A stretch of DNA of 63,953 nt, filler included, from Basidiobolus ranarum (taxonomy: Eukaryota): NCBI GenBank assembly GCA_040143965.1. It is 3 parts of 3 records of this genome, joined end to end, with 100 filler letters (N's around TTAATTAATTAA, not from the genome) between each part and the next. Parts side by side here need not be neighbours in the genome. Positions count along the whole stretch, not along the records: positions 22,261 to 44,350 come from JASJQH010007068.1; 2 more parts are not named here. One strand, given 5' to 3'. The notes under the pieces are model-generated. The model was not told the origin of the DNA. It saw nothing but the letters and a program-made list of their open reading frames with translations, and did no database searches. How positions within the stretch are numbered: the stretch's first letter is position 1; every line of letters begins with the position of its first letter. Below, piece after piece: positions 1-63,953 of this stretch. A program made the translations under genes and the position numbers.

Positions 1-1396
1 GGCGAATAGAAGGGTCGAAGGAGTAGGTGAGTTTGATAGGTGAAGAGAAGAATATGATAGAATTAGTGCAGGTTGATTTAAACATTCCAAATACGACTCC
101 AACATGATAGGTTTCGATGTATGAGTTGTCTGATTTGTGTTGTTTGTGTCCATACTAATAATTGTGAACGAAGTTCCACTTTGGAACTTTTAACGAGTTT
201 ATGTTGATGCTAATGAGTAGTCTATATTATGTTGAAAAAGAGGATATCCCTCTGGTGTTTGAAATAGAGAAGTATGAGTGAACAAGGGAAGAAGCTACGA
301 AATTAGCCAAAAAAAGGGATTTTAGTGGATAAAATTGAATTGAAGTGAGTACATAATACAGCCAACATCTTTTAAAAATATATAAGATCTTTTACCTTGT
401 TAGCTCGCAATCGCCATAGCTTGGTCATCGCAGGCTAACTTTCATTGGACCATTTGAACATACTCTCATGAACATTATTCCCCATACCGGCTCATTAGTT
501 AATATTTGGTTAGATATCAAAAGTCGATAATTTCTCAGTGTCACATCATTAGCAATTTCGTTTGGCGTATACGGATGGATTCATTTCGACATTCCCTACA
601 TGGTCTAGAATAGTTACACGAGACATCCTTTAGGCCAAGCTTTTCTACGCAGCAGAGCCACAATCACGGTATGATAAATCCAATGCGATTGGGCTATTCA
701 TTGGGTTATTCACTGTCACTGATGTGAATAGTTATAGCCACATTAGTGAAACTTGGCCTGCCCTTGACCTGAGCATTGGCTGTGTATGTACTCCACCTTT
801 CCTATTTTAGCCAGTTTCTAATCAGCAGCGAAACTAATGTCACGAAGCATGTATATATATGGGATGTCTTAGGCTAGTCCGAATGGTCAGTGTTTGGTGG
901 TCCCTTTGGCCAGCGCTAGCTAGTCTGTATGGGCAGCGTTGGTATTGTTATTCTCAACGTCTCTCCTGATTTGCTGGCTTCGGCTATTGATTGTATTTGT
1001 CATAATCCATTGCAACTCAAACCCTATTGATACTGGACTGTTGTGAGGTGTGAGATCTCGTCGATGAGTCCCGTGATATGTCTCAGCATCCCATTGTTTT
1101 CAATTCAACTTGATTCACTCGTCACCCGCTAGTTGTTACCCGCCATCCGTCACCCGCAATCCTGCTTATTGTCAAGTAATGCGATTATAAAGGTTGGTGC
1201 GGATCCCATTGCTAGTCATAACACTGATCGAGGTGAAATAGATCCAAGATTTTATTGATTCTTATCGATTCTTATTGAATCAACCTATGAAACAGCAAAA
1301 TTCAAGCATGCGATAGGTAATATGAATGTATGCGTGATGCGTGATCAAGTATATTCTACTCTAGTAAAAGGAATGTTGTGTGATGAATGGCTCTGC

Positions 1397-2580
1397 TTAT
1401 TTTTTCAATTGATTCATGACTTCTTCTCTGAAATCTACGGCCACGGGTTTCTCGATACCTTCACCAACCTCGTACCTCACAAAGTCCAAAATACGAACTT
1501 TGCTATTCAGAGTTTTGGAGTAGTTCTCAACCACTTCCTGTACTGAGCCCCCGCCCATCATGAATCCTTGATTAAGGAGAACATTCTGCTCCAAGAACTC
1601 CTGTCTAGGCACATCTTCAGGAACAATGGCTAGGGATTCGCTTAAATATTTGGGATTGAATCCAACAACCTGGCGAGCCAACTGACGTGCGAATTTTTGA
1701 AGTTCCTCAGATTGTTCGAGCTTCTCGGCAACTCCTAAAACAACCAGAGCACCGATCTTACCAGTGTTCTGGTCTCCACCATGAATATACCCGGAAGTAA
1801 TAAGTTTCTCGCCTGATTCATTTGATACCCCAGTTGAAACAGCAACACGTCGAAGCACAATGTTCTCTCCAAGTTTTCCGATAGTCTCGGCGATTCCTTC
1901 TTGGACAGTGCCCTCAATGGCAGCCTCGGTACTAGAAGGGTGTGGCATAAGCGGTGCGTTTTGAAGACTCTCCAAAGAGGCTTCATTGATAGCTTTGAAT
2001 ACTTCTGAGCTATTGGGAGCTACATCTTGACCGAGTAAGAGAGCGGTGCTGGAAATGCGGGTGGCAAGTTGTTGGAACAATTCATTACGAGATACAAAAT
2101 CCGTTTCGCAACTCAACTATATAAACAAGTTATAGTTAGTTACAAAAGCTAATAAAATTCATTTTAAGTGAAAAAGAAACCCTAACTTACGTCAACAAGG
2201 GCGCCGGTTGAGGTAGTGCCAAATTCGGAGGTACTGTTATTCAAAACAAGTGCAACGAGACCTTCACTGGCTGTTCTACCAGCTAATTTTTCAGCTTTCT
2301 TGGCTCCACTGGCAATGGCATCTTCCTGAAGCCATTCCAAGGCTTTTTCATAGTCGTTCTCACTCTTTACAAGTGCTTCTTTGGCCTTAGTCATAGAAAC
2401 TTGGGTTTCTTGTCTTAACTTGGCTAACAACTTAATGTTAGGTTTTACAGCATCAAGGTTACAACTCATATGACTGAAAAGTCTGTTTTGTATTGGAAGC
2501 ATAACATTGGCTGAAGTATAGGTTAAACCTAAACGAGGTGTAAGGACATTAAGTCCGTTCCAAACGCGATTCATACTCAT
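1397..2580 (-). CDS. TSF1: Mitochondrial translation elongation factor Ts (2 exons: 2580-2191, 2116-1397)
   Basis: N-terminal targeting-like leader, then UBA-like KLRQETQVSMTKAKEAL and RTASEGLV. The GTAAGT..TATAG intron 2190-2117 joins ALVD|LSCETDFVSRN. Also GENIVLRR and a C-terminal FVRYEVGEG. Confidence 0.95.
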
Positions 2581-2843
2581 AGCTAGTGATACCCTTTAAG
2601 TTTTGACAAGAAAGACAATGTTCTATGAAATGGATCGTAGAATATAAATTTTTTACTTCGAATTGATTGATAAAACCTTAAATCATTCGTATTAATACTC
2701 GATTAAATTAAGTCACAAAGTTAAATCAACATATGAACCATAGCATGTACATCTCTAATGACTTTGGATTTTTCTAGATCAATTCTAATATTTAATTACC
2801 AGAATATTGTCGTTACCTTTAATCTCTTGTTAGTATTTCTACC

Positions 2844-4055
2844 ATGTCAACCTTAAACTATTCAAAGTGGGATAACCTGGAAATCTCTGACGACGAAGAC
2901 TTCGAATGTCATCCTAATGTGGATAAATCTTCTTTCATTCGATGGCGTCAAGCTGAAATTCATCGACAACGTCAAGAAAGACAAGATAATTTAACTGCAC
3001 TTCGTTCAGAAAATTCTATGAACAAGGAACTTCTTTCGCGTCTTTCAGACTTATCCGAAAAACTGGATACTGAAGGAATCTTATATTTCGCCCAACTTTT
3101 ACTAAAGCTCGAACAAAATCGAACCGATTCTAACAAAGAGACACCAAGTTATGATGATATGCTACTTGTATTATTGGGACAAATCATGGAGGAAGTAAAA
3201 CAGTATAGTAATCCTGAAAAGGAGAAACATATCAAAGAAAAAGTCAAGTTTCATTTGGGTAAATTATCAGAAGTGGACCAAAAATGTGTTAAGGAACTTG
3301 AAAAACTCGAGCAAGAGGATAAGAAGAAATTAACTTCTGAGAATGTGTGCCATACTGCCTTTGATAAAACCGTGAGTTAAGATATCTTTGTTTTAGTCAA
3401 TATATTGCTTATCTTTTTTTGTTCTAGATTATTTCCAAACCCAAACCGACGGAACCAGTTGAGAAAACTAAAGTCAAAACCATTGAAGTTCTTAATCCTG
3501 AGATTAATAAGAATCCCAATTCCTCAGAAATCAAAGTAACGCAACTCCAAAAATCTCTATATTTTCAGGGTATTTACCGTTTACTTTTAGACGTCAACTC
3601 TAGACGAAGAGGAGGACGATGAATACGAAGAAGTAGAAGCATCTGATGCCCTTATCGAGTTTGGTCTACAAACCGATTATAGCAAAAGTTATGAGTTGAT
3701 AAAAGCAGACCCAACCCTAGTTAGTGAGGCACATGCGGATGAACTTATGGCAGAAGCCTTTAAGTATCAGCTTTCGGATTTTTCTAATGAAGCACGTGCT
3801 TTTGTCCATCAATCATTAGTATTACAATATTGTGTCAAGCTAGGGTCGGATGGCATTGGCTTGTTCTTCCACCGGTAAACTTATTTACTCAACCACTTAA
3901 CTTCGAATATGTAGTTTATGACTTCTAATTTTGATATTTGTTATTCAAGGATGATTTCTGGCAATGAGCGAGCGATAAAATTCTTCCTTATCGATGTCGA
4001 AAAAACCTATTCTCACATTGTTGAGAGGTGCAAAGTATTGGCGCAAGAAGACTAA
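2844..4055 (+). CDS. CDC37: Hsp90 co-chaperone Cdc37 (4 exons: 2844-3371, 3428-3535, 3591-3874, 3950-4055; ~341 aa)
   Basis: N-terminal NYSKWDNLEISDDEDFECHPNVDKSSFIRWRQ signature and middle-domain VHQSLVLQYCVKLG..GIGLFFHRM. Canonical GT..AG introns keep frame to TAA at 4053-4055. Confidence 0.92.
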
Positions 4056-5606
4056 AGACCAACGTATTCCTTAGTCAAGTCATATCTATCCATAGTCACT
4101 CTCTGACACTACTGCACTTATAAACAAAATTGTAATCATTAGCTAATTGATATAAATACAAATCTACCAACAAAGTCTCCCCATTATCCATCCAAAGTAA
4201 TATCAACATTGGAGCTCACTCTAGGAACACTCACCAAGGCTCTGGCTGAAAAATGGTGAAGATCTTCACGACTGGTAGTGTTAATCTTATCTAAACTCAT
4301 CTTTCCTAAATATCAGCAATTAATCTTGGTGAACTAGTTTGCATACCAACCTAAATTTAGTCACCATCCCCCACCTCTCTCAGGTGGGATACTGGCCCGC
4401 CTGGTCTGATTTGGCCTTGATTAATATGAAATGTTCAAACCTTGGCCAGGTTTAATTGGCTATTGGTGCTGGCATGTTTGGGAATGATGTCCTGATTCTA
4501 AGAAATTCCTATAAACGTGAGCACAATATATTGTATGCTGCTAATTTGATCGCCATGATTGTGTTTTTTTCTCATTAATATTTAATAGACAAGCATGTTG
4601 TGTATTGTAGTTGATCAGTGTTCTAGCTTTGATAGCTTGACGTGAATATACTTTGTCTCTCCATAAATCAGATTAACTAGTGGTACAAGATACCCGCTAC
4701 CCGATACTTAAAGATCTCCACAGATAACGTCAATCAAGTTTGTGGTTAACTAAAATAGTTTTGTGGAAGGAAGTCGCGTAACTTTCGGGAAAACTGATTT
4801 TTACTCATTTTGAAGTAGCCTAAACCTTCCAATATATACCCAACTCTCAAGCCACCACCAAGTGTGCAAAATCAAACAAAATGGCCAGCGTTCAATCTAG
4901 TTGGTTTCAGGTTTATTTCTAGAATATGTAGTAGCTTCAAGTGTCAAGCTATCATCCGCTTTCGGAGCAATCTCGAATGGTATAATTTGACACCACGTTA
5001 TCGAAAACCTAATTGATATTCGTGTCTCAATATTTATATCATAATTGGGCTTGGAATTGGCAATTAAATACACATATCTGGCGTATAAACTAACTGTCAA
5101 CATAATGGGATGTCGTCTAGAGACGGAATCAAACCTTAATTGCCTAGAAGGATGTTCTGTGATTTCCACGCAACCCATGTCCGGACAACTTTGGTCAATC
5201 GTATATCCAGTAACGCTATATACAGTAACGCTGCGAAAAGCTCAACTAGGCAGCGAGGTAATTCAGAAGCCCCTTTTAATTATTTTGGGCCAGTCCAGAT
5301 GGAAATATTATCGCATTTTTGGAGATTCCATAGATTTGGTATGGTTTTCAGAAATCGATATTACTAATTTACTGGCCATTTTGTGCATTTGAATGAAAAG
5401 GCATACTTTTATATAATACGTCATTTCTATGTTTCCCGGATGAGTACTGTTCTGGAACCATCATGTAAAAACCGCGACCAAGGGATATACAAACAATATC
5501 TATCGAATCTCAGCCGATCAGGATTATGAGAATGCATTTCAATTGGTTGATCCCAATCAGAAATCAATACTCTTATTCTAATGCTTTCCGTGACGTGAGT
5601 AGATAG

Positions 5607-7382
<1,776 letters not shown>

Positions 7383-7738
7383 ATTACCCTAATTTACACC
7401 ATTGTAATCCAAACGTATCCAAATCGACACTACTTTTTTCTATCTCGTTAAGATTTCACAACCCTCTTCGAAGCACATTTTAACAACTGATGTACATTTC
7501 TCATACATAAACCGATTACCAACCCTAGTTACATCTTGCTCTATTTTAGATAGATTCCCTTACAAGAAAAGTAAATAAACTCCTCCCAACCAATATTATG
7601 TTCCATTTGCTAGATCTTGAAATTGGATCTGAGAAATATACTAGTAACAGGATTTTATTATTAAGTGAAGTGTGTGTCTAAGAAAATCTATGGTTTATGT
7701 AGTGCGTTAGGGCCTTAACCAGTGAGGGACAAAGGCAA

Positions 7739-9384
7739 TTATTCTTCCAAGGAATCGGTATCAGTGCAGGAATCGGTATCAGTGCAGGAATCTTCATCTG
7801 ATTCGGATGATTTAGCAGTAAAGAAATCCTGTTTGACAATGTAGCGAAGTGCTTGTAATATATAACTTCGTTCACGTTCAATCTCAGAGGAGAGAAGCTA
7901 TGGGAGGAGAAATCTGATAAATATGGATCATTTGACAACACAACAACCAAGGTGTTCATACCATCTTAAGGAGTCCAGGGCGTTGACGGAATTTGTCGGC
8001 TTTCTTATCTTGAGTTGACTTCTTAGATTCCTATTGATAAAGTAAATGAGTCATTCCATTCCCATTCCTACTCTCTCCACATTTCCTCTGAATTAACCTA
8101 CCTGCTTAACATGTTGAAATTTGCATTTATCTCCATGTCGGCACTTTCCACGTAAAAAGTATTTACATTTTCTAGTTGATTTTGAATTGATCGTTGTTGG
8201 AGTTTTAGAGGTGATAGCATCTTTCTCTGGATCCATATCTTCATTTGAAGATTCCCCATCACTAGAATTTCCATATCCTGCGATTAAATTCAAAGGATCA
8301 TTCGGTTGATCAGTATTCTTCTGTTCAGTATCCTAATAACCACCATATATCAGTAAATGTATGAACATAGCCATCATTAATAAAATATCCATACTTCAGT
8401 TTTAATTTTCTTTCTTGATTCTTTGTCCGATTTAGGATTTCTTTTTTTCTTATTATCTACGGGTTCACCACGTTCACGCTTATTATTTTCTTCCAATTCC
8501 TAAGTAGAATAAGTTCCATGTCAATTGAAAACAATCATTAGAGTAGTGTGAGGTAGGGTAGAGTAGAGTAGGGGCTTACCTTTTGACGAATATTAGAGTC
8601 AGTGGGATATTTCTTTTTTCTTTGCTCGATCCATTTAGCAATCTCCTCCGGTGTATCCAAAGAAATAGCTAAAGGTTTATAAGCCATGCTAAAGGGGACG
8701 ATAATTATGAGTAAATAAGTATATAAAAAAAAGAAGATTCACTAGAAAATATTCACATACTCTCCCTTATTATTAGCTTTTTTTATACCATGTATCACTT
8801 CTTTGTGGGTCGATAGTACTGGTTTACAAGCGGAGAAGCCACATTCGGTACAAGTTTGGTGAGATTTCAAATGTTTCTGATATTGAAAGTCTTTATGAAA
8901 ACTTTTATCACATGGTTCACAATAGAGTTGTTGACTAAAAAGAAGAGAAATTTTAAGTTAGGTAAACGTTTCTTTTTGAGAAGCAAAGGAAGAAAATTCC
9001 AAGTATAGTTTACCTATTTTGTGTTTGACTATAGTTATTCGGTGCTACGGCGCTTTGTCCATATTGCTCATATCCGCCAGACCAATCGTAGGCAGGATAT
9101 GGTTGAGGTGTGGCATACTCTTGATAACCATTTACCGCTGTTGGTTGAGATTGCTGAACAAAATTGGAAGGATTCGTTTGACCTAACAAGGGTCGTAAAG
9201 CCTGGTTTACAGGAGATTCATGAGAGTAATATAAAGCAGGGTTTGAATTCCAATTTTGAGTAGCATTATGTGGTTGAGTAGTTTGACCGAAAGAATTATT
9301 TTGTTTCCAAGGAGTACCCGCTACAGGAGGTGGGGGAGGTGGTGCCGAGTATTGTGGTGGTAGTGAATTATTATGATAACTCAT
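7739..9384 (-). CDS. NUFIP1/Rsa1-like box C/D snoRNP assembly factor with C2H2 and CCCH zinc fingers (7 exons: 9384-9014, 8934-8761, 8688-8580, 8499-8395, 8332-8102, 8030-7962, 7897-7739)
   Basis: The spliced product has a P/Q-rich N-terminus, CEPCDKSF..QKHLKSH (C2H2), the NUFIP1 motif LDTPEEIAKWIEQRKKKYPT, CKYFLRGKCRHGDKCKFQH (CCCH) and C-terminal LLSSEIERERSYILQALRYIV..FF. Confidence 0.85.
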
Positions 9385-12300
9385 TTTGTATTCAAGAAAA
9401 ATGATTGTTGTGAAAGTAATTCTATTACTTTGAAATTGATTATATGACTTGGTAAGGAATTTTTTTTTTCACATTTCTTTTTTATCTACAAATTTACCAG
9501 TCACGATACTCATCGTTGGTTACTCATTTTTACTGGTAAATCTCATGGATTATTTCAGTATCAGATCTGAAGAGAATGATGACTGTCTAAGCCACATAAG
9601 ATACAGAGTCAGTAAGTGAACTGCAGATCATTAGTTAGTTGAGCTAGTATCTTGAATTAGCTGTCTTGAACTTGTATTAGAAGTGGACTCACCTATAAAG
9701 AGCATAAGAATTTGCTACTTTGTATCCTAGGAAATATTACTATTTGACATTGTAGGCTTCAAAGCACTGAGGGGCAAGTGATTATTTTTGTCTATGATCC
9801 TCCAAAATAATCCATTTTTTAACACTTGTTATCACAAATGGTTTAAAGCGGCATTGTATTTAATATATTCTAAGGTAATTTGTTAAATATGACTAACAGT
9901 AGTAAAGAGACACACATACGCTCAGACTATAATTAGATTAACACCAATTCACACGGATGTTTCAGTCAATAAATTACATTCACCACAAGGAACGTTTGGT
10001 GCGATGTTTATTTGATTACCTCTGAATATGTATTCAGTTGTATACAATTGAAACGATGAATTTCGAATATTTGAATATACGCAGTTATGTCCGAGTATTA
10101 GCTACTATGTCTGAGTATAAGCTGTTGGATTGGAAAGTTTATTTGAAATTAACTCGGAGTGCTTTAATGAGGTGTTGGTTAAAATGGTTTCTTTCATGGT
10201 ACAAATATATGACCTAGACGCAATGTAGGTTAGCTTTATGAAGCAGGAGTTGCACATACTGAGCAAAACAAAGGATTGGGCGTCGAAGTCTAGAAAAATC
10301 CAAGGCGCTAAGTAACGTTCGAGGATAAACAATATCAGGATTTGTACCACACAAGTTATTCAAAAGTAAATGAACATAGTACTGAAATAACGTCGCTTAT
10401 CTTCAACATGAAACGGTGAGATGAACAGACCATCTAAACTCTTGGAAACTTTGGAGTGATTGAGGAATGTGACCAATTTCGAGAATTTCTATAACTCTCT
10501 CCCCATTTGGCGAATGTGTATGTCGGAGAAGTGCAGCCCTTGGTACATACTTGCACTCCCCGCTGTGGTTTTAGACTTACACACTACACACTACACCTAC
10601 ATCTACTTCCACATCCATCTGCGCTATCCCTATCCTAGCTAATCATAAAGTATACCCAATGGTTGCGCTGATGATGATTGTGGGGTGATCATGTCTTAGT
10701 TTCAGGGGAACATTGATACATCTTATTATTGCAGGCCAAAAAGGTAGAATTTTCCAAAAGAAGAATGAGCTAAAAATTCAGCTAATAATCGTGCAAAGAA
10801 AAAGACACGAATTAGCTCGTCAAACATTTTCCAAGTAAAGTTTACTGGTGTTTACGGGTGATGACATAGCCATCTAAAACTAGATTACATGACGCGGTAA
10901 TGTGAATGACTTGTGAACACCTACCCACATTATTGTTATGACGATCACCTTGGACGAAGAGCACAGTACGGACCGGGTCGTAATGAAATTAAGTGACATA
11001 TCCCTGTAATTGACTGCCTTTTGGATGATCGTTATGTTGCCTCAACCGTGTTCTAATTTTAGTTGTGAAAAAAATCGAGTTCCAAACGCAAGTGATTCAA
11101 TCCGAGATGGAAGACCCTTGGATTAGGTATCCTATGTTAGCATCCATGTTGCGCAGCCAGATATGGCTCAGGTAATGGGGAGGTGGAGTGCGCGGTAAAA
11201 TTGGAACATACCCGTTTCTTCTTGGTAATGCGAAATCCGAATTCGCCATCACCAAAGCTTTAAAATTGATTTTTCCTTCTCCATTTTTAACACGAGTTAA
11301 TTAATTGTTGGATTTTCTAGTAAATCCCAACAGGTTGAAGAAGCATGTGCCAACAGAACTGTCTAGACCCTCACTGTATTCATTTCATTGCCAATCAAGT
11401 GATCTTCTCTGATACACAGTGTAATATTGGGATTTTAGCAAAGGTCCGAATTTTCATATAGCTTTAACTCCATCAAACGCTACGTAAAATGGAACTTGGC
11501 TAGGGCTGGCACAGATAACGCAGTAGTTGCTCAAGTGTTTGTACTCCCGTTAGGCAAGAAATAAATTGAAACCTTTTTGCAAAGAAATCCTGAAAAAATC
11601 GCTACATTGAACTATCAACAGTTCAGGTTTATCTTGTTAGATATCTCTGATAAACCTTGCAGGCGACCACATTCCATAAACCGAATACGCATGTATCCAA
11701 ATAGAGTAGTTTTCACTTGAACCTGTTGTGCTTCTAAACCACATAATCTCGGAATTGGCAATTCTTGGAGAACAGCTTTGACACATATAAAGAATTTTGG
11801 TGTCAGGTACCTCTCAAGTGCTATTCAAAGTGAATTAGAGGTTGAATTTCTGCTAGTTCTACTCTATGCGAATATTCGATCGTATCATGCACTGGTATAG
11901 ACGCTTGTATTCCTTGAAGAGAAGAATACGGACATCGCTGCATAAATTACTGCTGCTGACGACAAAATCGACTAATTTCATCTTTAAATAGAACTCATGT
12001 ATGCATTGTATAATCGGTGGGGCCAACATCGATGCGGAAGTCCGAGGTCCAAAAAACAAGAGTATCACCGAAGTATGACCTCCAATGCTTGGTGTCTATA
12101 AAACAACCAGACGCAAAATATCCATACTAACCAACGTGTAACAGAGTATGCTAACCTGGGCTTCTTATTTTCTTGGACCATGTTCGGCATGCAGAGTGCA
12201 TAATTCTCTAGATCACTACCGGATCACTTATGGTAGCTATGGTAAATATGAGTGACACCAAGCAGGGAAGAGAATGATGTTTCTATCAGGAATTGGATTT

Positions 12301-13160
12301 CTAGTCTCAACTACATTCTTGTTTCCAATATGCTACTCGGAACAATACACGATCCGGATCTATTATTCGAATCCACCCACCTCCTCTTTTGATGAGATTG
12401 CATTACATGATTGTGATAGAATCGCGCTATGCAAATTTAGATGGTCCAATGCAGAGCAAGTGACTCTTCATGTTTTCGTTTGAACTATTCAGGTCATTGC
12501 CGGTGTACCAATAATGGCCAAATAAAAGGAAACGCTATTCAATGTTTGTCGTTTTCGTATAACCGATGGTTACACGGAAATTTGTTTTGATTTGTCCTTT
12601 TCCTCGAAATTGCTTTCGTATGTGGACATGTCTCTGTGCTATAATGAATTCAAGTGTTACAAAAATGCGATTATATTATTAGGGATCTTATATGAAACAT
12701 CACTTAACCTGACAACTAGGCCGTAAAGTGGCGATTTAGTATACCACACTCACATATATATTCGCTCGAGGCCGTCTCAATTGATTATTATACCAAATTA
12801 AGGGTTGCTGTGGACCATGTTAATGAGAACAGTCAGCGATATAAATGTGTCAATTACTTAAATGCTATGCAGGAACTCCCTAAGTTTGATGCGTATTTTT
12901 AATCTTCACTTTTTCGGTACTTGCAATTTTGTTCACATAGGCCCTTTAATTGTCCTTTCCTCTGCTTTAGTGTCGACCTTAACTCTTCTCTCTTCATCTC
13001 TTCTTTTCTCTTCCCCCTTCCTCTCCACTCCGCACCTTTCAAGTAGACTTATTCAATAAGCACTTCTATCAATATCCCTTAATTTCTAGTCTTTTCTCTT
13101 TTTCTATATTTCAAAGTCCCCGTCTCTGTACCTTTAGGTGTCATTTTCAATTCGGGTGCA

Positions 13161-16100
13161 ATGGCCGCACCGCTACCTGCAATGAATCTCTCGCGAGCTG
13201 CGACAACAAACGATATACACTCGGCACGTTTTTTGCTCGATGCCGGCCATTATCCCAACGAACATATATCATGGAATGTCGGATCCACTGTATCCCCCAT
13301 TTTATTCGTAGAAAACGAGGATCGTATGAATGATGGCGATTGTGGCTTTTATCAGTCCACACCACTCAATATCGCAGTATTCAGCGGACATGAACAAATG
13401 GTAGATTTGCTATTGGAAAGTGGAGCTGATCCTACACTTAAGGATAGCCTTGGCCGGTAATTTCTGATTCTCGGCTTGAGTGAGATTTTCAATTGGTCAT
13501 TAACTTTTGTACTCCCACTCCAATTTATAGGAACGCTCTAACTTGTGCAATATATGGAATTGATACTATGGAAGTTACTTCTGAAAATATCACCCAAGCC
13601 TCCTTCACACATCCAAGCCACTTGGCCATTCTACGTAAATTAATACCCACATTCAAGGCTTCTTACCTAAACGAACCTTGTCCCACTTTGAATGGGATTA
13701 CACCTCTTTGCCTAGCAAGTTACTTGGGTAAATACAAAGTCGTATTGGCGCTAATTGAAGAGGGTAAGGCTGACGTGGATTCTCCCGATTCCAATGGTGC
13801 AACCCCATTGATGTATGCAGGTAAATATCTAAATCTCTAGCCTGTATTCATGATGAAACCATCAAAGTAACGTTTTCTCTTTAGCTCGCGATGGTCATTC
13901 GAATATCGTACAGCTATTATTAGAATTCGGGGCTAGACCAGATTTAGTAGATTGCAATGCCTGGAGTTCGTTACAGTATGCGAGAGGATTTCCAGAGATC
14001 ACCATTTTACTTGAAGAAAATCTTCGACAGTCTAGACAAAATGTTCAGGTAATTTTCAAGTTAATTCATTACACACGTTAAGTGATACAATATAGTGATA
14101 CAAGAATTTGAACAGAAAAATCTATCTCTTTCTCATCATTTATCGGGGATTACAGCGGTTGTGTATCCAAACTTCCTTGGTAGACTTGCATCCCTGCTTT
14201 CGGACCTTCCATCTCCTAGAGTAGCCACCTTTTCCGAGTCAGATCAATGTGAGGACAAGGCAGTGGAGATATATGTAAGTAATAGAGAACGCATGGAAGC
14301 CATTAAGCGTAATGATCATTTAAGACTAGAGTCCCTTCTATTTTCATCGAACGGGAATACCTCATTTTTGGCCGACAATTCTATCAACCAACCTGACTCC
14401 AAATCAGGTTCAACTTTATTACATCACACAGCCAGGGTACGCCCTGTTCCTTCTCTGGAGAATATCGTATTACTTTATCAAGCTGGTGCAGATATCAACG
14501 CGCAAACATATGATGGGAGAACGGTGATTCATCATTTGTGTCGTTTTAAGAGAGCGAAGAGCAGGCGCCCTTCATCACTTCCTCTGCCCGACTCTAATGA
14601 ACATAAGGAGGGGAAGTCAGTTACTGCCGAGGAAATTCATGGTGAGCAGATTGCAAATTGTGCTGATCTGTTAATTCGTTTGGGTGCCTTGATAAATATC
14701 AAAGATAGATTAGGGAATACCCCTATTCATTACGCCGTACAAGCTGAAGACCGATTGGAACTTGTGAAAACGCTAGTTAAAGCTGGTGCTGATCTCAATA
14801 TCCGAAATAACAACGGGAAAACACCAGCCGAATGCGCCACTGATTACTGTACGCGAAAGATGTTATGGGAGGTAAATCCGCCCATGACAAAGCTGGAGAC
14901 AAATTTGATTCCCTTACATGGCTATCGTGTGGATAGTGGAAACGATATTTCTCCATTAGAAGTAAAAGATTCACTACTCAACTTGAAGAGATCTTCCGTC
15001 ATGACTTTAAGTGTCGGTTCTAACAGAAATAACTTTGCAGAATCTGACGCAAATCTTCGTCGTTGGAATTCCACACGAACCATCAAAGGAAATAAGAAAC
15101 ATTTTTCTTTGTCGGTGATTTCTAAAATGCTCCGGGAGAATGGAAAGAAGCAAGGCTCTGTTGTCTCTCAACGAGATTCACGCGGCTCTTTGGGGGTTAG
15201 TTTCCCAGAGAGTGATAGAAGCGACGCGTCCGATGAGGAGCTTGAAGACCCAGTGTACGTTGGTGAAGGTATTATGTCGCCACGGGCAGCTATTCAAGCT
15301 AAACAACAAAACCGTATATCTCCAAGGATCAACGATTATAAGCGAGCTTCATCAATATCTTTGCTAACACGGATATGGAAGGATCAAAATAACGGAGAGG
15401 GCCAAAAGTCAAAACGAGCAAGTAGGACGGTCACCATAATGGAGGAGCATCCCAATACAACTCCAAACATTAGAGTGTCAAGTTTGTCTTCCTCTTCGAG
15501 TAGTAACCCTACTTTTATCGTTACTAATTCCGATCAAGATGATAAGCTTTCAATTATCACTGATGCGTCCTCAATAACTAGTGAATCTAGCGAAGAGTTC
15601 ACCACCTCAACGAACGAGAAGTCTAGAAGTTTGTATGTTAAACCTATTGAATCAATCTCATCATGTGACGTTTATGATGTGTCTGAGACAGTCCAATATC
15701 CAAATTGTAGAGCCAGCCAGGTCATTCCTCTTAGCACCTCGGATCTCAAACCTGTGTATATGCATGACGTGAATAGCATGTCTATTTCTTGTCCAGATTT
15801 CAAGACACACCATAGTATGAGCCAAGATCTTTCGGTGTCCTTTAAAACGGAGGGAAAGTCTTCGATCTCCGAGAAAAGGTCTCGCCCGAATTCAATTCTG
15901 CATGTATCTGACGAGATTGAGATTCAATTCCATCAAGTGATCAAAGATTTTAGAACATTTGATAGTTCTGTGTCTTCCTCGATTGAGGGGACGCTACAGT
16001 TAATCGCCGAGCATATACTTCTTCCTTCTCCAAAGACCCTACAACTGGCAGAAAATGGATCAGAAACAGCATCACCGCAGCAGCATTACATGATAAACTT

Positions 16101-19089
16101 CGAGAAATTGATTCGGATTCAAGATGTGATAAATTATTTCCACCCTGACCTTGAACAGATGTCACAACATCTGGTCTCAATTGCTCAACAGTATCACATT
16201 GTCATAGATGCTCATCGATCCATCATTGAAGGTTACGAAGTAGAATGGACAAGTATTATATCCGCATGGGAACAGGATATCTCAAAGATCAATGAATTAG
16301 AGAGCTCAAATCAAGGAATTCGAGGTGAACTCGAATCTATTGAAACGGAGGCCAGAAAATTGCTAAGTGAACTGGAACTATCCCGGGAGAAGAAGCTCCG
16401 TCATCTAGCTAAAGAATTAGTCCCAGACCTTTTAGAACCAGAGCAATTATCACTATCTCCTATACTTGATACCACCACTACACCCAGAAGACGCTCTAAT
16501 TCCATATTTTCGGATTCCCCCTCAGAGATCATCGAAAAGTTGGCATCGAAAGTTTGCAATTTGGAACGTGAGCTTGAGAGTCGAAACAAAAAAGACAAAG
16601 AGCGCGAGCTTTTGATTTGTGAATTTGCTAAAATCTTGGAGAATAACGTTAAAGAGGCAGAGTTCGATTTGATCAAACAATGCAAAGAAAAGCGTTCTAA
16701 TGCGAATTCTCGAAGTGGTAGTCCTTGTGAGAGTCCAAAATCTCCCAGATCAAATGAGAAAGAAGATTCGTTAGTGCAAATTTTGCGACGACAGCTTGAC
16801 ATCAAAGATCGCCAGATTCAGCAGTTGAAGAGGGCTAATGAATCCCTCAAAAGCAAGTTGACTAATGGGGAATCAAGTCCGACGAGCTCAAAAGAAGACA
16901 AAACTGGAGCACTGGAAGAGACAAGTTTAAGTACTCCTCCTAAGCAATCTATCGTGGATGTAGAGCCAGAATCAGTTTCTTCTGTCGAAGTACCAGCTGA
17001 GTGTAGTCGTTTGGAGGTCGAGCTTCGTTATGTAATTGGCAATCTGAAAGAAATAGAGATGCAAATTCGTGAAACTGACAGCAAACTTCATCGCGTTGTT
17101 ACAAGCAAGCGCTGGATTTATCACAAATCTTTGGCTTTAGATCAACGTGGTTTAAACAATGCCTACTCTTCGAATGAATTATCACTGGAAGACTCGGATA
17201 CTGAGAGTTTACCGAATTTAATGGAACAGGCCAACATGCTCTGTGCAGAACATGATCAGATTATTGCTGATCGTAGAGGATTGGAAAAGGAAAAGCTGAG
17301 TGTTATTCGTCGCATGAATCAGTTGCGAACCAGAATAAAAGAACTCCTTCGTAGGGAAATAACGGAGACTAATGAGACTCCACAAAAATCATTTTCATCC
17401 GAAATCTCGATGAACAATGAACACCAAGAAGCTTATGAGGGTGTATTACCTCAAGTGACTGAATCGAAACTATCCATTCAATCTGTGGAGTCATTGATCT
17501 TTAGTCTGCAAATCACTCTCACTCATCAACTTCGCATTCTTAGCTCCGGTTTGACTTCCTCTAGACTTCAAATCGCCTCTGCAAAAGGTGAATTGCCATC
17601 TCTAGTAGCACAGGCTAAGAGATTTGTTCATGAACTGAATGCCACAAAGGAACAACTTGGTGCAATTGGTACTACTATTGAGATGGTTCTCGCAAATCGC
17701 AAACTTCTCTTACGACATTATGGTGAAATAGGAGTTGAGTTGAACAGAATTGTGAGCTCAGCTTATTTGCACAAGAGTCAGCGCTCTAGTTTCGCGGACA
17801 ATAACGATCACAATGGTGTGTTGGTACCTTTACCAAAACTGGATGAATGGCTACAAAACTATCAGAGTGGACATCAACCTAGCTGGGCCTCGAGTCAAGA
17901 TATTGAGGAACTTGGACTGATCTATGCTTCTTTCTGGAGCTCTCTTGAAACCGCTCGTGAGGAAAAGTCCTTACTTCAGAGAAAATATACCCAAATAGAA
18001 AATGTCTTGCTTCGCGAAAGAAAGTTGCTTGATTCTAGTGGCATGGAAAGTGAAAGTGGTCTACTAGGTATTTCAAAGATTTTGAACAAAATTCGCAATC
18101 GAGAGGAATTATGGCAAAGTACGAAAACGGTGAACACAAATCCGACTCCATCTGTACAAAAGAAAAGGCAGGGCGGGATTATACCTAGATCGACTTCGAA
18201 TGATGACTTTGGCTCTATTATCTCAACTCAGTTGTCGGCTTCACCATTACGGATTCAATCTGGTTCGCAAGCACCACTCCAAAACTTTAAAATCCCACCT
18301 TTCAATGCCAACAAACTATCCAGGTCTTCATTGTTTCTTGATTTGCAACCAGCTATAAAGGTACATTTGTATGTATTTATTTTAATGTACGATGCATTGA
18401 TATTGATGTACTTTAATCATTGACAGAAATCTCGCTCCTCTTGCCCAGACCTTCGCCTACTTGTAAAGCAATCGCTTAGTACGACTACAGCTATGCCCGA
18501 TCGCAAATACTCCACACCAATCCTGAAGACGAAAAATGGAAATGTCAAGCCATTACGCCGCAGAGCTCATTCCATTGACGGCAGTATCAGGCCAACTATA
18601 CCAAAAACGACACCACGTCGACCTCAGACATCCAACAATTCGCCAATACTTGATTTGAGTAAAAAGAAACTTACTCCCCTCAAAGGACCTGAACGCAGAA
18701 ATCCAGTCAGGTCAGTTAGTGCCTCGCCCGAAATCCGTACATTAAGGAAAATTGCATCTTCCGCCTCATTGCTGAATAGATCTCCTGGGACTCGTTCAGT
18801 CACCAATCCATCGGCACTGGGTCTAAATGGGTTTTCCAAAACTGAAAACAGAGGAGGTAGTCGTACTGATTTGTTGCAGCAAAAACTCACGATCCTTTCA
18901 CAACTACGCAAAGAGATGGACATTCTTGAGAGAGTGAATTCATCTGCAACAACATCCACACCCAACAATAATTCGCAAGAAGAGGAGAAGCGACGATTCC
19001 AAGCTATATTACGTAAGAAACGGGAATATATTCTACGCTTGAAAGACCTCACCAAAGAATGTCAAGTAGCCTTAAATTCATCCTGCTAA
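13161..19089 (+). CDS. Large ankyrin-repeat / coiled-coil protein (5 exons: 13161-13456, 13531-13820, 13885-14048, 14116-18360, 18427-19089; ~1885 aa)
   Basis: Several ankyrin motifs (TPLNIAVFSGH, GITPLCLASYLG, GATPLMYAARDGH, GNTPIHYAV, GADLNIRNNNGKTP) followed by Ser-rich low-complexity and heptad-rich regions. GT..AG introns link the ORF-track pieces in frame. Confidence 0.85.
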
Positions 19090-20299
19090 AATGGACGAAC
19101 CTCTGTGCGATTACATCTTGTTCTCTACCGACAGAACCCCCTAATGTGTTGGAAGGCAATCTGTTTCTGACAACTGTATAATACTTGCTGACGGAGCAAT
19201 ATTAGCTTTCACTTGTTACAATATCTTTAAATGGCACAATTGAACTGGAGCTCTTTATATATACAAAATCCACTTTCTTTAAACTTCGAAAAACTCTGAT
19301 TCAGTTGGTTTGTAAATATCTTTACCGAAGCACTCGTGAACTCTTATTGTTTACTAATTTTCAGCCGTTGTAATTAACCATTCTACTTTAATATTGTTCT
19401 TATCTTTTTACTTTCTCGACCACCTACAAAAAACCTTTTGATATGTTGTAATGGAATGGGAGTTTTGAAATCTCTTAACCTTAACGTAATTTTCGTTTAT
19501 CTCCTGCGATGTACTGTAATTCAACTTCAACCAAGCTTGTTCGAGATCTTAAGAAATATTTGTATACATATCGTTTATGTTGTGTGATTTTTTTTACCAT
19601 TATCAAGCGAGTAGAAAGCGCTCTTTCCATAGGTGGGTACTTTTAAAATACAGGAATGATGTTACCTCGTTACATTTCATTCTAAAGATTCCCAAATAAG
19701 GAGAAAATAAGAGCTTGATGCATCACGTACACAGACTGTTGTCAACAATTAGTTTTAGAAGCCAATATGTCGAGTAACATATGAATGACCGGTTCATTCA
19801 CGTAGTACACCAGGGATTTACATGCAAGCTATCTTCCAATGAACGAAAGAAGATATACTCTAGCACATTTTGATTTCAACAAGAGCACAAGTATGCTTAC
19901 CAAGCAAATCCAAAGAAAAGAGTTGGTAAATAGGTGAGTAACCTTAATATCTTACAGCATGAAAGTAGTACAGATAATATAGATCTTATCGAAGGAATTC
20001 TATGTAATGTGTGACTCAATATGATTCTAAGATTGAACGGATTTAATTAAATTCTTGTAATGTGTGGAGGATTTACCCCATATTAAAATAACGAATATAT
20101 CATAGCTTTGAAATTCCGACATCAATTAATGGATTGTAGAGTAAAGGAACATTATTGTTACCTACAATAATCCTAGAGATGGTATATATTTCATCAGGAA
20201 TAACTAAAGTCACCTAATATTCTTTACACTCGATTGATAGTGTACAATGAGGTTCAAAAATTTTGTTATCAGTGAGATGGAGTGTAATTCAATCAATCA

Positions 20300-20636
20300 T
20301 AACATTATAGATGTTAAAGTGTTTTGTGAGTTTGTTGGAAGTGATTTGGAGAACTAAAAGAATTGGTAGTTTTGATTTATTGAATTAAAAGTTGATATCT
20401 ATAGCTTTACCAAGATGTAAGCAAATAAACACTTAAAATGTGTTAAGGAAGGTCCCAGGAACATGTGTGCAAAGTTTGGGGCTTCTAGCACAAGTTTGAA
20501 AAATCTAGATATCTGAGAACTTCTAAGTTGGTGTCTTCCTCTTGAGAATAGCAGGTGATATCTTTGTAGAATATGGAATTACTAAATACTAAGCTATATA
20601 TGACTATATAGATATTTAAGTAATGCTAATTTCAAC
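20300..20636 (-). repeat. Dispersed ~330-bp non-coding repeat, copy A (inverted relative to copies B and C)
   Basis: The reverse complement matches 43155-43450 and 57958-58290, including GAAATTAGCATT..CTATATAGTC and CAAACTTTGCACACATGTTCCTGGG. Boundaries are approximate. Confidence 0.85.
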
Positions 20637-20907
20637 CATAGAAAGGTAAAATTTGATAATTTCAGTGACCATAATGAAATGATATAGGTAAGTATTACAA
20701 ATTAATATACAAGAAACAAGATTCATGTAGTAGATAAGATTCAAAATCAAGTAAAACAATGTTGGAACGTGAATTGTATACAATTTCATGATAATAAAAA
20801 TTTAAATAAATTCAAAATAATTTGGTTGGGTTCAGGATTTTCAGTGTGTGTGTAAGATCATGTTGTTTTGAAAGTATTCACATTGGAAATTCTCATCTTA
20901 ACCCATT

Positions 20908-20980
20908 GACCCCGTGGTGGAATCGAACCACCATCCTCCTGCTCTCAGGTTGAGTACAAGTCTACTACCATACAAGGGTG
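20908..20980 (-). other. Degenerate tRNA-like element (B-box/T-arm intact; D and anticodon arms not canonical)
   Basis: The minus strand reads GGTGG-TTCGATT-CCACC (perfect T arm), and the ends ACCCTTG/CGGGGT pair partly over a tRNA-sized span. I could not fold a convincing anticodon arm. Confidence 0.35.
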
Positions 20981-21159
20981 ATTGTATTTTAGAGAAAATA
21001 TTTTATATTATGACCAGATAGAATTTAGGCAAAAAAAAATCAACATCAACATTTCGTAAAGTACTGATACTTTTAAGCCAAAAATAATAAAAAAAAGTTG
21101 GAACCTAACCATTGATTTACTATTATCCAGTGACTAGTAATGCTTCCAAAAGTTTGAAC

Positions 21160-22160
21160 ATGTCAGAAACCGACTTTACCAAAGCCATTTCACTTACTAC
21201 TTGTAGTTCACTTCATAAAGAATTTTCTAAAGAAAATAAGAATGACCAAGACAGATATATATTAGAAGGACAAATAGTTCATTCACGTAAACTCAGTAAG
21301 AAGTTATTTTTCTTTGATTTAAGAGTTACCGAAGAAAACTCCGTTTATGAGTGTTGTAAAAAAATCGAGTGTATCACACGATATGATGAAGTAAGTTTAG
21401 CTGAAGTGGATATCTTATGGCGTTCTTTTAAACTTGGGGATAAAGTGAGGATATTTGGTCAATTTGAACAGTTGGAGAAGGTACCCACTATGGAGCATAG
21501 TCAGTATTTATTTCACGCCAAGAGGATTGAGGTGACTTTAAGATGGAACCCTGAAGTTCCTTTCGTACCTGAGAGACCAGTTCGTGAAGTTACCAGTAAA
21601 AAAAGACTTACACAGGAGGAAGAACAACCAGCTCCTATAGAGAAAGGTGTTTGTAAATATTGGATCAATACTGGTAATTGTCAAGTCTTAAATTGTCCTT
21701 ACCAACATCCAACGAGTCCCGAAGAGTTATCCAGGATACGTAAAGAATGGGTTACTGAGGTAACTATTTTTTTTAAAACTTCGCTTGCATGCTACTGAAA
21801 TACTCATGACCATATAATTACTTAATAGCGAGTTCAAACTAGACGTAAATTAAATATTTCCGAGGAAGATCCGCATTCCAATGAACAGAAACAATCTCAT
21901 AGACTTCGAGCCAAACATTTCGTAGATTGGTTAATAAAAAAGTATTCTATTGAGTACTTAAATTCCGGTGAAGGTGTTTTGGATGTAGCAGGTGGAAGAG
22001 GGGACATTTCTTTCGAATTACATACCAAACGTGGTATTAAAGCCACTTTGATCGAACCTAGAGAGATGAAACTAAGTAAACCCCAACGAAAGTTCCTCAA
22101 ACAGACAAGTACATTTCAAGGGAATGTCCAGGGTACTCTATGTAAGCAAGTCCGCTCTAT
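21160..22160 (+). CDS. OB-fold + CCCH zinc finger + SAM-methyltransferase-like protein, truncated by the assembly gap (exons 21160-21759, 21829->22160)
   Basis: GQIVHSRKLSKKLFFFDL..FKLGDKVRIFG (anticodon-binding-type OB fold), CKYWINTGNCQVLNCPYQH (CCCH) and RAKHFVDWL..VLDVAGGRGDISFEL..LIEPR (SAM motif I-like). Confidence 0.75.
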
Positions 22161-22260
22161 NNNNNNNNNNNNNNNNNNNNNNNNNNNNNNNNNNNNNNNN
22201 NNNNTTAATTAATTAANNNNNNNNNNNNNNNNNNNNNNNNNNNNNNNNNNNNNNNNNNNN
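22161..22260. other. Assembly gap with artificial TTAATTAATTAA stop linker
   Basis: 44 N + TTAATTAATTAA + 44 N. Confidence 0.95.
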
Positions 22261-22346
22261 TTTGGGATGATTAAAGCACGTAAGCATTCACATTTTATTC
22301 GATTCTTTGGAAACACTTCATGCTTCGTTGTTCTGTCCACATTGAT

Positions 22347-22953
22347 TTAATGAGCACGACGGGATTCGGCGATGACATTGGACATCTCCTCAACCTTGGC
22401 CTTGGCACGGATGAATGTACCGAGTCTCTTCTTGGCGAGCTTACGGGCACGCTTATCCTTGGAGTTCTTCAACAATTCGAGGATACGACGTTCATAGGGT
22501 GCGAAACCAGCGACTTCACGGACAATTTCGCGAACGAACTTGACACGGTTGGAGGCAACCTACATCATCAAAAATCACTTGTTTAGCTATATGTCTCTTC
22601 AAAGTGTGTATATCTTTTCAACTAGTCCAGTCAACTCTAATCCTAATCTAAGCTATTTCGTGTCCATATCTCTTTCTGTCTAATTCTTCAACTATCCTCT
22701 CTTTTCGTATGCCATCATCCATAACAAATCGTGGTGGCATCCATCCAATTTAACTAGTACTTCTCTAGCTTATCCTCGTAGCGTTCATATTACGAGCAAC
22801 TCCATGCTATACTAACGGAATATTCTCAAATAACAAGGAAAAAAAGACACTTACCCCCTTCTTGTGAGAAGGCTTGACCTTCAACTCACGACGAGTAGTG
22901 ATGTGACCGCGGTTGGACCCGGCAACGATACCAGACTTTTGAATGACAGCCAT
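22347..22953 (-). CDS. RPL36: 60S ribosomal protein eL36 (exons 22953-22855, 22559-22347); missed by the ORF track
   Basis: Spliced translation [103 protein letters not shown]. Confidence 0.97.
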
Positions 22954-23598
22954 TGATTTCAGTAATTCTTCAAACGAATGGATTTCGTCGTGAAAGAAAC
23001 AAGAGAAAGAGCTATCAATTTGATAACCATCGGGGTCATAACATCTTTACTCATTTTCGATTGGTTACTCAACAAGTCATGTGATCTATTTATCAGCTTT
23101 TTCTGATTAACTTAGACTAGCATTTAGTTCATATGTTGTCGATGAAGAATGCTATGAATATTCTAAGGTGAGGATGTCTCATATTATGATGTAGAATTCT
23201 ATTTACTCCTTCCAATGAAGCATAGTATCTCAATGTAATATCTTGTAATACCACAGCACTAGATGATCTTTTATGAGATCTCTTATTGACAACCTTCATT
23301 TCCTGCTTTCCACTTTTCACTTCCCGATTTAGTTATATACTGATGGATAAATGTAAGATGTAAGATCTTGATCTATATTTTGAATGAAAAGTTTCCAACA
23401 TCTTTACTACTCGAAGGAAAGACTCTACCAGTAGATTGACTGCTTTCGAGGAACCCCTGGCTAATTTGGAATTTCTGGTGACTGCTTCCCCAGACCCCCA
23501 GCTCACTTTTACTTATTTAGCTGATTAATTTGGAGAATCATCTTCTTGAAATTTGTGAATTTCTTCCAACCACTGTATTGTCTACTTTCGCCAAAAGA

Positions 23599-24831
23599 AT
23601 GAGTTATAGAGACTTGAACCCATCATTGCGTACTATCATGACTCCTGGACCGGTGGAGGTAGAGCCTAGAGTTTTGAGAGCATTATCTACTCCTATTGTA
23701 GGCCAATTCGACCCCGAATTCACTGTCATTATGGATGAAACTATGGAAATGCTTCGAAAACTTTTTCAAACTAACAACCAATGGGCATTTCCAATTGATG
23801 GTACTTCAAGAGCAGGTTTAGAAGCAGTACTCAGTAGTATCATCGAGCAAGAAGATGTAGTGCTTGTACCAATTTATGGAAGATTCGGACATTTACTTAC
23901 TGAAATCGCTCAACGTTATGGTGCTCAAGTAACTAATATGGAAACTACTTGGGGACAGGTATTTGATCCAGCTGATGTCATTCAAGAAATCGATAGAGTA
24001 AAGCCTAAGATCGTCGCTATGGTACATGGTGAAACTTCTACTGGTTGTTTGCAACCTTTGAAAGAAATTGGTGAGGCATGTAGAGAAAGAGATATTCTGT
24101 TCGTTGTGGATGCAGTTGCATCAATTGGTGGTGTAGATGTTCGGGTTGACGAATGGAAGATTGACGCTTGCATTGGAGGTACCCAGAAGTGTCTTTCCGC
24201 TCCATCAGGAATGGCCCCAGTCACTTTTAACTCCAGAATAGAGTCTTTGTTATTAGAACGTAAAAAGGTTGAGCAAGGATTAACGGACCTAAAGGCAAGT
24301 GAGTTGTCAAAACGTAGGATGATCCGCAGCAACTACTTTGACTTGAGTCAATTGATGGATTATTGGAGTCCTGTTCGCTTAAATCATCACACTGAAGCTA
24401 CCTCTATGTTATACGCACTACGTGAAAGTTTAAGAATAGTATTGGAGGAAGGACTTGAGGCTAGATTTGCCAGACACCAACTTCACGAGAAAGCTTTAAT
24501 GCAAGGACTTCAGGCAATGGGGTTAGAGCTTTATGGTGATTCTCGCTCGAAACTTCCAGTTGTTACCTGTATAGCTATTCCTGAAGGTATTGATGGTGAA
24601 TCAGTACGTTCTATGTTGCTACGTGACTTTGAGATTGAAATTGCTAGCTCCTTTGGTCCTTTGAAAGGAAAAATTTGGAGAATAGGTTCTATGGGCTTCA
24701 GTTGTAGAAAGAAGAATATTCTGAGTGTATTGGGGGCATTGGAAGCAGTACTCATTCGACATGGTGCACAAGTAAAACCAAGTGAGGGAACTCAAGCAGC
24801 ATTGGATGTGTATCATCAACATCAAAATTAA
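23599..24831 (+). CDS. pucG: Class V PLP aminotransferase, bacterial PucG-type ((S)-ureidoglycine:glyoxylate transaminase-like), intronless, 410 aa
   Basis: RTIMTPGPVEVEPRVLRA, GQFDPEF, PIDGTSRAGLEA, VHGETSTG, GGTQKCLS (PLP lysine), SNYFDLSQLMDYW..RLNHHTEATSMLYALRE and EIASSFGPLKGKIWRIG match the Bacillus PucG pattern as I recall it. The first ATG is at 23599. Confidence 0.9.
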   Translation: MSYRDLNPSLRTIMTPGPVEVEPRVLRALSTPIVGQFDPEFTVIMDETMEMLRKLFQTNNQWAFPIDGTSRAGLEAVLSSIIEQEDVVLVPIYGRFGHLLTEIAQRYGAQVTNMETTWGQVFDPADVIQEIDRVKPKIVAMVHGETSTGCLQPLKEIGEACRERDILFVVDAVASIGGVDVRVDEWKIDACIGGTQKCLSAPSGMAPVTFNSRIESLLLERKKVEQGLTDLKASELSKRRMIRSNYFDLSQLMDYWSPVRLNHHTEATSMLYALRESLRIVLEEGLEARFARHQLHEKALMQGLQAMGLELYGDSRSKLPVVTCIAIPEGIDGESVRSMLLRDFEIEIASSFGPLKGKIWRIGSMGFSCRKKNILSVLGALEAVLIRHGAQVKPSEGTQAALDVYHQHQN

Positions 24832-24966
24832 CTCCATTGGGTCAATTACATTGCATATCACTACTAAAAAAATAAAATGAATTTTGAAATTTTTATTTGT
24901 GTAAAAGTAATGTGATTGGATGCGATTAATATGATCGATTTATAGAGCTTATTCTATATAGTAGGG

Positions 24967-27900
24967 CTAGGGTCTGGCTTCATATACATCAATGTATTTC
25001 TGAAGAAGATCAGTGGTAAGCTCAGGACACAATCCAAGGCCTGCATTAGTAAGCATTCCAATTGTGCGAGAGCAGTTATCTTTTTGGTAAGGAGTACGCT
25101 TGGAATCAAACTTTTCAGGCAAAAGTACACCAATTCTTGACGAGAAGGGATTGCTTTTATCACTTTGAATTTGTTGATACCATTCTTCGTAAGGTACTAT
25201 GGCCATGGGCCGTTCAAGCATGTTCGCCATCTGGGCTACGGATTCCAAATCGAGGTCATGGTGACTACTCAGATTAAACGCATTGCCAAGAGATGCAGGC
25301 TTGACTGACATATGGACGATGCTTCTCGTGACGAAATCAACTGGAGTAATATCTAAGTTTCCAAGTCCAGACGGCACCGAGCGACTGTGGAAACATCCTT
25401 TTAGCATAACATTTGTTGTATCCGTTGGTGATCCAATCCCATTTGTAGTGTCACCCATGATGGCTCCTGGTCTATAAATCGATACTTGGAAGCCACGTGA
25501 GTGAGCTTCACGAAGGATAAGTTCAGCGATAACCTTGGAGTAACAATATCCATTTGCAGCATCATCAAATGTTGCAAACGATGGTTCAATGAAGTTTTCG
25601 AATTCATCATATTGGCACCCCTTTTGTACCACTCCCAAAGTAGACACGAAATGAATCTGCTTTGATCTTCCAATGGAAGCCATCTTCAACATCTCCGTCA
25701 CACTATTTACATTGGCTGCTTTCAACATTGTATATGTGTAAACGAAGTTCACGTTGGCTCCATTATGGTAAATCAGATCGATGTTGTCCCCCAGATGTGC
25801 GAACTGTTCTTCGGTTAAGCCCAGGCGTGGCTGGGCAATATCTCCTAGTAAAATTTGAATGCGTGCGAAATCACACATATTACTTAGAGAATAGCCATGA
25901 AGATTGTTGCGTACACGGTTTAAGCCATCCTCCTCAGTATTACCACGGACAACACAGTAGACCTTAGCATGCGGGAATTTCTGAAGAATCTCAATAAGTA
26001 AGAAGGCACCAAGAAAGCCAGTAGCTCCAGTAAGTAAGATCCCATCGACAGTGGATTCTTCAAGGTCTCTACCCGTTTCATGAGTGCTCCTAACGGGTAT
26101 CAATTTCTCGTCGAGTTGGATCTCCTCTCGCCAATTTATCTGCCAGCTATGTGGTTTTGAGTCAGTATCTACCTGAGATAAAGTATCTCTGTTTTTTGCC
26201 TCGCCGTCAATAAGGCTAGAGAGCTGACCGAGACTGGTGTTTTGATAGATTTGCGGAACACGTAAGGAAATATCAAATATTTGCTTGATCCGCTGAAGTA
26301 AGTTGATAACAAGCAAAGAATTACCACCGACATGGAAGAAGTTACTCATCACGTTGACTTTATCAATACATAAAAGTTCCTCCCATATCTTGGCCAGTTC
26401 CAATTCCGTTGGTGTTCTTGGAGGAGCTGCCTCAATTTTTCCAATAGAGTTGATGAAACTCTGATCTGCATCCCGAAAGATAGCCTCTAATTTTTTCCGA
26501 TCAGTTTTTCCACTCGAGTTCATAGGTATATTATTCAATGGCGCCCATGTTGAAGGAATCATATGCTGTGGGAACACCTTTGACATTGCTAAGCGAATTG
26601 CAGCAATGTGATTATTTATCGCTTTGAGACTTTGCTCATCTGACAGTAAAGTAGGCTCGCAGTTATCCAAATATTCGTTGAAGCACACAAAGGCCACTAA
26701 AGCCTTACGATTTCCAGAAGGATCAGTCTGAGCTAGTATAACACAAGCCTGTGCAATATCAGTTTGCTGTTGTAAAATATGCTCTATCTCACCCAGTTCT
26801 ATGCGTAGACCATTCAATTTGACTTGATTGTCTTTTCGTCCTAATATCTCCACCGAGCCATGGCAATCAAACTTCGCAAGGTCTCCGGTTTTATATAGCC
26901 TCTCACCTGGTACATAAGGGTTCTGTACAAACGCTGTAGAAGTGAGATCTGGTCTATTTAGATACCCACGCGCCAATTGAGCGCCAGAAACACAGAGCTC
27001 ACCAATAGCACCGATCGGAACAAGGTTTAGAGCCTTGTCTAAGATGAAAATTCGATTAGTGCCGAATGGTCGCCCTATGTTGCTACATGGGGTATTGGTA
27101 GTGAAGTTCAATCTCTGCGTGCAATCAACTGTAGTCTCAGAAGGCCCATATCCATTGTGTAAGCAAACATGGTTTGCCCATGTATCTCGGACTTGTCTGC
27201 TTAGCATTTCCCCTCCAATGAATATTTGTTTCAAAGATGGTACATCCTCCGGTTTGATAAGACTAGCCACGGTAGTAGTGAGTGCAGTAGCTGTTATTTG
27301 CATATCAGCCATAATCTGAGTAAGATTTTCTAATAAGTTCTCCTTTGAGGCCAGGCATATGCATGCACCCTTATAGAGAGTGAAAAAGATATCTAAAATT
27401 GAAGCGTCAAAAGTATAGTTGGCAAACTGTAGAACTCTATCGTCAGAATTCAATTGAACTATAGATCCATATCCAGCCATGTAGTTGACTACCGCACGAT
27501 GTTCTAATAAAACCCCTTTTGGCACACCTGTGGATCCAGAAGTGAAGATAACGTAACAAAGATTGAGTGAAGACACTTCGGTAGTGAGGTTCTCCGTAGG
27601 ATATGCTCCAATGATGTCTTCATGGATATCTAGCATTACTAGTTCCAATCTAGTTTTTGATGTGAACAGAGTCTTATAACTAGATGTAGTAATGACTAAA
27701 CTTGCTTTTACCTCCTCTAGAATAAACATGTTTCGATCAAGAGGGTTACTTTTATCCATTGGGACGTAAGCTCCACCTGCCTTGAGAATTGCCATCATAG
27801 CGACAATCATATTGACCGATTTATCTAGTAAAATGGGAACCATAGTCTCTGGACCCACCCCTAACGAGCTAAGGTGATGTGCAAGTTGGTTGGCACGAGA

Positions 27901-30900
27901 ATTGAGCTCAGAATATGTGGCTGTTTCTGTCCTCTCAAACCGAATTGCGATCTGATTGGGAGTCAATCGCACTTGGTTTTCGAATATTTGATGAATACAG
28001 GAATCTTGGACTACCGGAAAGTTTGTCGAATTCCATCCAGTGGTTAGCAGCTCTTTCTCTATGGGTGAGATGGAGTTGATTGAATTGACAGTTGTGTTCG
28101 AGTCCTCAATGATATTGCGTAAAATTGTAGTGTAATGCTCAACAATCCAATGAACATCATCCTTTTGAATCAGATTATCATCATACACTGCATTGAAAAT
28201 GACTTCTTTGTCGGATACAATAAATTCTGCACATAACACGAAATTCACTCCCATTGAAGCTGACTTCAGAGTCATCGAGAAATCTTTTGAAGGTTCGTCT
28301 GCTTCTTCTGACGCATTTTGAATGATTACCAGAGTATCAAATGCTACCTGGAATTCTTTCTGAATATCTGTCAAGCTAGCATTACCAAATCGCAAGGTAT
28401 CGGCGTGTTTTTTGTGTAGTTTATGTAACAAATCGGATACCTTCATATCTCCGTTCAATAACACTCGACACGGAAGTGTGTTAATGCATGGTCCACACAT
28501 GTCCTCTATTCCGTTCACTGGAGTATCACGACCCCAATTTGTAACTCCAAAGGCAACATCATCATTGCTGGTGTAATTACGTAAAATCAATGTCCATACC
28601 ACCTTAAGAACAGTGGCAATAGTAATGCCGTTGGACTGAGCAAATCGATGCACATTATGGTCAAGTTTACGTGTAATGCTCAGTTGTGCTTGTGGTTCAT
28701 AGTGAGGGGAAGGCAACTTGACAAATGGAGTGATCGAAATGTCTTTTAATTCTGCTCTCCAAAATGCCATAGTCTCCTCCATATTTTGTTGTTGAAGGTA
28801 AGATATGTACCTGGAGTAGGGAGGTCGTACTTCAAGAGAATTCGAGTAGTAAGCAGTGTAAAAGTCGTTCATAATCATCTGCATTGACCACCCATCATAT
28901 AATGCGTGATGGATTGTCCATATGCAATACATATGTCGCGAGGATACATTCAAAAGTTTAAACCTCATCATGGGCTCCCCAAGAGTAATCCCTTTGGCAA
29001 GGTCGGAACTAAGAATTTGAACTAATTCTGCATCTACGTCGTTTTCAGTAGAAGAGATTGTTTGCCATGGTATTTGGTTGTTCTTAATGACGATCTGTAG
29101 CCCGTTGAAGTGCTTATATTGCAAGTCGGAAAAGAGAAATACTGTACGAAGAATGGGATTGATTCGAGCCACATGTTCCCACGAGTCTTGGAATCGTTTC
29201 ATATCGACTTGACCGTGAATTTCATATACTAACTGAGTTAAATAATTGCTAGAGTCTTTCAATGTCATGGCTATAAGACTATCCTGTAAACGTGAGCAAG
29301 GATATATATCTTCAATATTCTCGATGTCAATCCCGTTTGTCAGAACAACTGATTGAATCAATTGCTGAAGCTGAGATTCGTCCAAGTTTAGTAAAGAAAA
29401 TTCCTCAATGGTCTCTTCTTTGAAATGCGACTGATCCGAGGTGTTGATATTATTTGCGATTTTGGCAATCGTTGTGTGGTCAAATAATTGTTGAACAGTG
29501 ATATTGATTTCGTATTGACGTCGTGCTATTGAGGCAAGTTTGATAGCTAGAACTGAATCACCACCTAAATGAAAGAAGGAGTCATGTACCCCAATGAACT
29601 CGGGCTTTATGTGTAAGATCTCGCTCCATATCGTCTGTAACTTCCTTTCGATGCCAGTGCGTGGTTGCTCTTTCGCATCACTATTAGTATTGCTGAATGT
29701 TTCTAAAATCATTTCTCTATTTTCGTCGAATAATGATGCCAACTTTCGGTTATCCACTTTGTGATTATTGGTTAAAGGCAGGGCTGTCAAAGGAACCCAT
29801 ATCTTTGGAATCATATAGCTGGGAAGTTTCATTGCAATTGCATTGCGTATATCAGCTATCATCTTACATATATCCGATTTATGTTGTTCTCCAATTATCC
29901 CGGTCTGTTCTTGAGATGCGAATTCCTTTGTAAAGCATATGAAAGCAGTAAGAGCCTTACGCTCTGTTTCGGAAGATACTTCAAGTAGCGTAACATGAGA
30001 ATGCTTGATCCCTGGTAAAGACTGTATGATATGCTCTATCTCGCTCAATTCAATGCGAAGTCCATTTAACTTAATCTGATTATCTTTACGACCCAGTATA
30101 ATGACGGAGCCGTCAATTTCGAAGCGAGCAAGGTCTCTCGTTCTATACAATCTTTTCCCGTTTACTAATCGATGAGAAACAAACGACTCTGCATTAAGAT
30201 CGGGCCTATTCAAATAGCCACGAGCCAGCTGAGGACCGGCAGTCCATAGCTCACCAACAGCTCCAATAGGCACTGAGTTCATATTTTTATCAAGGATAAA
30301 ATATCTGTTGCCTCCAATAGGCCATCCAACATTACTGCAAAGCATTGATTTCGTGAAGTATTTTCTGAGTGATGTTATCACCGTCGTTTCCGTTGGACCG
30401 TACGCATTGATTAAGCATACCTTTCCGGCCCACATATCACGTACTCTTGTGTTAAGCATTTCCCCACCAACCATAAGCACTTTTAAAGAAGGAACTTCAT
30501 CTGGTGTAATAAGGCTGGCAACAGCAGTATTCAAGAATGTTGTCGTAATCTGCATTGTGTTCATCACGTGAGCCAAATTATTGAGAAGACTATCCTTGGA
30601 GGCCACACATAGACATGCTCCTTGAGAGATTGTTAGGAAGATATCCAAAACACACCCGTCAAATGTATAGTTTGCAAACTGCAAGGTTCTATCAGTTTCT
30701 TCTAGCGTGATTTCTGTTCGGTGGGCTTGTATATAGTTGGATAGGTTACGATGTTCAAGCATTACTCCCTTAGGAGCACCAGTAGATCCTGAAGTAAAAA
30801 TGATATAGCATAAATTCGTAGACTGCACCTCCGTTATGGGATTTGATATCGAATTGGCAGCTATGGAAAGTTTATCTGTATCAAGTAATAGCAGCTCTAT

Positions 30901-33900
30901 TCCCAGACACTGTGTAAAGATTTGCTGATATTTGCTGGTGGTTACTATTACACTCGTGTTTGCTTGATAAATAATGTTTAGATTACGCTCTACTGGGTTT
31001 GCAGTATCTAAAGGCACATAAGCACCTCCGGCCTTGAGAACGGCAAGTATAGCAACAATAGTGTTGATTGATTTGTCTAAACACAGGGAAACTATAGTTT
31101 CTGGACCAACTCCCAATGAAATCAGGTGATGTGCTAATTGATTAGCGGAGTTATTGAGCTGTTCGTATGTTATTGCTTCGTTATTTTCGAGCAGAATAGC
31201 CACATTGTTGGGGGTTTTTTCAACTTGAGATTCGAAAGCAAAATGAGCACAATCATGTAACTCCTCATAGCAAGAAGTGTTCCATTCTTTCATTATTAGG
31301 CGCTCGGCTTGAGATACGAAACTAACGGCATTCATCTGTGTATTTATATCAGTCCTTACCAAAGCCTCTACTATATAGTTAAATTGTTCACAACAACGTT
31401 TGGCTTGATCCGCGTTAACAAAGGAACTGTTATAGTCCATATGGTAAAATATCTTCTTGTTATCGGAGTTGATATTCAAAACAATGGCGTACTAGAGAAT
31501 GAAGTAAATGGATTAGTGATGCTATTTGATATTTCATCCCGCCAGTTAGATGCATAATCAAAATATAATTTACTTCAGTTGGTTCCAAAGGCACATCCTG
31601 CAAGAAAACAAGGCGGCCTTCTGGTGAAAGTGGTGGAGTATTATAATCATCTTCAGGTGACATTTCTCTAATAGGCTGGTAGTTTATAACCGTATTGAAC
31701 ATTGTTTCAGGTTCCTTCTGGTGATCCGAACTATTCAAGTCCTTTAAATCATAATCCTCATATGGCATCGCGGCCACATAATCTTCATGTATAGAATTTA
31801 AGAACATCATGACAGTAGACTCCTCCTCAAAGCGAATTCGTCGAGTTCGTACATTAATGCAAGGTCCTACAATGCTAGAAATACCATTGATTGGTATACT
31901 TCTACCGTTAAGTAGTTCGCCAAATACAACATCATCACAATTAGTGTAGTGGTGCAGCATGATGGCCCATGCAGCGCGTAAGAGAGTAGCCGTCGTAATC
32001 TGTTGACGCTTGGTAAATTCGGAGATTTCAGAAATAGAGATATCTAGTGTACTAAATTGTTGCAAGGTTTGACTGACTTCCTGATCACAGCTTACAAGCG
32101 TTGGGAAGTTGCAGGGTTGTAAATCCAACAAATAATCTTTCCAATATTCTTCCTTGCTAGCTGAGTAGCTCTGCTTATTGTGGTACTTATACGAAATAAA
32201 TTCACGATATGGTAACACTGGAGGAGGGGGCTTTTCATTATATATCGCCTCGATGTATTGGTCGATGATTCGACTGGACCAACCATCTATGATTGCATGA
32301 TGATAACTAACAATCATCTGGTGTTGGCCTTCATTCGTTGTTAACAAAGCCAGGCGAATATTAGCCTCTCCCAGGGGGAATCCTGCAGCGATATCATCCT
32401 GAAGATAGCTCTCGAGCTTTCTTTCAGCATCGTTTCTGTCACATACTATATGCTTCCACTCGGGTTGGAATTCTCGAGATACAACCTGGAGACATGTGGT
32501 TCCGGTAGAATTTGTGGAAAATGGATTCACAAAGAATTTGGTTCGAATGATCGGTATATCTCGAATAATCGTTCGCCAAGTATTCTCCAGCTTATTGAAA
32601 TCAAAGTCACCTACAAGAGTGTACACACTATGGATATGATAATGAGATGGATTCTTCATATTTCCAGCAATGGTGGCTTCTTGTATAGGAGAGCATGGGA
32701 ATATATCCTCCACTTCTCCAATATCAAAGCCTGATTCAGGCAAAAACTTTTCTGTAAGTAGCTTCAACTCTTTATCCGAGATTTCTAGGAGTGGAAAATC
32801 GGTTACGGTGAATTCTGCTTTCTCCATTTGGACGCAATGTTCCAATGTTTCACATAATGCCGCCTGCCAATTTGAAGACCATTTTTGAATCTCGGACTCT
32901 TGATGAAGACATTCGCTGAATGTTATAGATGCCTCAAGACGTTCGTCAACTAGACGGAGAGCGACATCAAATATCTCAAGGCGTTGCATCAAAGGATCTG
33001 AGTTCTGAAGATCAAATTTGTACTTCTCATCAACTTCTTGCAAAAAAGCATCTTGCTTTTCCAACTGTTGGAAACGCCCAAAATAGTTGAAGGAGATTTG
33101 CACCAGGTCTTTTTCATATTGTGAACTATCCTCCTTGTTGAGATAACGAAGTAAGCCGTAATGAATGCTCTTTGAAGCTATACGTTTGCGAATATCTTTT
33201 GTGTTCTTGAGTACATCTCTTACTCCATCATTGTCGTCCACATAAATCGTTACTGGATACATACAGGTAAACCAGCCTACAGTTCTGGATATATCGATTG
33301 AGTCATCCCATGGTTCTCGACCATGTCCTTCCATTCCCACTGTAAGCGCATCAGTGCCAAAGGTGTTGCAGTAAGATACAGCAAGAGATGAAAGCATAAT
33401 ATCAACTGGCTCAGTGCGGTATGCTCGGTTAGAATGCCCAAATAAAAGCTTAGTTTGGTGAGAGTCTAGAAGGAATGAGACTGACCGCTCGGAGTTCACA
33501 GTATTTTTGGAAAGTTTAGCAAGATCAGTGCAGATGGGCTCCGCTAATTTGGTAATTGGCCAAGCCGAAGTATCTAGAGCAGCGGCATGCTCGCTCAACA
33601 AATTACTCCAAGTCTTGAATGGCATTGATTTGAATAGGCACTCTTTGCCTTCAAGTAGTAACTCCAGATCCTCCCATATAATTCGCCAAGAGACAAAATC
33701 AACAACATAGTGATGAATTGCCATGAACAATAGCTGCTCACCCTGTGGCATATCGTATAATGAGAATGAGAATATCGGCCCAGTCTCTAGATTAAGGCTA
33801 CGTTGGCAATGGTGAATCTCTTTGCGTAGTTCGGCCACAGAAACCAAGGTTTTCTGCGTCACATCAAAATCTACTTGCTCCTCATTTAGTACTCTTTGCT

Positions 33901-36900
33901 CTAAAGTTCCATTTCTCTTGCTGAATCGTGCCCGTAGCATGTCATGATGGGTAACTAGACTTTTGATAGCCGTCTTAAGAGTTGACTGATTTATCGGTGA
34001 ACGGACCTTGAGCAACCAGGATTGATTAAAATGATTTTCGTTTCTTTGGTTTACTTCAAGAGACTGCAGCAGTATAGGCGTGAGCGCAACTACACCTTCA
34101 CCTGAGTGGATTTCGATAGAGTTCAAAATTTTTGATTCACCAACAACAGCAGCTAGTTGATTTATTGTTGGATAGCGCAATACATCTTGAACTGAAACGA
34201 GCAATCCGGATTGACGGCACACCGATGATAGTCTGATAGCAGAAATGGAATCTCCGCCAAGGTTATAAAATGAGTCATGGATTCCAATAGTAGAGGAGTC
34301 AATATTTAAGACCTCCGCCCAAGATTTTTGCAGTGTACTCTCGATATCTGTGCGTGGTTGTTCCGACGTTTGATCTAGAGATAAAGTAACACTTCTGATG
34401 GTCTTAAGGTCAGATTGAGCAAGCATTTTCAACAGACTTTTGCGGTCCGACTTGCCACTTGCGTTAGTTGGCATTTTGTTTAGTGGGACCCATATGGTTG
34501 GAATCATTTGCGAGGAAAGCTTATTGGCGGCAATCTGACGAAGATTGGATATATGTTTCCTAATCAAATTAGGATTCTGCAGGTTCACCAAGATCATTGG
34601 ATCACTGTTTAGCTCATTTTCTGGATCGTTGTCATCCAATAAATGTTTTATACACAAAAAGGCCACCAAGGATTTCTTGCCCTCTATATCTGTTAATGCA
34701 AGACTCACTTGTATAATCGGTTGATATTCGTAAAGAACCTGTTCTATCTCCTCTAGCTCTATCCGCACTCCATTAAGTTTAATTTGGTTATCTTTCCGTC
34801 CCAAAATGGTAACTGACCCATCTAAATTGAATCTACCCAAATCACCGGTTTTGTACAATCTTTCACCTTTCATGAGTGGATGTGGAATAAATGCTGTCAT
34901 TGTAAGATCGGGCCTATTGAGGTATCCACGGGCTAGTTGGGGGCCACCAACACAAAGTTCTCCTATCGCTCCAACAGGGACAAGCTGAAGATTTTCGCTC
35001 AAAATGTATACCTTGTTTCCACCAAAGGGTCGGCCAATATTGTTACAGGGTACAGACTGATCTACCTTCACTCTTTGTGTACAATCGACTGTTGTTTCGG
35101 TTGGACCGTAGCCGTTATTTAAACAGACATGCTTGGACCATAAGTCACGCACAGGTTCTGTTTGCATTTCTCCACCCAATAGTAGCATTCTCAGTGAGGG
35201 AACATTTTTCGGATGTAAAAGGCTGGCAACTGTAGGTGTCAGTGCCATTACGGTAACCTCCATTTTACGAATTGTCTCCTCTAGGTTTGAAAGAAGATTA
35301 TCTTTCGACGCCAAGCAGATGCAGGAGCCACTGCAAAGACTAAAGAAGATGTCTATAATAGATGCATCGAAAGTATAGTTTGCGAATTGTAGCACCTTGT
35401 CATCTGGGCCCAGATTGATGATGGACTTGTACCCAGCTAAGAAATTGACCACAGCCTTATGCTCTAACATGACGCCTTTTGGTGTACCAGTCGATCCAGA
35501 TGTAAACAAAACGTAACACAAATTAGATGCTTCAAAATTCGGTACGTTCGGGTTGGTATTAGTACAGTTCTTAAAATCCACTCCATCGACTAGAACCATT
35601 TTCACGTGGGACAAATCAGAAAATATTTTTTCATAATTTCTTGTGCTAATTACAACTGCAGAGTTGGATTCTCTTACAATATGTAGATTGCGCTCTGTGG
35701 GGCTAGATGGATCAAGAGGCACGTAAGCCGCACCAGATTTAAGGATTGCCAACATAGAAACTATCATATTCACTGATTTATCCAAGCACAGTGGTATGAT
35801 ATTTTCTGCACCAACACCTAGTGAGATTAGATGATGAGCCAACCTGTTAGCTTGACTGTTCAAATCTTCGTATGAAACCGATAGCTTATCCTCGAACTGA
35901 ATAGCGATTTTATCCGGCGATTCAGCTACGTGTTGCTCGAATATCTGATGTACACATGTATTCTCTATCACCAAGAATTCTGGTGAATTCCATACAGTTG
36001 TTTGCAAATGCTTCTCCGAAAGTGGAACGATATCTAACGAATCCAATGTTTGATGCTCTTGAGAATGCACTAACGATGAGACAATAGCATCGAACTGGCT
36101 CAAGAGGGATTCAGCTTGCTCCACATTGAGAGCGCTACTATTGAATTCGAGCTGGTAAGATATTTCATCTTCTATACATTGTACCTCCAGTCCACAGCCA
36201 TACTATAAATAAAATGGATTAGTAACCAAGATTAAGTAGCAATCAAATGAGTCATATATACCTCAGTAAAGTTAATACATTTGGTAAGGTTGAAAACCGA
36301 ATCTTCACCAGATGTTTCCACTGGTCCTAAGTAGTTGATTATGGTGCTGAACAGGGGATTTTGAGAGTTGAGGCCAGCCCATCGATGAATGTTTTGCAAA
36401 CTGCACCGCTGGTACGGAGTACTCGTTATGTAATCTTGATAAATTGTTTGTAACCACTGTGTTACCTCCGATGCCCCAGGAATCTGAACTCTGCATGGAA
36501 GGGTGTTTATACAAGGCCCAACGATGTTTGCGATGCCAGATATGGTCTGGTTTCTTTTTCTGCCGTTGAAAATGTACCCGAATATAACATCGTTACTGTT
36601 CAAATGCTTTTGTAACAAAATTGCCCATGCTGCCCGGATAAGAGTAAATATGGAGATATTTTTTCTGTTTACAAACCACTTAATCGCCGATAGAGATACA
36701 CTAAATGTCCCTTCAATTTGATTTGGATTTATGTTTCTAGATTGTGCACTCTCAACTTTTGGAAAAATGCATGGCTCAGCGTTCTTCAAATAATTCTTCC
36801 AAAATTTCTTTTCTCCAGCGGTGCTGGATTGATCGTTCTCTATGAAATATCTATACGCCAGCGTCTTAGGGCGAGGTGTCTGGCTATAGATTGCTTCAAG

Positions 36901-37581
36901 ATCTCTGCAAATCAAGTTAGCTGACCATGTATCCATGATGGCATGATGCCAACTGATTACAACCTGATTATTACCACTACCAGTTTCCAATAAGATCAGT
37001 CGTATATTAGGAGAGCCAAGAGGGAATCCTTTGGTGATTTCAGCGTCGATAACCTTTTGAAGAGATTGTTCTATATCACCTTGACACTTGATGTGTTCCC
37101 ACTGGGGACACATTTTACGGAGCACAATCTGCAGGAATGTTACATCATGAGAGTAAGGATTGAATATGAAACATGTTCTCAAAATTGGATTTGCCTGAAT
37201 CACCATATTCCAGGCTTCTTGGATTCGTGAAAAGTCGAACGAAGATTCTCGGATCTCCATTACATGGTGGACATGATAAACAGCTGAATTTCTTGCATTT
37301 CCTGCGATGAGACCTTCTTGTACTGGGGAGCTTGGTAATATATCTTCTACTTCACTCATAGCAATGCCCACGGAAGGTAAATGTACATTGATCAACTTTT
37401 CTTGAGCATTCTTGTCCATCGATGATAAGAAAACGTGTGGAGATTCTATAGTAAGGGATTTTGCTGTTGGATTGACTTTGAGATCACGATTCTTAATGGT
37501 TGTAGAATCATTTCCAGTACAATTAGTTCCTGAGTGCGTTAGGCCAGAGAACGCGTGGCTGTTCTTATTAATTGCGGGCAT
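24967..37581 (-). CDS. Trimodular NRPS C-A-T-E-C-A-T-C-A-T-R (exons 37581-36262, 36202-31574, 31491-24967; ~4157 aa)
   Basis: C cores HHAIMDTW, HHAIIDGW and HHALYDGW. Three A domains (FTSGSTG.PKGV, YGPT/SETT, LYKTGDL/LYRTRDL, GRKDNQ.KLNG.RIEL). T motifs LGGDS, LGGDS and VGGNS. E domain HHYVVDFVSW, EGHGRE, RTVGWFT, FNYFGRF. R domain LLTGATGFLG, YCYSK, YRPG. Two phase-0 GT..AG introns (36261-36203, 31573-31492) with CTAAT branch sites join the three ORFs. Confidence 0.95.
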
Positions 37582-37661
37582 AGCTGCAAGTTGTTCGGTA
37601 GCAGGGAGTATGAAGGAAACCTACACTGTATGATGTGGGCTCCAGTGAGTGTACTTTGATA

Positions 37662-37667
37662 TTTATA
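37662..37667 (-). promoter_or_regulatory. Candidate TATA box of the NRPS gene
   Basis: TATAAA on the minus strand about 80 bp upstream of ATG 37581. Confidence 0.35.
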
Positions 37668-40053
37668 GAGGTGGACTTCGGGATCCGATGAGCTCAGCAT
37701 AAGCATATAGATAATATTTCCACGGCGTAAATGATATTTTGTTCGACTTACCCTTTGTCCCACAATAATTGCATAGCTTTGGGTGGACGTTAATATTTTA
37801 CTGATATTATTCACTTCACTAGCTAACCCTGGCCCAATTCTACAGCTGTACCTTTGCTACTCTGCTTCTGGAATAATGTAAGATCCTGTGGAGAAAAAAA
37901 TACCGTTGTTTTCAACCAACCAGAACAAAGTTGCTTCTCTTTAGTTGAACCCTGATTTTAACAAACGAAGATCATATCTTACTTAAGTACATAACTTACT
38001 ATGAGGTAACGTCACACATCGAACTAACACTAAGCCACCGCAAGGGTATTCCACGCTGTTACATCCATCTAAAATTTGACGTACGTTAGTCACTAATCTG
38101 TCGTCGTTTCAACGGCAATTGGCTTGAATCTAATGATAAAAGACATTTTAAGAAATCCCGATTCATCACCAACCACTGCCGCTTACCACAGCCAGTTACC
38201 CAGCTTGTAGGGTTGGACTGCAGCTTCGAACTGAGTTCCAAAGGCCAAATATTTGCTGTATTTATTGTTCCTAAAATAGTCTTAGTCACAACTAAACCTG
38301 GGGTATGTAAATCCAAATTTAGTATTCTCTGTATTTGTTTGGCGTTGTTGATTGACACTGGGATTATTGGTTCGATTAGTTGTTTGATCGAAGAAACCTT
38401 GATCAGTAGTAGAATGGATTGGAACACACTTGTAGAACTTGGACAGGAAGATACCATATATGGATATGGTATTAGATACTGTTTACCTCATTACATGCTT
38501 ACACAATAGGCTGTTGAAAGCTTCCTTGCTTTAGCCCGGGATAGAAAAGAATAGGGGGAGTGACACTAGAGGTCAGTACGATGCAGTGCTATCCTAGAGA
38601 AACGGTTAGGGCAATCTAGTCTATATTTGGAAATTAGCATTACTGGTCTAGTCGCGTATATATGGTATTAAGACTCTTCTTGTATTACGACTCAAAGTGA
38701 CAAGAAACATACATAATTGACTCGGCCTGTAACACTTATTACAGAGGATGTTTCTGTAAAGTATTCAGGGGTGTGCGACTTGGGGTTTGGTGAGTTGGCA
38801 GATAAACTTACGTGTAGGGTATTAAATGACAACGAGGAATATCATAGCTCAAGTTGCACACGTAATAAATCAGCAAGTATGCATCAAGATGTTGGGGAAA
38901 TAGTTTAAGGGGTTTTGATGATTCGACACATTAATTTCTGTACACATGCATGATATGGTATGTTTTGTGTGGGTACTCCAATACTCAGAGGATCTGCACG
39001 AAACAATATATTGTTGGATTTTCATTCTGCCATACAATAATTGTAGTCGCAAAGAAGAACTGGACTGAAGTTGTTGAGTAAGCACCTGGATTTTAACTAG
39101 CTATGCATATCTCATACAGCATTTCACTTCGGAATATCTGATGATGAAATATTACTCGGACAGTGTTGAGTTGTACTACTTCTTATTACTAGCGGAAAGA
39201 TAGTGAATGTAGGATGCGCCACTTGAAAAGTCCCATTTTATTTTACTTCGATAGGTGAAACCACCAAAACCAAAACCAAATCCACATGCTTTGTCTTTAC
39301 ATCTTAAACATATTTATGATGGAATCCAAAGGGAAAGGCTGTTAACTATCTTTGTGGTATGTATCAGCTTCCATAGTATTTGGTAGCGCAAAGATTCATA
39401 TGCATTTTGCCATATTGCAGCGATGTCAAGAATAAGAAAATTATGACAACTTTGTAGAATGTAAACAAATATTTAATTAGTCATGCAAATACTTGTTTTC
39501 AACTCCATCATCCTAGTTCTAATTGTCTCCCTATTCCTAATTTTACAAAAATCCTGACAAGTATGTCAAACACTCCATGCCAGCTACTTGTGATAAGTAG
39601 CCAAATGTGGATGAGTTAATTTACACAACATATCAAAACCCTTCCAAACATATATAATAGACTTTATTAGGTTGTGAGCTAATAGTCCACAGCTTTCTGG
39701 AACAAGTCTGATACACTCAACGAAAGGTGATGAATTATATCCCTTGGTCAAACCAAACTAAGCCGCTTAACCTTTAGCAGTGCCTGTTTTAAATGTGGAC
39801 TTCTCAGTTACGATAGAGAGAATCTGTTAAAAAATCCTAGAAAAGTTCAGTTCAGTATTACATAAGCAGCGAAGTTGACTTTCCAAAGTCTTTTTTACTC
39901 CCAGTGGTATTACGAATGTCATTCATGGTTATTTGTTCTATCCAAAAATCCATTCAAAATATACCTAAAGTCCATACAATTTTTCCAAATCAATATAATG
40001 CAAGCGATCTTCGATGTTACCAGATTTTGTATGTGCGTATGGTTAGGGAGATT

Positions 40054-40203
40054 CTATGTGTGGCGAGGATATTCTGTGAGTAGCTATGTGTGGAGAGGAT
40101 ATTCTGTGAGTAGCTATGTGTGGAGAGGATATTCTGTGAGTAGCTATGTGTGGAGAGGATATTCTGTGAGTAGCTATGTGTGGAGAGGATATTCTGTGAG
40201 TAG
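40054..40203. repeat. Minisatellite, 5 x 30 bp (CTATGTGTGGAGAGGATATTCTGTGAGTAG)
   Basis: Five contiguous copies with no spacers and one substitution in the first copy. Confidence 0.97.
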
Positions 40204-40551
40204 CCCCTCCTCCATGTCTTAATCCGGCCCGATCACTAGACAGGCATCGTGGGTAACTCTTGATAAACGTGCCATAGATCGTTATGTCATCAATACCACT
40301 TCTACTAATACCACTACCCATACACACACTGACAGCTCATAAAAGAATAGCCTAGAGCCTGCCCCCATAATTCCTATTGGAATGATGCGCTTGGGCTTTG
40401 ATTCAATTGATAGTTACTGAATACCACACTAAATTCTATTACGAACCACCTCCCATTAATATCCGTGCGCTCATGAATGTCTCAGTCCGAATTCTATTGC
40501 CATTGAATCGTTCAACAAATCGCTTGAATCCGATAGTTATCTCACCAATGA

Positions 40552-40598
40552 ATGGGCAGTGGTTATGGATGGGCAGTGGTTATGGATGGGCAGTGGTT
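40552..40598. repeat. Short tandem repeat, ~2.7 x 17 bp (ATGGGCAGTGGTTATGG)
   Basis: Directly visible just downstream of the HSF gene stop codon. Confidence 0.85.
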
Positions 40599-40618
40599 GG
40601 TACAGAAGAATAATCAAT

Positions 40619-41577
40619 TTATATAGAAAACAACGAAAAACCGCTCAACGATGCAAGATAAGAATCGGGTTGAGGATCAGGATCAGGGCGAATGCTACTG
40701 TGAGGGCTAGGATGATACTGTTTGTAAGAGAATGAGGGTTCTGTTGGGGAGGTTAGTGTTACGGATATCTCAGAGGACCAAGTGGCTTCAGAACTGGTGG
40801 CTTCAGTTGTCCAAGCTATTGGGGACCTTTCGTAATTTGTACTATCCAACATTGACACCCCGTAGTGTATGGAGGTATAGTAATTGATTACATTCTCCAA
40901 AGTGATGATTTTCTCTCGGAGAACCGAACAATTCAAGCAGCTATCTAATGGTGCATTCATGTGCTTTGTCTCAAGCTCATGTTGAAATATTGGTCGTGTA
41001 TTGATGGATGAAGCTGATGAGAGCGGTGAGGGAAGTAACACCTGGCTGGCAGCTACTTGTGCCTTTGGGGCCAAACACTTGGAACTCACCTTGTAGTAAG
41101 GTCTTGACATGCGTTGGATTAAATAATACGAATCTGGTTCGTCTCGCTTGAAATGTTGATGTGCATATACTATTGCTGAGCTATCACTGCTTAGCTTAAT
41201 CTTTCGCCGATCTGATACCCGGTAGAAGCCATATATCTGCTCCTAGCGTTAGAATATTAAGGATGTTATAAGCTTTAACAAGTATGAATTACGTTTAATT
41301 GACGGGAGAATGAGGTGAATTTACTGGTCTCGTAGTATTGAGGAAGGACTTTCGAGGCAAGCTTCTTTGTATCTTGAATGATAAATGTGTCTCCTGATTG
41401 CTCCCAGAATATAATGTCCGAGAAATCGTTTTCGGCAAGCATACTAGATGGAAATTTGGACTTTAATGTATTGCTAGTGAAGATGTTGCAGTGACAGGGG
41501 TTCAAAAGTTAAGAGAATTACTTGCAAAGACTTCGCACAAAAGGAGCTACACGTAGGCGATATTTATCGGTTGGCAT
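40619..41577 (-). CDS. HSF-type DNA-binding domain transcription factor (exons 41577-41522, 41443-41293, 41236-40619; ~274 aa)
   Basis: Spliced APFVRSLCNML..DIIFWEQSGDTFII..LASKVLPQYYETSKFTSFSRQLN|IYGFYRV..YAHQHFKRD..LIQR is an HSF winged helix. It is followed by a short coiled segment (LREKIITLENVI) and an S/T/P-rich tail. Confidence 0.88.
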
Positions 41578-43154
41578 TTTGAAGTGGTACATTTACCCAA
41601 GATACCTGCTACCTTTATATACGATTGTAGGTTTGGCTACATTACTTTGCTTTTTTAATATTAAATGGATACGTGTCCATATCTTTTGTAATCTCATTAG
41701 TTGCCAAAGGCTCGGTATATGTCAGGAATGTGGAGCATCCAAGTGGTTACATATTGAGTGAATTAACTCATCTGCGGCAATGCTTTCAATTGCCATGAAT
41801 ACTTGATCTGTATACATATCTGATTATCCTATCCATTCGTATAACCCTACCCCTACCCTACCCCAGATTCCACTTTCTGAATAATCGACTGTCACATATT
41901 TTGACCCAACCCAAGCCCAATGATATAAAAGAGCTATAGAATACAACCATGTACATGCCAATGGTAAAAGCAAGCGTATTCAGCGGGAGCTGCAAGGAAA
42001 GAAAGCAGGGAAAGAAAGCAGGGAAAGAAAGCGAACCGGATTATTGTTCTCAAGTCCCTATCATCGCACACTACCTAGCATCAGATCTACCTGTTTGTAT
42101 GGAAAGAAGTCACTAATTGGATAAAAATGACACCATTTAAAGAAAGCTTCTACTAAGCAAGTGGATTGGCGCCGTTTGAAATATGTACTAGCTTTCACAA
42201 ATATTCTATCGATTGACATAGATAACCCGTCCAAGAAATATTCACATAGATAAAGCCTCTTACTATCATGGACTCTCACCAATCGTAACCATTATCATAA
42301 AATTGCAACAAATCATTGGTCCAATTGAGCAATATCTCCAATATCCAGCGGAGTCTCAAAGGTTTGCAATGCTGACTGCTAAATTTGATCGGTGAGAAAT
42401 AATTGTAAAGTTTTTGGCGTTGAGTCACAGTTTATTACTGCTGTCGTTATTAATGCTGTCTATGGAAAGGTTCACCGCTTTTCCGAATAAAAACATTGAT
42501 TGAGTGACCAACGGTGTTGTAGAAGGCTATCAGATAAGACAGTTACTGTTTATTTCCTGTCATAACTGCACCATCAACCTTCTCACGATGTCACTTGTGT
42601 TAAGCTTATTTGAGTCAAGGTTTTGTGCTAGATAGTGTATATGATATTGAATGGTTGGGTAAGTAATAACCCGCTTAATTTCGCTCCCTCGGTTTCAAAG
42701 AATCCTAATCGAACTTGTACAGTTCCGTCCTGATAGAACAAACAGATAGAACAAACAGGTAGAACAAACCATAGATATCGGAATTTCAGATTGCCTAGAT
42801 CGCGACCTAGACCGTTGTCCAGACCATGAAGTTTGCTGACTAACCGTAGTTATGTTAATACACAGGAGCGCCATATTTCTATTTTTATATATTTGCAGCT
42901 TCCTTTTTGATGTGTGCTCGTAATTAGAGATATATCAAGTAACCCTAAGTTTTATCGTGCTACAGCATTCCGAAACAATGGATGCAAGAAACATTGTGCG
43001 TTTTACTTAGTTCACTGTCAAGTATGAATACTCGCAACTCGCCGAGTGACAGGAAAACTTGCTGGGAATTTACTTGATTGAATTTTAATTGGACTCTCTT
43101 AAGTATTCTATACATTTGGATGTGGACAATTGAAGGCTCCAACAGGTGAAATCT

Positions 43155-43450
43155 GTTGAAATTAGTGTTGCCTAAACACCTATATAGTCCAGTATAGCTT
43201 AGTACTTGGTTTTCTTATATTTCACTAAGATATTATCCAGTATTCTCATGAGGAATTTACTTAGTAGTACTCAAATATATAGATTTTGATAACTTGTGCT
43301 AAAAGCCCCAAACTTTGCACACATGTTCCTGGGACCTTCCTTAACACATTCTAGATGCTAGTTTGCTTACATCTTGCCAAAACTATAAATGTCAACTGAA
43401 TACTCAATAAATTAATAAGTGAAAACCACCAATTTCTTTAACACTCCAAA
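43155..43450 (+). repeat. Dispersed repeat copy B, interrupted at 43450 by a TIR element
   Basis: Colinear with 57958-58252 up to ..CTCCAAA, where the TIR begins. Confidence 0.85.
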
Positions 43451-43737
43451 GGGTATAGATGTTCTGGTAAGGTTAAGGGAGGATAAGGATGAAAAGGAAC
43501 ATACTGTGGCAAGTTCAAGAGTTGGGGTGTTGGGGACTACAAGGACCAATACAAAGAGGGATGATGTACGGATGATCAGGTGACCTTCCATGGAAGGTCT
43601 TGGCGGAAATACACTATGTGTGGGATGACATGATTGGTTAGGTTTCATGGAATGTTCCAAAGAACATGACTTCCATATAAGGTAATCTGGATGAACTGAC
43701 TCAAGATTGCCAAGAAGGGATGGCACAGCAGATATGC

Positions 43738-44350
43738 TGTCATAATCTAATAATAGAGAAGTTCTATTTGTAGTGGATCAGTATGCCAAGATCATAATCA
43801 TGACAGTATCCCCTTCTTTAGTCATGGCTTCCAGACATCATAGGGCCAGGTTTTTCTGGGTAGGCTTCATGAAACTCCTGGCAAAGTTCCTTGGAATTAG
43901 AAAGATTTGTTGCTGGCTCCCACAATTGATCATTTGTTGAGTATCCCTTCCAGTCCACTAAATATTGCAATTTATGTTGATAAATTCTGGAATCTAGAAT
44001 TTTGCTAACTTCATATTCAGGGTGTTCTTCCACTTGGATTGCTGGGGGTGGGTCAATGGATCAGCCATGGAAGGTGTTTCTGCCATGTGGCTCTAAGAGA
44101 GACACATGGAATACATTATGGACTTTGAAATAGGCAGGGAGTTCAAGGCAGAAGGCTACTGAATTGATTTGCTTAATAATCTTAAAAGGCCCTTGTCTTT
44201 TATGATCAAGTTTATCACAAGGTCTAGTGGTTTTGATATTTTTCCGGAGTAGCTAAACATAATCTCCTGGCTTGAGATCTGGGCTTGGCTTTCTTTTCTT
44301 ATCAGCAAAGTTCTTGTATTGGGATTGAGCATGCTCCAACTCAGATATTG
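43738..44350 (-). mobile_element. Decayed Ty3/gypsy chromovirus 3' end: integrase GPY/F region, chromodomain, polypurine tract and LTR start
   Basis: [60 protein letters not shown] with two in-frame stops. The PPT AAAGAAGGGGATAC is followed directly by TGTCA at 43805. The far LTR boundary is uncertain. Confidence 0.92.
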
Positions 44351-44450
44351 NNNNNNNNNNNNNNNNNNNNNNNNNNNNNNNNNNNNNNNNNNNNTTAATT
44401 AATTAANNNNNNNNNNNNNNNNNNNNNNNNNNNNNNNNNNNNNNNNNNNN
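44351..44450. other. Assembly gap with artificial TTAATTAATTAA stop linker
   Basis: 44 N + TTAATTAATTAA + 44 N. Confidence 0.95.
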
Positions 44451-44856
44451 CCCCTCTTTTCATCCTTACCCTCCCTTACCCTTACCAGAACATCTATACC
44501 CTAACCCCTTCTTTGTTTTGTTTGAAATAAAGATTTCATCTGTTGGTGACTGTCTCCCCCTAACCCTTTGGAACATTGGGTAGTTGTGAACAACAATGAT
44601 ACTTTGAAACCTCTTTAGTATATTCCAATACTCTGAACTGAGTTGAGATTACAAGTTGCACATTTGCAAATCTTCCCAGTAAAATAAAAATATGCATGTA
44701 ACTAGTAACCCCAAATTTGGGGAGTCCATCTCTGTTATTTGATATGTGCATATTGCAACTCTCAAAAACGTGTGTAGTTGAGTATATTAAATGAACTAGA
44801 TTAATAATTTTATGATGACTGATACGAACATCTTTTCTGCAAATATGGATATATCA

Positions 44857-46824
44857 TCATAGAGTTATCTCTTGTGAGGCACTCATTTTCTTTTCATCTT
44901 CAGTGCTATCTGAAACGACAGAAGGTTGGTCTTTCGAGAACCATATTAACGTACATATCCCTACGATTGCCGACAAAATGCATCCAGCCATAGCCCATTT
45001 TCCCTTTGCCGTGAAGGTCCCGGGAAGAGGATTTGGTCCGGCTATATATCCACTGAGATCTAATCCTTGTTTGCCTACAGCATTTCCATTAGTTTTAATT
45101 CCTTGAGTGCTGCAAATGTCAAATGATTGTTGAGGAATCTTGATACTTTCTTGTATCTGCTGTGGTGCCTCAATGAACGTAGCAGTCAAACCAGCTTCAA
45201 AATGCCATTCAATGTGGCAATGAAATGGCCATATTCCAGGATTATCGTCGCGGAACCGAAATACTACATAGCCACCCCCAGGTACTTGAACGGTATCCCT
45301 ACGAACGGGATTTGTTTGCTCCTTCACTGGATTGGTAGTGTAGTCATACGCCCCAGCACCCGCAGCGCTACGTCCCATCACTTGAAATTGATGTCCATGC
45401 AGATGAAATGGGTGCTCATCACCATCCCAATTGTTGATTACCAACTCTATCATCTGGTTATGTTCGATAACTATAGGATTACTGTATTTGCCATAGACTC
45501 TCGGATCATCGGACAGCGCTCCCATACTAACTGCAGTAAACAGCGAGGGGACTTCCGGCGCTATGTACGTAACGTTGTTGAATAATGCCCGATTCATTCC
45601 GTTATCCATAACGTTGAAAAATACATTAAGAACTATTCGGTTGTCCGGAGGTGCTGAAGCAGCAGCAACTATTGGAACCATAGTGGTATCGTCAAACTCT
45701 GTGTCTGACTGTGTGGTATTTGGCGGCAAAGTATACAGAGGGGCATTGGCACTGTATGTTATAGTAGCATTGATATTAGGATTGAGATTTGGATTGGTAG
45801 CGGCAAACATTGAGACATCTATATCGGCATGCATAATGAAATTGTTGGCAGTAGAATTTTTAGTGCGTACCAATACGGAATACCGTTGGGCTGCAGTAAT
45901 CGGCAGAACCTTTATCGTCTGGGAAACAACGTCCACCCCGTCTGCCTCAATGATCTCCAAGTCATGCCCATCAATGCGAAAGTTGAACATGGAAAAAGCT
46001 GACATATTTATGATCCGTAAACGATAGACCTTTCCAGGGACAAAAGCAAAAGTGGCGTTTTGAGACCCATTAATCACACCAGCATCCGGGACTGGCTCAA
46101 CCCCTGTTGGGTTATAGATACTCAGATATTGGGACATGAGCACGCTATGTTCCTCATAGTACCAGTCGTATAACGCCACAATATATTCTGCGTCGTATGT
46201 ATAAACTTCTTTTTTGGCATGCAAGATAAGGGGGGCTCTCAGACCATCCACATATTGGCCAAGGTAGTGGCCATGTATCCAATAGGTTCCGGACTGCTGC
46301 ACAGGAATGTTATATGTGAAGTTTCCACCAGGCGGAATGGGGCTATAGAGATCGAAATTAGAAAGGCGTTATACTGGACATGTTTAGAAATCTTACCATT
46401 GATGAAACATAGCTGCCCCATCGAAATGGTTGGTTCCATTCTGCAGCAATCCGTGACAGTGGAGGGTGTTTCCTACATCAAGGGAATTATACTAGAAATC
46501 TGTTAAATTCGATTTCGATATATTTAACTTGCATATATCTCTTACCACATTCACTATCAGATTGTCGCCCATTGTTGCTTCCAAAGGAGGAACTCTGTAG
46601 TAGAAAATATAAAGCCATTGAGCATTTAATCATCAGGATATTATTAAGGGCACTGCTTACGGGAATTGCCCATTTACGCCGATAACTCTGCGAGGATGTC
46701 CTCCAGTTGGATCAATGCTATTAACATAGGTAATCTTCCAGTTGTAGACCACATCCGCAGCTTGGATACTTGAGGCCAATGCAGTAGCAGAAAGTAGTAA
46801 CTTCCAGAAGTACTTGTGCGACAT
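44857..46824 (-). CDS. FET3: Multicopper ferroxidase Fet3 (exons 46824-46661, 46594-46546, 46491-46397, 46342-44857)
   Basis: Signal peptide; Cu motifs LHCHG, YWIHGH, HPFHLHGH and FHCHIEWHFEAG; ferroxidase-type acidic residues in GVEPVPD and RRDT; C-terminal TM helix; divergent from FTR1. Confidence 0.93.
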
Positions 46825-46992
46825 GGCTTATTGTTCAACGAAATCCGCAGAACGATGAGTGTGAAGGATATGAAATCTAACCAAACTGCCAAGCGGATAT
46901 CAAGCGTTTAAATGGATCTGACGTTTTGCTGCTCTTGGATATTTTGATTTATGAACGTTATCGTCTGAGCATATACTCACTCTTTTCATTAT

Positions 46993-47001
46993 TTATCTGA
47001 T
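46993..47001 (-). promoter_or_regulatory. ATCAGATAA, matches the ATCWGATAA iron-responsive GATA-factor (SreA/Fep1/Urbs1-type) site
   Basis: TTATCTGAT on the plus strand, ~170 bp upstream of the FET3 ATG in the shared FET3/FTR1 promoter. Confidence 0.5.
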
Positions 47002-48650
47002 TCTCATAATTTTCATAGATCTTGATATCAATGAATTTGAGTGGTAGGAATGAAACTATTGTCGAATCAAGATAATGATGGAGCATTGATAAGATTGATT
47101 GAAACTATTAGGACTGTCAATTCAGATCGTGAAACTCACACATATCACGTGTATATATACTCTTGATAATTTAGCACAAATGGACGACAAGTTCATATCT
47201 AGGTCTGGTAATACGAGCCCATGGTCACTTCTCAGTAACCTGCAAGTACTTGGCCAAAGATGCAGATCAAATCACCCATCTACAATCGAGGTATTCGTTG
47301 ATAGTGGTATTTTGCTGCACAATAGCACCATGTTGTAGCCTGACTTTACTGCGATTTCAAACCCGACATACCCCTTGTACTATGTTTAGGCTCAACAAGA
47401 ATCTTAAACCCTAATGATCCGTGAGATTGGCTGCGACAGACTATCCTTAACACCGCAAATGCACTATACTGAGATAGAAGGGGCAGCTTATTCCGGTACT
47501 CCACCCCGAAATGCCCATATGAACTGTTGAGATCCAGATGAAACGCGAGCGCTGAGCAGTTATTGGCATCTGAGCCTATAAATGATTATGATTATGATTA
47601 TCGCTGATTGTGGCAATTTCAGAAATAATGAATGGGCCCAATTCTACCTAAAAAGGCTTCCAATATGGGATCGTGGAGCAGATGAGCAATAGGGGTGTCT
47701 GGGTTCTGAGATTTTGATTACCCAGTTCCTTATATGGCAACTATGTAAATATTTTGACCAATGATCAAATGGACTTAAAAGTTTAGGTTGTCATCTCCCG
47801 AACCTGATGTGGCCACTTGGTGCTCATTTAGGCTTCCAGCTTCATCTAGTCACCAGGATAGTCAGCTCCAAAAACAACTTGGGACACACCTCAGTAACCA
47901 TATATAAAAACTGCAATTGCAAGTAGGTATTTCGTGATTTTCCGCTCTGTAGACAGAAAATAAGATTCTCATTCAGGTTTCTCGGGGTCATGGTATATAT
48001 GCTTTGAGTGCAATATCTGCTCAGCATACAAGTGCAAGAATTAAATTGATAATTCAGAAATCAGTTGAGGCACATGATTATCATACTTGTTTTGGATTTA
48101 ATTAGGGACAAATGGTTCAAGCCAAACTTTCGGTCATTTGTATTCCCCTCCATGTGAATGAGCTGTTTACTTCATGGAAATGCTCATATCTATGTTATTG
48201 TTAGTGGCTGAGATCCTAGTTGATCAATTTACTAACGCCAGCTTTTGTTGGCAGGATGATACAACTGTGTGAAACCACAACACAAACATTCCCAGGTCTT
48301 GGATTCACTAATAGAAAGTGCTTGATCTTGGGGAGATAAGCGAGTTGTCTCGTCGCACCATCTGAGTGAGATTTCTCCGACTGTATTTCACTTCGAACTC
48401 AATGGGTTGTCAAGAAGACACCGACAAAGACCATTCATACTGATCTGATCACCTCCTTACAAATGAAACTCTGTTCATGGACGGCTCACGATTCTGGTAT
48501 GGTGTATAAATAAAATGTCAGGGTTGGTAGGATTTTTATCTATCACTGGTATATCCGTGAGAAGTAACAAAGACCCAACCTTGCTTGACTTCGTCATTCC
48601 TCCGCTTACAGCTCTGTTTACCGTGTGCATTCTCTTCCACGTTCTTTCAT

Positions 48651-49790
48651 ATGGCTCAGGATCTCTTCAGTATCCCAATATTTTTCATTCTCTTCCGAGA
48701 AACCACTGAGGCAGCTATCATTGTCTCTGTGTTGCTTTCCTTTCTTGCTCAAGTTTACCATGACGAACCGCAACTATATCGACGTCTAAGAAAGCAAGTC
48801 TGGCTTGGTACCCTAACGGGACTTCTAATAAGCTTGTGCATCGGTGGAGCGTTCATTGCTGTTTGGTATACTGTTGCCTCTAACTTATGGGGAAAGAGTG
48901 AAAAGTTATGGGAAGGTTGTTTCGGTTTAGTTGCGGTAATTATGATTACTGTCATGGGACTAGCCATGCTAAAAACGAACCAAATCCAAGAAAAATGGAA
49001 GAGAAAACTCGCCGATGCTATGAACAACAATGGTGCAAAAGGATTTCGTGCTAAATCACGAAAGTATGCATTATTCCTACTACCGCTCATTACTGTACTG
49101 AGAGAAGGTCTCGAGGGTGTTGTATTCATTGGAGGGATTTCCATAAGTGCACCTGCCAGCTCCATCCCAATTGCCGCAATTTGCGGAATTTTATGTGGAT
49201 GCTTACTTGGTTGGATTATTTTCAGGTAACAGTCATGATTATTCCTAACTGTTTGTCTTCATAGCATTAACTCTCTGTCAATAGGGGTGGCAACATTATG
49301 AAACTTCAGTGGTTTTTCGTTGCTTCAACATGTGTTTTATTTTTGGTGGCTAGTGGGTTGTTCTCCAGAGCTATAGGACTTTTAGAAGCCCATATCTGGG
49401 CGGTTCGTACCAATGCCTTAAATGTATCAACAGACGATGCTGGCGGTGTTACCTTCGATGTTCGTACAAATGTCTGGTAAGTATTTCACCTTCCTTCCGT
49501 AATCTCTTAATGGTTGATGCCAATTGAAGATACGTAGGTACCTTACTTGCTGTAACCCTGAGGATCCCAATCAAGGGGGATGGCAGATTTTCAACGCCAT
49601 TCTCGGGTGGAATAATGTGGCATCAATTGGTACAATTCTTGGCTACGTATTTTACTGGTTAGGAATTACTTTGTATCTTGTTTACCTAAAGATGCGCAAT
49701 CATCGTAGAGCCAGAAGAACATTTCCAGATGCCGATTCGAATCCTGATACGCTAGCCAAAACTGAGCATATTCAAGAAGTAACCGTGTAA
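48651..49790 (+). CDS. FTR1: High-affinity iron permease Ftr1 (exons 48651-49225, 49285-49476, 49538-49790)
   Basis: Two REXXE motifs (FRETTEAAII, LREGLEGVVF), multiple TM helices, and CCNP..GGWQIFNAILGWNN. Confidence 0.96.
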
Positions 49791-51493
49791 TGGATCATCT
49801 TTGGAATAGTCAATCCACAATTTTCAAATAGCATTATTTACTCATCCAAATCCATACCTGAGCCTTTACTTTTAATATTTTATGAGAAATGCGCACTGAG
49901 TAAGATCAGCCTGTTGATCCAAACATCATTAATGACCTCTTTTCCCCTAATATGTCAAATAACCATTTTCCATCCTAAAATTGATTAAACGAAATCCATT
50001 TGTTTCTTAATCTTTGAAGCTCTAAAGCCCCATACAACTCAATCCAAGAATTGCTTCAAGCTTGAATGAACTTAATTGTCAAGCGGATTAATTTTCTGAG
50101 ATTAACTGGGCTCATATGTTTAGTGTTGTACTAGAATCCTCACTTGATCTTAATCTGATGAGCAAATCGAAAATAGTTTTTTGTTGATCAAATCTGATAA
50201 GAATATAAGATACCAATTCCCATAATAAACTCTAAACTTCTCAACAATCGATCTACGATTAATCGAGTTCATACATGAAACTCTTTGGGTAGGTAGCTAA
50301 CCTTTACCTGCAAAATACCCTACTGTATGGAGTAACGATAGAGAGATTATCAATTCTAATAAAAGACGAATTAATGATGTTGTATATTCTTTATGTTTCG
50401 TCTTGGCTTTAAAGGAGCAAGATCACGAAAATAGTGCACCAAAATAGTAGAGATTTACTGGATATCATACTAGTTCTCATTCTTGGTTTCGAAGTTTTGA
50501 AATTTTCCCATTTTATAACTGGTGCTCCTAAACACGTAAAAAACTACACATAGAAGTATCAAATTCTAATGTTATATTATCTACTTTCTTGAAGTTCTCA
50601 TCAGTTGACATCAATGATATTTCGTCATGTTTTTTTTACAACTTACATGAATCTCAATGTTGGAAATTTTCAATGTCTGAAGAACATATTCTTCCTAGTT
50701 CAGGGTTAGTATTCTACATAGATTTCTGAACTTTCCTCAAGGTTCGTACTACAGTTGTGAACTTGTGAAAAGCGAATATTAAAAAGACATCACTGTCGAT
50801 GTAAAACACAACTGGATCTCAGCTCACAAGACTTCGATATATCTCAAGAATGTATAGAAGTACAAGGGTTAAATACTAAGGCAACAAAACAGTGCCTACT
50901 AAAGTTGTAGATAGATTATTTCTTTTTTAATAAAATGAAAAGAAATTCACAAATATCTTTAAAATCAAAGTGGTAAGGCCAGTGAAGAGAAAAGAAATTC
51001 AACAACGATAATCCTAATCTTTGGAGTAAAAATGGTTCTTGGTTAATTCATTCTAAACATAATTAACTTGATTAGATCTCATGCGAACAGTCCCTTGATT
51101 TCTCAAGGCCTATTATAACCAGACCTGTAGTCTGGAATTGGCAACAACTCGCTAAGAATGCATGTGAGCATGCATCCAATTACTCCACTCACAAGACTTA
51201 CAATGGAAGTATCATATATTCGAATCCGGCGCAGTTACGAAAATATTGACAATGCATATGAAAATTGATTTGTAAGGAAATGAAACAAGACTGGTTAACC
51301 CAACTACTTGGCAAATAAGAAACAGTTTGTACTAGCTAGCAGATACAACAATTGGTTGAAGAGATAGTCAGATGATCTCAACACGTAATAACCGAAGCAC
51401 AGAGAAGTCATAAATATATATATATATATTCGACGGTACTGGACTGCGAAAAGATAGTATTCTATTTTCTTTGTCTCTATCTCATCATATATA

Positions 51494-51880
51494 ATGTTGA
51501 AGTCATTTAAGTTCACCTTGTTCCTTGGGATCATTGCTCTAGCTTCGTTCCTTGTATCTGCTAGGGATTGTCCCAATCTGAAGCTTGAATTGCAAGATAA
51601 TGGCAATTCGGCTCAACTCCAAGACGCACAAGCGCACAGAAGTTACATCGTTTACTTTAAGCCCGATACGGACCTAGATGTTGTGCTTGACGCTGAAGCT
51701 GATGTTGAATGTTCTGGTGGTATCATTACTCATAGATATAGAGTTGGTGTGATTGGTTTTGCTGCTAAAGTTCCTGCCGATGTCATTACCACTTTTTCTA
51801 CATCCCCCCACGTCCAAGTGGTTGAAGAGGATCAAGAAATGAACACTTTTGAAGGCGGTGAAATGGGCTTTGGAATTTGA
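51494..51880 (+). CDS. Secreted stand-alone peptidase inhibitor I9 (subtilisin-propeptide-like), 128 aa
   Basis: Hydrophobic signal peptide, then YIVYFK..GGIITHRY..GFAAKV..PHVQVVEEDQ. No protease domain follows. Confidence 0.85.
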   Translation: MLKSFKFTLFLGIIALASFLVSARDCPNLKLELQDNGNSAQLQDAQAHRSYIVYFKPDTDLDVVLDAEADVECSGGIITHRYRVGVIGFAAKVPADVITTFSTSPHVQVVEEDQEMNTFEGGEMGFGI

Positions 51881-54800
51881 GTACTTTTACCCAAATATTT
51901 ATAGCATCTTGTGATTCTTTTTTGGAGCATATTAACAAACTTCTGGAATAAAAATACGTATACCTTTCTACATTCTTCGAAAAAGGTGTGATTTGTAAGA
52001 ACGAAAATTCTTAAATTAACAACTATCCAAAAAACTTGTGTAATCAAAAATGCTAATGAACACTAGTGTACATGCTAGTTGCAGGTACTAAATGAGTTAT
52101 TAATAATGCTATTATTATTCTTCAACTTTGTACCGCCCAAATATTGACAGCGCATAATTGTGGCTGTGAATAAGGTTCAGTACATATTAGTAGTTCAAGT
52201 GGCTTATTTGATGAAGTTAGGTTAACTTTGAATCCTCCATCTTGGTAGCTCCTGAGTTCAAGGCGCATTTAACAATCACAATGAATTAAACTCAAAAGAA
52301 AGTGTTATGACAAAAAACCATAATGTATGTCAAAAATAATAATTAGATGTCAAGATTTCGACTTCTTTTTAGAAACTTCATTCACTTAACTGAGAAAGAT
52401 GTTCGTAAAGAAACTAAGCTTCTGCAAAAATCCAATACCAATTCACTCAGAAGTAGTGTAACTATCACTAGTTGACACAGGCAAAGCATCTCTCAATTCT
52501 GTATTTCGATGGTGCAGTAAATACGGCTTCAAAACAGAAAAAAGAAAATGAAGAGTAAAGGCATAGCAAAATATGATTTTTAATTAACAAAGATGGGAAA
52601 CCCATTCAGCGAGGAAAAATGAAGACTCGTTTTTCCCAGCCTGAAATTAGAAAACAACCAAAAGCATATATCCTTGGAAATTAATATAAACCCTAAAGTA
52701 AAACTAAATACGTATAAATATCGCGTTGGGTGTATATTAACTTTTGGAAAATCTTAGAGTTCCTCGACTTTGTTCACAGATATTACCAGGCATCAATGAA
52801 AAAACACCAATCCATAACTAGGGCGTATACAAGTAACGACTTAAATTGTGATAATGTAGAATGTCAGTCATAGATGCAATAAAGAATCATTGCAACAAAC
52901 GTAATGCTAGTCTAACATCCAAGTCTGGGTCTGAAACATTCACGCATTGCTTGGAACATTCAATCTTCAGGAATGCCGTGTGATGAATACCAATACAAAC
53001 AAAGCCTGTGGAATGGCTTGTATTTGGCTTATATTTAGAACTAACCGGTTAGGTGTCAACCTGGAATAGTGAGTATCCTGCATTTACGTGTAATGCGATG
53101 ATGTCCAGCAATTACCGCCAAACTAGCTCATTGAATGAGCATGCCATGTTTAGCTTATTGATAGTCAGCAGTTATTGCACCCTCTACCAGGTTTCATTGT
53201 TATGCATTGCGTTAGTCAAGGTATGCTGACTCATCATATGGAGGTTGCATGTATGTTATTGTGACTTGGCTCATCCATGAAAACATTGGGAATCCAGAGC
53301 GCAATTTTAGGTACAAGTTCGACACAGCCAAGTCCTCACCTAGAGGGCCTTTACTGAAACAGCGAGTGGACATCCATCCTCAATGGGATTTCGTATTCAA
53401 TCAGATTTTATTGGATTGATCTTGCTTATTCCCCTCCAACCCATACTATCCACAAACGATCGGATTTTAAATGCAGTTTCCGGATTTTATCAGGACGCGA
53501 CACAACAACAACCATATTCTCATTGTAAGTGGATATACTATGGCTGATTTCGGGAAGATTCGTGCGATGCGGTTTCGGCTTTTTGATTCTCAGTATAGAC
53601 ATGGTAAGTGGAGCAGGGTGAGTTCGCAATGGTCTAGTCATTGCAAGGTGTGAGTAGTCTCATCCCATCTTCACCCGAGGTTATACAAAGCTACCCATAT
53701 CCCGCATCTCTATACATTAGACAGTATGACCAATCTAATGCATACATTGAGGCGATACCCACAATTGGCTGTTCCTTATTATTGAACAATGCTAAAGTTA
53801 TATTATATCACCTCATTCCACCTAGCCAATGCCCTACCTTTATCTGCTAACAGACAGAATTGCGGTTTCCCGCTTGCAAAAGATGGCAAAAAAACGACGT
53901 GTGCTGCTATTTTGTGGAATTTTCTCCGACTGCTTACACGTACACGGAACGTAGTGATTATGAATAGAATATCCTAGGGTCAGCGCAAGTGAGCAAGTCG
54001 TAGCAACTGTTAGAGCACGAGAAGCTATGGGCAGGCATTACTTAGTAACCTTGTGACACTAACTCACGTTATTGGAATTGGCTAGCTAGAGTCTGGGATG
54101 GGGTGTGGAAATGTACGCGCTTCGCCCCCTAGTTTCTCAACCACAAGGTCATTATCCACATTCATCAATTGGTTTTAGGCCGGGAATGGACTAAGTTATT
54201 GAGGGGCGCATGTAACAAAGTTAGGGATTCATGATTGATTGAGAGGTGAGGAGATCAGCTGGTGCTACGTTATCCACTAATTGTAAATTCAATGGCAATA
54301 CGCTAATAATAAGTGCCCCCTCACTCGTAATCATTATATTTAGGCTGTGTAGATTCCTGTCGAGGGGAAACAAAGGAAATCGAATTTCCATAGAAAATCG
54401 AAATCAATTCTTACAAATAATACGTCCATGCCTAGTCGAATAATACGTATGCACCTAGATTCTTATCAGCTGATCACGTTGACCCCTTTCATAGAGGAAA
54501 TATTAACCCATGGGTCATTAATAGAGTATCGATATTTAATATGGAAGAGATTAGGGTTGGTACTAGTATTGTAATATATGGGGATGTAATATAGTGAGGA
54601 AAATCAATGATGATAGGGCAATTGACTAGCAATGAAGATTAGGGTGAAAATGGCAACTAGTAGGATCCAATGGTATGTTGAGAATCGAGTTGTTGTGAAC
54701 CCGTATTTTTTTTCAACGAAAGAGAATACGTGTGTGGGTGAGTGAGTATATGGAATTGTTCATGAATGATCACATAGATTCATTTTAGCCCTAGTAAAAA

Positions 54801-55035
54801 TCTCCACTAGGCTCCCTATACCCTGCTATTACTAAAATTTCCCCGAATGCTAAGGTATTTTTAACGTGCGTGATCCCCCTCACAAACTCACATCATTGCT
54901 TAGCTTACTAGCTCTTCCAATATCCCTCATCGTATCCTTAACATAAGCTCGATATTAGCCTCGGATTTTTCAGAGCACCAATTTTATCACTAAGAAACAC
55001 ATCCACCCACCCCTCTATATCTCTTACACATAATC

Positions 55036-55635
55036 ATGCCCAAGGCTGTCAAACCTCGTGAAGAAAAGCCTTCCAAGCGTGCCGCTAAGGCTGAAGCTCC
55101 TGAAAAGAAGACTCGTAAGAAGAGAACCAAGAAGGATCCCAATGCTCCTAAACGCGCTCTTTCCGCTTTCATGTTCTTCTCTCAAGAATGGCGTGAAAAG
55201 GTGAAGACCGAGAACCCTGATGTCTCCTTTGGTAAGCAAGGCGTCTTTAGATTGATTTCTCCACCAGCATTCTATCTTTAAATGATGGAGACCCTACATA
55301 ATCGCGCCGGTTTTAACTTTGATGTTTCATTCTCTATAACAGGTCAAATCGGTAAGATCCTTGGTGAAAAATGGAACAAGATGGACGAGACTGAGAAGAA
55401 GGTAAGCGCGATTATATGACGCCAAAGACGTGACAATTATTGAACTTTTGTTTCTTTAGCCATTTGCTGCTAAGGCTGAGGAAGACAAGAAGAGATACGA
55501 AGTCGCTAAGGCAGCCTATGAGGTAAGCTTTGTTTACACGATTTCTACGTGACCATTGGTTCAAATCGGTGCTAACTAATCTTATTTTAGAAAAATCCAT
55601 CTGGTAACACTGATGAGGATGAAGAATCCGAGTAA
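55036..55635 (+). CDS. NHP6: HMG-box non-histone chromatin protein Nhp6 (exons 55036-55231, 55343-55401, 55460-55522, 55591-55635)
   Basis: [61 protein letters not shown]. Confidence 0.95.
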
Positions 55636-57957
55636 TATATCACTCGAACGTACCTCCTCTACATTAATATTCCGCCAGATAAAAATCATCCTTACCAATC
55701 ACCTCTTCATACTCTCTTGCTTTGACTTCAGTCCACCCAACCCCATAATCCTGTTTGCTGTTGATAGTTTTTCTTACTTTCTCGTATGTTCGCACATATG
55801 AACCTATTTCTTCGATTGTTTTTTTAGAATTTAGTTGTATGTTTGTGGTAGCTTTCTGAATCCTTTTTATTTTCTGTTCACAATGGTTTTTTTGGTAACT
55901 CTATCTTTGTCAGCTCTGGGTTTTATAGTTCTTTTTTGATATATTAATAAAAGATATTTCAAGACTAGCAAGGATTATTTGTTTGCCTTCGACTCGCAAC
56001 AGGTCTGAAGCTTATAACGCGTTTTGCCATCATTGAGTTAAAAGGCAACCAGTGCCGCTTTGAAGGACTCCCATATGTTGGTGTCTCATCAGGTTGGCCC
56101 AATTTTGCGGAGACGCGAGGAGTGTATATGGTTTGACTCAAACGTGAGAGAAACTGTGGTATACCGTGCATGAAAGGTAACATATAGACAATGACCAAAT
56201 TTCCATCTAGGAATGATATTGAATTGATTGATTCACAGCTATTATGGCCTATTCGAAGTCGAGCCAGCGATAAAACTATCGAAAATACAGTTATGGATCA
56301 TTTAAGAGAAGCTCATTTGATAGCGTAAAATATCGGAAAGAATCCAATTCTGACAAATTTTATCCGGTGCAGATTGGTTGTCAACTGGTCTCTACCAAAT
56401 GATATTGTCGATTTGATGATAGTAATGGAAGTATATCCGTATGTGCATTGATAATAATCAGAAGTTTCATGTGGATTTAGTGAATGGCTTCGATGGTTGT
56501 TTTAACTCACGTTCTGACATCAGTCAAATACATAGGTGGGTTAATGCACAGCTGCTTACTTGGTCTGCCAAAGTTTATGCTTTTACATTATACAGTTGCG
56601 TGTAACTTTTAGTGAGGGATTAGGGAATATACCTTGACAATCAATACAAAATCTCAGTGTTTAGCGAAGTGCCTGTTTTTAAAGATGCAAGTTCAGTCAA
56701 TAGTTAGTGACGGGTATTTCAGTTCTGTTAGCTTCGTGACTGTTACTTTCGATATTTTGAGATAACGATTCTACATTTGGGAAGTCTATTGCTCAATGCT
56801 CATTTTTACTCGCACGGTATGTTCTCTCACTTTGGCTGATAATGGAGTCCATCTGTGACACACTTTGTTCATTCATCGATGGTGTTTGTGATCGAGTACA
56901 CTTAATGTATTACTCCATCATAACCGCAGGCAAATCATATTATTCTATAGCATCTGCTATGTTTTCTGCGTTGTGGTATAGGTTAAAAGTAACTGTTGAA
57001 ATGCCTGCATATCATTTATTAAGCGAGCAACTTATTATGGATTATAATTTCAGATTTCCCTCTAAAAACATTTTTACACAATCTACTTGGGGTTGAACTA
57101 CAGGATGGATGAATCTTAGAAGGTGCTCTATCATTAGTCAGATATTGCTAATAATATCCGGATAGGGATGCCGATATCCAGTCACATGATGTGTTATTTA
57201 CTTAAAAAGAACCAATGGGATTGATTTAAACACGTTAGTATATATGAAGTTGAATGCGTTCTATTAATAGTTTACTGCGTAATGCAATAGCTATTAGATG
57301 AATTGAAATCGTAGCAAACACGCTTATTAGCGAAGTAAAGATTCGGATACGTTTCAAGAATATGCTTCAAATGGTGAGCCCATTATAATTGATGTATGAT
57401 ACATATATAGCGCAATGATTAAATCAACTTGCGTATTGTTTGGTTTAGCTACTATTTCCGACAATTTATGGAAATACAAGTTGACCATAAACATGGTCCT
57501 ACATATTTATATAGGGCTAGCCTTCAATAAAAGGAACTCTGACTGAAAGTGACATTTTGGATTAGTGTCTAAGTTAGAACAAACCAGATAATCCCAATGT
57601 GATTGTTGTAAGTAGGTGGGATGAAATTAGAAGTATTTAGGATAATTAGAATAAAAATATGGAATATTTCACTGATGAAAGATTTAAGAAATAAGCATTC
57701 TAAATACTAAACATGAACTCTGAATAGTTGGATACTCAATATTACAATATAATTGCACTTGTTGACACCTCAAGTTTAAAGGCTATATAAGCAATTAGTA
57801 GTTATGGATGTCCCATTGGTACGATTCAAAGGTGATAGTTATTGAAGTGGTACATTGGCATATGTAAATAGATTTAATATAAACAAGTGGAAATCCTTCA
57901 TATCTTCCAAGTGTCCTAAACACTGTTGATTCATCTCAAATAGGTATGCCTTGCTTG

Positions 57958-58290
57958 TGGAAATTAGCATTGCCTAAACACCTATATAGTCATATACAGC
58001 TTAGTATTTAGTTATCCTATATTGAGCTAAGATATTACCCATTATTCTTAGGAGGAATTTACTTAGAAGTTCTCAGATATATAGATTTTTCAAGCTTGTG
58101 CTAGAAGCCTCAAACTTTGCACACATGTTCCTGGGTCCCTCTTTAACACATTCTACACGTTGGTTTGTTTATATCTTGACAAAACTATAAATATCAACTT
58201 TCTACTCTATAAATCAATAAGTGAAAACCATCAATTTCTCTATTTCTCCAAACCACTTCCAACAGGCTCCCAAAATACTTTAACATTGCT
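57958..58290 (+). repeat. Dispersed repeat copy C
   Basis: Colinear with copy B and the reverse complement of copy A. Boundaries are approximate. Confidence 0.85.
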
Positions 58291-58708
58291 TTCATTGTCG
58301 CAATCAATTCTCTCTTTACTACATGAAACATATAAGTAACCCTTGTTTACCATGCAAATGGCAAATGGCTTTTCTAATATTTATTCAAGTGCTTCTGAGT
58401 ACTTCTAGTACTCCACGACAGACATAAATGCATAAGCTAGATATGACTTAGTGAGTAGAGGTTGCAATTATCAAAAATTGAATCAAGTTTCATTTAATCA
58501 AAGTTGGTTATCATGGATTTTGTGCCTTAGCAGAGATACCTGAATCTGCTTCCATTATATAAGTTAGAAAATTACTGTTGGGTAGATAGGGAAGATGCTG
58601 AATTAATAAAAGGTAAATTAACAAATACGATTATGAAAGAGGATGATGATGTGATTTAGTATTACATGATGTTAAATAGACGGGGTTGAGATTAAGAAAG
58701 TATTACAG

Positions 58709-61700
58709 CTAATAAATAGTAATTGGGATAGATTCCTTACTGAACCTGTCATCTTTAAGATTCAAGCGATCCAGAATGGTGTGATAGATAAACTTATATG
58801 ACCAGAGATTCCCTTTTCGACGTGTCACATCTACAATATATAGTTTTCCGAGCTCCTTTAGTTTACATATTTCCACTACAAAGTGTATCTCTCCTCCTGA
58901 ATCTACTATTTTCTCACCATAGATCGGCTCACCGGAGGCGCATCTCTCGAAGTGAACCGGATAAGACGATGCTTGATTTCCAAATTTCAGAAACCTGCTA
59001 AACATGCCTACTGTACATCTTTTCTGAGAATTAGTAGAAACTGTCGATAGAGTGGAAGTCACTTGAGTTCCGTTGGAGATAACCGAATCTTTCGATTTCA
59101 ACGTGTCATTATGCGTTTTCTTCTTGCGAATGCATTTAAGTTTCCACTCATATTCGTTCTTAATTTCAATACCTAATTCCTCCAGAAGGGTTTTAATCTC
59201 CGACATTAATTCAAGTGGAGTTTTTGAGGTAACTGCAGCATTGTCAATAGCACCGTTGTGATATTGCAATCTAAATTCGTGAGATACCCGAGAATGATTT
59301 TTCCGAGGGTGAGACATGGGTGTTTCAAAGGTATGCTGCTGTCTAATGAGTGATTTCTTGCGAAACCAATCCATCACTTTTTTAGCAGCATTAGAACTCA
59401 TCGATTTACTTGGGTTGGAATCGTGAGTGTTGTCACGATGCGATATATCCCCTTTTTTCTCATGTATATAGAGACGCTCATTTAAGCGAGTCTGACTATT
59501 CAGTGCGGATAAAGGGAGTGGGCTGGCGATAAGAAAATTAAAATCTTTTGTATTTATGCTTTGTGATGTACGATCTGTGAATTCTCCATTGGGTTCTCCA
59601 TATGTCATAATCACAGAGGGTGAATCTACTGGTAGTTGAGGTGAAAGCTGTGAAAAGTGAATTGTGGTGGGCCGAATACGGCTATGGCTTTTAGGTTTCG
59701 ATGCTGTGTTGCGTGAAGTGAAATGTATTGAGTCTGAAGGTTTAGAATACACCATTGTATCATTGTTTTCTTCCTCATCAGCCTCTACAATATTGTTGAG
59801 CTGTACCTCTGTCATCTCTGGACTCGACCGATTGTGTGCTGGAGCTTGATCATACTCAACTTGAATCGTATGTCTTTTTGGTGGTCTGGCTGTCTCTGTG
59901 AATCCAGGTGAACCTGGTTCCATGCTATCCTGCTCTTGTCCATGCCCATGTCCATGCCCACGTCCCTTCTCTTTGTCACCACTATCCTCGAAGATATACG
60001 CATACGGGAATAGCCATCTGTGATTCATGATCACTCTCATGTCACATCTCTTCATCGGGTCCGGCACAAGCATTCGTCGGAGTAGGTCGCGTGCATCTGG
60101 ACTGACATAGTCTGGGAACACCAGTCGTGTCGAGAGAATGTACCTGTACAGCAAATTGATGTTGTTTCCATCTGGGTTCTCTGGATCATCATCGAATGGG
60201 AGATACCCACAGAGCATTGCATACAAGATCACTCCACAAGACCAGATATCCACTGCCGTCCCGATGTACATCCCATCACTGACCACTAGCTCTGGTGCGG
60301 CGTAGCAGGGCGATCCACATGATGTTGCCATCAAGTCGTTCAGTGAGCTTGAGAACTGATTCGCGAATCCAAAGTCGGTGATAATGATGTTTCGATTGCG
60401 GTCAAGCAGCAGGTTTTCCTAGATCATTATAATCCTGTTAGTGCCTATTCTCTACAAGTTTCCCCCTTCTAACTTCGCCTCATCCGTATCCTCAACACAA
60501 CATAACACAACACATCCCGTCACTCTCACTCTCACTATCCTTCTCCTTCTCCCCCTACTCCATTCTCCTATATCCTAAGAAGTGTACTATCATGTTTACT
60601 CACCAGTTTTAGGTCTCTGTGGACAACATTCCTCTTGTGCATGTAGCTCACTCCTAGAAATATCACAAAGGTGTGTGAGACTTGTAGCTCTGCGATTGTT
60701 TCTCATTTGTTCCACCACTCTCCTTCCAGAGCTCCCCTTGCTCTCCCCTTGCTCATCACTTCAAACTCGCTCCCATGCACTTACCGCTAATCAATTGGGC
60801 AAACAATCGGCACGCTTCTCGCTCCTTGAGATACCGATGGGCTAGGATGTGATCGAACAACTCGCCGCCTAACCAATTGAGCAATCACAAAATACGTTAG
60901 CCTGATATTCCTCTCACCAGTGTTCCGCTTCACTTCACTCCACCCCACCTCATTTCACGACACTACGCATCGCTCACCAATCTACTCTACTCATTCCAAC
61001 CCAGCTCAACTCGCCTAGATCAATGAGATTCTTGTTGAATCTGTAATGAATGGACCAACTTTGATTCACATCAATTCAATCTGCCATCTTGCGATCTCAT
61101 TTATCCAGTAGAGTCGGTAGCTTGGGTCGGGAACGACAGAGGTGCGAGTGCGAGTGACACTGGAACGATGTATGATAAATGCAATATGAAATCCAAGACT
61201 TACCAGAAGCGTACTCAATAACCATACCGATATATTTGTTAGTTTCTATCACTTCGAATAACTTGGTGACGTTAGGATGATCCAAAGACTAAATAAATGA
61301 AGATGCCATTTAATATCCATAAATGCAATGAAACGAAAGACCTAAACCATTATCGGAATCAGCAGTCACTAAATGATGATGGTAAGGCGGCACAAATGGG
61401 GGAGTTTAAATGGCACTTACTCTAAGCATATTAATTTCTCTTTTTATCTTATTTAACCGAATTTCCGTATCTACCAATGCCTTTTTGGTAAGTTTGATAG
61501 CGACCTAGAGATAAAAATATCCGAAAAGAATAGTTACTATTTGGAGTTAAAGTAGAATGCTAGTTGATATGAGAAATTTCAATTTAGTGAGTATCAAAAT
61601 TGTCACTTTCTTTTACCTCTTTACCAGTTAGAGTATGAATGCCTAGTTTTACTTTGGCAAATTCCCCCTCACCAAGTGTCTTTATTAGTGCGTAAGGACC

Positions 61701-61811
61701 AAATAGGGGACCAGTGATTCGTTTTTTGGGGGCAACGGACTCCGAAGTATGACGAGCCTTCACTTCGAGAGCGGTTGGAAACCTTTCAGGTTGGGTCATT
61801 GGTGGCAACAT
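58709..61811 (-). CDS. KIN4: Kin4/Ppk1-family (CAMKL) Ser/Thr kinase with a C-terminal KA1-like domain (6 exons, approx. 61811-61617, 61505-61421, 61288-61204, 60868-60785, 60654-60604, 60418-58709)
   Basis: [50 protein letters not shown] and [38 protein letters not shown]. The start codon could lie slightly further upstream. Confidence 0.9.
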
Positions 61812-63953
61812 GAGCTGACTTTTAAAATTACAAGGTTCCTTTCTTTTTCAACCTTTTCTGAGTAATAGGGTTAAGATGGTTCTTGTTTAGAAGATAAATA
61901 AAAGGAGAGAGGGAGACTCTCTTACAAGAAAAGGGATTAAAAGTTAAAGATCAAGCAATCAATTCTTGGTTAAAATAGAGTAAAATGGGTACGAGGTAGT
62001 TGAAGTAATGGATGAGACACAGACCTTTTTAATTAAGGAAGAGCGCCTGACTGATAAGGTATAGGCATAAAATAATTGGTTTGAATTCATTGGAACTAAT
62101 TTTTCCGATTCACGAGCCAGCGTACTCCTATATAGATCTACCTCAATTTAATCTGGGCGGTTTCACTTCTGTAGTTTATTAACCAAGTATCATCCCATTT
62201 CCTTTGGGATGAATTCAACGATTTTTACCGTGTTCACTACGATACATGTATCATCCACATGTTGCCATTTGATATATACGTCATTGATTAGCAAATGAGA
62301 TGGGATGCATACCAAAGGGAAGGATAGCCCTCAAGCCGAATTCTATATAAGCTCCAGTAGGCTGTTTCATCCATGCCTATTTGTGAACAACTAAGCTTGA
62401 CATTCTATTGTAGAGACTAGCGCCATTGGAGACACAACAAAGTACCAGGCCATAAAAGGGTAAGTTGTGGCTGGATCCAAGAGAGATACAGTGAGTCGGT
62501 GGTATTAGATGTGTTGAATAAAATCCTCTTGTGTTATGATGCAATTGACAGAGTTCATAGTGAGCACCTGGAGATTCAGGGCCCTCTCTGCTTATTGGTG
62601 GTGATATATATAGACCTGGACACGGTAGCAGATGCCCTACGTTATTGATAGAAACCTTGCTTTGCCACACCATAGTTGAAATGTATCGGTTTGGAGAAAC
62701 AATTGAATCAAGAGACGTCGGTTTTTCTTCAGTGCCCCTGTTGGATCAGATTGCTCTCCATATATTACCTTGGCCCTATTGGCTTGTCATTAAGTTTATC
62801 ATAAGTGTGATCTCTCTCCTGGATGAGAGAGACGACGTAGGTAGACTCTTGCTTAATCAGATATGCGCCTAGAGCTGAGAAGCCCTCGGTTTGGCTAAAG
62901 GTCAGCCAAGACTTGATTCCTGATAGACACCGCTTCGACACACCTTTAGGCTTAGTCCAGAATGCTAAATGAGGCATTAATTACTAAATATGTACCACTT
63001 CAGGTGATTTCAATTTGTTATGGGATCACTGTTGATTGCATATTGAATGATGGCTGATGTCCCATGAGGTGTTTCATACACTGCTTTACACCGTTCCATG
63101 TCATTAGTGGGGATCTTTTTCTATTCAATTGGGCATTACGCCACCTTCTCACTAACAGGCAGATATCTTAAGCATTGGGCTGATGTGATCAATCCAAGAT
63201 CAGTAAACAGTTACTCTGACCAGATGTGCAATCTGTCTTGCTCAAGAAGGTTCCCTGGTTTGAGAATGAATAGAGATTCGACGTTAATAGCAGGTCGTTT
63301 ATGGCTGAGAAATCAGTCATTCTATCGGGTTGGTAAGGAATTTACACGGGTTTATCAGAATGAAGACTTTAGTTTATAGAAAAGCTTCCAGTAAAAGGTT
63401 AATTTAGAGAAGTGGATAAATAAACAATTCATAGTTCCAACAATCCTGGATATTCAACGGAATCATATGGCGCAAGATTATGTAGAACGGCAGAGTATAC
63501 AACAAAGGGAATCAAACAGAAGCTCTCTTGGAAGTAGAGGTCCGAAGAAAAAGAATAGACAAATGTAAATCCTGAGAAATAAAATATAAAAAAATCAGAA
63601 GAATGTGACGGTTTCAGTGGTTAAACAGGTTTGAAAGTGATTCGTCGTTGGAACACTATTCTTCTCTGAATAACATAAGGTGAATCGAGTTGTATTCAGA
63701 AAGCAGATAGCATCAAAAGTCAGGTGCATATGCACCAATATAAGCATGACAGATGTGAGTTTACGGCAATCCCTCTGCCCATAATATCAAGGTGCAACTT
63801 ACATGGTGACTATACGCTGATTTGAGGTAGGTATACTATTTGGTGGTATGCCACTTTCGTTACTAAACTCATTGGCTTGCAAATTCAACCGTTCCAGTAT
63901 GGTATGGTATAAGAACTTGTAAGACCATATGTTTCCCTTACGACGACGAATAT

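Follow-up and report, generated by a model that had tools for sequence, protein, structure and literature searches.

A PucG-type aminotransferase gene of very probable bacterial origin in the fungus Basidiobolus ranarum

The pucG contig and its genes

We analysed a stretch of 63,953 nucleotides of Basidiobolus ranarum DNA, called the window here, which consists of three contigs joined by spacers. The gene under study, pucG, lies on the contig at 22261-44350 (22,090 bp). The following features were annotated on this contig and at its borders:

22161..22260, no strand: artificial contig-join spacer, N44-TTAATTAATTAA-N44, at the left end of the pucG contig
22347..22953, minus strand: RPL36 (eL36), 103 aa (Pfam Ribosomal_L36e, E 2e-32), with exon 1 at 22855-22953, a 295-nt intron (GTAAGT...TAG) at 22560-22854 and exon 2 at 22347-22559
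22954..23598, no strand: divergent intergenic region of 645 bp between the start codons of RPL36 and pucG
23599..24831, plus strand: intronless coding sequence of a pucG-type (S)-ureidoglycine-glyoxylate aminotransferase, assigned from the ORF, PF00266, the matches to 3isl and 3nnk and the invariant columns
24967..37620, minus strand: large NRPS in three frames, C-A-T-C-C/E-A-T-C-A-T-R (Pfam Condensation, AMP-binding, PP-binding, NAD_binding_4)
36203..36261, minus strand: canonical spliceosomal intron of the NRPS, 59 nt, GTATAT..TACTAAT..TAG, read directly from the sequence; its removal brings frames a and b together in phase
40622..41508, minus strand: gene with an HSF-type DNA-binding domain, split over two frames (PF00447, E 1.6e-14 and 1e-3)
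43821..44252, minus strand: remnant of a Ty3/gypsy-type integrase SH3 and chromodomain at the contig end (SH3_Tf2-1 E 4.5e-16, Chromo E 4.3e-15)
44351..44450, no strand: artificial contig-join spacer, N44-TTAATTAATTAA-N44, at the right end of the pucG contig

The pucG ORF fills its interval exactly, running from ATG to TAA over 410 aa with no internal stop. No in-frame ATG was found upstream of the start codon in the stop-to-stop frame that begins at 23521. Residues 4-406 of the protein align end to end with residues 5-408 of 3isl with a single gap of one residue. Since pucG is collinear with its bacterial homologues in this way, it contains no intron and lacks an N-terminal extension. A preliminary description had called the gene intronless among spliced neighbours, and both parts are confirmed: RPL36 carries a 295-nt intron and the NRPS a 59-nt intron, the HSF gene extends over two frames, and all three are located on the pucG contig. 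The same description had placed pucG, RPL36 and the NRPS on one gap-free contig. This is correct for 22261-44350, where N letters are absent between RPL36 and the right end, but not for the whole window with its three spacer-joined contigs. Therefore, Cdc37, PGI, EF-Ts, FET3/FTR1 and a kinase, which are found on the other contigs, are not physically linked to pucG.

On the left side, exon 2 of RPL36 is 99% identical to RPL36e of Basidiobolus meristosporus and at most 86% identical to that of other fungi. In B. meristosporus, RPL36e (ORX80996.1) and PucG (ORX80997.1) have consecutive accessions on one 42,253-bp contig. The 645-bp region between the two start codons is a possible shared divergent promoter, from which pucG would be transcribed.

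On the right side, the NRPS is convergent with pucG, and 135 bp separate the two stop codons. Its second frame junction (about 31492-31453) may be a frameshift, as the only GT-AG candidate there is 37-40 nt long. The last domain of the NRPS is a thioester reductase (NAD_binding_4, E 3.3e-62). The named relatives of the reductase end are bacterial only (cyanobacterial and other) at 28-37% identity; this search compared the reductase region with proteins of 1186-3775 aa, a size range outside which a Basidiobolus orthologue of ~4,200 aa falls. By homology, the NRPS is therefore weak evidence of a fungal context. Residence in a eukaryote is, however, shown by its intron. A co-transfer of pucG and the NRPS was considered as well and is unsupported. 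Their nearest relatives and identity levels differ (Bacillota at 80% versus bacteria at 28-37%), hence the two genes did not arrive as a unit.

The composition of pucG resembles that of the host. Its GC content is 0.41, and its RSCU values correlate with those of host genes at r = 0.74, compared with -0.52 to 0.61 for eight bacterial orthologues. At identical residues, third-position identity to these eight orthologues is 0.30-0.45, i.e. synonymous sites are saturated. A tblastn search of the window for an allantoate amidohydrolase (AAH), a regulator, a transporter, a carbamate kinase and GlcD gave no remnant of any of them (best E 0.056). Likewise, neither the 645-bp upstream region nor the rest of the window contains pseudogene remnants of bacterial neighbour genes.

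Protein family and closest relatives

The protein contains a class-V (fold-type I) PLP aminotransferase domain (Pfam PF00266, E 9.2e-28, residues 36-350) with an intact catalytic core. The PLP lysine, K197, is present within the TQK motif, and the HGETSTG, DGTSRAG and WRIG motifs are all retained. Moreover, the window copy keeps 111 of the 113 columns that are invariant in its clade and 63 of the 64 near-invariant ones; N46D and G277S are its departures from otherwise invariant columns. G277S and C317S are common to the two fungal copies only.

The preliminary description had assigned the protein to the bacterial PucG type rather than to Agx1 on the basis of three motifs, namely RTIMTPGPVEV, PIYGRFGHLLTEIAQRYGA and SNYFDLSQLMDYWSPVRLNHHTEAT. 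All three are present, and the comparison with solved structures agrees with this assignment. PucG of Bacillus subtilis (3isl) matched over the full length with E 2.8e-192 (641.8 bits) and HpxJ of Klebsiella pneumoniae (3nnk), also over the full length, with E 5.9e-132 (443.2 bits), and the next match had 286.7 bits. Eukaryotic AGTs matched at E 2e-72 (insect), 2e-61 (human), 1e-35 (plant) and 1e-24 (yeast). Among the 19 NCBIfam matches to the protein, none reached its equivalog cut-off (the best scored 196.6 bits where 600 are required) and none was a UGXT-specific model. Therefore, no curated model names the enzyme; the missed cut-offs reflect the library rather than the protein.

Targeting signals of eukaryotic AGTs (AGXT/Agx1) were not found in the protein, neither a C-terminal PTS1 nor an N-terminal presequence. 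The C-terminus reads HQHQN, so the absence of a peroxisomal SKL-type end was described correctly before. As the protein has neither an N-terminal extension nor a PTS1, it is probably cytosolic.

Among the matches listed, the closest relative and the only fungal one was the B. meristosporus protein with 86% identity, followed by Bacillota proteins with up to about 80-81%. The best 120 matches comprised the window itself and B. meristosporus (one each), while the other rows that name an organism were Bacillota save two Propionivibrio. Identity of the window protein to orthologues of Paenibacillaceae, Fictibacillus and Sporomusa (Negativicutes) was 75-80%, compared with 68% for both B. sonorensis and Cohnella thailandensis. 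In an exhaustive search of representatives, the next clusters stood at 51%, 48% and 44% identity. Only three eukaryotic clusters were found among the 20 of 150 representatives looked up, one of protist transcripts at 42% and those from a midge and from nematodes at 34-38%.

Phylogeny and origin of the gene

We calculated trees with FastTree (160 rows) and, more carefully, with IQ-TREE under LG+C20 (63 rows). The two Basidiobolus copies have a common origin and were sisters in all three trees (100 in FastTree, 100/100 in IQ-TREE). In the IQ-TREE analysis of 63 rows, the fungal pair was placed inside a 30-row Bacillota clade (100/99) and a 47-row clade (97/88). It also lies inside a 49-row UGXT clade (100/100) which holds rows that JGI names ureidoglycine-glyoxylate aminotransferase. 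Weak support (84/41) made Fictibacillus, Fodinisporobacter and Paenibacillus caui, rather than Bacillus itself, the nearest rows, and the fungal lineage (stem plus tip, ~0.36 substitutions per site) exceeds the bacterial rows closest to it in length. A grouping with the animal AGTs, i.e. eukaryote monophyly, was rejected by the AU test (dlnL 76.9, p-AU 0.00032). The same test did not reject a tree with the fungal pair outside a clade of the 45 Bacillota-type bacterial rows (dlnL 16.4, p-AU 0.211), so that a position nested within Bacillota is based on the branch support and on the distribution of taxa.

The affinity of the protein is thus bacterial. The best matches and the ML trees revealed no broad, vertically inherited fungal clade, as the sole fungal relative listed is the orthologue of the sister species. 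We consider it very probable that a PucG/HpxJ-type PLP class-V aminotransferase gene passed from a bacterium of, or near to, the Bacillota into an ancestor of Basidiobolus, where it now stands beside RPL36, intronless and with host-like codons. The preliminary description had proposed a Firmicute as source. The best matches, the trees and the rejection of eukaryote monophyly speak for this, whereas strict nesting inside Bacillota is not demonstrated by the AU test (p-AU 0.211); the donor would be a bacterium of, or close to, Bacillota, and appears resolvable to that level and no finer. Under such a scenario, the gene would have been acquired by a common ancestor of two or more Basidiobolus lineages, and would have integrated beside RPL36 and taken on host codon usage with no gain of introns.

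Two other explanations of the locus were weighed. Bacterial reads or a bacterial contig might have been wrongly joined to fungal DNA, and both the closeness of RPL36 to the left contig end (about 90-700 bp) and the protein identity of 80% to living bacteria, which is high, would fit such an artefact. However, the RPL36-pucG adjacency recurs in the independent assembly of B. meristosporus (on the 42,253-bp contig), and spliced or eukaryote-only features flank pucG on both sides. Codon usage is host-like with third positions saturated against 8/8 bacterial orthologues compared, the derived residues are common to the two fungal copies only, and bacterial neighbour-gene remnants were not found in the window. 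Contamination is therefore close to refuted and extremely improbable, as the preliminary description had held for this contig, and pucG resides in a eukaryotic chromosome. An ancient, vertically inherited eukaryotic gene that was lost nearly everywhere but in Basidiobolus, or a passage of the gene from the fungus into bacteria, could draw on the room which the AU test leaves for the fungal pair outside the sampled Bacillota-type clade. We regard this as barely conceivable. The identity of 75-80% to Paenibacillaceae, Fictibacillus and Sporomusa exceeds the 68% for B. sonorensis and Cohnella thailandensis, which is incompatible with a domain-level split. Besides, eukaryote monophyly was rejected, the nearest other named eukaryote stands at 42%, and the bacterial copies stand in pucF-pucG operons across many families.

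Possible function and comparison with known systems

Members of the PucG/HpxJ group are described as ureidoglycine-glyoxylate aminotransferases (PMC6522883, PMC13751858, PMC11880463). In the Basidiobolus protein, K197 would carry the PLP, and glycine would be formed by transfer of the alpha-amino group of a donor to glyoxylate. If (S)-ureidoglycine is this donor, the second product would be oxalurate, in line with the reaction published for PucG of B. subtilis and HpxJ of K. pneumoniae. Given the transfer, we see an about even chance that the gene serves ureidoglycine-glyoxylate transamination in the salvage of ureide or purine nitrogen, a role which needs an AAH elsewhere in the genome. Of 26 close bacterial loci, 14 have an AAH homologue in the flanks, and in 8 of them it stands directly upstream. 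At 20 of the 26, AAH, carbamate kinase or GlcD is present, and in 4 the gene adjoins a GlcD-type glycolate oxidase rather than AAH, which points to glyoxylate as the constant partner.

If the fungus has no AAH, the same transfer could also have brought in a general glyoxylate aminotransferase, which would form glycine with alanine, serine or another donor and thereby remove glyoxylate from the fungal allantoicase/ureidoglycolate-lyase route or from the glyoxylate cycle. The enzyme described for fungi is allantoicase, from which no ureidoglycine arises (PMC13751858). This function would also agree with the absence of pucF from the contig and the whole window, with the four bacterial loci in which GlcD takes the place of AAH, and with the UniRef name of the B. 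meristosporus orthologue, alanine--glyoxylate transaminase. On the other hand, 111 of 113 invariant columns are kept from a clade whose characterised member is the ureidoglycine enzyme, and AAH is the commonest bacterial neighbour. We therefore hold a general aminotransferase to be a tentative but real possibility. A role other than these two appears unlikely. One such role would be that of a tailoring enzyme co-opted by the NRPS, in which the terminal reductase would release a peptide aldehyde for conversion into an amine by the aminotransferase. Aldehyde release followed by transamination is a logic found in other NRPS systems, and glyoxylate, the normal acceptor of PucG, is itself an aldehyde. 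The convergent arrangement of both genes, with 135 bp between the stops, and the reductase at the end of the NRPS fit this idea. However, a new substrate is hard to reconcile with the near-complete retention of the columns invariant in bacterial PucG, and the nearest relatives of the NRPS and of pucG are very different, making such a role very unlikely. If true, it would mean that a hybrid biosynthetic locus was built in the fungus from two separate bacterial acquisitions.

Ureidoglycine-glyoxylate transamination would be of interest for the biology of the fungus, as enzymes of this type act at the branch point from which ureide nitrogen passes directly into glycine. Basidiobolus inhabits the gut of vertebrates, and a symbiosis with amphibians in their gastrointestinal tract is described for it (PMC7466969). 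The uricotelic animals are said to include reptiles (PMC13751858), and 16 NAT/NCS2 nucleobase transporters are reported for B. meristosporus (PMC6308229). A bacterial-type ureide route in this gut-dwelling genus would, if true, be an ecologically sensible adaptation. Independent of the substrate, the locus would represent a clean transfer of a metabolic gene from bacteria to a gut-associated early-diverging fungus, in which synteny is conserved between two assemblies, derived residues are common to both copies and codon usage is fully ameliorated. Owing to these properties it could serve to date or calibrate horizontal gene transfer within Basidiobolus. As the gene came, or survives, without its usual operon partner at the locus, it is also a test case for the use of a single operon gene in a eukaryote.

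The best-known counterpart is PucG of B. subtilis (3isl), which belongs to the puc purine-catabolism regulon. It is collinear with the window protein over the full length and shares the class-V fold family. In contrast to the B. subtilis gene, pucG of B. ranarum is located on a fungal chromosome, is monocistronic and divergent from RPL36, has host-like codons and lacks both an adjacent pucF and a PucR-type regulator. Its protein is closer to the orthologues of Paenibacillaceae, Fictibacillus and Negativicutes than to those of Bacillus (75-80% versus 68% for B. sonorensis). K. pneumoniae HpxJ (3nnk) is a full-length match of the same family on a branch more distant than the Bacillota-type clade of the window protein. 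The eukaryotic AGTs (human AGXT 1h0c, insect 2huf, Arabidopsis AGT1 6pk1, yeast Agx1 2bkw) share the Pfam family and the glyoxylate acceptor, but lie at a much greater distance (E 1e-24 to 2e-72), and a clade with the animal AGTs was rejected.

The protein ORX80997.1 of B. meristosporus CBS 931.73 ("aminotransferase, class V family protein") is the orthologue, with 86% identity, sister position, RPL36 as neighbour and shared G277S/C317S. In its model of 402 aa, a gap of 8 residues and a scrambled order at positions 34-46 break 7 otherwise invariant columns, whereas the window copy is clean there; an artefact of the gene model or a local lesion is the probable cause.

Transfer from bacteria to Basidiobolus has already been published at genome scale (PMC7466969), which lowers the surprise, and the present gene is very probably one more case of this known kind. 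The words "aminotransferase" and "purine" do not occur in the main text of that study by Tabima et al. 2020 (PMC7466969). The candidates described there have bacterial best matches and fungal genes on the same scaffold; 61% of them are intronless, and their codon usage is indistinguishable from that of the host (PMC7466969). Among the sources, Firmicutes rank second or third by frequency and account for 112 gene models of CBS 931.73 (PMC7466969). With bacterial best matches, fungal genes on both sides, an intronless ORF and host-like composition, pucG of B. ranarum shows the same profile.

The pucG reading frame and its relatives

The gene under study is a single frame of 410 codons:

23599..24831, + strand: pucG, one uninterrupted frame from ATG to TAA

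No upstream ATG was found in its stop-to-stop frame. The product was assigned to Aminotran_5 (PF00266; Pfam, E 9.2e-28), and in the NCBIfam equivalog search no model reached its cut-off. The top solved-structure match was B. subtilis PucG (3isl; E 2.8e-192, 641.8 bits), in which residues 4-406 aligned to chain residues 5-408 with a single 1-residue gap, followed by 3nnk, the K. pneumoniae ureidoglycine-glyoxylate aminotransferase (E 5.9e-132). Alanine-glyoxylate aminotransferases (AGTs) of eukaryotes scored far weaker (insect 2e-72, human ~2e-61, Arabidopsis 1e-35, yeast Agx1 1e-24). Since collinearity with the bacterial protein begins at the first residues, the gene carries neither an intron nor an added targeting peptide. 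The preliminary description of an intronless, Bacillus-type PucG is thus borne out; the three motif strings it named are all present, and the C-terminus (...HQHQN) indeed lacks SKL.

The enzyme appears intact by its residues: 111 of the 113 columns invariant in 118 non-fungal rows are kept (exceptions N46D and G277S), as are 63 of 64 near-invariant columns, the PLP lysine K197 (in TQK) and the motifs HGETSTG, DGTSRAG, VDAVAS and WRIG. The B. meristosporus CBS 931.73 orthologue ORX80997.1 departs from 7 further columns that never vary among the 118 other rows, within positions 34-46, where its sequence is scrambled and 8 residues shorter; this is likely a gene-model artefact, namely a mis-called intron or frameshift in the annotation.

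Among the best 120 of 7959 scored proteins, one was the window's own and one was ORX80997.1 (86%, 402 aa). All remaining organism-named proteins belonged to Bacillota (Paenibacillus, Fodinisporobacter, Cohnella, Fictibacillus, Aneurinibacillus, Brevibacillus, Ammoniphilus, Priestia, Neobacillus, Peribacillus, Psychrobacillus, Aeribacillus, Pelosinus, Sporomusa and Azotosporobacter), bar two from Propionivibrio; those without an organism name were metagenome proteins. Identity to the fungal protein was 75-80% for proteins of Paenibacillaceae, Fictibacillus and Sporomusa and only 67-68% for Bacillus sonorensis and some Cohnella. When 1.84 billion cluster representatives were searched exhaustively, identity outside the own cluster fell steeply (51%, 48%, 44%). 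Names were checked for 20 of the 150 on the list; these comprised a Rhodospirillales (S)-ureidoglycine-glyoxylate aminotransferase (UGXT) at 51%, a protein from Calditrichia, a cluster of marine-protist transcripts at 42% and AGTs from a midge and nematodes at 34-38%, the others being unnamed.

Phylogenetic placement

Three loci (L003, L039, L040) were left out of all trees because of in-frame stops in the extracted sequences. A FastTree of 160 rows (the 120 listed proteins and 40 of 43 loci) recovered the two Basidiobolus proteins as sisters (support 100) inside a 118-row clade (100). The remaining members of that clade were Bacillota, Propionivibrio or unnamed, and not one of the 118 other rows fell within the fungal pair. 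For a more careful tree (IQ-TREE, LG+C20+F+G4 PMSF) we used 63 rows picked for named taxa and spread, omitting L042 (very long), L043 (odd in composition), L034 and most of the unnamed near-duplicates. The fungal pair (100/100) joined Fictibacillus gelatini (84/41) and lay in a 30-row Bacillota clade (100/99), a 47-row clade (97/88) and a 49-row UGXT clade (100/100), with the animal AGTs outside. This maximum-likelihood placement, proposed as a check in the preliminary description, agreed with it.

Grouping the fungal pair with three animal AGTs cost 76.9 lnL and was rejected (p-AU 0.00032), whereas monophyly of the 45 Bacillota-type bacterial rows without the pair cost 16.4 lnL and was not rejected (p-AU 0.211). 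Therefore, of the earlier claim of acquisition from a Firmicute, the bacterial affinity is firm, but this does not extend to the exact nesting within Bacillota or to the donor family. The direction of transfer is read from the occurrence of the gene in many bacterial families, often in operons, versus one fungal genus, and from the identity levels.

The betaproteobacterial Propionivibrio PucG (a metagenome-assembled locus, L010, and the proteins P0084 and P0102) lay among the Negativicutes of the Bacillota clade. At L010, pucG is near an allantoate amidohydrolase (AAH), an MFS transporter and a carbamate kinase. Placement and neighbours together reflect either a whole-module bacterium-to-bacterium transfer or a binning error.

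Residence in the Basidiobolus genome

The window consists of three separate contigs (1-22160; 22261-44350, 22,090 bp; 44451-63953), so linkage arguments across either spacer are invalid. The 22,090 bp of the middle piece match the recorded length of the contig that encodes this protein. Cdc37, PGI, EF-Ts, an ankyrin protein, FET3/FTR1 and a KA1 kinase lie on the two outer pieces and are uninformative on pucG linkage. The pucG contig and its edges comprise, besides pucG:

22161-22260: artificial spacer N44-TTAATTAATTAA-N44, left edge
645 bp upstream of pucG, divergent, - strand: RPL36, with a 295-nt intron (GTAAGT...TAG)
24967-37620, - strand: NRPS of ~4,200 codons in three frames, C-A-T-C-C/E-A-T-C-A-T-R
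36261-36203, - strand: NRPS junction 1, a true, textbook 59-nt intron (GTATAT..TACTAAT..TAG)
pucG contig: HSF-type DNA-binding gene in two frames
right end of the contig: Ty3/gypsy integrase-chromodomain remnant
44351-44450: artificial spacer N44-TTAATTAATTAA-N44, right edge

The contig is eukaryotic on both flanks. The gap-free linkage to spliced RPL36 and NRPS described earlier holds for 22261-44350, where both genes have introns, but not for the whole window with its two spacers. At NRPS junction 2 (~31453-31492, - strand) there was no convincing intron, the only GT-AG candidate being 37-40 nt long (GTACGC...AAG); a very short intron, a frameshift from sequencing or a genuine lesion could account for the frame change. 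An 88-aa ATG frame at 22320-22586 (+) was rejected as a gene, since it is only the complementary strand of exon 2 of RPL36. Between the NRPS and the HSF gene, where genes are sparse, lies a tandem repeat (~39950-40230, five copies of a ~27-30-nt unit) translating as …VWRGYSVSSY… on + and …THRISSPHIA… on -. On the third contig, a FET3-like multicopper oxidase (44860-46368, -) and an FTR1 iron permease (48561-49226, +) lie side by side in divergent orientation; the two make up the classic pair for high-affinity iron uptake in fungi.

Compared with eight bacterial orthologues, amino-acid identity of PucG was 0.68-0.80 and third-position identity at identical residues 0.30-0.45; third positions are saturated. 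The RSCU of pucG correlated with that of the window's host genes (r = 0.74; for the NRPS against host genes, 0.84) and at -0.52 to 0.61 with the eight orthologues, and its GC3 (0.30) and overall GC (0.41) resemble the surroundings. A tblastn search of the window for remnants of bacterial pucG-neighbour genes found none (best E 0.056). In B. meristosporus, RPL36e (ORX80996.1) and PucG (ORX80997.1) have consecutive accessions on one 42,253-bp contig, and the RPL36-pucG junction is therefore present in an independent assembly. Host-like RSCU, saturated third positions and this adjacency uphold the view that pucG is no contaminant; nor is it a recent arrival. Two substitutions are common to both fungal copies: G277S, at a site where all 118 other rows have G, and C317S, where no other row has S. 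They point to a single acquisition before the two Basidiobolus lineages separated.

The same B. meristosporus contig records an identical RPL36e twice (ORX80993.1, ORX80996.1). In the RPL36 90% cluster, B. meristosporus and B. ranarum together contribute 8 distinct sequences, hence much RPL36 duplication in Basidiobolus.

Predicted function and comparison with known transfers

In purine and allantoin breakdown, PucG/HpxJ enzymes have been assigned the transamination of (S)-ureidoglycine with glyoxylate (PMC6522883, PMC13751858, PMC11880463). In the fetched flanks, an AAH homologue was present at 14 of 26 close bacterial loci (>=67% identity; directly upstream in 8) and 4 of 17 distant ones. 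The P. caui homologue, whose end is 5 bp ahead of pucG, exceeds the NF006768 cut-off. Carbamate kinase (6/26) and GlcD (4/26) also occurred at close loci; at least one of the three was found at 20 and none at 6. Near the fungal pucG none of them was detected, and fungi are described as users of allantoicase, a route that bypasses ureidoglycine (PMC13751858). We therefore commit to a predicted glyoxylate-dependent aminotransferase making glycine. Whether ureidoglycine is the physiological donor, which needs an AAH elsewhere in the genome, is about evenly balanced; a role as general glyoxylate aminotransferase is a sizeable minority possibility. The predicted aminotransferase would be cytosolic, and the RPL36-side intergenic region may serve as its promoter.

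A tailoring role for PucG in the neighbouring NRPS pathway has a low probability. The named relatives of the NRPS reductase end were bacterial only, mostly cyanobacterial, at 28-37% (proteins of 1186-3775 aa searched), which rules out a recent donor common to both genes. The NRPS was probably acquired from bacteria earlier than pucG and separately from it, and it fits the bacterial-like NRPSs already published for Basidiobolus (PMC7466969).

Tabima et al. 2020 reported HGT candidates as 5%, 3% and 2% of genes in three Basidiobolus genomes, including 112 Firmicutes-derived models in CBS 931.73; 61% of candidates were intronless, and their codon usage was no different from host genes (PMC7466969). 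The main text of that study contains neither 'aminotransferase' nor 'purine', and its supplementary tables may list the orthologue; within the literature library searched, no paper combines 'Basidiobolus' with 'ureidoglycine'. The pucG described here matches exactly the published candidate profile. It is therefore a new, well-documented case of a bacterium-to-Basidiobolus transfer, a phenomenon that is itself already known.

Follow-up and report, generated by a model that had tools for sequence, protein, structure and literature searches.

An uncharacterized three-module nonribosomal peptide synthetase with epimerization and terminal reductase domains in Basidiobolus ranarum

The locus described here raises the question of what a nonribosomal peptide synthetase (NRPS) that combines an epimerization (E) domain with a terminal reductase (R) domain would make in an early-diverging fungus, and onto what starting unit it would build. 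We know of no natural product that has been genetically tied to any Basidiobolus NRPS. In the excerpted text of a 2020 survey, even the cyclopentapeptide link is described as awaiting genetic confirmation (PMC7466969). The original prediction for this locus took multimodular NRPSs to be scarce in most fungi outside the Dikarya; according to the same excerpt, Basidiobolus is an exception among such fungi, having many NRPS genes and proposed transfers from bacteria, and the surprise is smaller than had been assumed.

Gene model and domain layout

We examined a 64-kb window, by which we mean the whole stretch of DNA that was analyzed. The ORF scan found three minus-strand stop-to-stop ORFs (36232..37620, 31460..36202, and 24967..31491), and the junction sequences confirmed that these join through two short GT..AG introns in phase 0, as had been predicted (Table 1). 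The joined exons comprise 12,471 coding bases with zero internal stops and translate into 4157 aa, with one stop, which is terminal. The predicted protein was identical, letter for letter, to the deposited B. ranarum protein P0001 (K7432_005110), which is annotated only as "hypothetical protein"; the early-diverging fungal host is thus supported. Because 59 and 82 nt are not multiples of three, retention of either intron would break the frame. The two introns occupy the same alignment column of the first and second condensation (C) domains, C1 and C2, and both contain ACTAATCCATTT (36223..36212 in intron 1 and 31517..31506 in intron 2). The two exact copies of this 12-mer in the window are both intronic, and shuffles with one mismatch allowed reached 3 matches in 7 of 100, so the sharing is no more than suggestive. 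Further upstream of the putative promoter, about 3 kb had no coding sequence recognizable by eye.

Table 1. Positions of the NRPS gene and its parts along the window
Feature	Position	Strand	Details
Whole coding region	24967..37581	-	K7432_005110, Basidiobolus ranarum; 3 exons and 2 introns; 4157 aa
Putative core promoter	37582..37700	-	TATAAAT ~80 nt upstream of ATG; by-eye reading
Exon 1	37581..36262	-	Junction sequences
Intron 1	36203..36261	-	59 nt; GTATAT...TATAG; phase 0; in C1, between ..FTE and Y..
Exon 2	36202..31574	-	Junction sequences
Intron 2	31492..31573	-	82 nt; GTAAAT...TCTAG; phase 0; in C2, between ..PTE and Y..
Exon 3	31491..24967	-	Stop included; junction sequences
C1, N-terminal condensation	35963..37347	-	aa about 79-520; split by intron 1; HHAIMDT at aa 212; post-E clade
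A1, adenylation	34373..35941	-	aa about 528-1050; pocket code DAIALGGVDK
T1, carrier	34145..34336	-	LGGDSI; Ser 1092
E, epimerization	32795..34087	-	aa 1146-1576; HHYVVDFVSW and EGHGRE; E-domain clade
C2, condensation	31291..32725	-	aa about 1600-2050; split by intron 2; HHAIIDG; post-E type
A2, adenylation	29671..31239	-	Pocket code DGLFMGAVIK; two core motifs vary (YRTRD, NHK)
T2, carrier	29452..29643	-	LGGDSV; Ser 2629
C3, condensation	28045..29313	-	aa 2710-3132; HHALYDG; post-T type; intron-free
A3, adenylation	26506..27984	-	Pocket code DALAFGGVDK
T3, carrier	26206..26403	-	VGGNSL; Ser 3708
R, terminal thioester reductase	24970..26034	-	aa 3803-4157; TGATGFLG, VST, YCYSK

Pfam searches of the three exons gave, in series, Condensation, AMP-binding, PP-binding, Condensation (the E domain), Condensation, AMP-binding, PP-binding, Condensation, AMP-binding, PP-binding, and NAD_binding_4, every match far exceeding its curated cutoff. 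The domain order is the one proposed, C-A-T-E-C-A-T-C-A-T-R. The catalytic motifs are kept in all three C domains (each with HHxxxD), the single E domain, all three carrier (T) domains, and the single R domain. The phosphopantetheine serine lies in the motifs LGGDS (aa 1088), LGGDS (aa 2625), and VGGNS (aa 3704). Pfam identified no domain in the roughly 70 residues that precede C1.

All three adenylation (A) domains carry SGSTGxPK and the pocket lysine, with A2 departing from the core motifs at two places. Our extraction of pocket codes reproduced all four published codes of NcpB. The codes of A1 and A3 agree at 8 of 10 positions, and no code matching A1, A2, or A3 was found in the literature searched. 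With low confidence, the Asp-331 pocket of A1 and A3 may accept a long polar or basic side chain, and the pocket of A2 appears hydrophobic.

Condensation domain classes and the donor of C1

The E domain, which carries the HHxxxDxxSW and EGHGRE motifs, fell within a clade of 12 E domains (support, 100) and was 50% identical to the E domain of the Basidiobolus meristosporus protein P0002. In a careful tree built from 17 C domains of Basidiobolus and Sorochytrium, a branch with 100/100 support separated C1, together with all 8 post-E C domains, from all 6 post-T C domains, including C3. C2, the C domain downstream of E, belongs to the post-E clade. The signature motifs of E and the type of C2 fit the D residue expected from module 1. 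The same division was seen across five B. ranarum paralogues, in which all six post-E C domains matched C1 or C2 best and both post-T C domains matched C3 best.

C1 lay apart from the 14 bacterial N-terminal C domains that were sampled, and nearest to it were C2 of the same protein and the post-E C domain found in P0002. Thus, C1 did not classify as a lipoinitiation (starter) C domain in a comparison made against those 14 domains. A profile search with exon 1 was uninformative on the origin of C1, as giant synthetases dominated and no non-self protein exceeded 33% identity among the 150 matches listed. When the N-terminal region was compared with the E-to-C linker, nothing beyond the beginning of the C domain aligned, and the idea was dropped.

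Because C1 lies in the post-E clade, it may extend a D-ended chain from another synthetase. Its class points to a donor that would be a D-configured aminoacyl or peptidyl unit rather than a fatty acyl cap, and given the intact HHxxxD, a donor supplied in trans is therefore the most likely reading. The original prediction had left the product as N-capped or chain-extended; the placement of C1 goes against a cap, and extension fits better.

One competing interpretation is a stand-alone enzyme in which C1 attaches an acyl cap, fatty or other, to residue 1, so that the product would be a fellutamide- or leupeptin-type N-acyl tripeptide ending in an aldehyde or alcohol. The intact HHxxxD of the N-terminal C domain would suit such an enzyme, as would the lack of a partner in the window: neither a second NRPS gene nor an upstream remnant was found there, and all 22 tblastn matches outside the gene had E values of at least 0.16. 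Further, 18 of the 120 shorter relatives listed are stand-alone-looking C-A-T-C-A-T-C-A-T-R synthetases. However, C1 groups with the post-E C domains and not with the bacterial N-terminal ones sampled, and Pfam found no acyl-CoA ligase, ACP, PKS, or FAS among the 110 ORFs scanned outside the NRPS gene. These were 13 large ORFs plus 97 out of 180 ORFs with a length of 60 aa or more, the scan of the latter being confined to those clear of assigned genes, of positions 1 to 7.4 kb, and of the region beyond 58.7 kb. We consider acyl capping unlikely.

We likewise think it improbable that C1 is an inactive relic of an internal duplication, in which case the product would be a D-L-L tripeptide with a free amine, ending in an aldehyde or alcohol and perhaps cyclizing spontaneously (to an imine or hemiaminal). 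Such an origin would accord with the similarity of C1 to C2, the domain closest to it (39.3% identity over 440 columns), and with their shared intron column. The careful tree did not resolve C1 and C2 as sisters. The domain-free residues ahead of C1 and the Thr that replaces the usual Gly of its motif could also be read this way. Yet C1 retains both His residues and the Asp, and it has kept its full length, free of stops and frameshifts, even though 61% of its positions differ from C2.

Release domain, relatives, and locus

The R domain matched NAD_binding_4 with an E value of 3.3e-62. Its closest solved counterpart, the MxaA reductase (PDB 4u7w, 4w4t), aligned over 308 residues (4u7w; E = 1.1e-65), and TGATGFLG, VST, and YCYSK fell on the same MxaA residues, conserving the TGxxGxxG, VST, and YxxSK motifs of SDR-type reductases (PF07993). 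MxaA is an alcohol-forming reductase that acts via two reductions. It belongs to a myxobacterial PKS/NRPS hybrid (myxalamid) and indicates nothing firm for the release outcome in Basidiobolus. The nucleotide-binding motif and the aligned Thr/Tyr/Lys triad, which is named for R domains in the excerpted text of PMC7551626, are consistent with the reductive release that had been proposed. The release product is probably an aldehyde or an alcohol, with the aldehyde not favored over the alcohol.

Among the matches listed, the R domain was nearest to bacterial, mostly cyanobacterial, reductases (35 to 41% identity), and the best 120 matches of 645 to 2000 aa included zero fungal names. The 223 non-self R domains with >250 residues aligned had a median of 218.5 bits, and most of the named ones were bacterial. 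For comparison, the fungal R-ended NRPSs P0319 (Trichoderma, peptaibol type) and P0316 (the chytrid Geranomyces) are multimodular with a terminal NAD_binding_4, but their R domains scored 66 and 102 bits, respectively, against that of K7432_005110. Two NCBIfam models also hit the C-A-T-R end, that for AusA (aureusimine) with 1396.8 bits and that for MxcG (myxochelin) with 1180 bits, both scores being far under the equivalog cutoffs of 2500 and 2300, respectively; these synthetases are alike at that end but differ in module number and substrates.

The architecture of K7432_005110 was found in 0 of the 240 relatives listed. The expectation that this was not a characterized enzyme held, in that no characterized orthologue was found among the matches listed; the nearest full-length relative, at 38% identity the best non-self match, has no R domain. 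NcpB (nostocyclopeptide, Nostoc; P0024 is from N. edaphicum CCNP1411) shares the N-terminal C domain and A-T-R end and aligns over 99% of exon 3, yet identity is just 31 to 32%, and unlike K7432_005110 it is cyanobacterial and intron-free, with four modules, no internal E domain, and other A-domain codes. In the excerpted account of this system, NcpB starts with C and ends with A-T-R, its R domain frees a linear peptide aldehyde, and it acts behind a partner, NcpA, whose last module bears an E domain (PMC7551626). The bacterial C-A-T-C-A-T-C-A-T-R synthetases (P0244; P0250, from Dyella subtropica) also have three modules, an N-terminal C domain, and a terminal R domain, but they lack E, show 30 to 35% identity over the region compared, and are uncharacterized by their source names.

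For the A, C, and E domains, the closest sequences were those of Basidiobolus paralogues, namely, P0002 of B. meristosporus ("amino acid adenylation, partial") and K7432_009943, 005451, 009916, 005516, and 009731 of B. ranarum. They have A-T-E-C units in common with K7432_005110, but they are just 38 to 46% identical, their first domain is A and not C, and an R domain is absent from all of them; among the Basidiobolus proteins in the matches listed, K7432_005110 alone carries a reductive release domain. Of the B. ranarum paralogue models, P0241 (K7432_009943) stops directly after an E domain, which is how an upstream partner would end. This model may simply be truncated because its tail past the last E lacks the usual DFPLL-type ending and the contig barely exceeds the gene. 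A literature search with the locus tag K7432 turned up only an unrelated paper. Judged from its sequence, K7432_005110 is an intact, uncharacterized three-module NRPS that belongs to the NRPS expansion already described in Basidiobolus.

Indicators of horizontal transfer differed among the parts of the gene. The best 120 R-domain matches of 645 to 2000 aa carried no fungal names. A1 to A3 formed one clade with the four A domains of P0002 (support, 99) and fell on the side of the bacteria at a split with a support of 100 without being nested within them (support, 63), and the C domains lay on the fungal side of their tree (support, 99). Composition was host-like: GC3 was 0.385 to 0.395 in the NRPS gene versus 0.374 to 0.494 in five neighboring ORFs of ordinary eukaryotic families. 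Since this is within the range of its neighbors, the gene is resident rather than a contaminant.

The scanned neighbors were limited to housekeeping genes, a PucG-like aminotransferase, an HSF-type gene, retroelement remnants, and a FET3/FTR1 pair; no transporter, P450, PPTase, tailoring gene, or acyl ligase was found among the scanned ORFs near the NRPS gene. A class V aminotransferase that would turn the aldehyde into an amine was considered and dropped, the gene being a near-copy of the Bacillus purine catabolism gene PucG.

Fungal hydroxamate siderophore synthetases are built of A-T-C repeats, finish in T-C, and are encoded close to genes for an ornithine oxygenase and an acyltransferase; the R-ended K7432_005110 is unlike such ferrichrome-type enzymes. 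We regard it as very unlikely that the product is an iron chelator, a myxochelin-like siderophore released by reduction and linked to the neighboring FET3/FTR1 pair. The multicopper oxidase and FTR1 permease do lie 7 to 12 kb upstream, the MxcG model does match the A-T-R end, and siderophore NRPSs are reported as expanded in Basidiobolus in the survey excerpt (PMC7466969), but the HSF-type gene and retroelement remnants separate the iron uptake pair from the NRPS gene, ornithine oxygenase, acyltransferase, and aryl-acid genes were not found in the scanned ORFs, and the MxcG score is well below its cutoff. A silent or decaying gene that yields no product is likewise very unlikely: the A2 motifs are unusual, but the coding sequence has no internal stop, all catalytic motifs are intact, and a TATA-like element lies upstream.

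Proposed pathway and its meaning

We consider it fairly probable that K7432_005110 is, as a whole, a bacterial-style three-module NRPS that incorporates a D residue and releases its product by reduction, with the donor for C1 supplied in trans. Module 1 (C1-A1-T1-E) would load an amino acid and then epimerize it, and C1 would condense this residue onto a D-ended aminoacyl or peptidyl carrier of another synthetase. C2 would couple the D-configured intermediate with the substrate of the hydrophobic A2 pocket, and C3 would append the substrate of A3, the pocket of which is almost that of A1. An NAD(P)H-dependent R domain would then free the chain from T3 by reduction to a C-terminal aldehyde, or to an alcohol after a second reduction. 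K7432_005110 would be the terminating part of a longer line and not the maker of a lipid-capped tripeptide. A fuller version of this pathway is speculative and, taken together, rather doubtful: a partner ending in T-E feeds a D-ended peptide to C1 of the terminating subunit of a split bacterial-style line, the line having arisen within the fungal genome by duplication of an intron-bearing C domain (hence the common intron site of C1 and C2) and having been equipped with a reductase of bacterial ancestry, and the product is a D-residue peptide aldehyde, in a fungus that dwells in the gut and is occasionally pathogenic.

The likely product is a short peptide that contains one mirror-image residue and leaves the enzyme as an aldehyde or alcohol. 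Neither the choice between these two nor the role as a protease or proteasome inhibitor that had been suggested for this product is readable from the NRPS sequence. K7432_005110 leaves the understanding of how NRPSs work unchanged. It does offer a concrete target in the search for peptide aldehydes or alcohols of early-diverging fungi, and the identical intron positions in the paralogous C1 and C2 constitute a datable marker of module growth inside a eukaryotic genome. Further, its N-terminal C domain of the post-E type leads to a testable prediction, that one NRPS may hand over its chain to another in a fungus.

Gene model and domain architecture of the synthetase

We read the junctions of three long, abutting minus-strand ORFs and joined the exons by script, which gave a predicted spliced NRPS of 4157 aa with no internal stops. 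The lengths of both introns (59 and 82 nt) are not multiples of three. The spliced protein was the same at every residue as P0001, the database entry "hypothetical protein K7432_005110 [Basidiobolus ranarum]". Thus, the original prediction had the coordinates, length, and host class (an early-diverging fungus) right, and the deposited annotation is an independent arrival at the same gene model.

Pfam matches across the three exons comprised condensation (C), adenylation (A), and carrier (T) domains, a second Condensation-family domain, then C, A, T, C, A, T, and NAD_binding_4 (E = 3.3e-62). The second Condensation-family domain carries HHYVVDFVSW, EGHGRE, RTVGWFT, and FNYFG and falls inside a 12-member clade of epimerisation (E) domains (support, 100; FastTree); by its sequence, we assign it as the E domain. 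Condensation motifs were present in C1 (HHAIMDT), C2 (HHAIIDG), and C3 (HHALYDG), and the carrier serines of T1, T2, and T3 lie within LGGDS, LGGDS, and VGGNS, respectively. The motifs of the terminal reductase (R) domain (TGATGFLG, VST, and YCYSK) align with the corresponding residues in the solved structure of the MxaA reductase (4u7w, E = 1.1e-65), and A2 has two mild core-motif deviations, YRTRD and NHK. Pfam and the motifs together bear out the order C-A-T-E-C-A-T-C-A-T-R that had been proposed for this gene.

Coordinates of the NRPS gene model and of other features in the window
Feature	Position	Strand	Description
Stop-to-stop ORFs of the NRPS	36232..37620, 31460..36202, 24967..31491	minus	long, abutting
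NRPS exon 1	37581..36262	minus	440 aa
NRPS intron 1	36261..36203	minus	59 nt, GTATAT...TATAG, phase 0
NRPS exon 2	36202..31574	minus	1543 aa
NRPS intron 2	31573..31492	minus	82 nt, GTAAAT...TCTAG, phase 0
NRPS exon 3	31491..24967	minus	2174 aa + stop
ACTAATCCATTT, just ahead of both intron acceptors	36212-36223, 31506-31517	minus	exact 12-mer
Class-V aminotransferase, PucG-like	23521-24831	plus	intronless, 436 aa
Multicopper oxidase (Fet3-like) and FTR1 permease	44857-46368, 48561-49477	minus, plus	divergent pair, 7-12 kb upstream of the NRPS in joined coordinates (separate record)
Ty3/gypsy remnants	43821-44252	minus	short ORFs: chromodomain, Tf2/Ty3-type integrase SH3 domain
Ankyrin ORF	14086-18423, with 13083-14078	plus	1445-aa open frame, ankyrin repeats only at start
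Peptidase inhibitor I9 (subtilase propeptide) ORF	51458-51877	plus	domain match

Relatives and origin of the domains

Among the matches listed for exon 3 in proteins of 3806 to 5000 aa, the top non-self match was a B. meristosporus synthetase without an R domain (38% identity), followed by R-ended cyanobacterial proteins including NcpB (31 to 32% over 99% of the query). In proteins of 1195 to 3805 aa, A3-T3-R matched best to five B. ranarum paralogues (44 to 46%, A/T part only), all without PF07993, and then to R-ended bacterial or unnamed proteins (30 to 37%). The best 120 matches of the R domain in proteins of 645 to 2000 aa included 46 organism-named rows, all bacterial and mostly cyanobacterial (35 to 41%). 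Two fungal R-ended matches surfaced, from a chytrid (102 bits against the R domain) and Trichoderma (66 bits); the median score was 218.5 bits (223 non-self R domains with >250 residues aligned, 360 proteins searched).

The exact domain order occurred once in 120 proteins of one listed set (the NRPS itself) and in none of 120 listed shorter relatives, among which C-A-T-C-A-T-C-A-T-R was found in 18 and C-A-T-E-C-A-T-R in 2. Four-module R-ended proteins made up 35 of the 120 in the set containing the NRPS. The NCBIfam AusA and MxcG models matched the C-A-T-R end with scores far under their cut-offs. No characterised orthologue was found in the databases searched.

For the large FastTree trees (A domains, 176 rows; C and E domains, 175 rows), we hand-picked 45 of the 120 listed proteins of 3806 to 5000 aa (the query, all 19 fungal-named, 8 unnamed, and 17 bacterial) and left out the other 75. 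A1 to A3 grouped weakly (support, 73), and together with the four A domains of the B. meristosporus protein they made up a clade with a support of 99. A split with a support of 100 divided a bacterial side, which included this clade, from 83 A domains that were Dikarya-type or unnamed. The clade was weakly (63) sister to, rather than nested in, a bacteria-plus-Linnemannia clade. The Basidiobolus C domains were placed on the fungal side (support, 99). A bacterial origin for Basidiobolus NRPSs is proposed in the available part of PMC7466969. These comparisons appear to support such an origin well in the case of R and leave it ambiguous in that of the A domains; for the C domains they lend it no support.

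The N-terminal condensation domain and probable domain duplications

An IQ-TREE phylogeny of 17 C domains (from the NRPS, B. meristosporus, the five B. ranarum paralogues, and a Sorochytrium outgroup) contained a 100/100 branch separating C1 and all 8 C domains that directly follow an E domain (post-E) from all 6 that directly follow a carrier domain (post-T), including C3. Post-E C domains of the paralogues were closest to C1 or C2 in 6 of 6 cases, and their post-T C domains were closest to C3 in 2 of 2. Because of this grouping and these best matches, we assign C1 as a copy of the class that, within this family, is always fed from epimerised carriers. In the larger FastTree tree, C1 also fell outside the 14 bacterial N-terminal C domains. 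Of the N-capped or chain-extended product originally predicted, capping is thus disfavoured, with C1 apart from those bacterial domains and of the post-E class.

C1 may be read in three ways: as accepting a D-ended donor that another synthetase passes on, as having been re-used for some other donor, or as a relic. The paralogue model P0241 (K7432_009943) finishes just past an E domain, as would be expected of a donor subunit; it may be truncated, since its tail after the last E domain is atypical and its contig scarcely exceeds the gene. The five paralogues (P0241, P0243, P0287, P0308, and P0242) are A-T-E-C-rich and lie on 11- to 21-kb contigs. One of the five models ends right after E and two stop within E; therefore, several NRPS genes are truncated by the assembly.

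Both introns follow the same column (407) of the C1/C2/C3/E alignment in phase 0 (C1, ..NFTE|YGCG..; C2, ..EPTE|YAIV..), and no intron was found at that column in C3. C1 and C2 are 39.3% identical. The 12-mer ACTAATCCATTT, a branch-site-like ACTAAT plus six further bases, has two exact copies in the whole window, both within these introns; its shuffle control with one mismatch allowed was non-significant (3 matches reached in 7 of 100 shuffles). Most simply read, the intron predates the C1/C2 divergence, and the duplication would then have happened in a eukaryotic genome that carried introns. The intron may go back even further, as IQ-TREE leaves the sisterhood of C1 and C2 undecided. Further, A1-A3 (55%) and A2-A3 (53%) identities exceed the 44 to 46% to the paralogues, measured over a different stretch, which suggests module duplication within the lineage.

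Genomic surroundings and predicted product

The window is ordinary eukaryotic chromosome, with genes for EF-Ts, Cdc37, PGI, RPL36, zinc-finger proteins, an HSF-type protein, and a KA1 kinase. GC3 of the NRPS exons (0.385 to 0.395) falls between the extremes (0.374 and 0.494) of five neighbouring ORFs that belong to ordinary eukaryotic families. The ORFs scanned outside the gene (13 large ones, plus 97 out of 180 with 60 aa or more, these 97 lying between 7.4 and 58.7 kb and clear of assigned genes) yielded no transporter, P450, PPTase, acyl ligase, or second NRPS, and tblastn of all eleven NRPS domains against the window gave nothing better than E = 0.16 outside the gene. The 3 kb upstream appears non-coding.

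The only enzyme gene adjoining the NRPS is the convergent PucG-like aminotransferase gene (135 bp between stops). It nearly duplicates PucG of Bacillus subtilis (3isl; E = 3.5e-192, 641 bits, 403 residues), which we take to be a ureidoglycine-glyoxylate aminotransferase, and thus a purine-catabolism enzyme with no obvious tailoring role. Its GC3 (0.300) is under that of its neighbours, and it is likely a recent transfer from a Bacillus-like bacterium. The oxidase and FTR1 permease form a classical reductive iron-uptake pair. The Ty3/gypsy remnants separate the HSF-type gene from the oxidase, and a tandem repeat of ~30 nt (at least 5 copies, ~40020-40340, upstream of the NRPS) was spotted in ORF translations as SYVWRGYSVS and HIATHRISSP. 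Additional ankyrin-bearing ORFs occur immediately upstream of the 1445-aa frame, probably all as one large multi-exon gene. No peptidase domain was found among the scanned ORFs neighbouring the I9 ORF.

Ten pocket positions per A domain were taken by anchoring on conserved motifs. As a control, all four published codes of NcpB of N. edaphicum (P0024; Table 2 in the available part of PMC7551626) were regained at all nine tabulated positions. The codes were DAIALGGVDK (A1), DGLFMGAVIK (A2), and DALAFGGVDK (A3), none of which occurred in the literature searched. A1 and A3 share 8 of 10 positions, small lining residues, and Asp at position 331, a residue found in pockets that take long polar or basic side chains. 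With low confidence, A1 and A3 may thus accept such side chains, and the A2 pocket may be hydrophobic.

From established NRPS logic, with NcpB and MxaA as precedents for reductive release, we infer that A1 would charge T1 with residue 1, which E would epimerise; C1 would probably acylate this residue using a donor provided in trans. C2 would join the resulting D-intermediate and residue 2, C3 would add residue 3, and the thioester on T3 would be reduced by R with NAD(P)H to an aldehyde and possibly onward to an alcohol. Protease inhibition by the product is pure speculation. On this scheme the NRPS would act like the subunit that terminates a bacterial line for a reductively released peptide, as in the lines for linear gramicidin and the mycobacterial glycopeptidolipids, and it is orthologous to neither. 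NcpB, the precedent described in the available part of PMC7551626, is likewise a terminating subunit of a reductively released peptide line but not an orthologue.

We found no paper on K7432_005110 or its locus-tag prefix. The gene belongs to the known Basidiobolus NRPS expansion, described for other species in the available part of PMC7466969, where B. ranarum is mentioned only twice. It adds no new principle, though two details of its evolution are neat, and it is a real, well-formed target that is uncharacterised.
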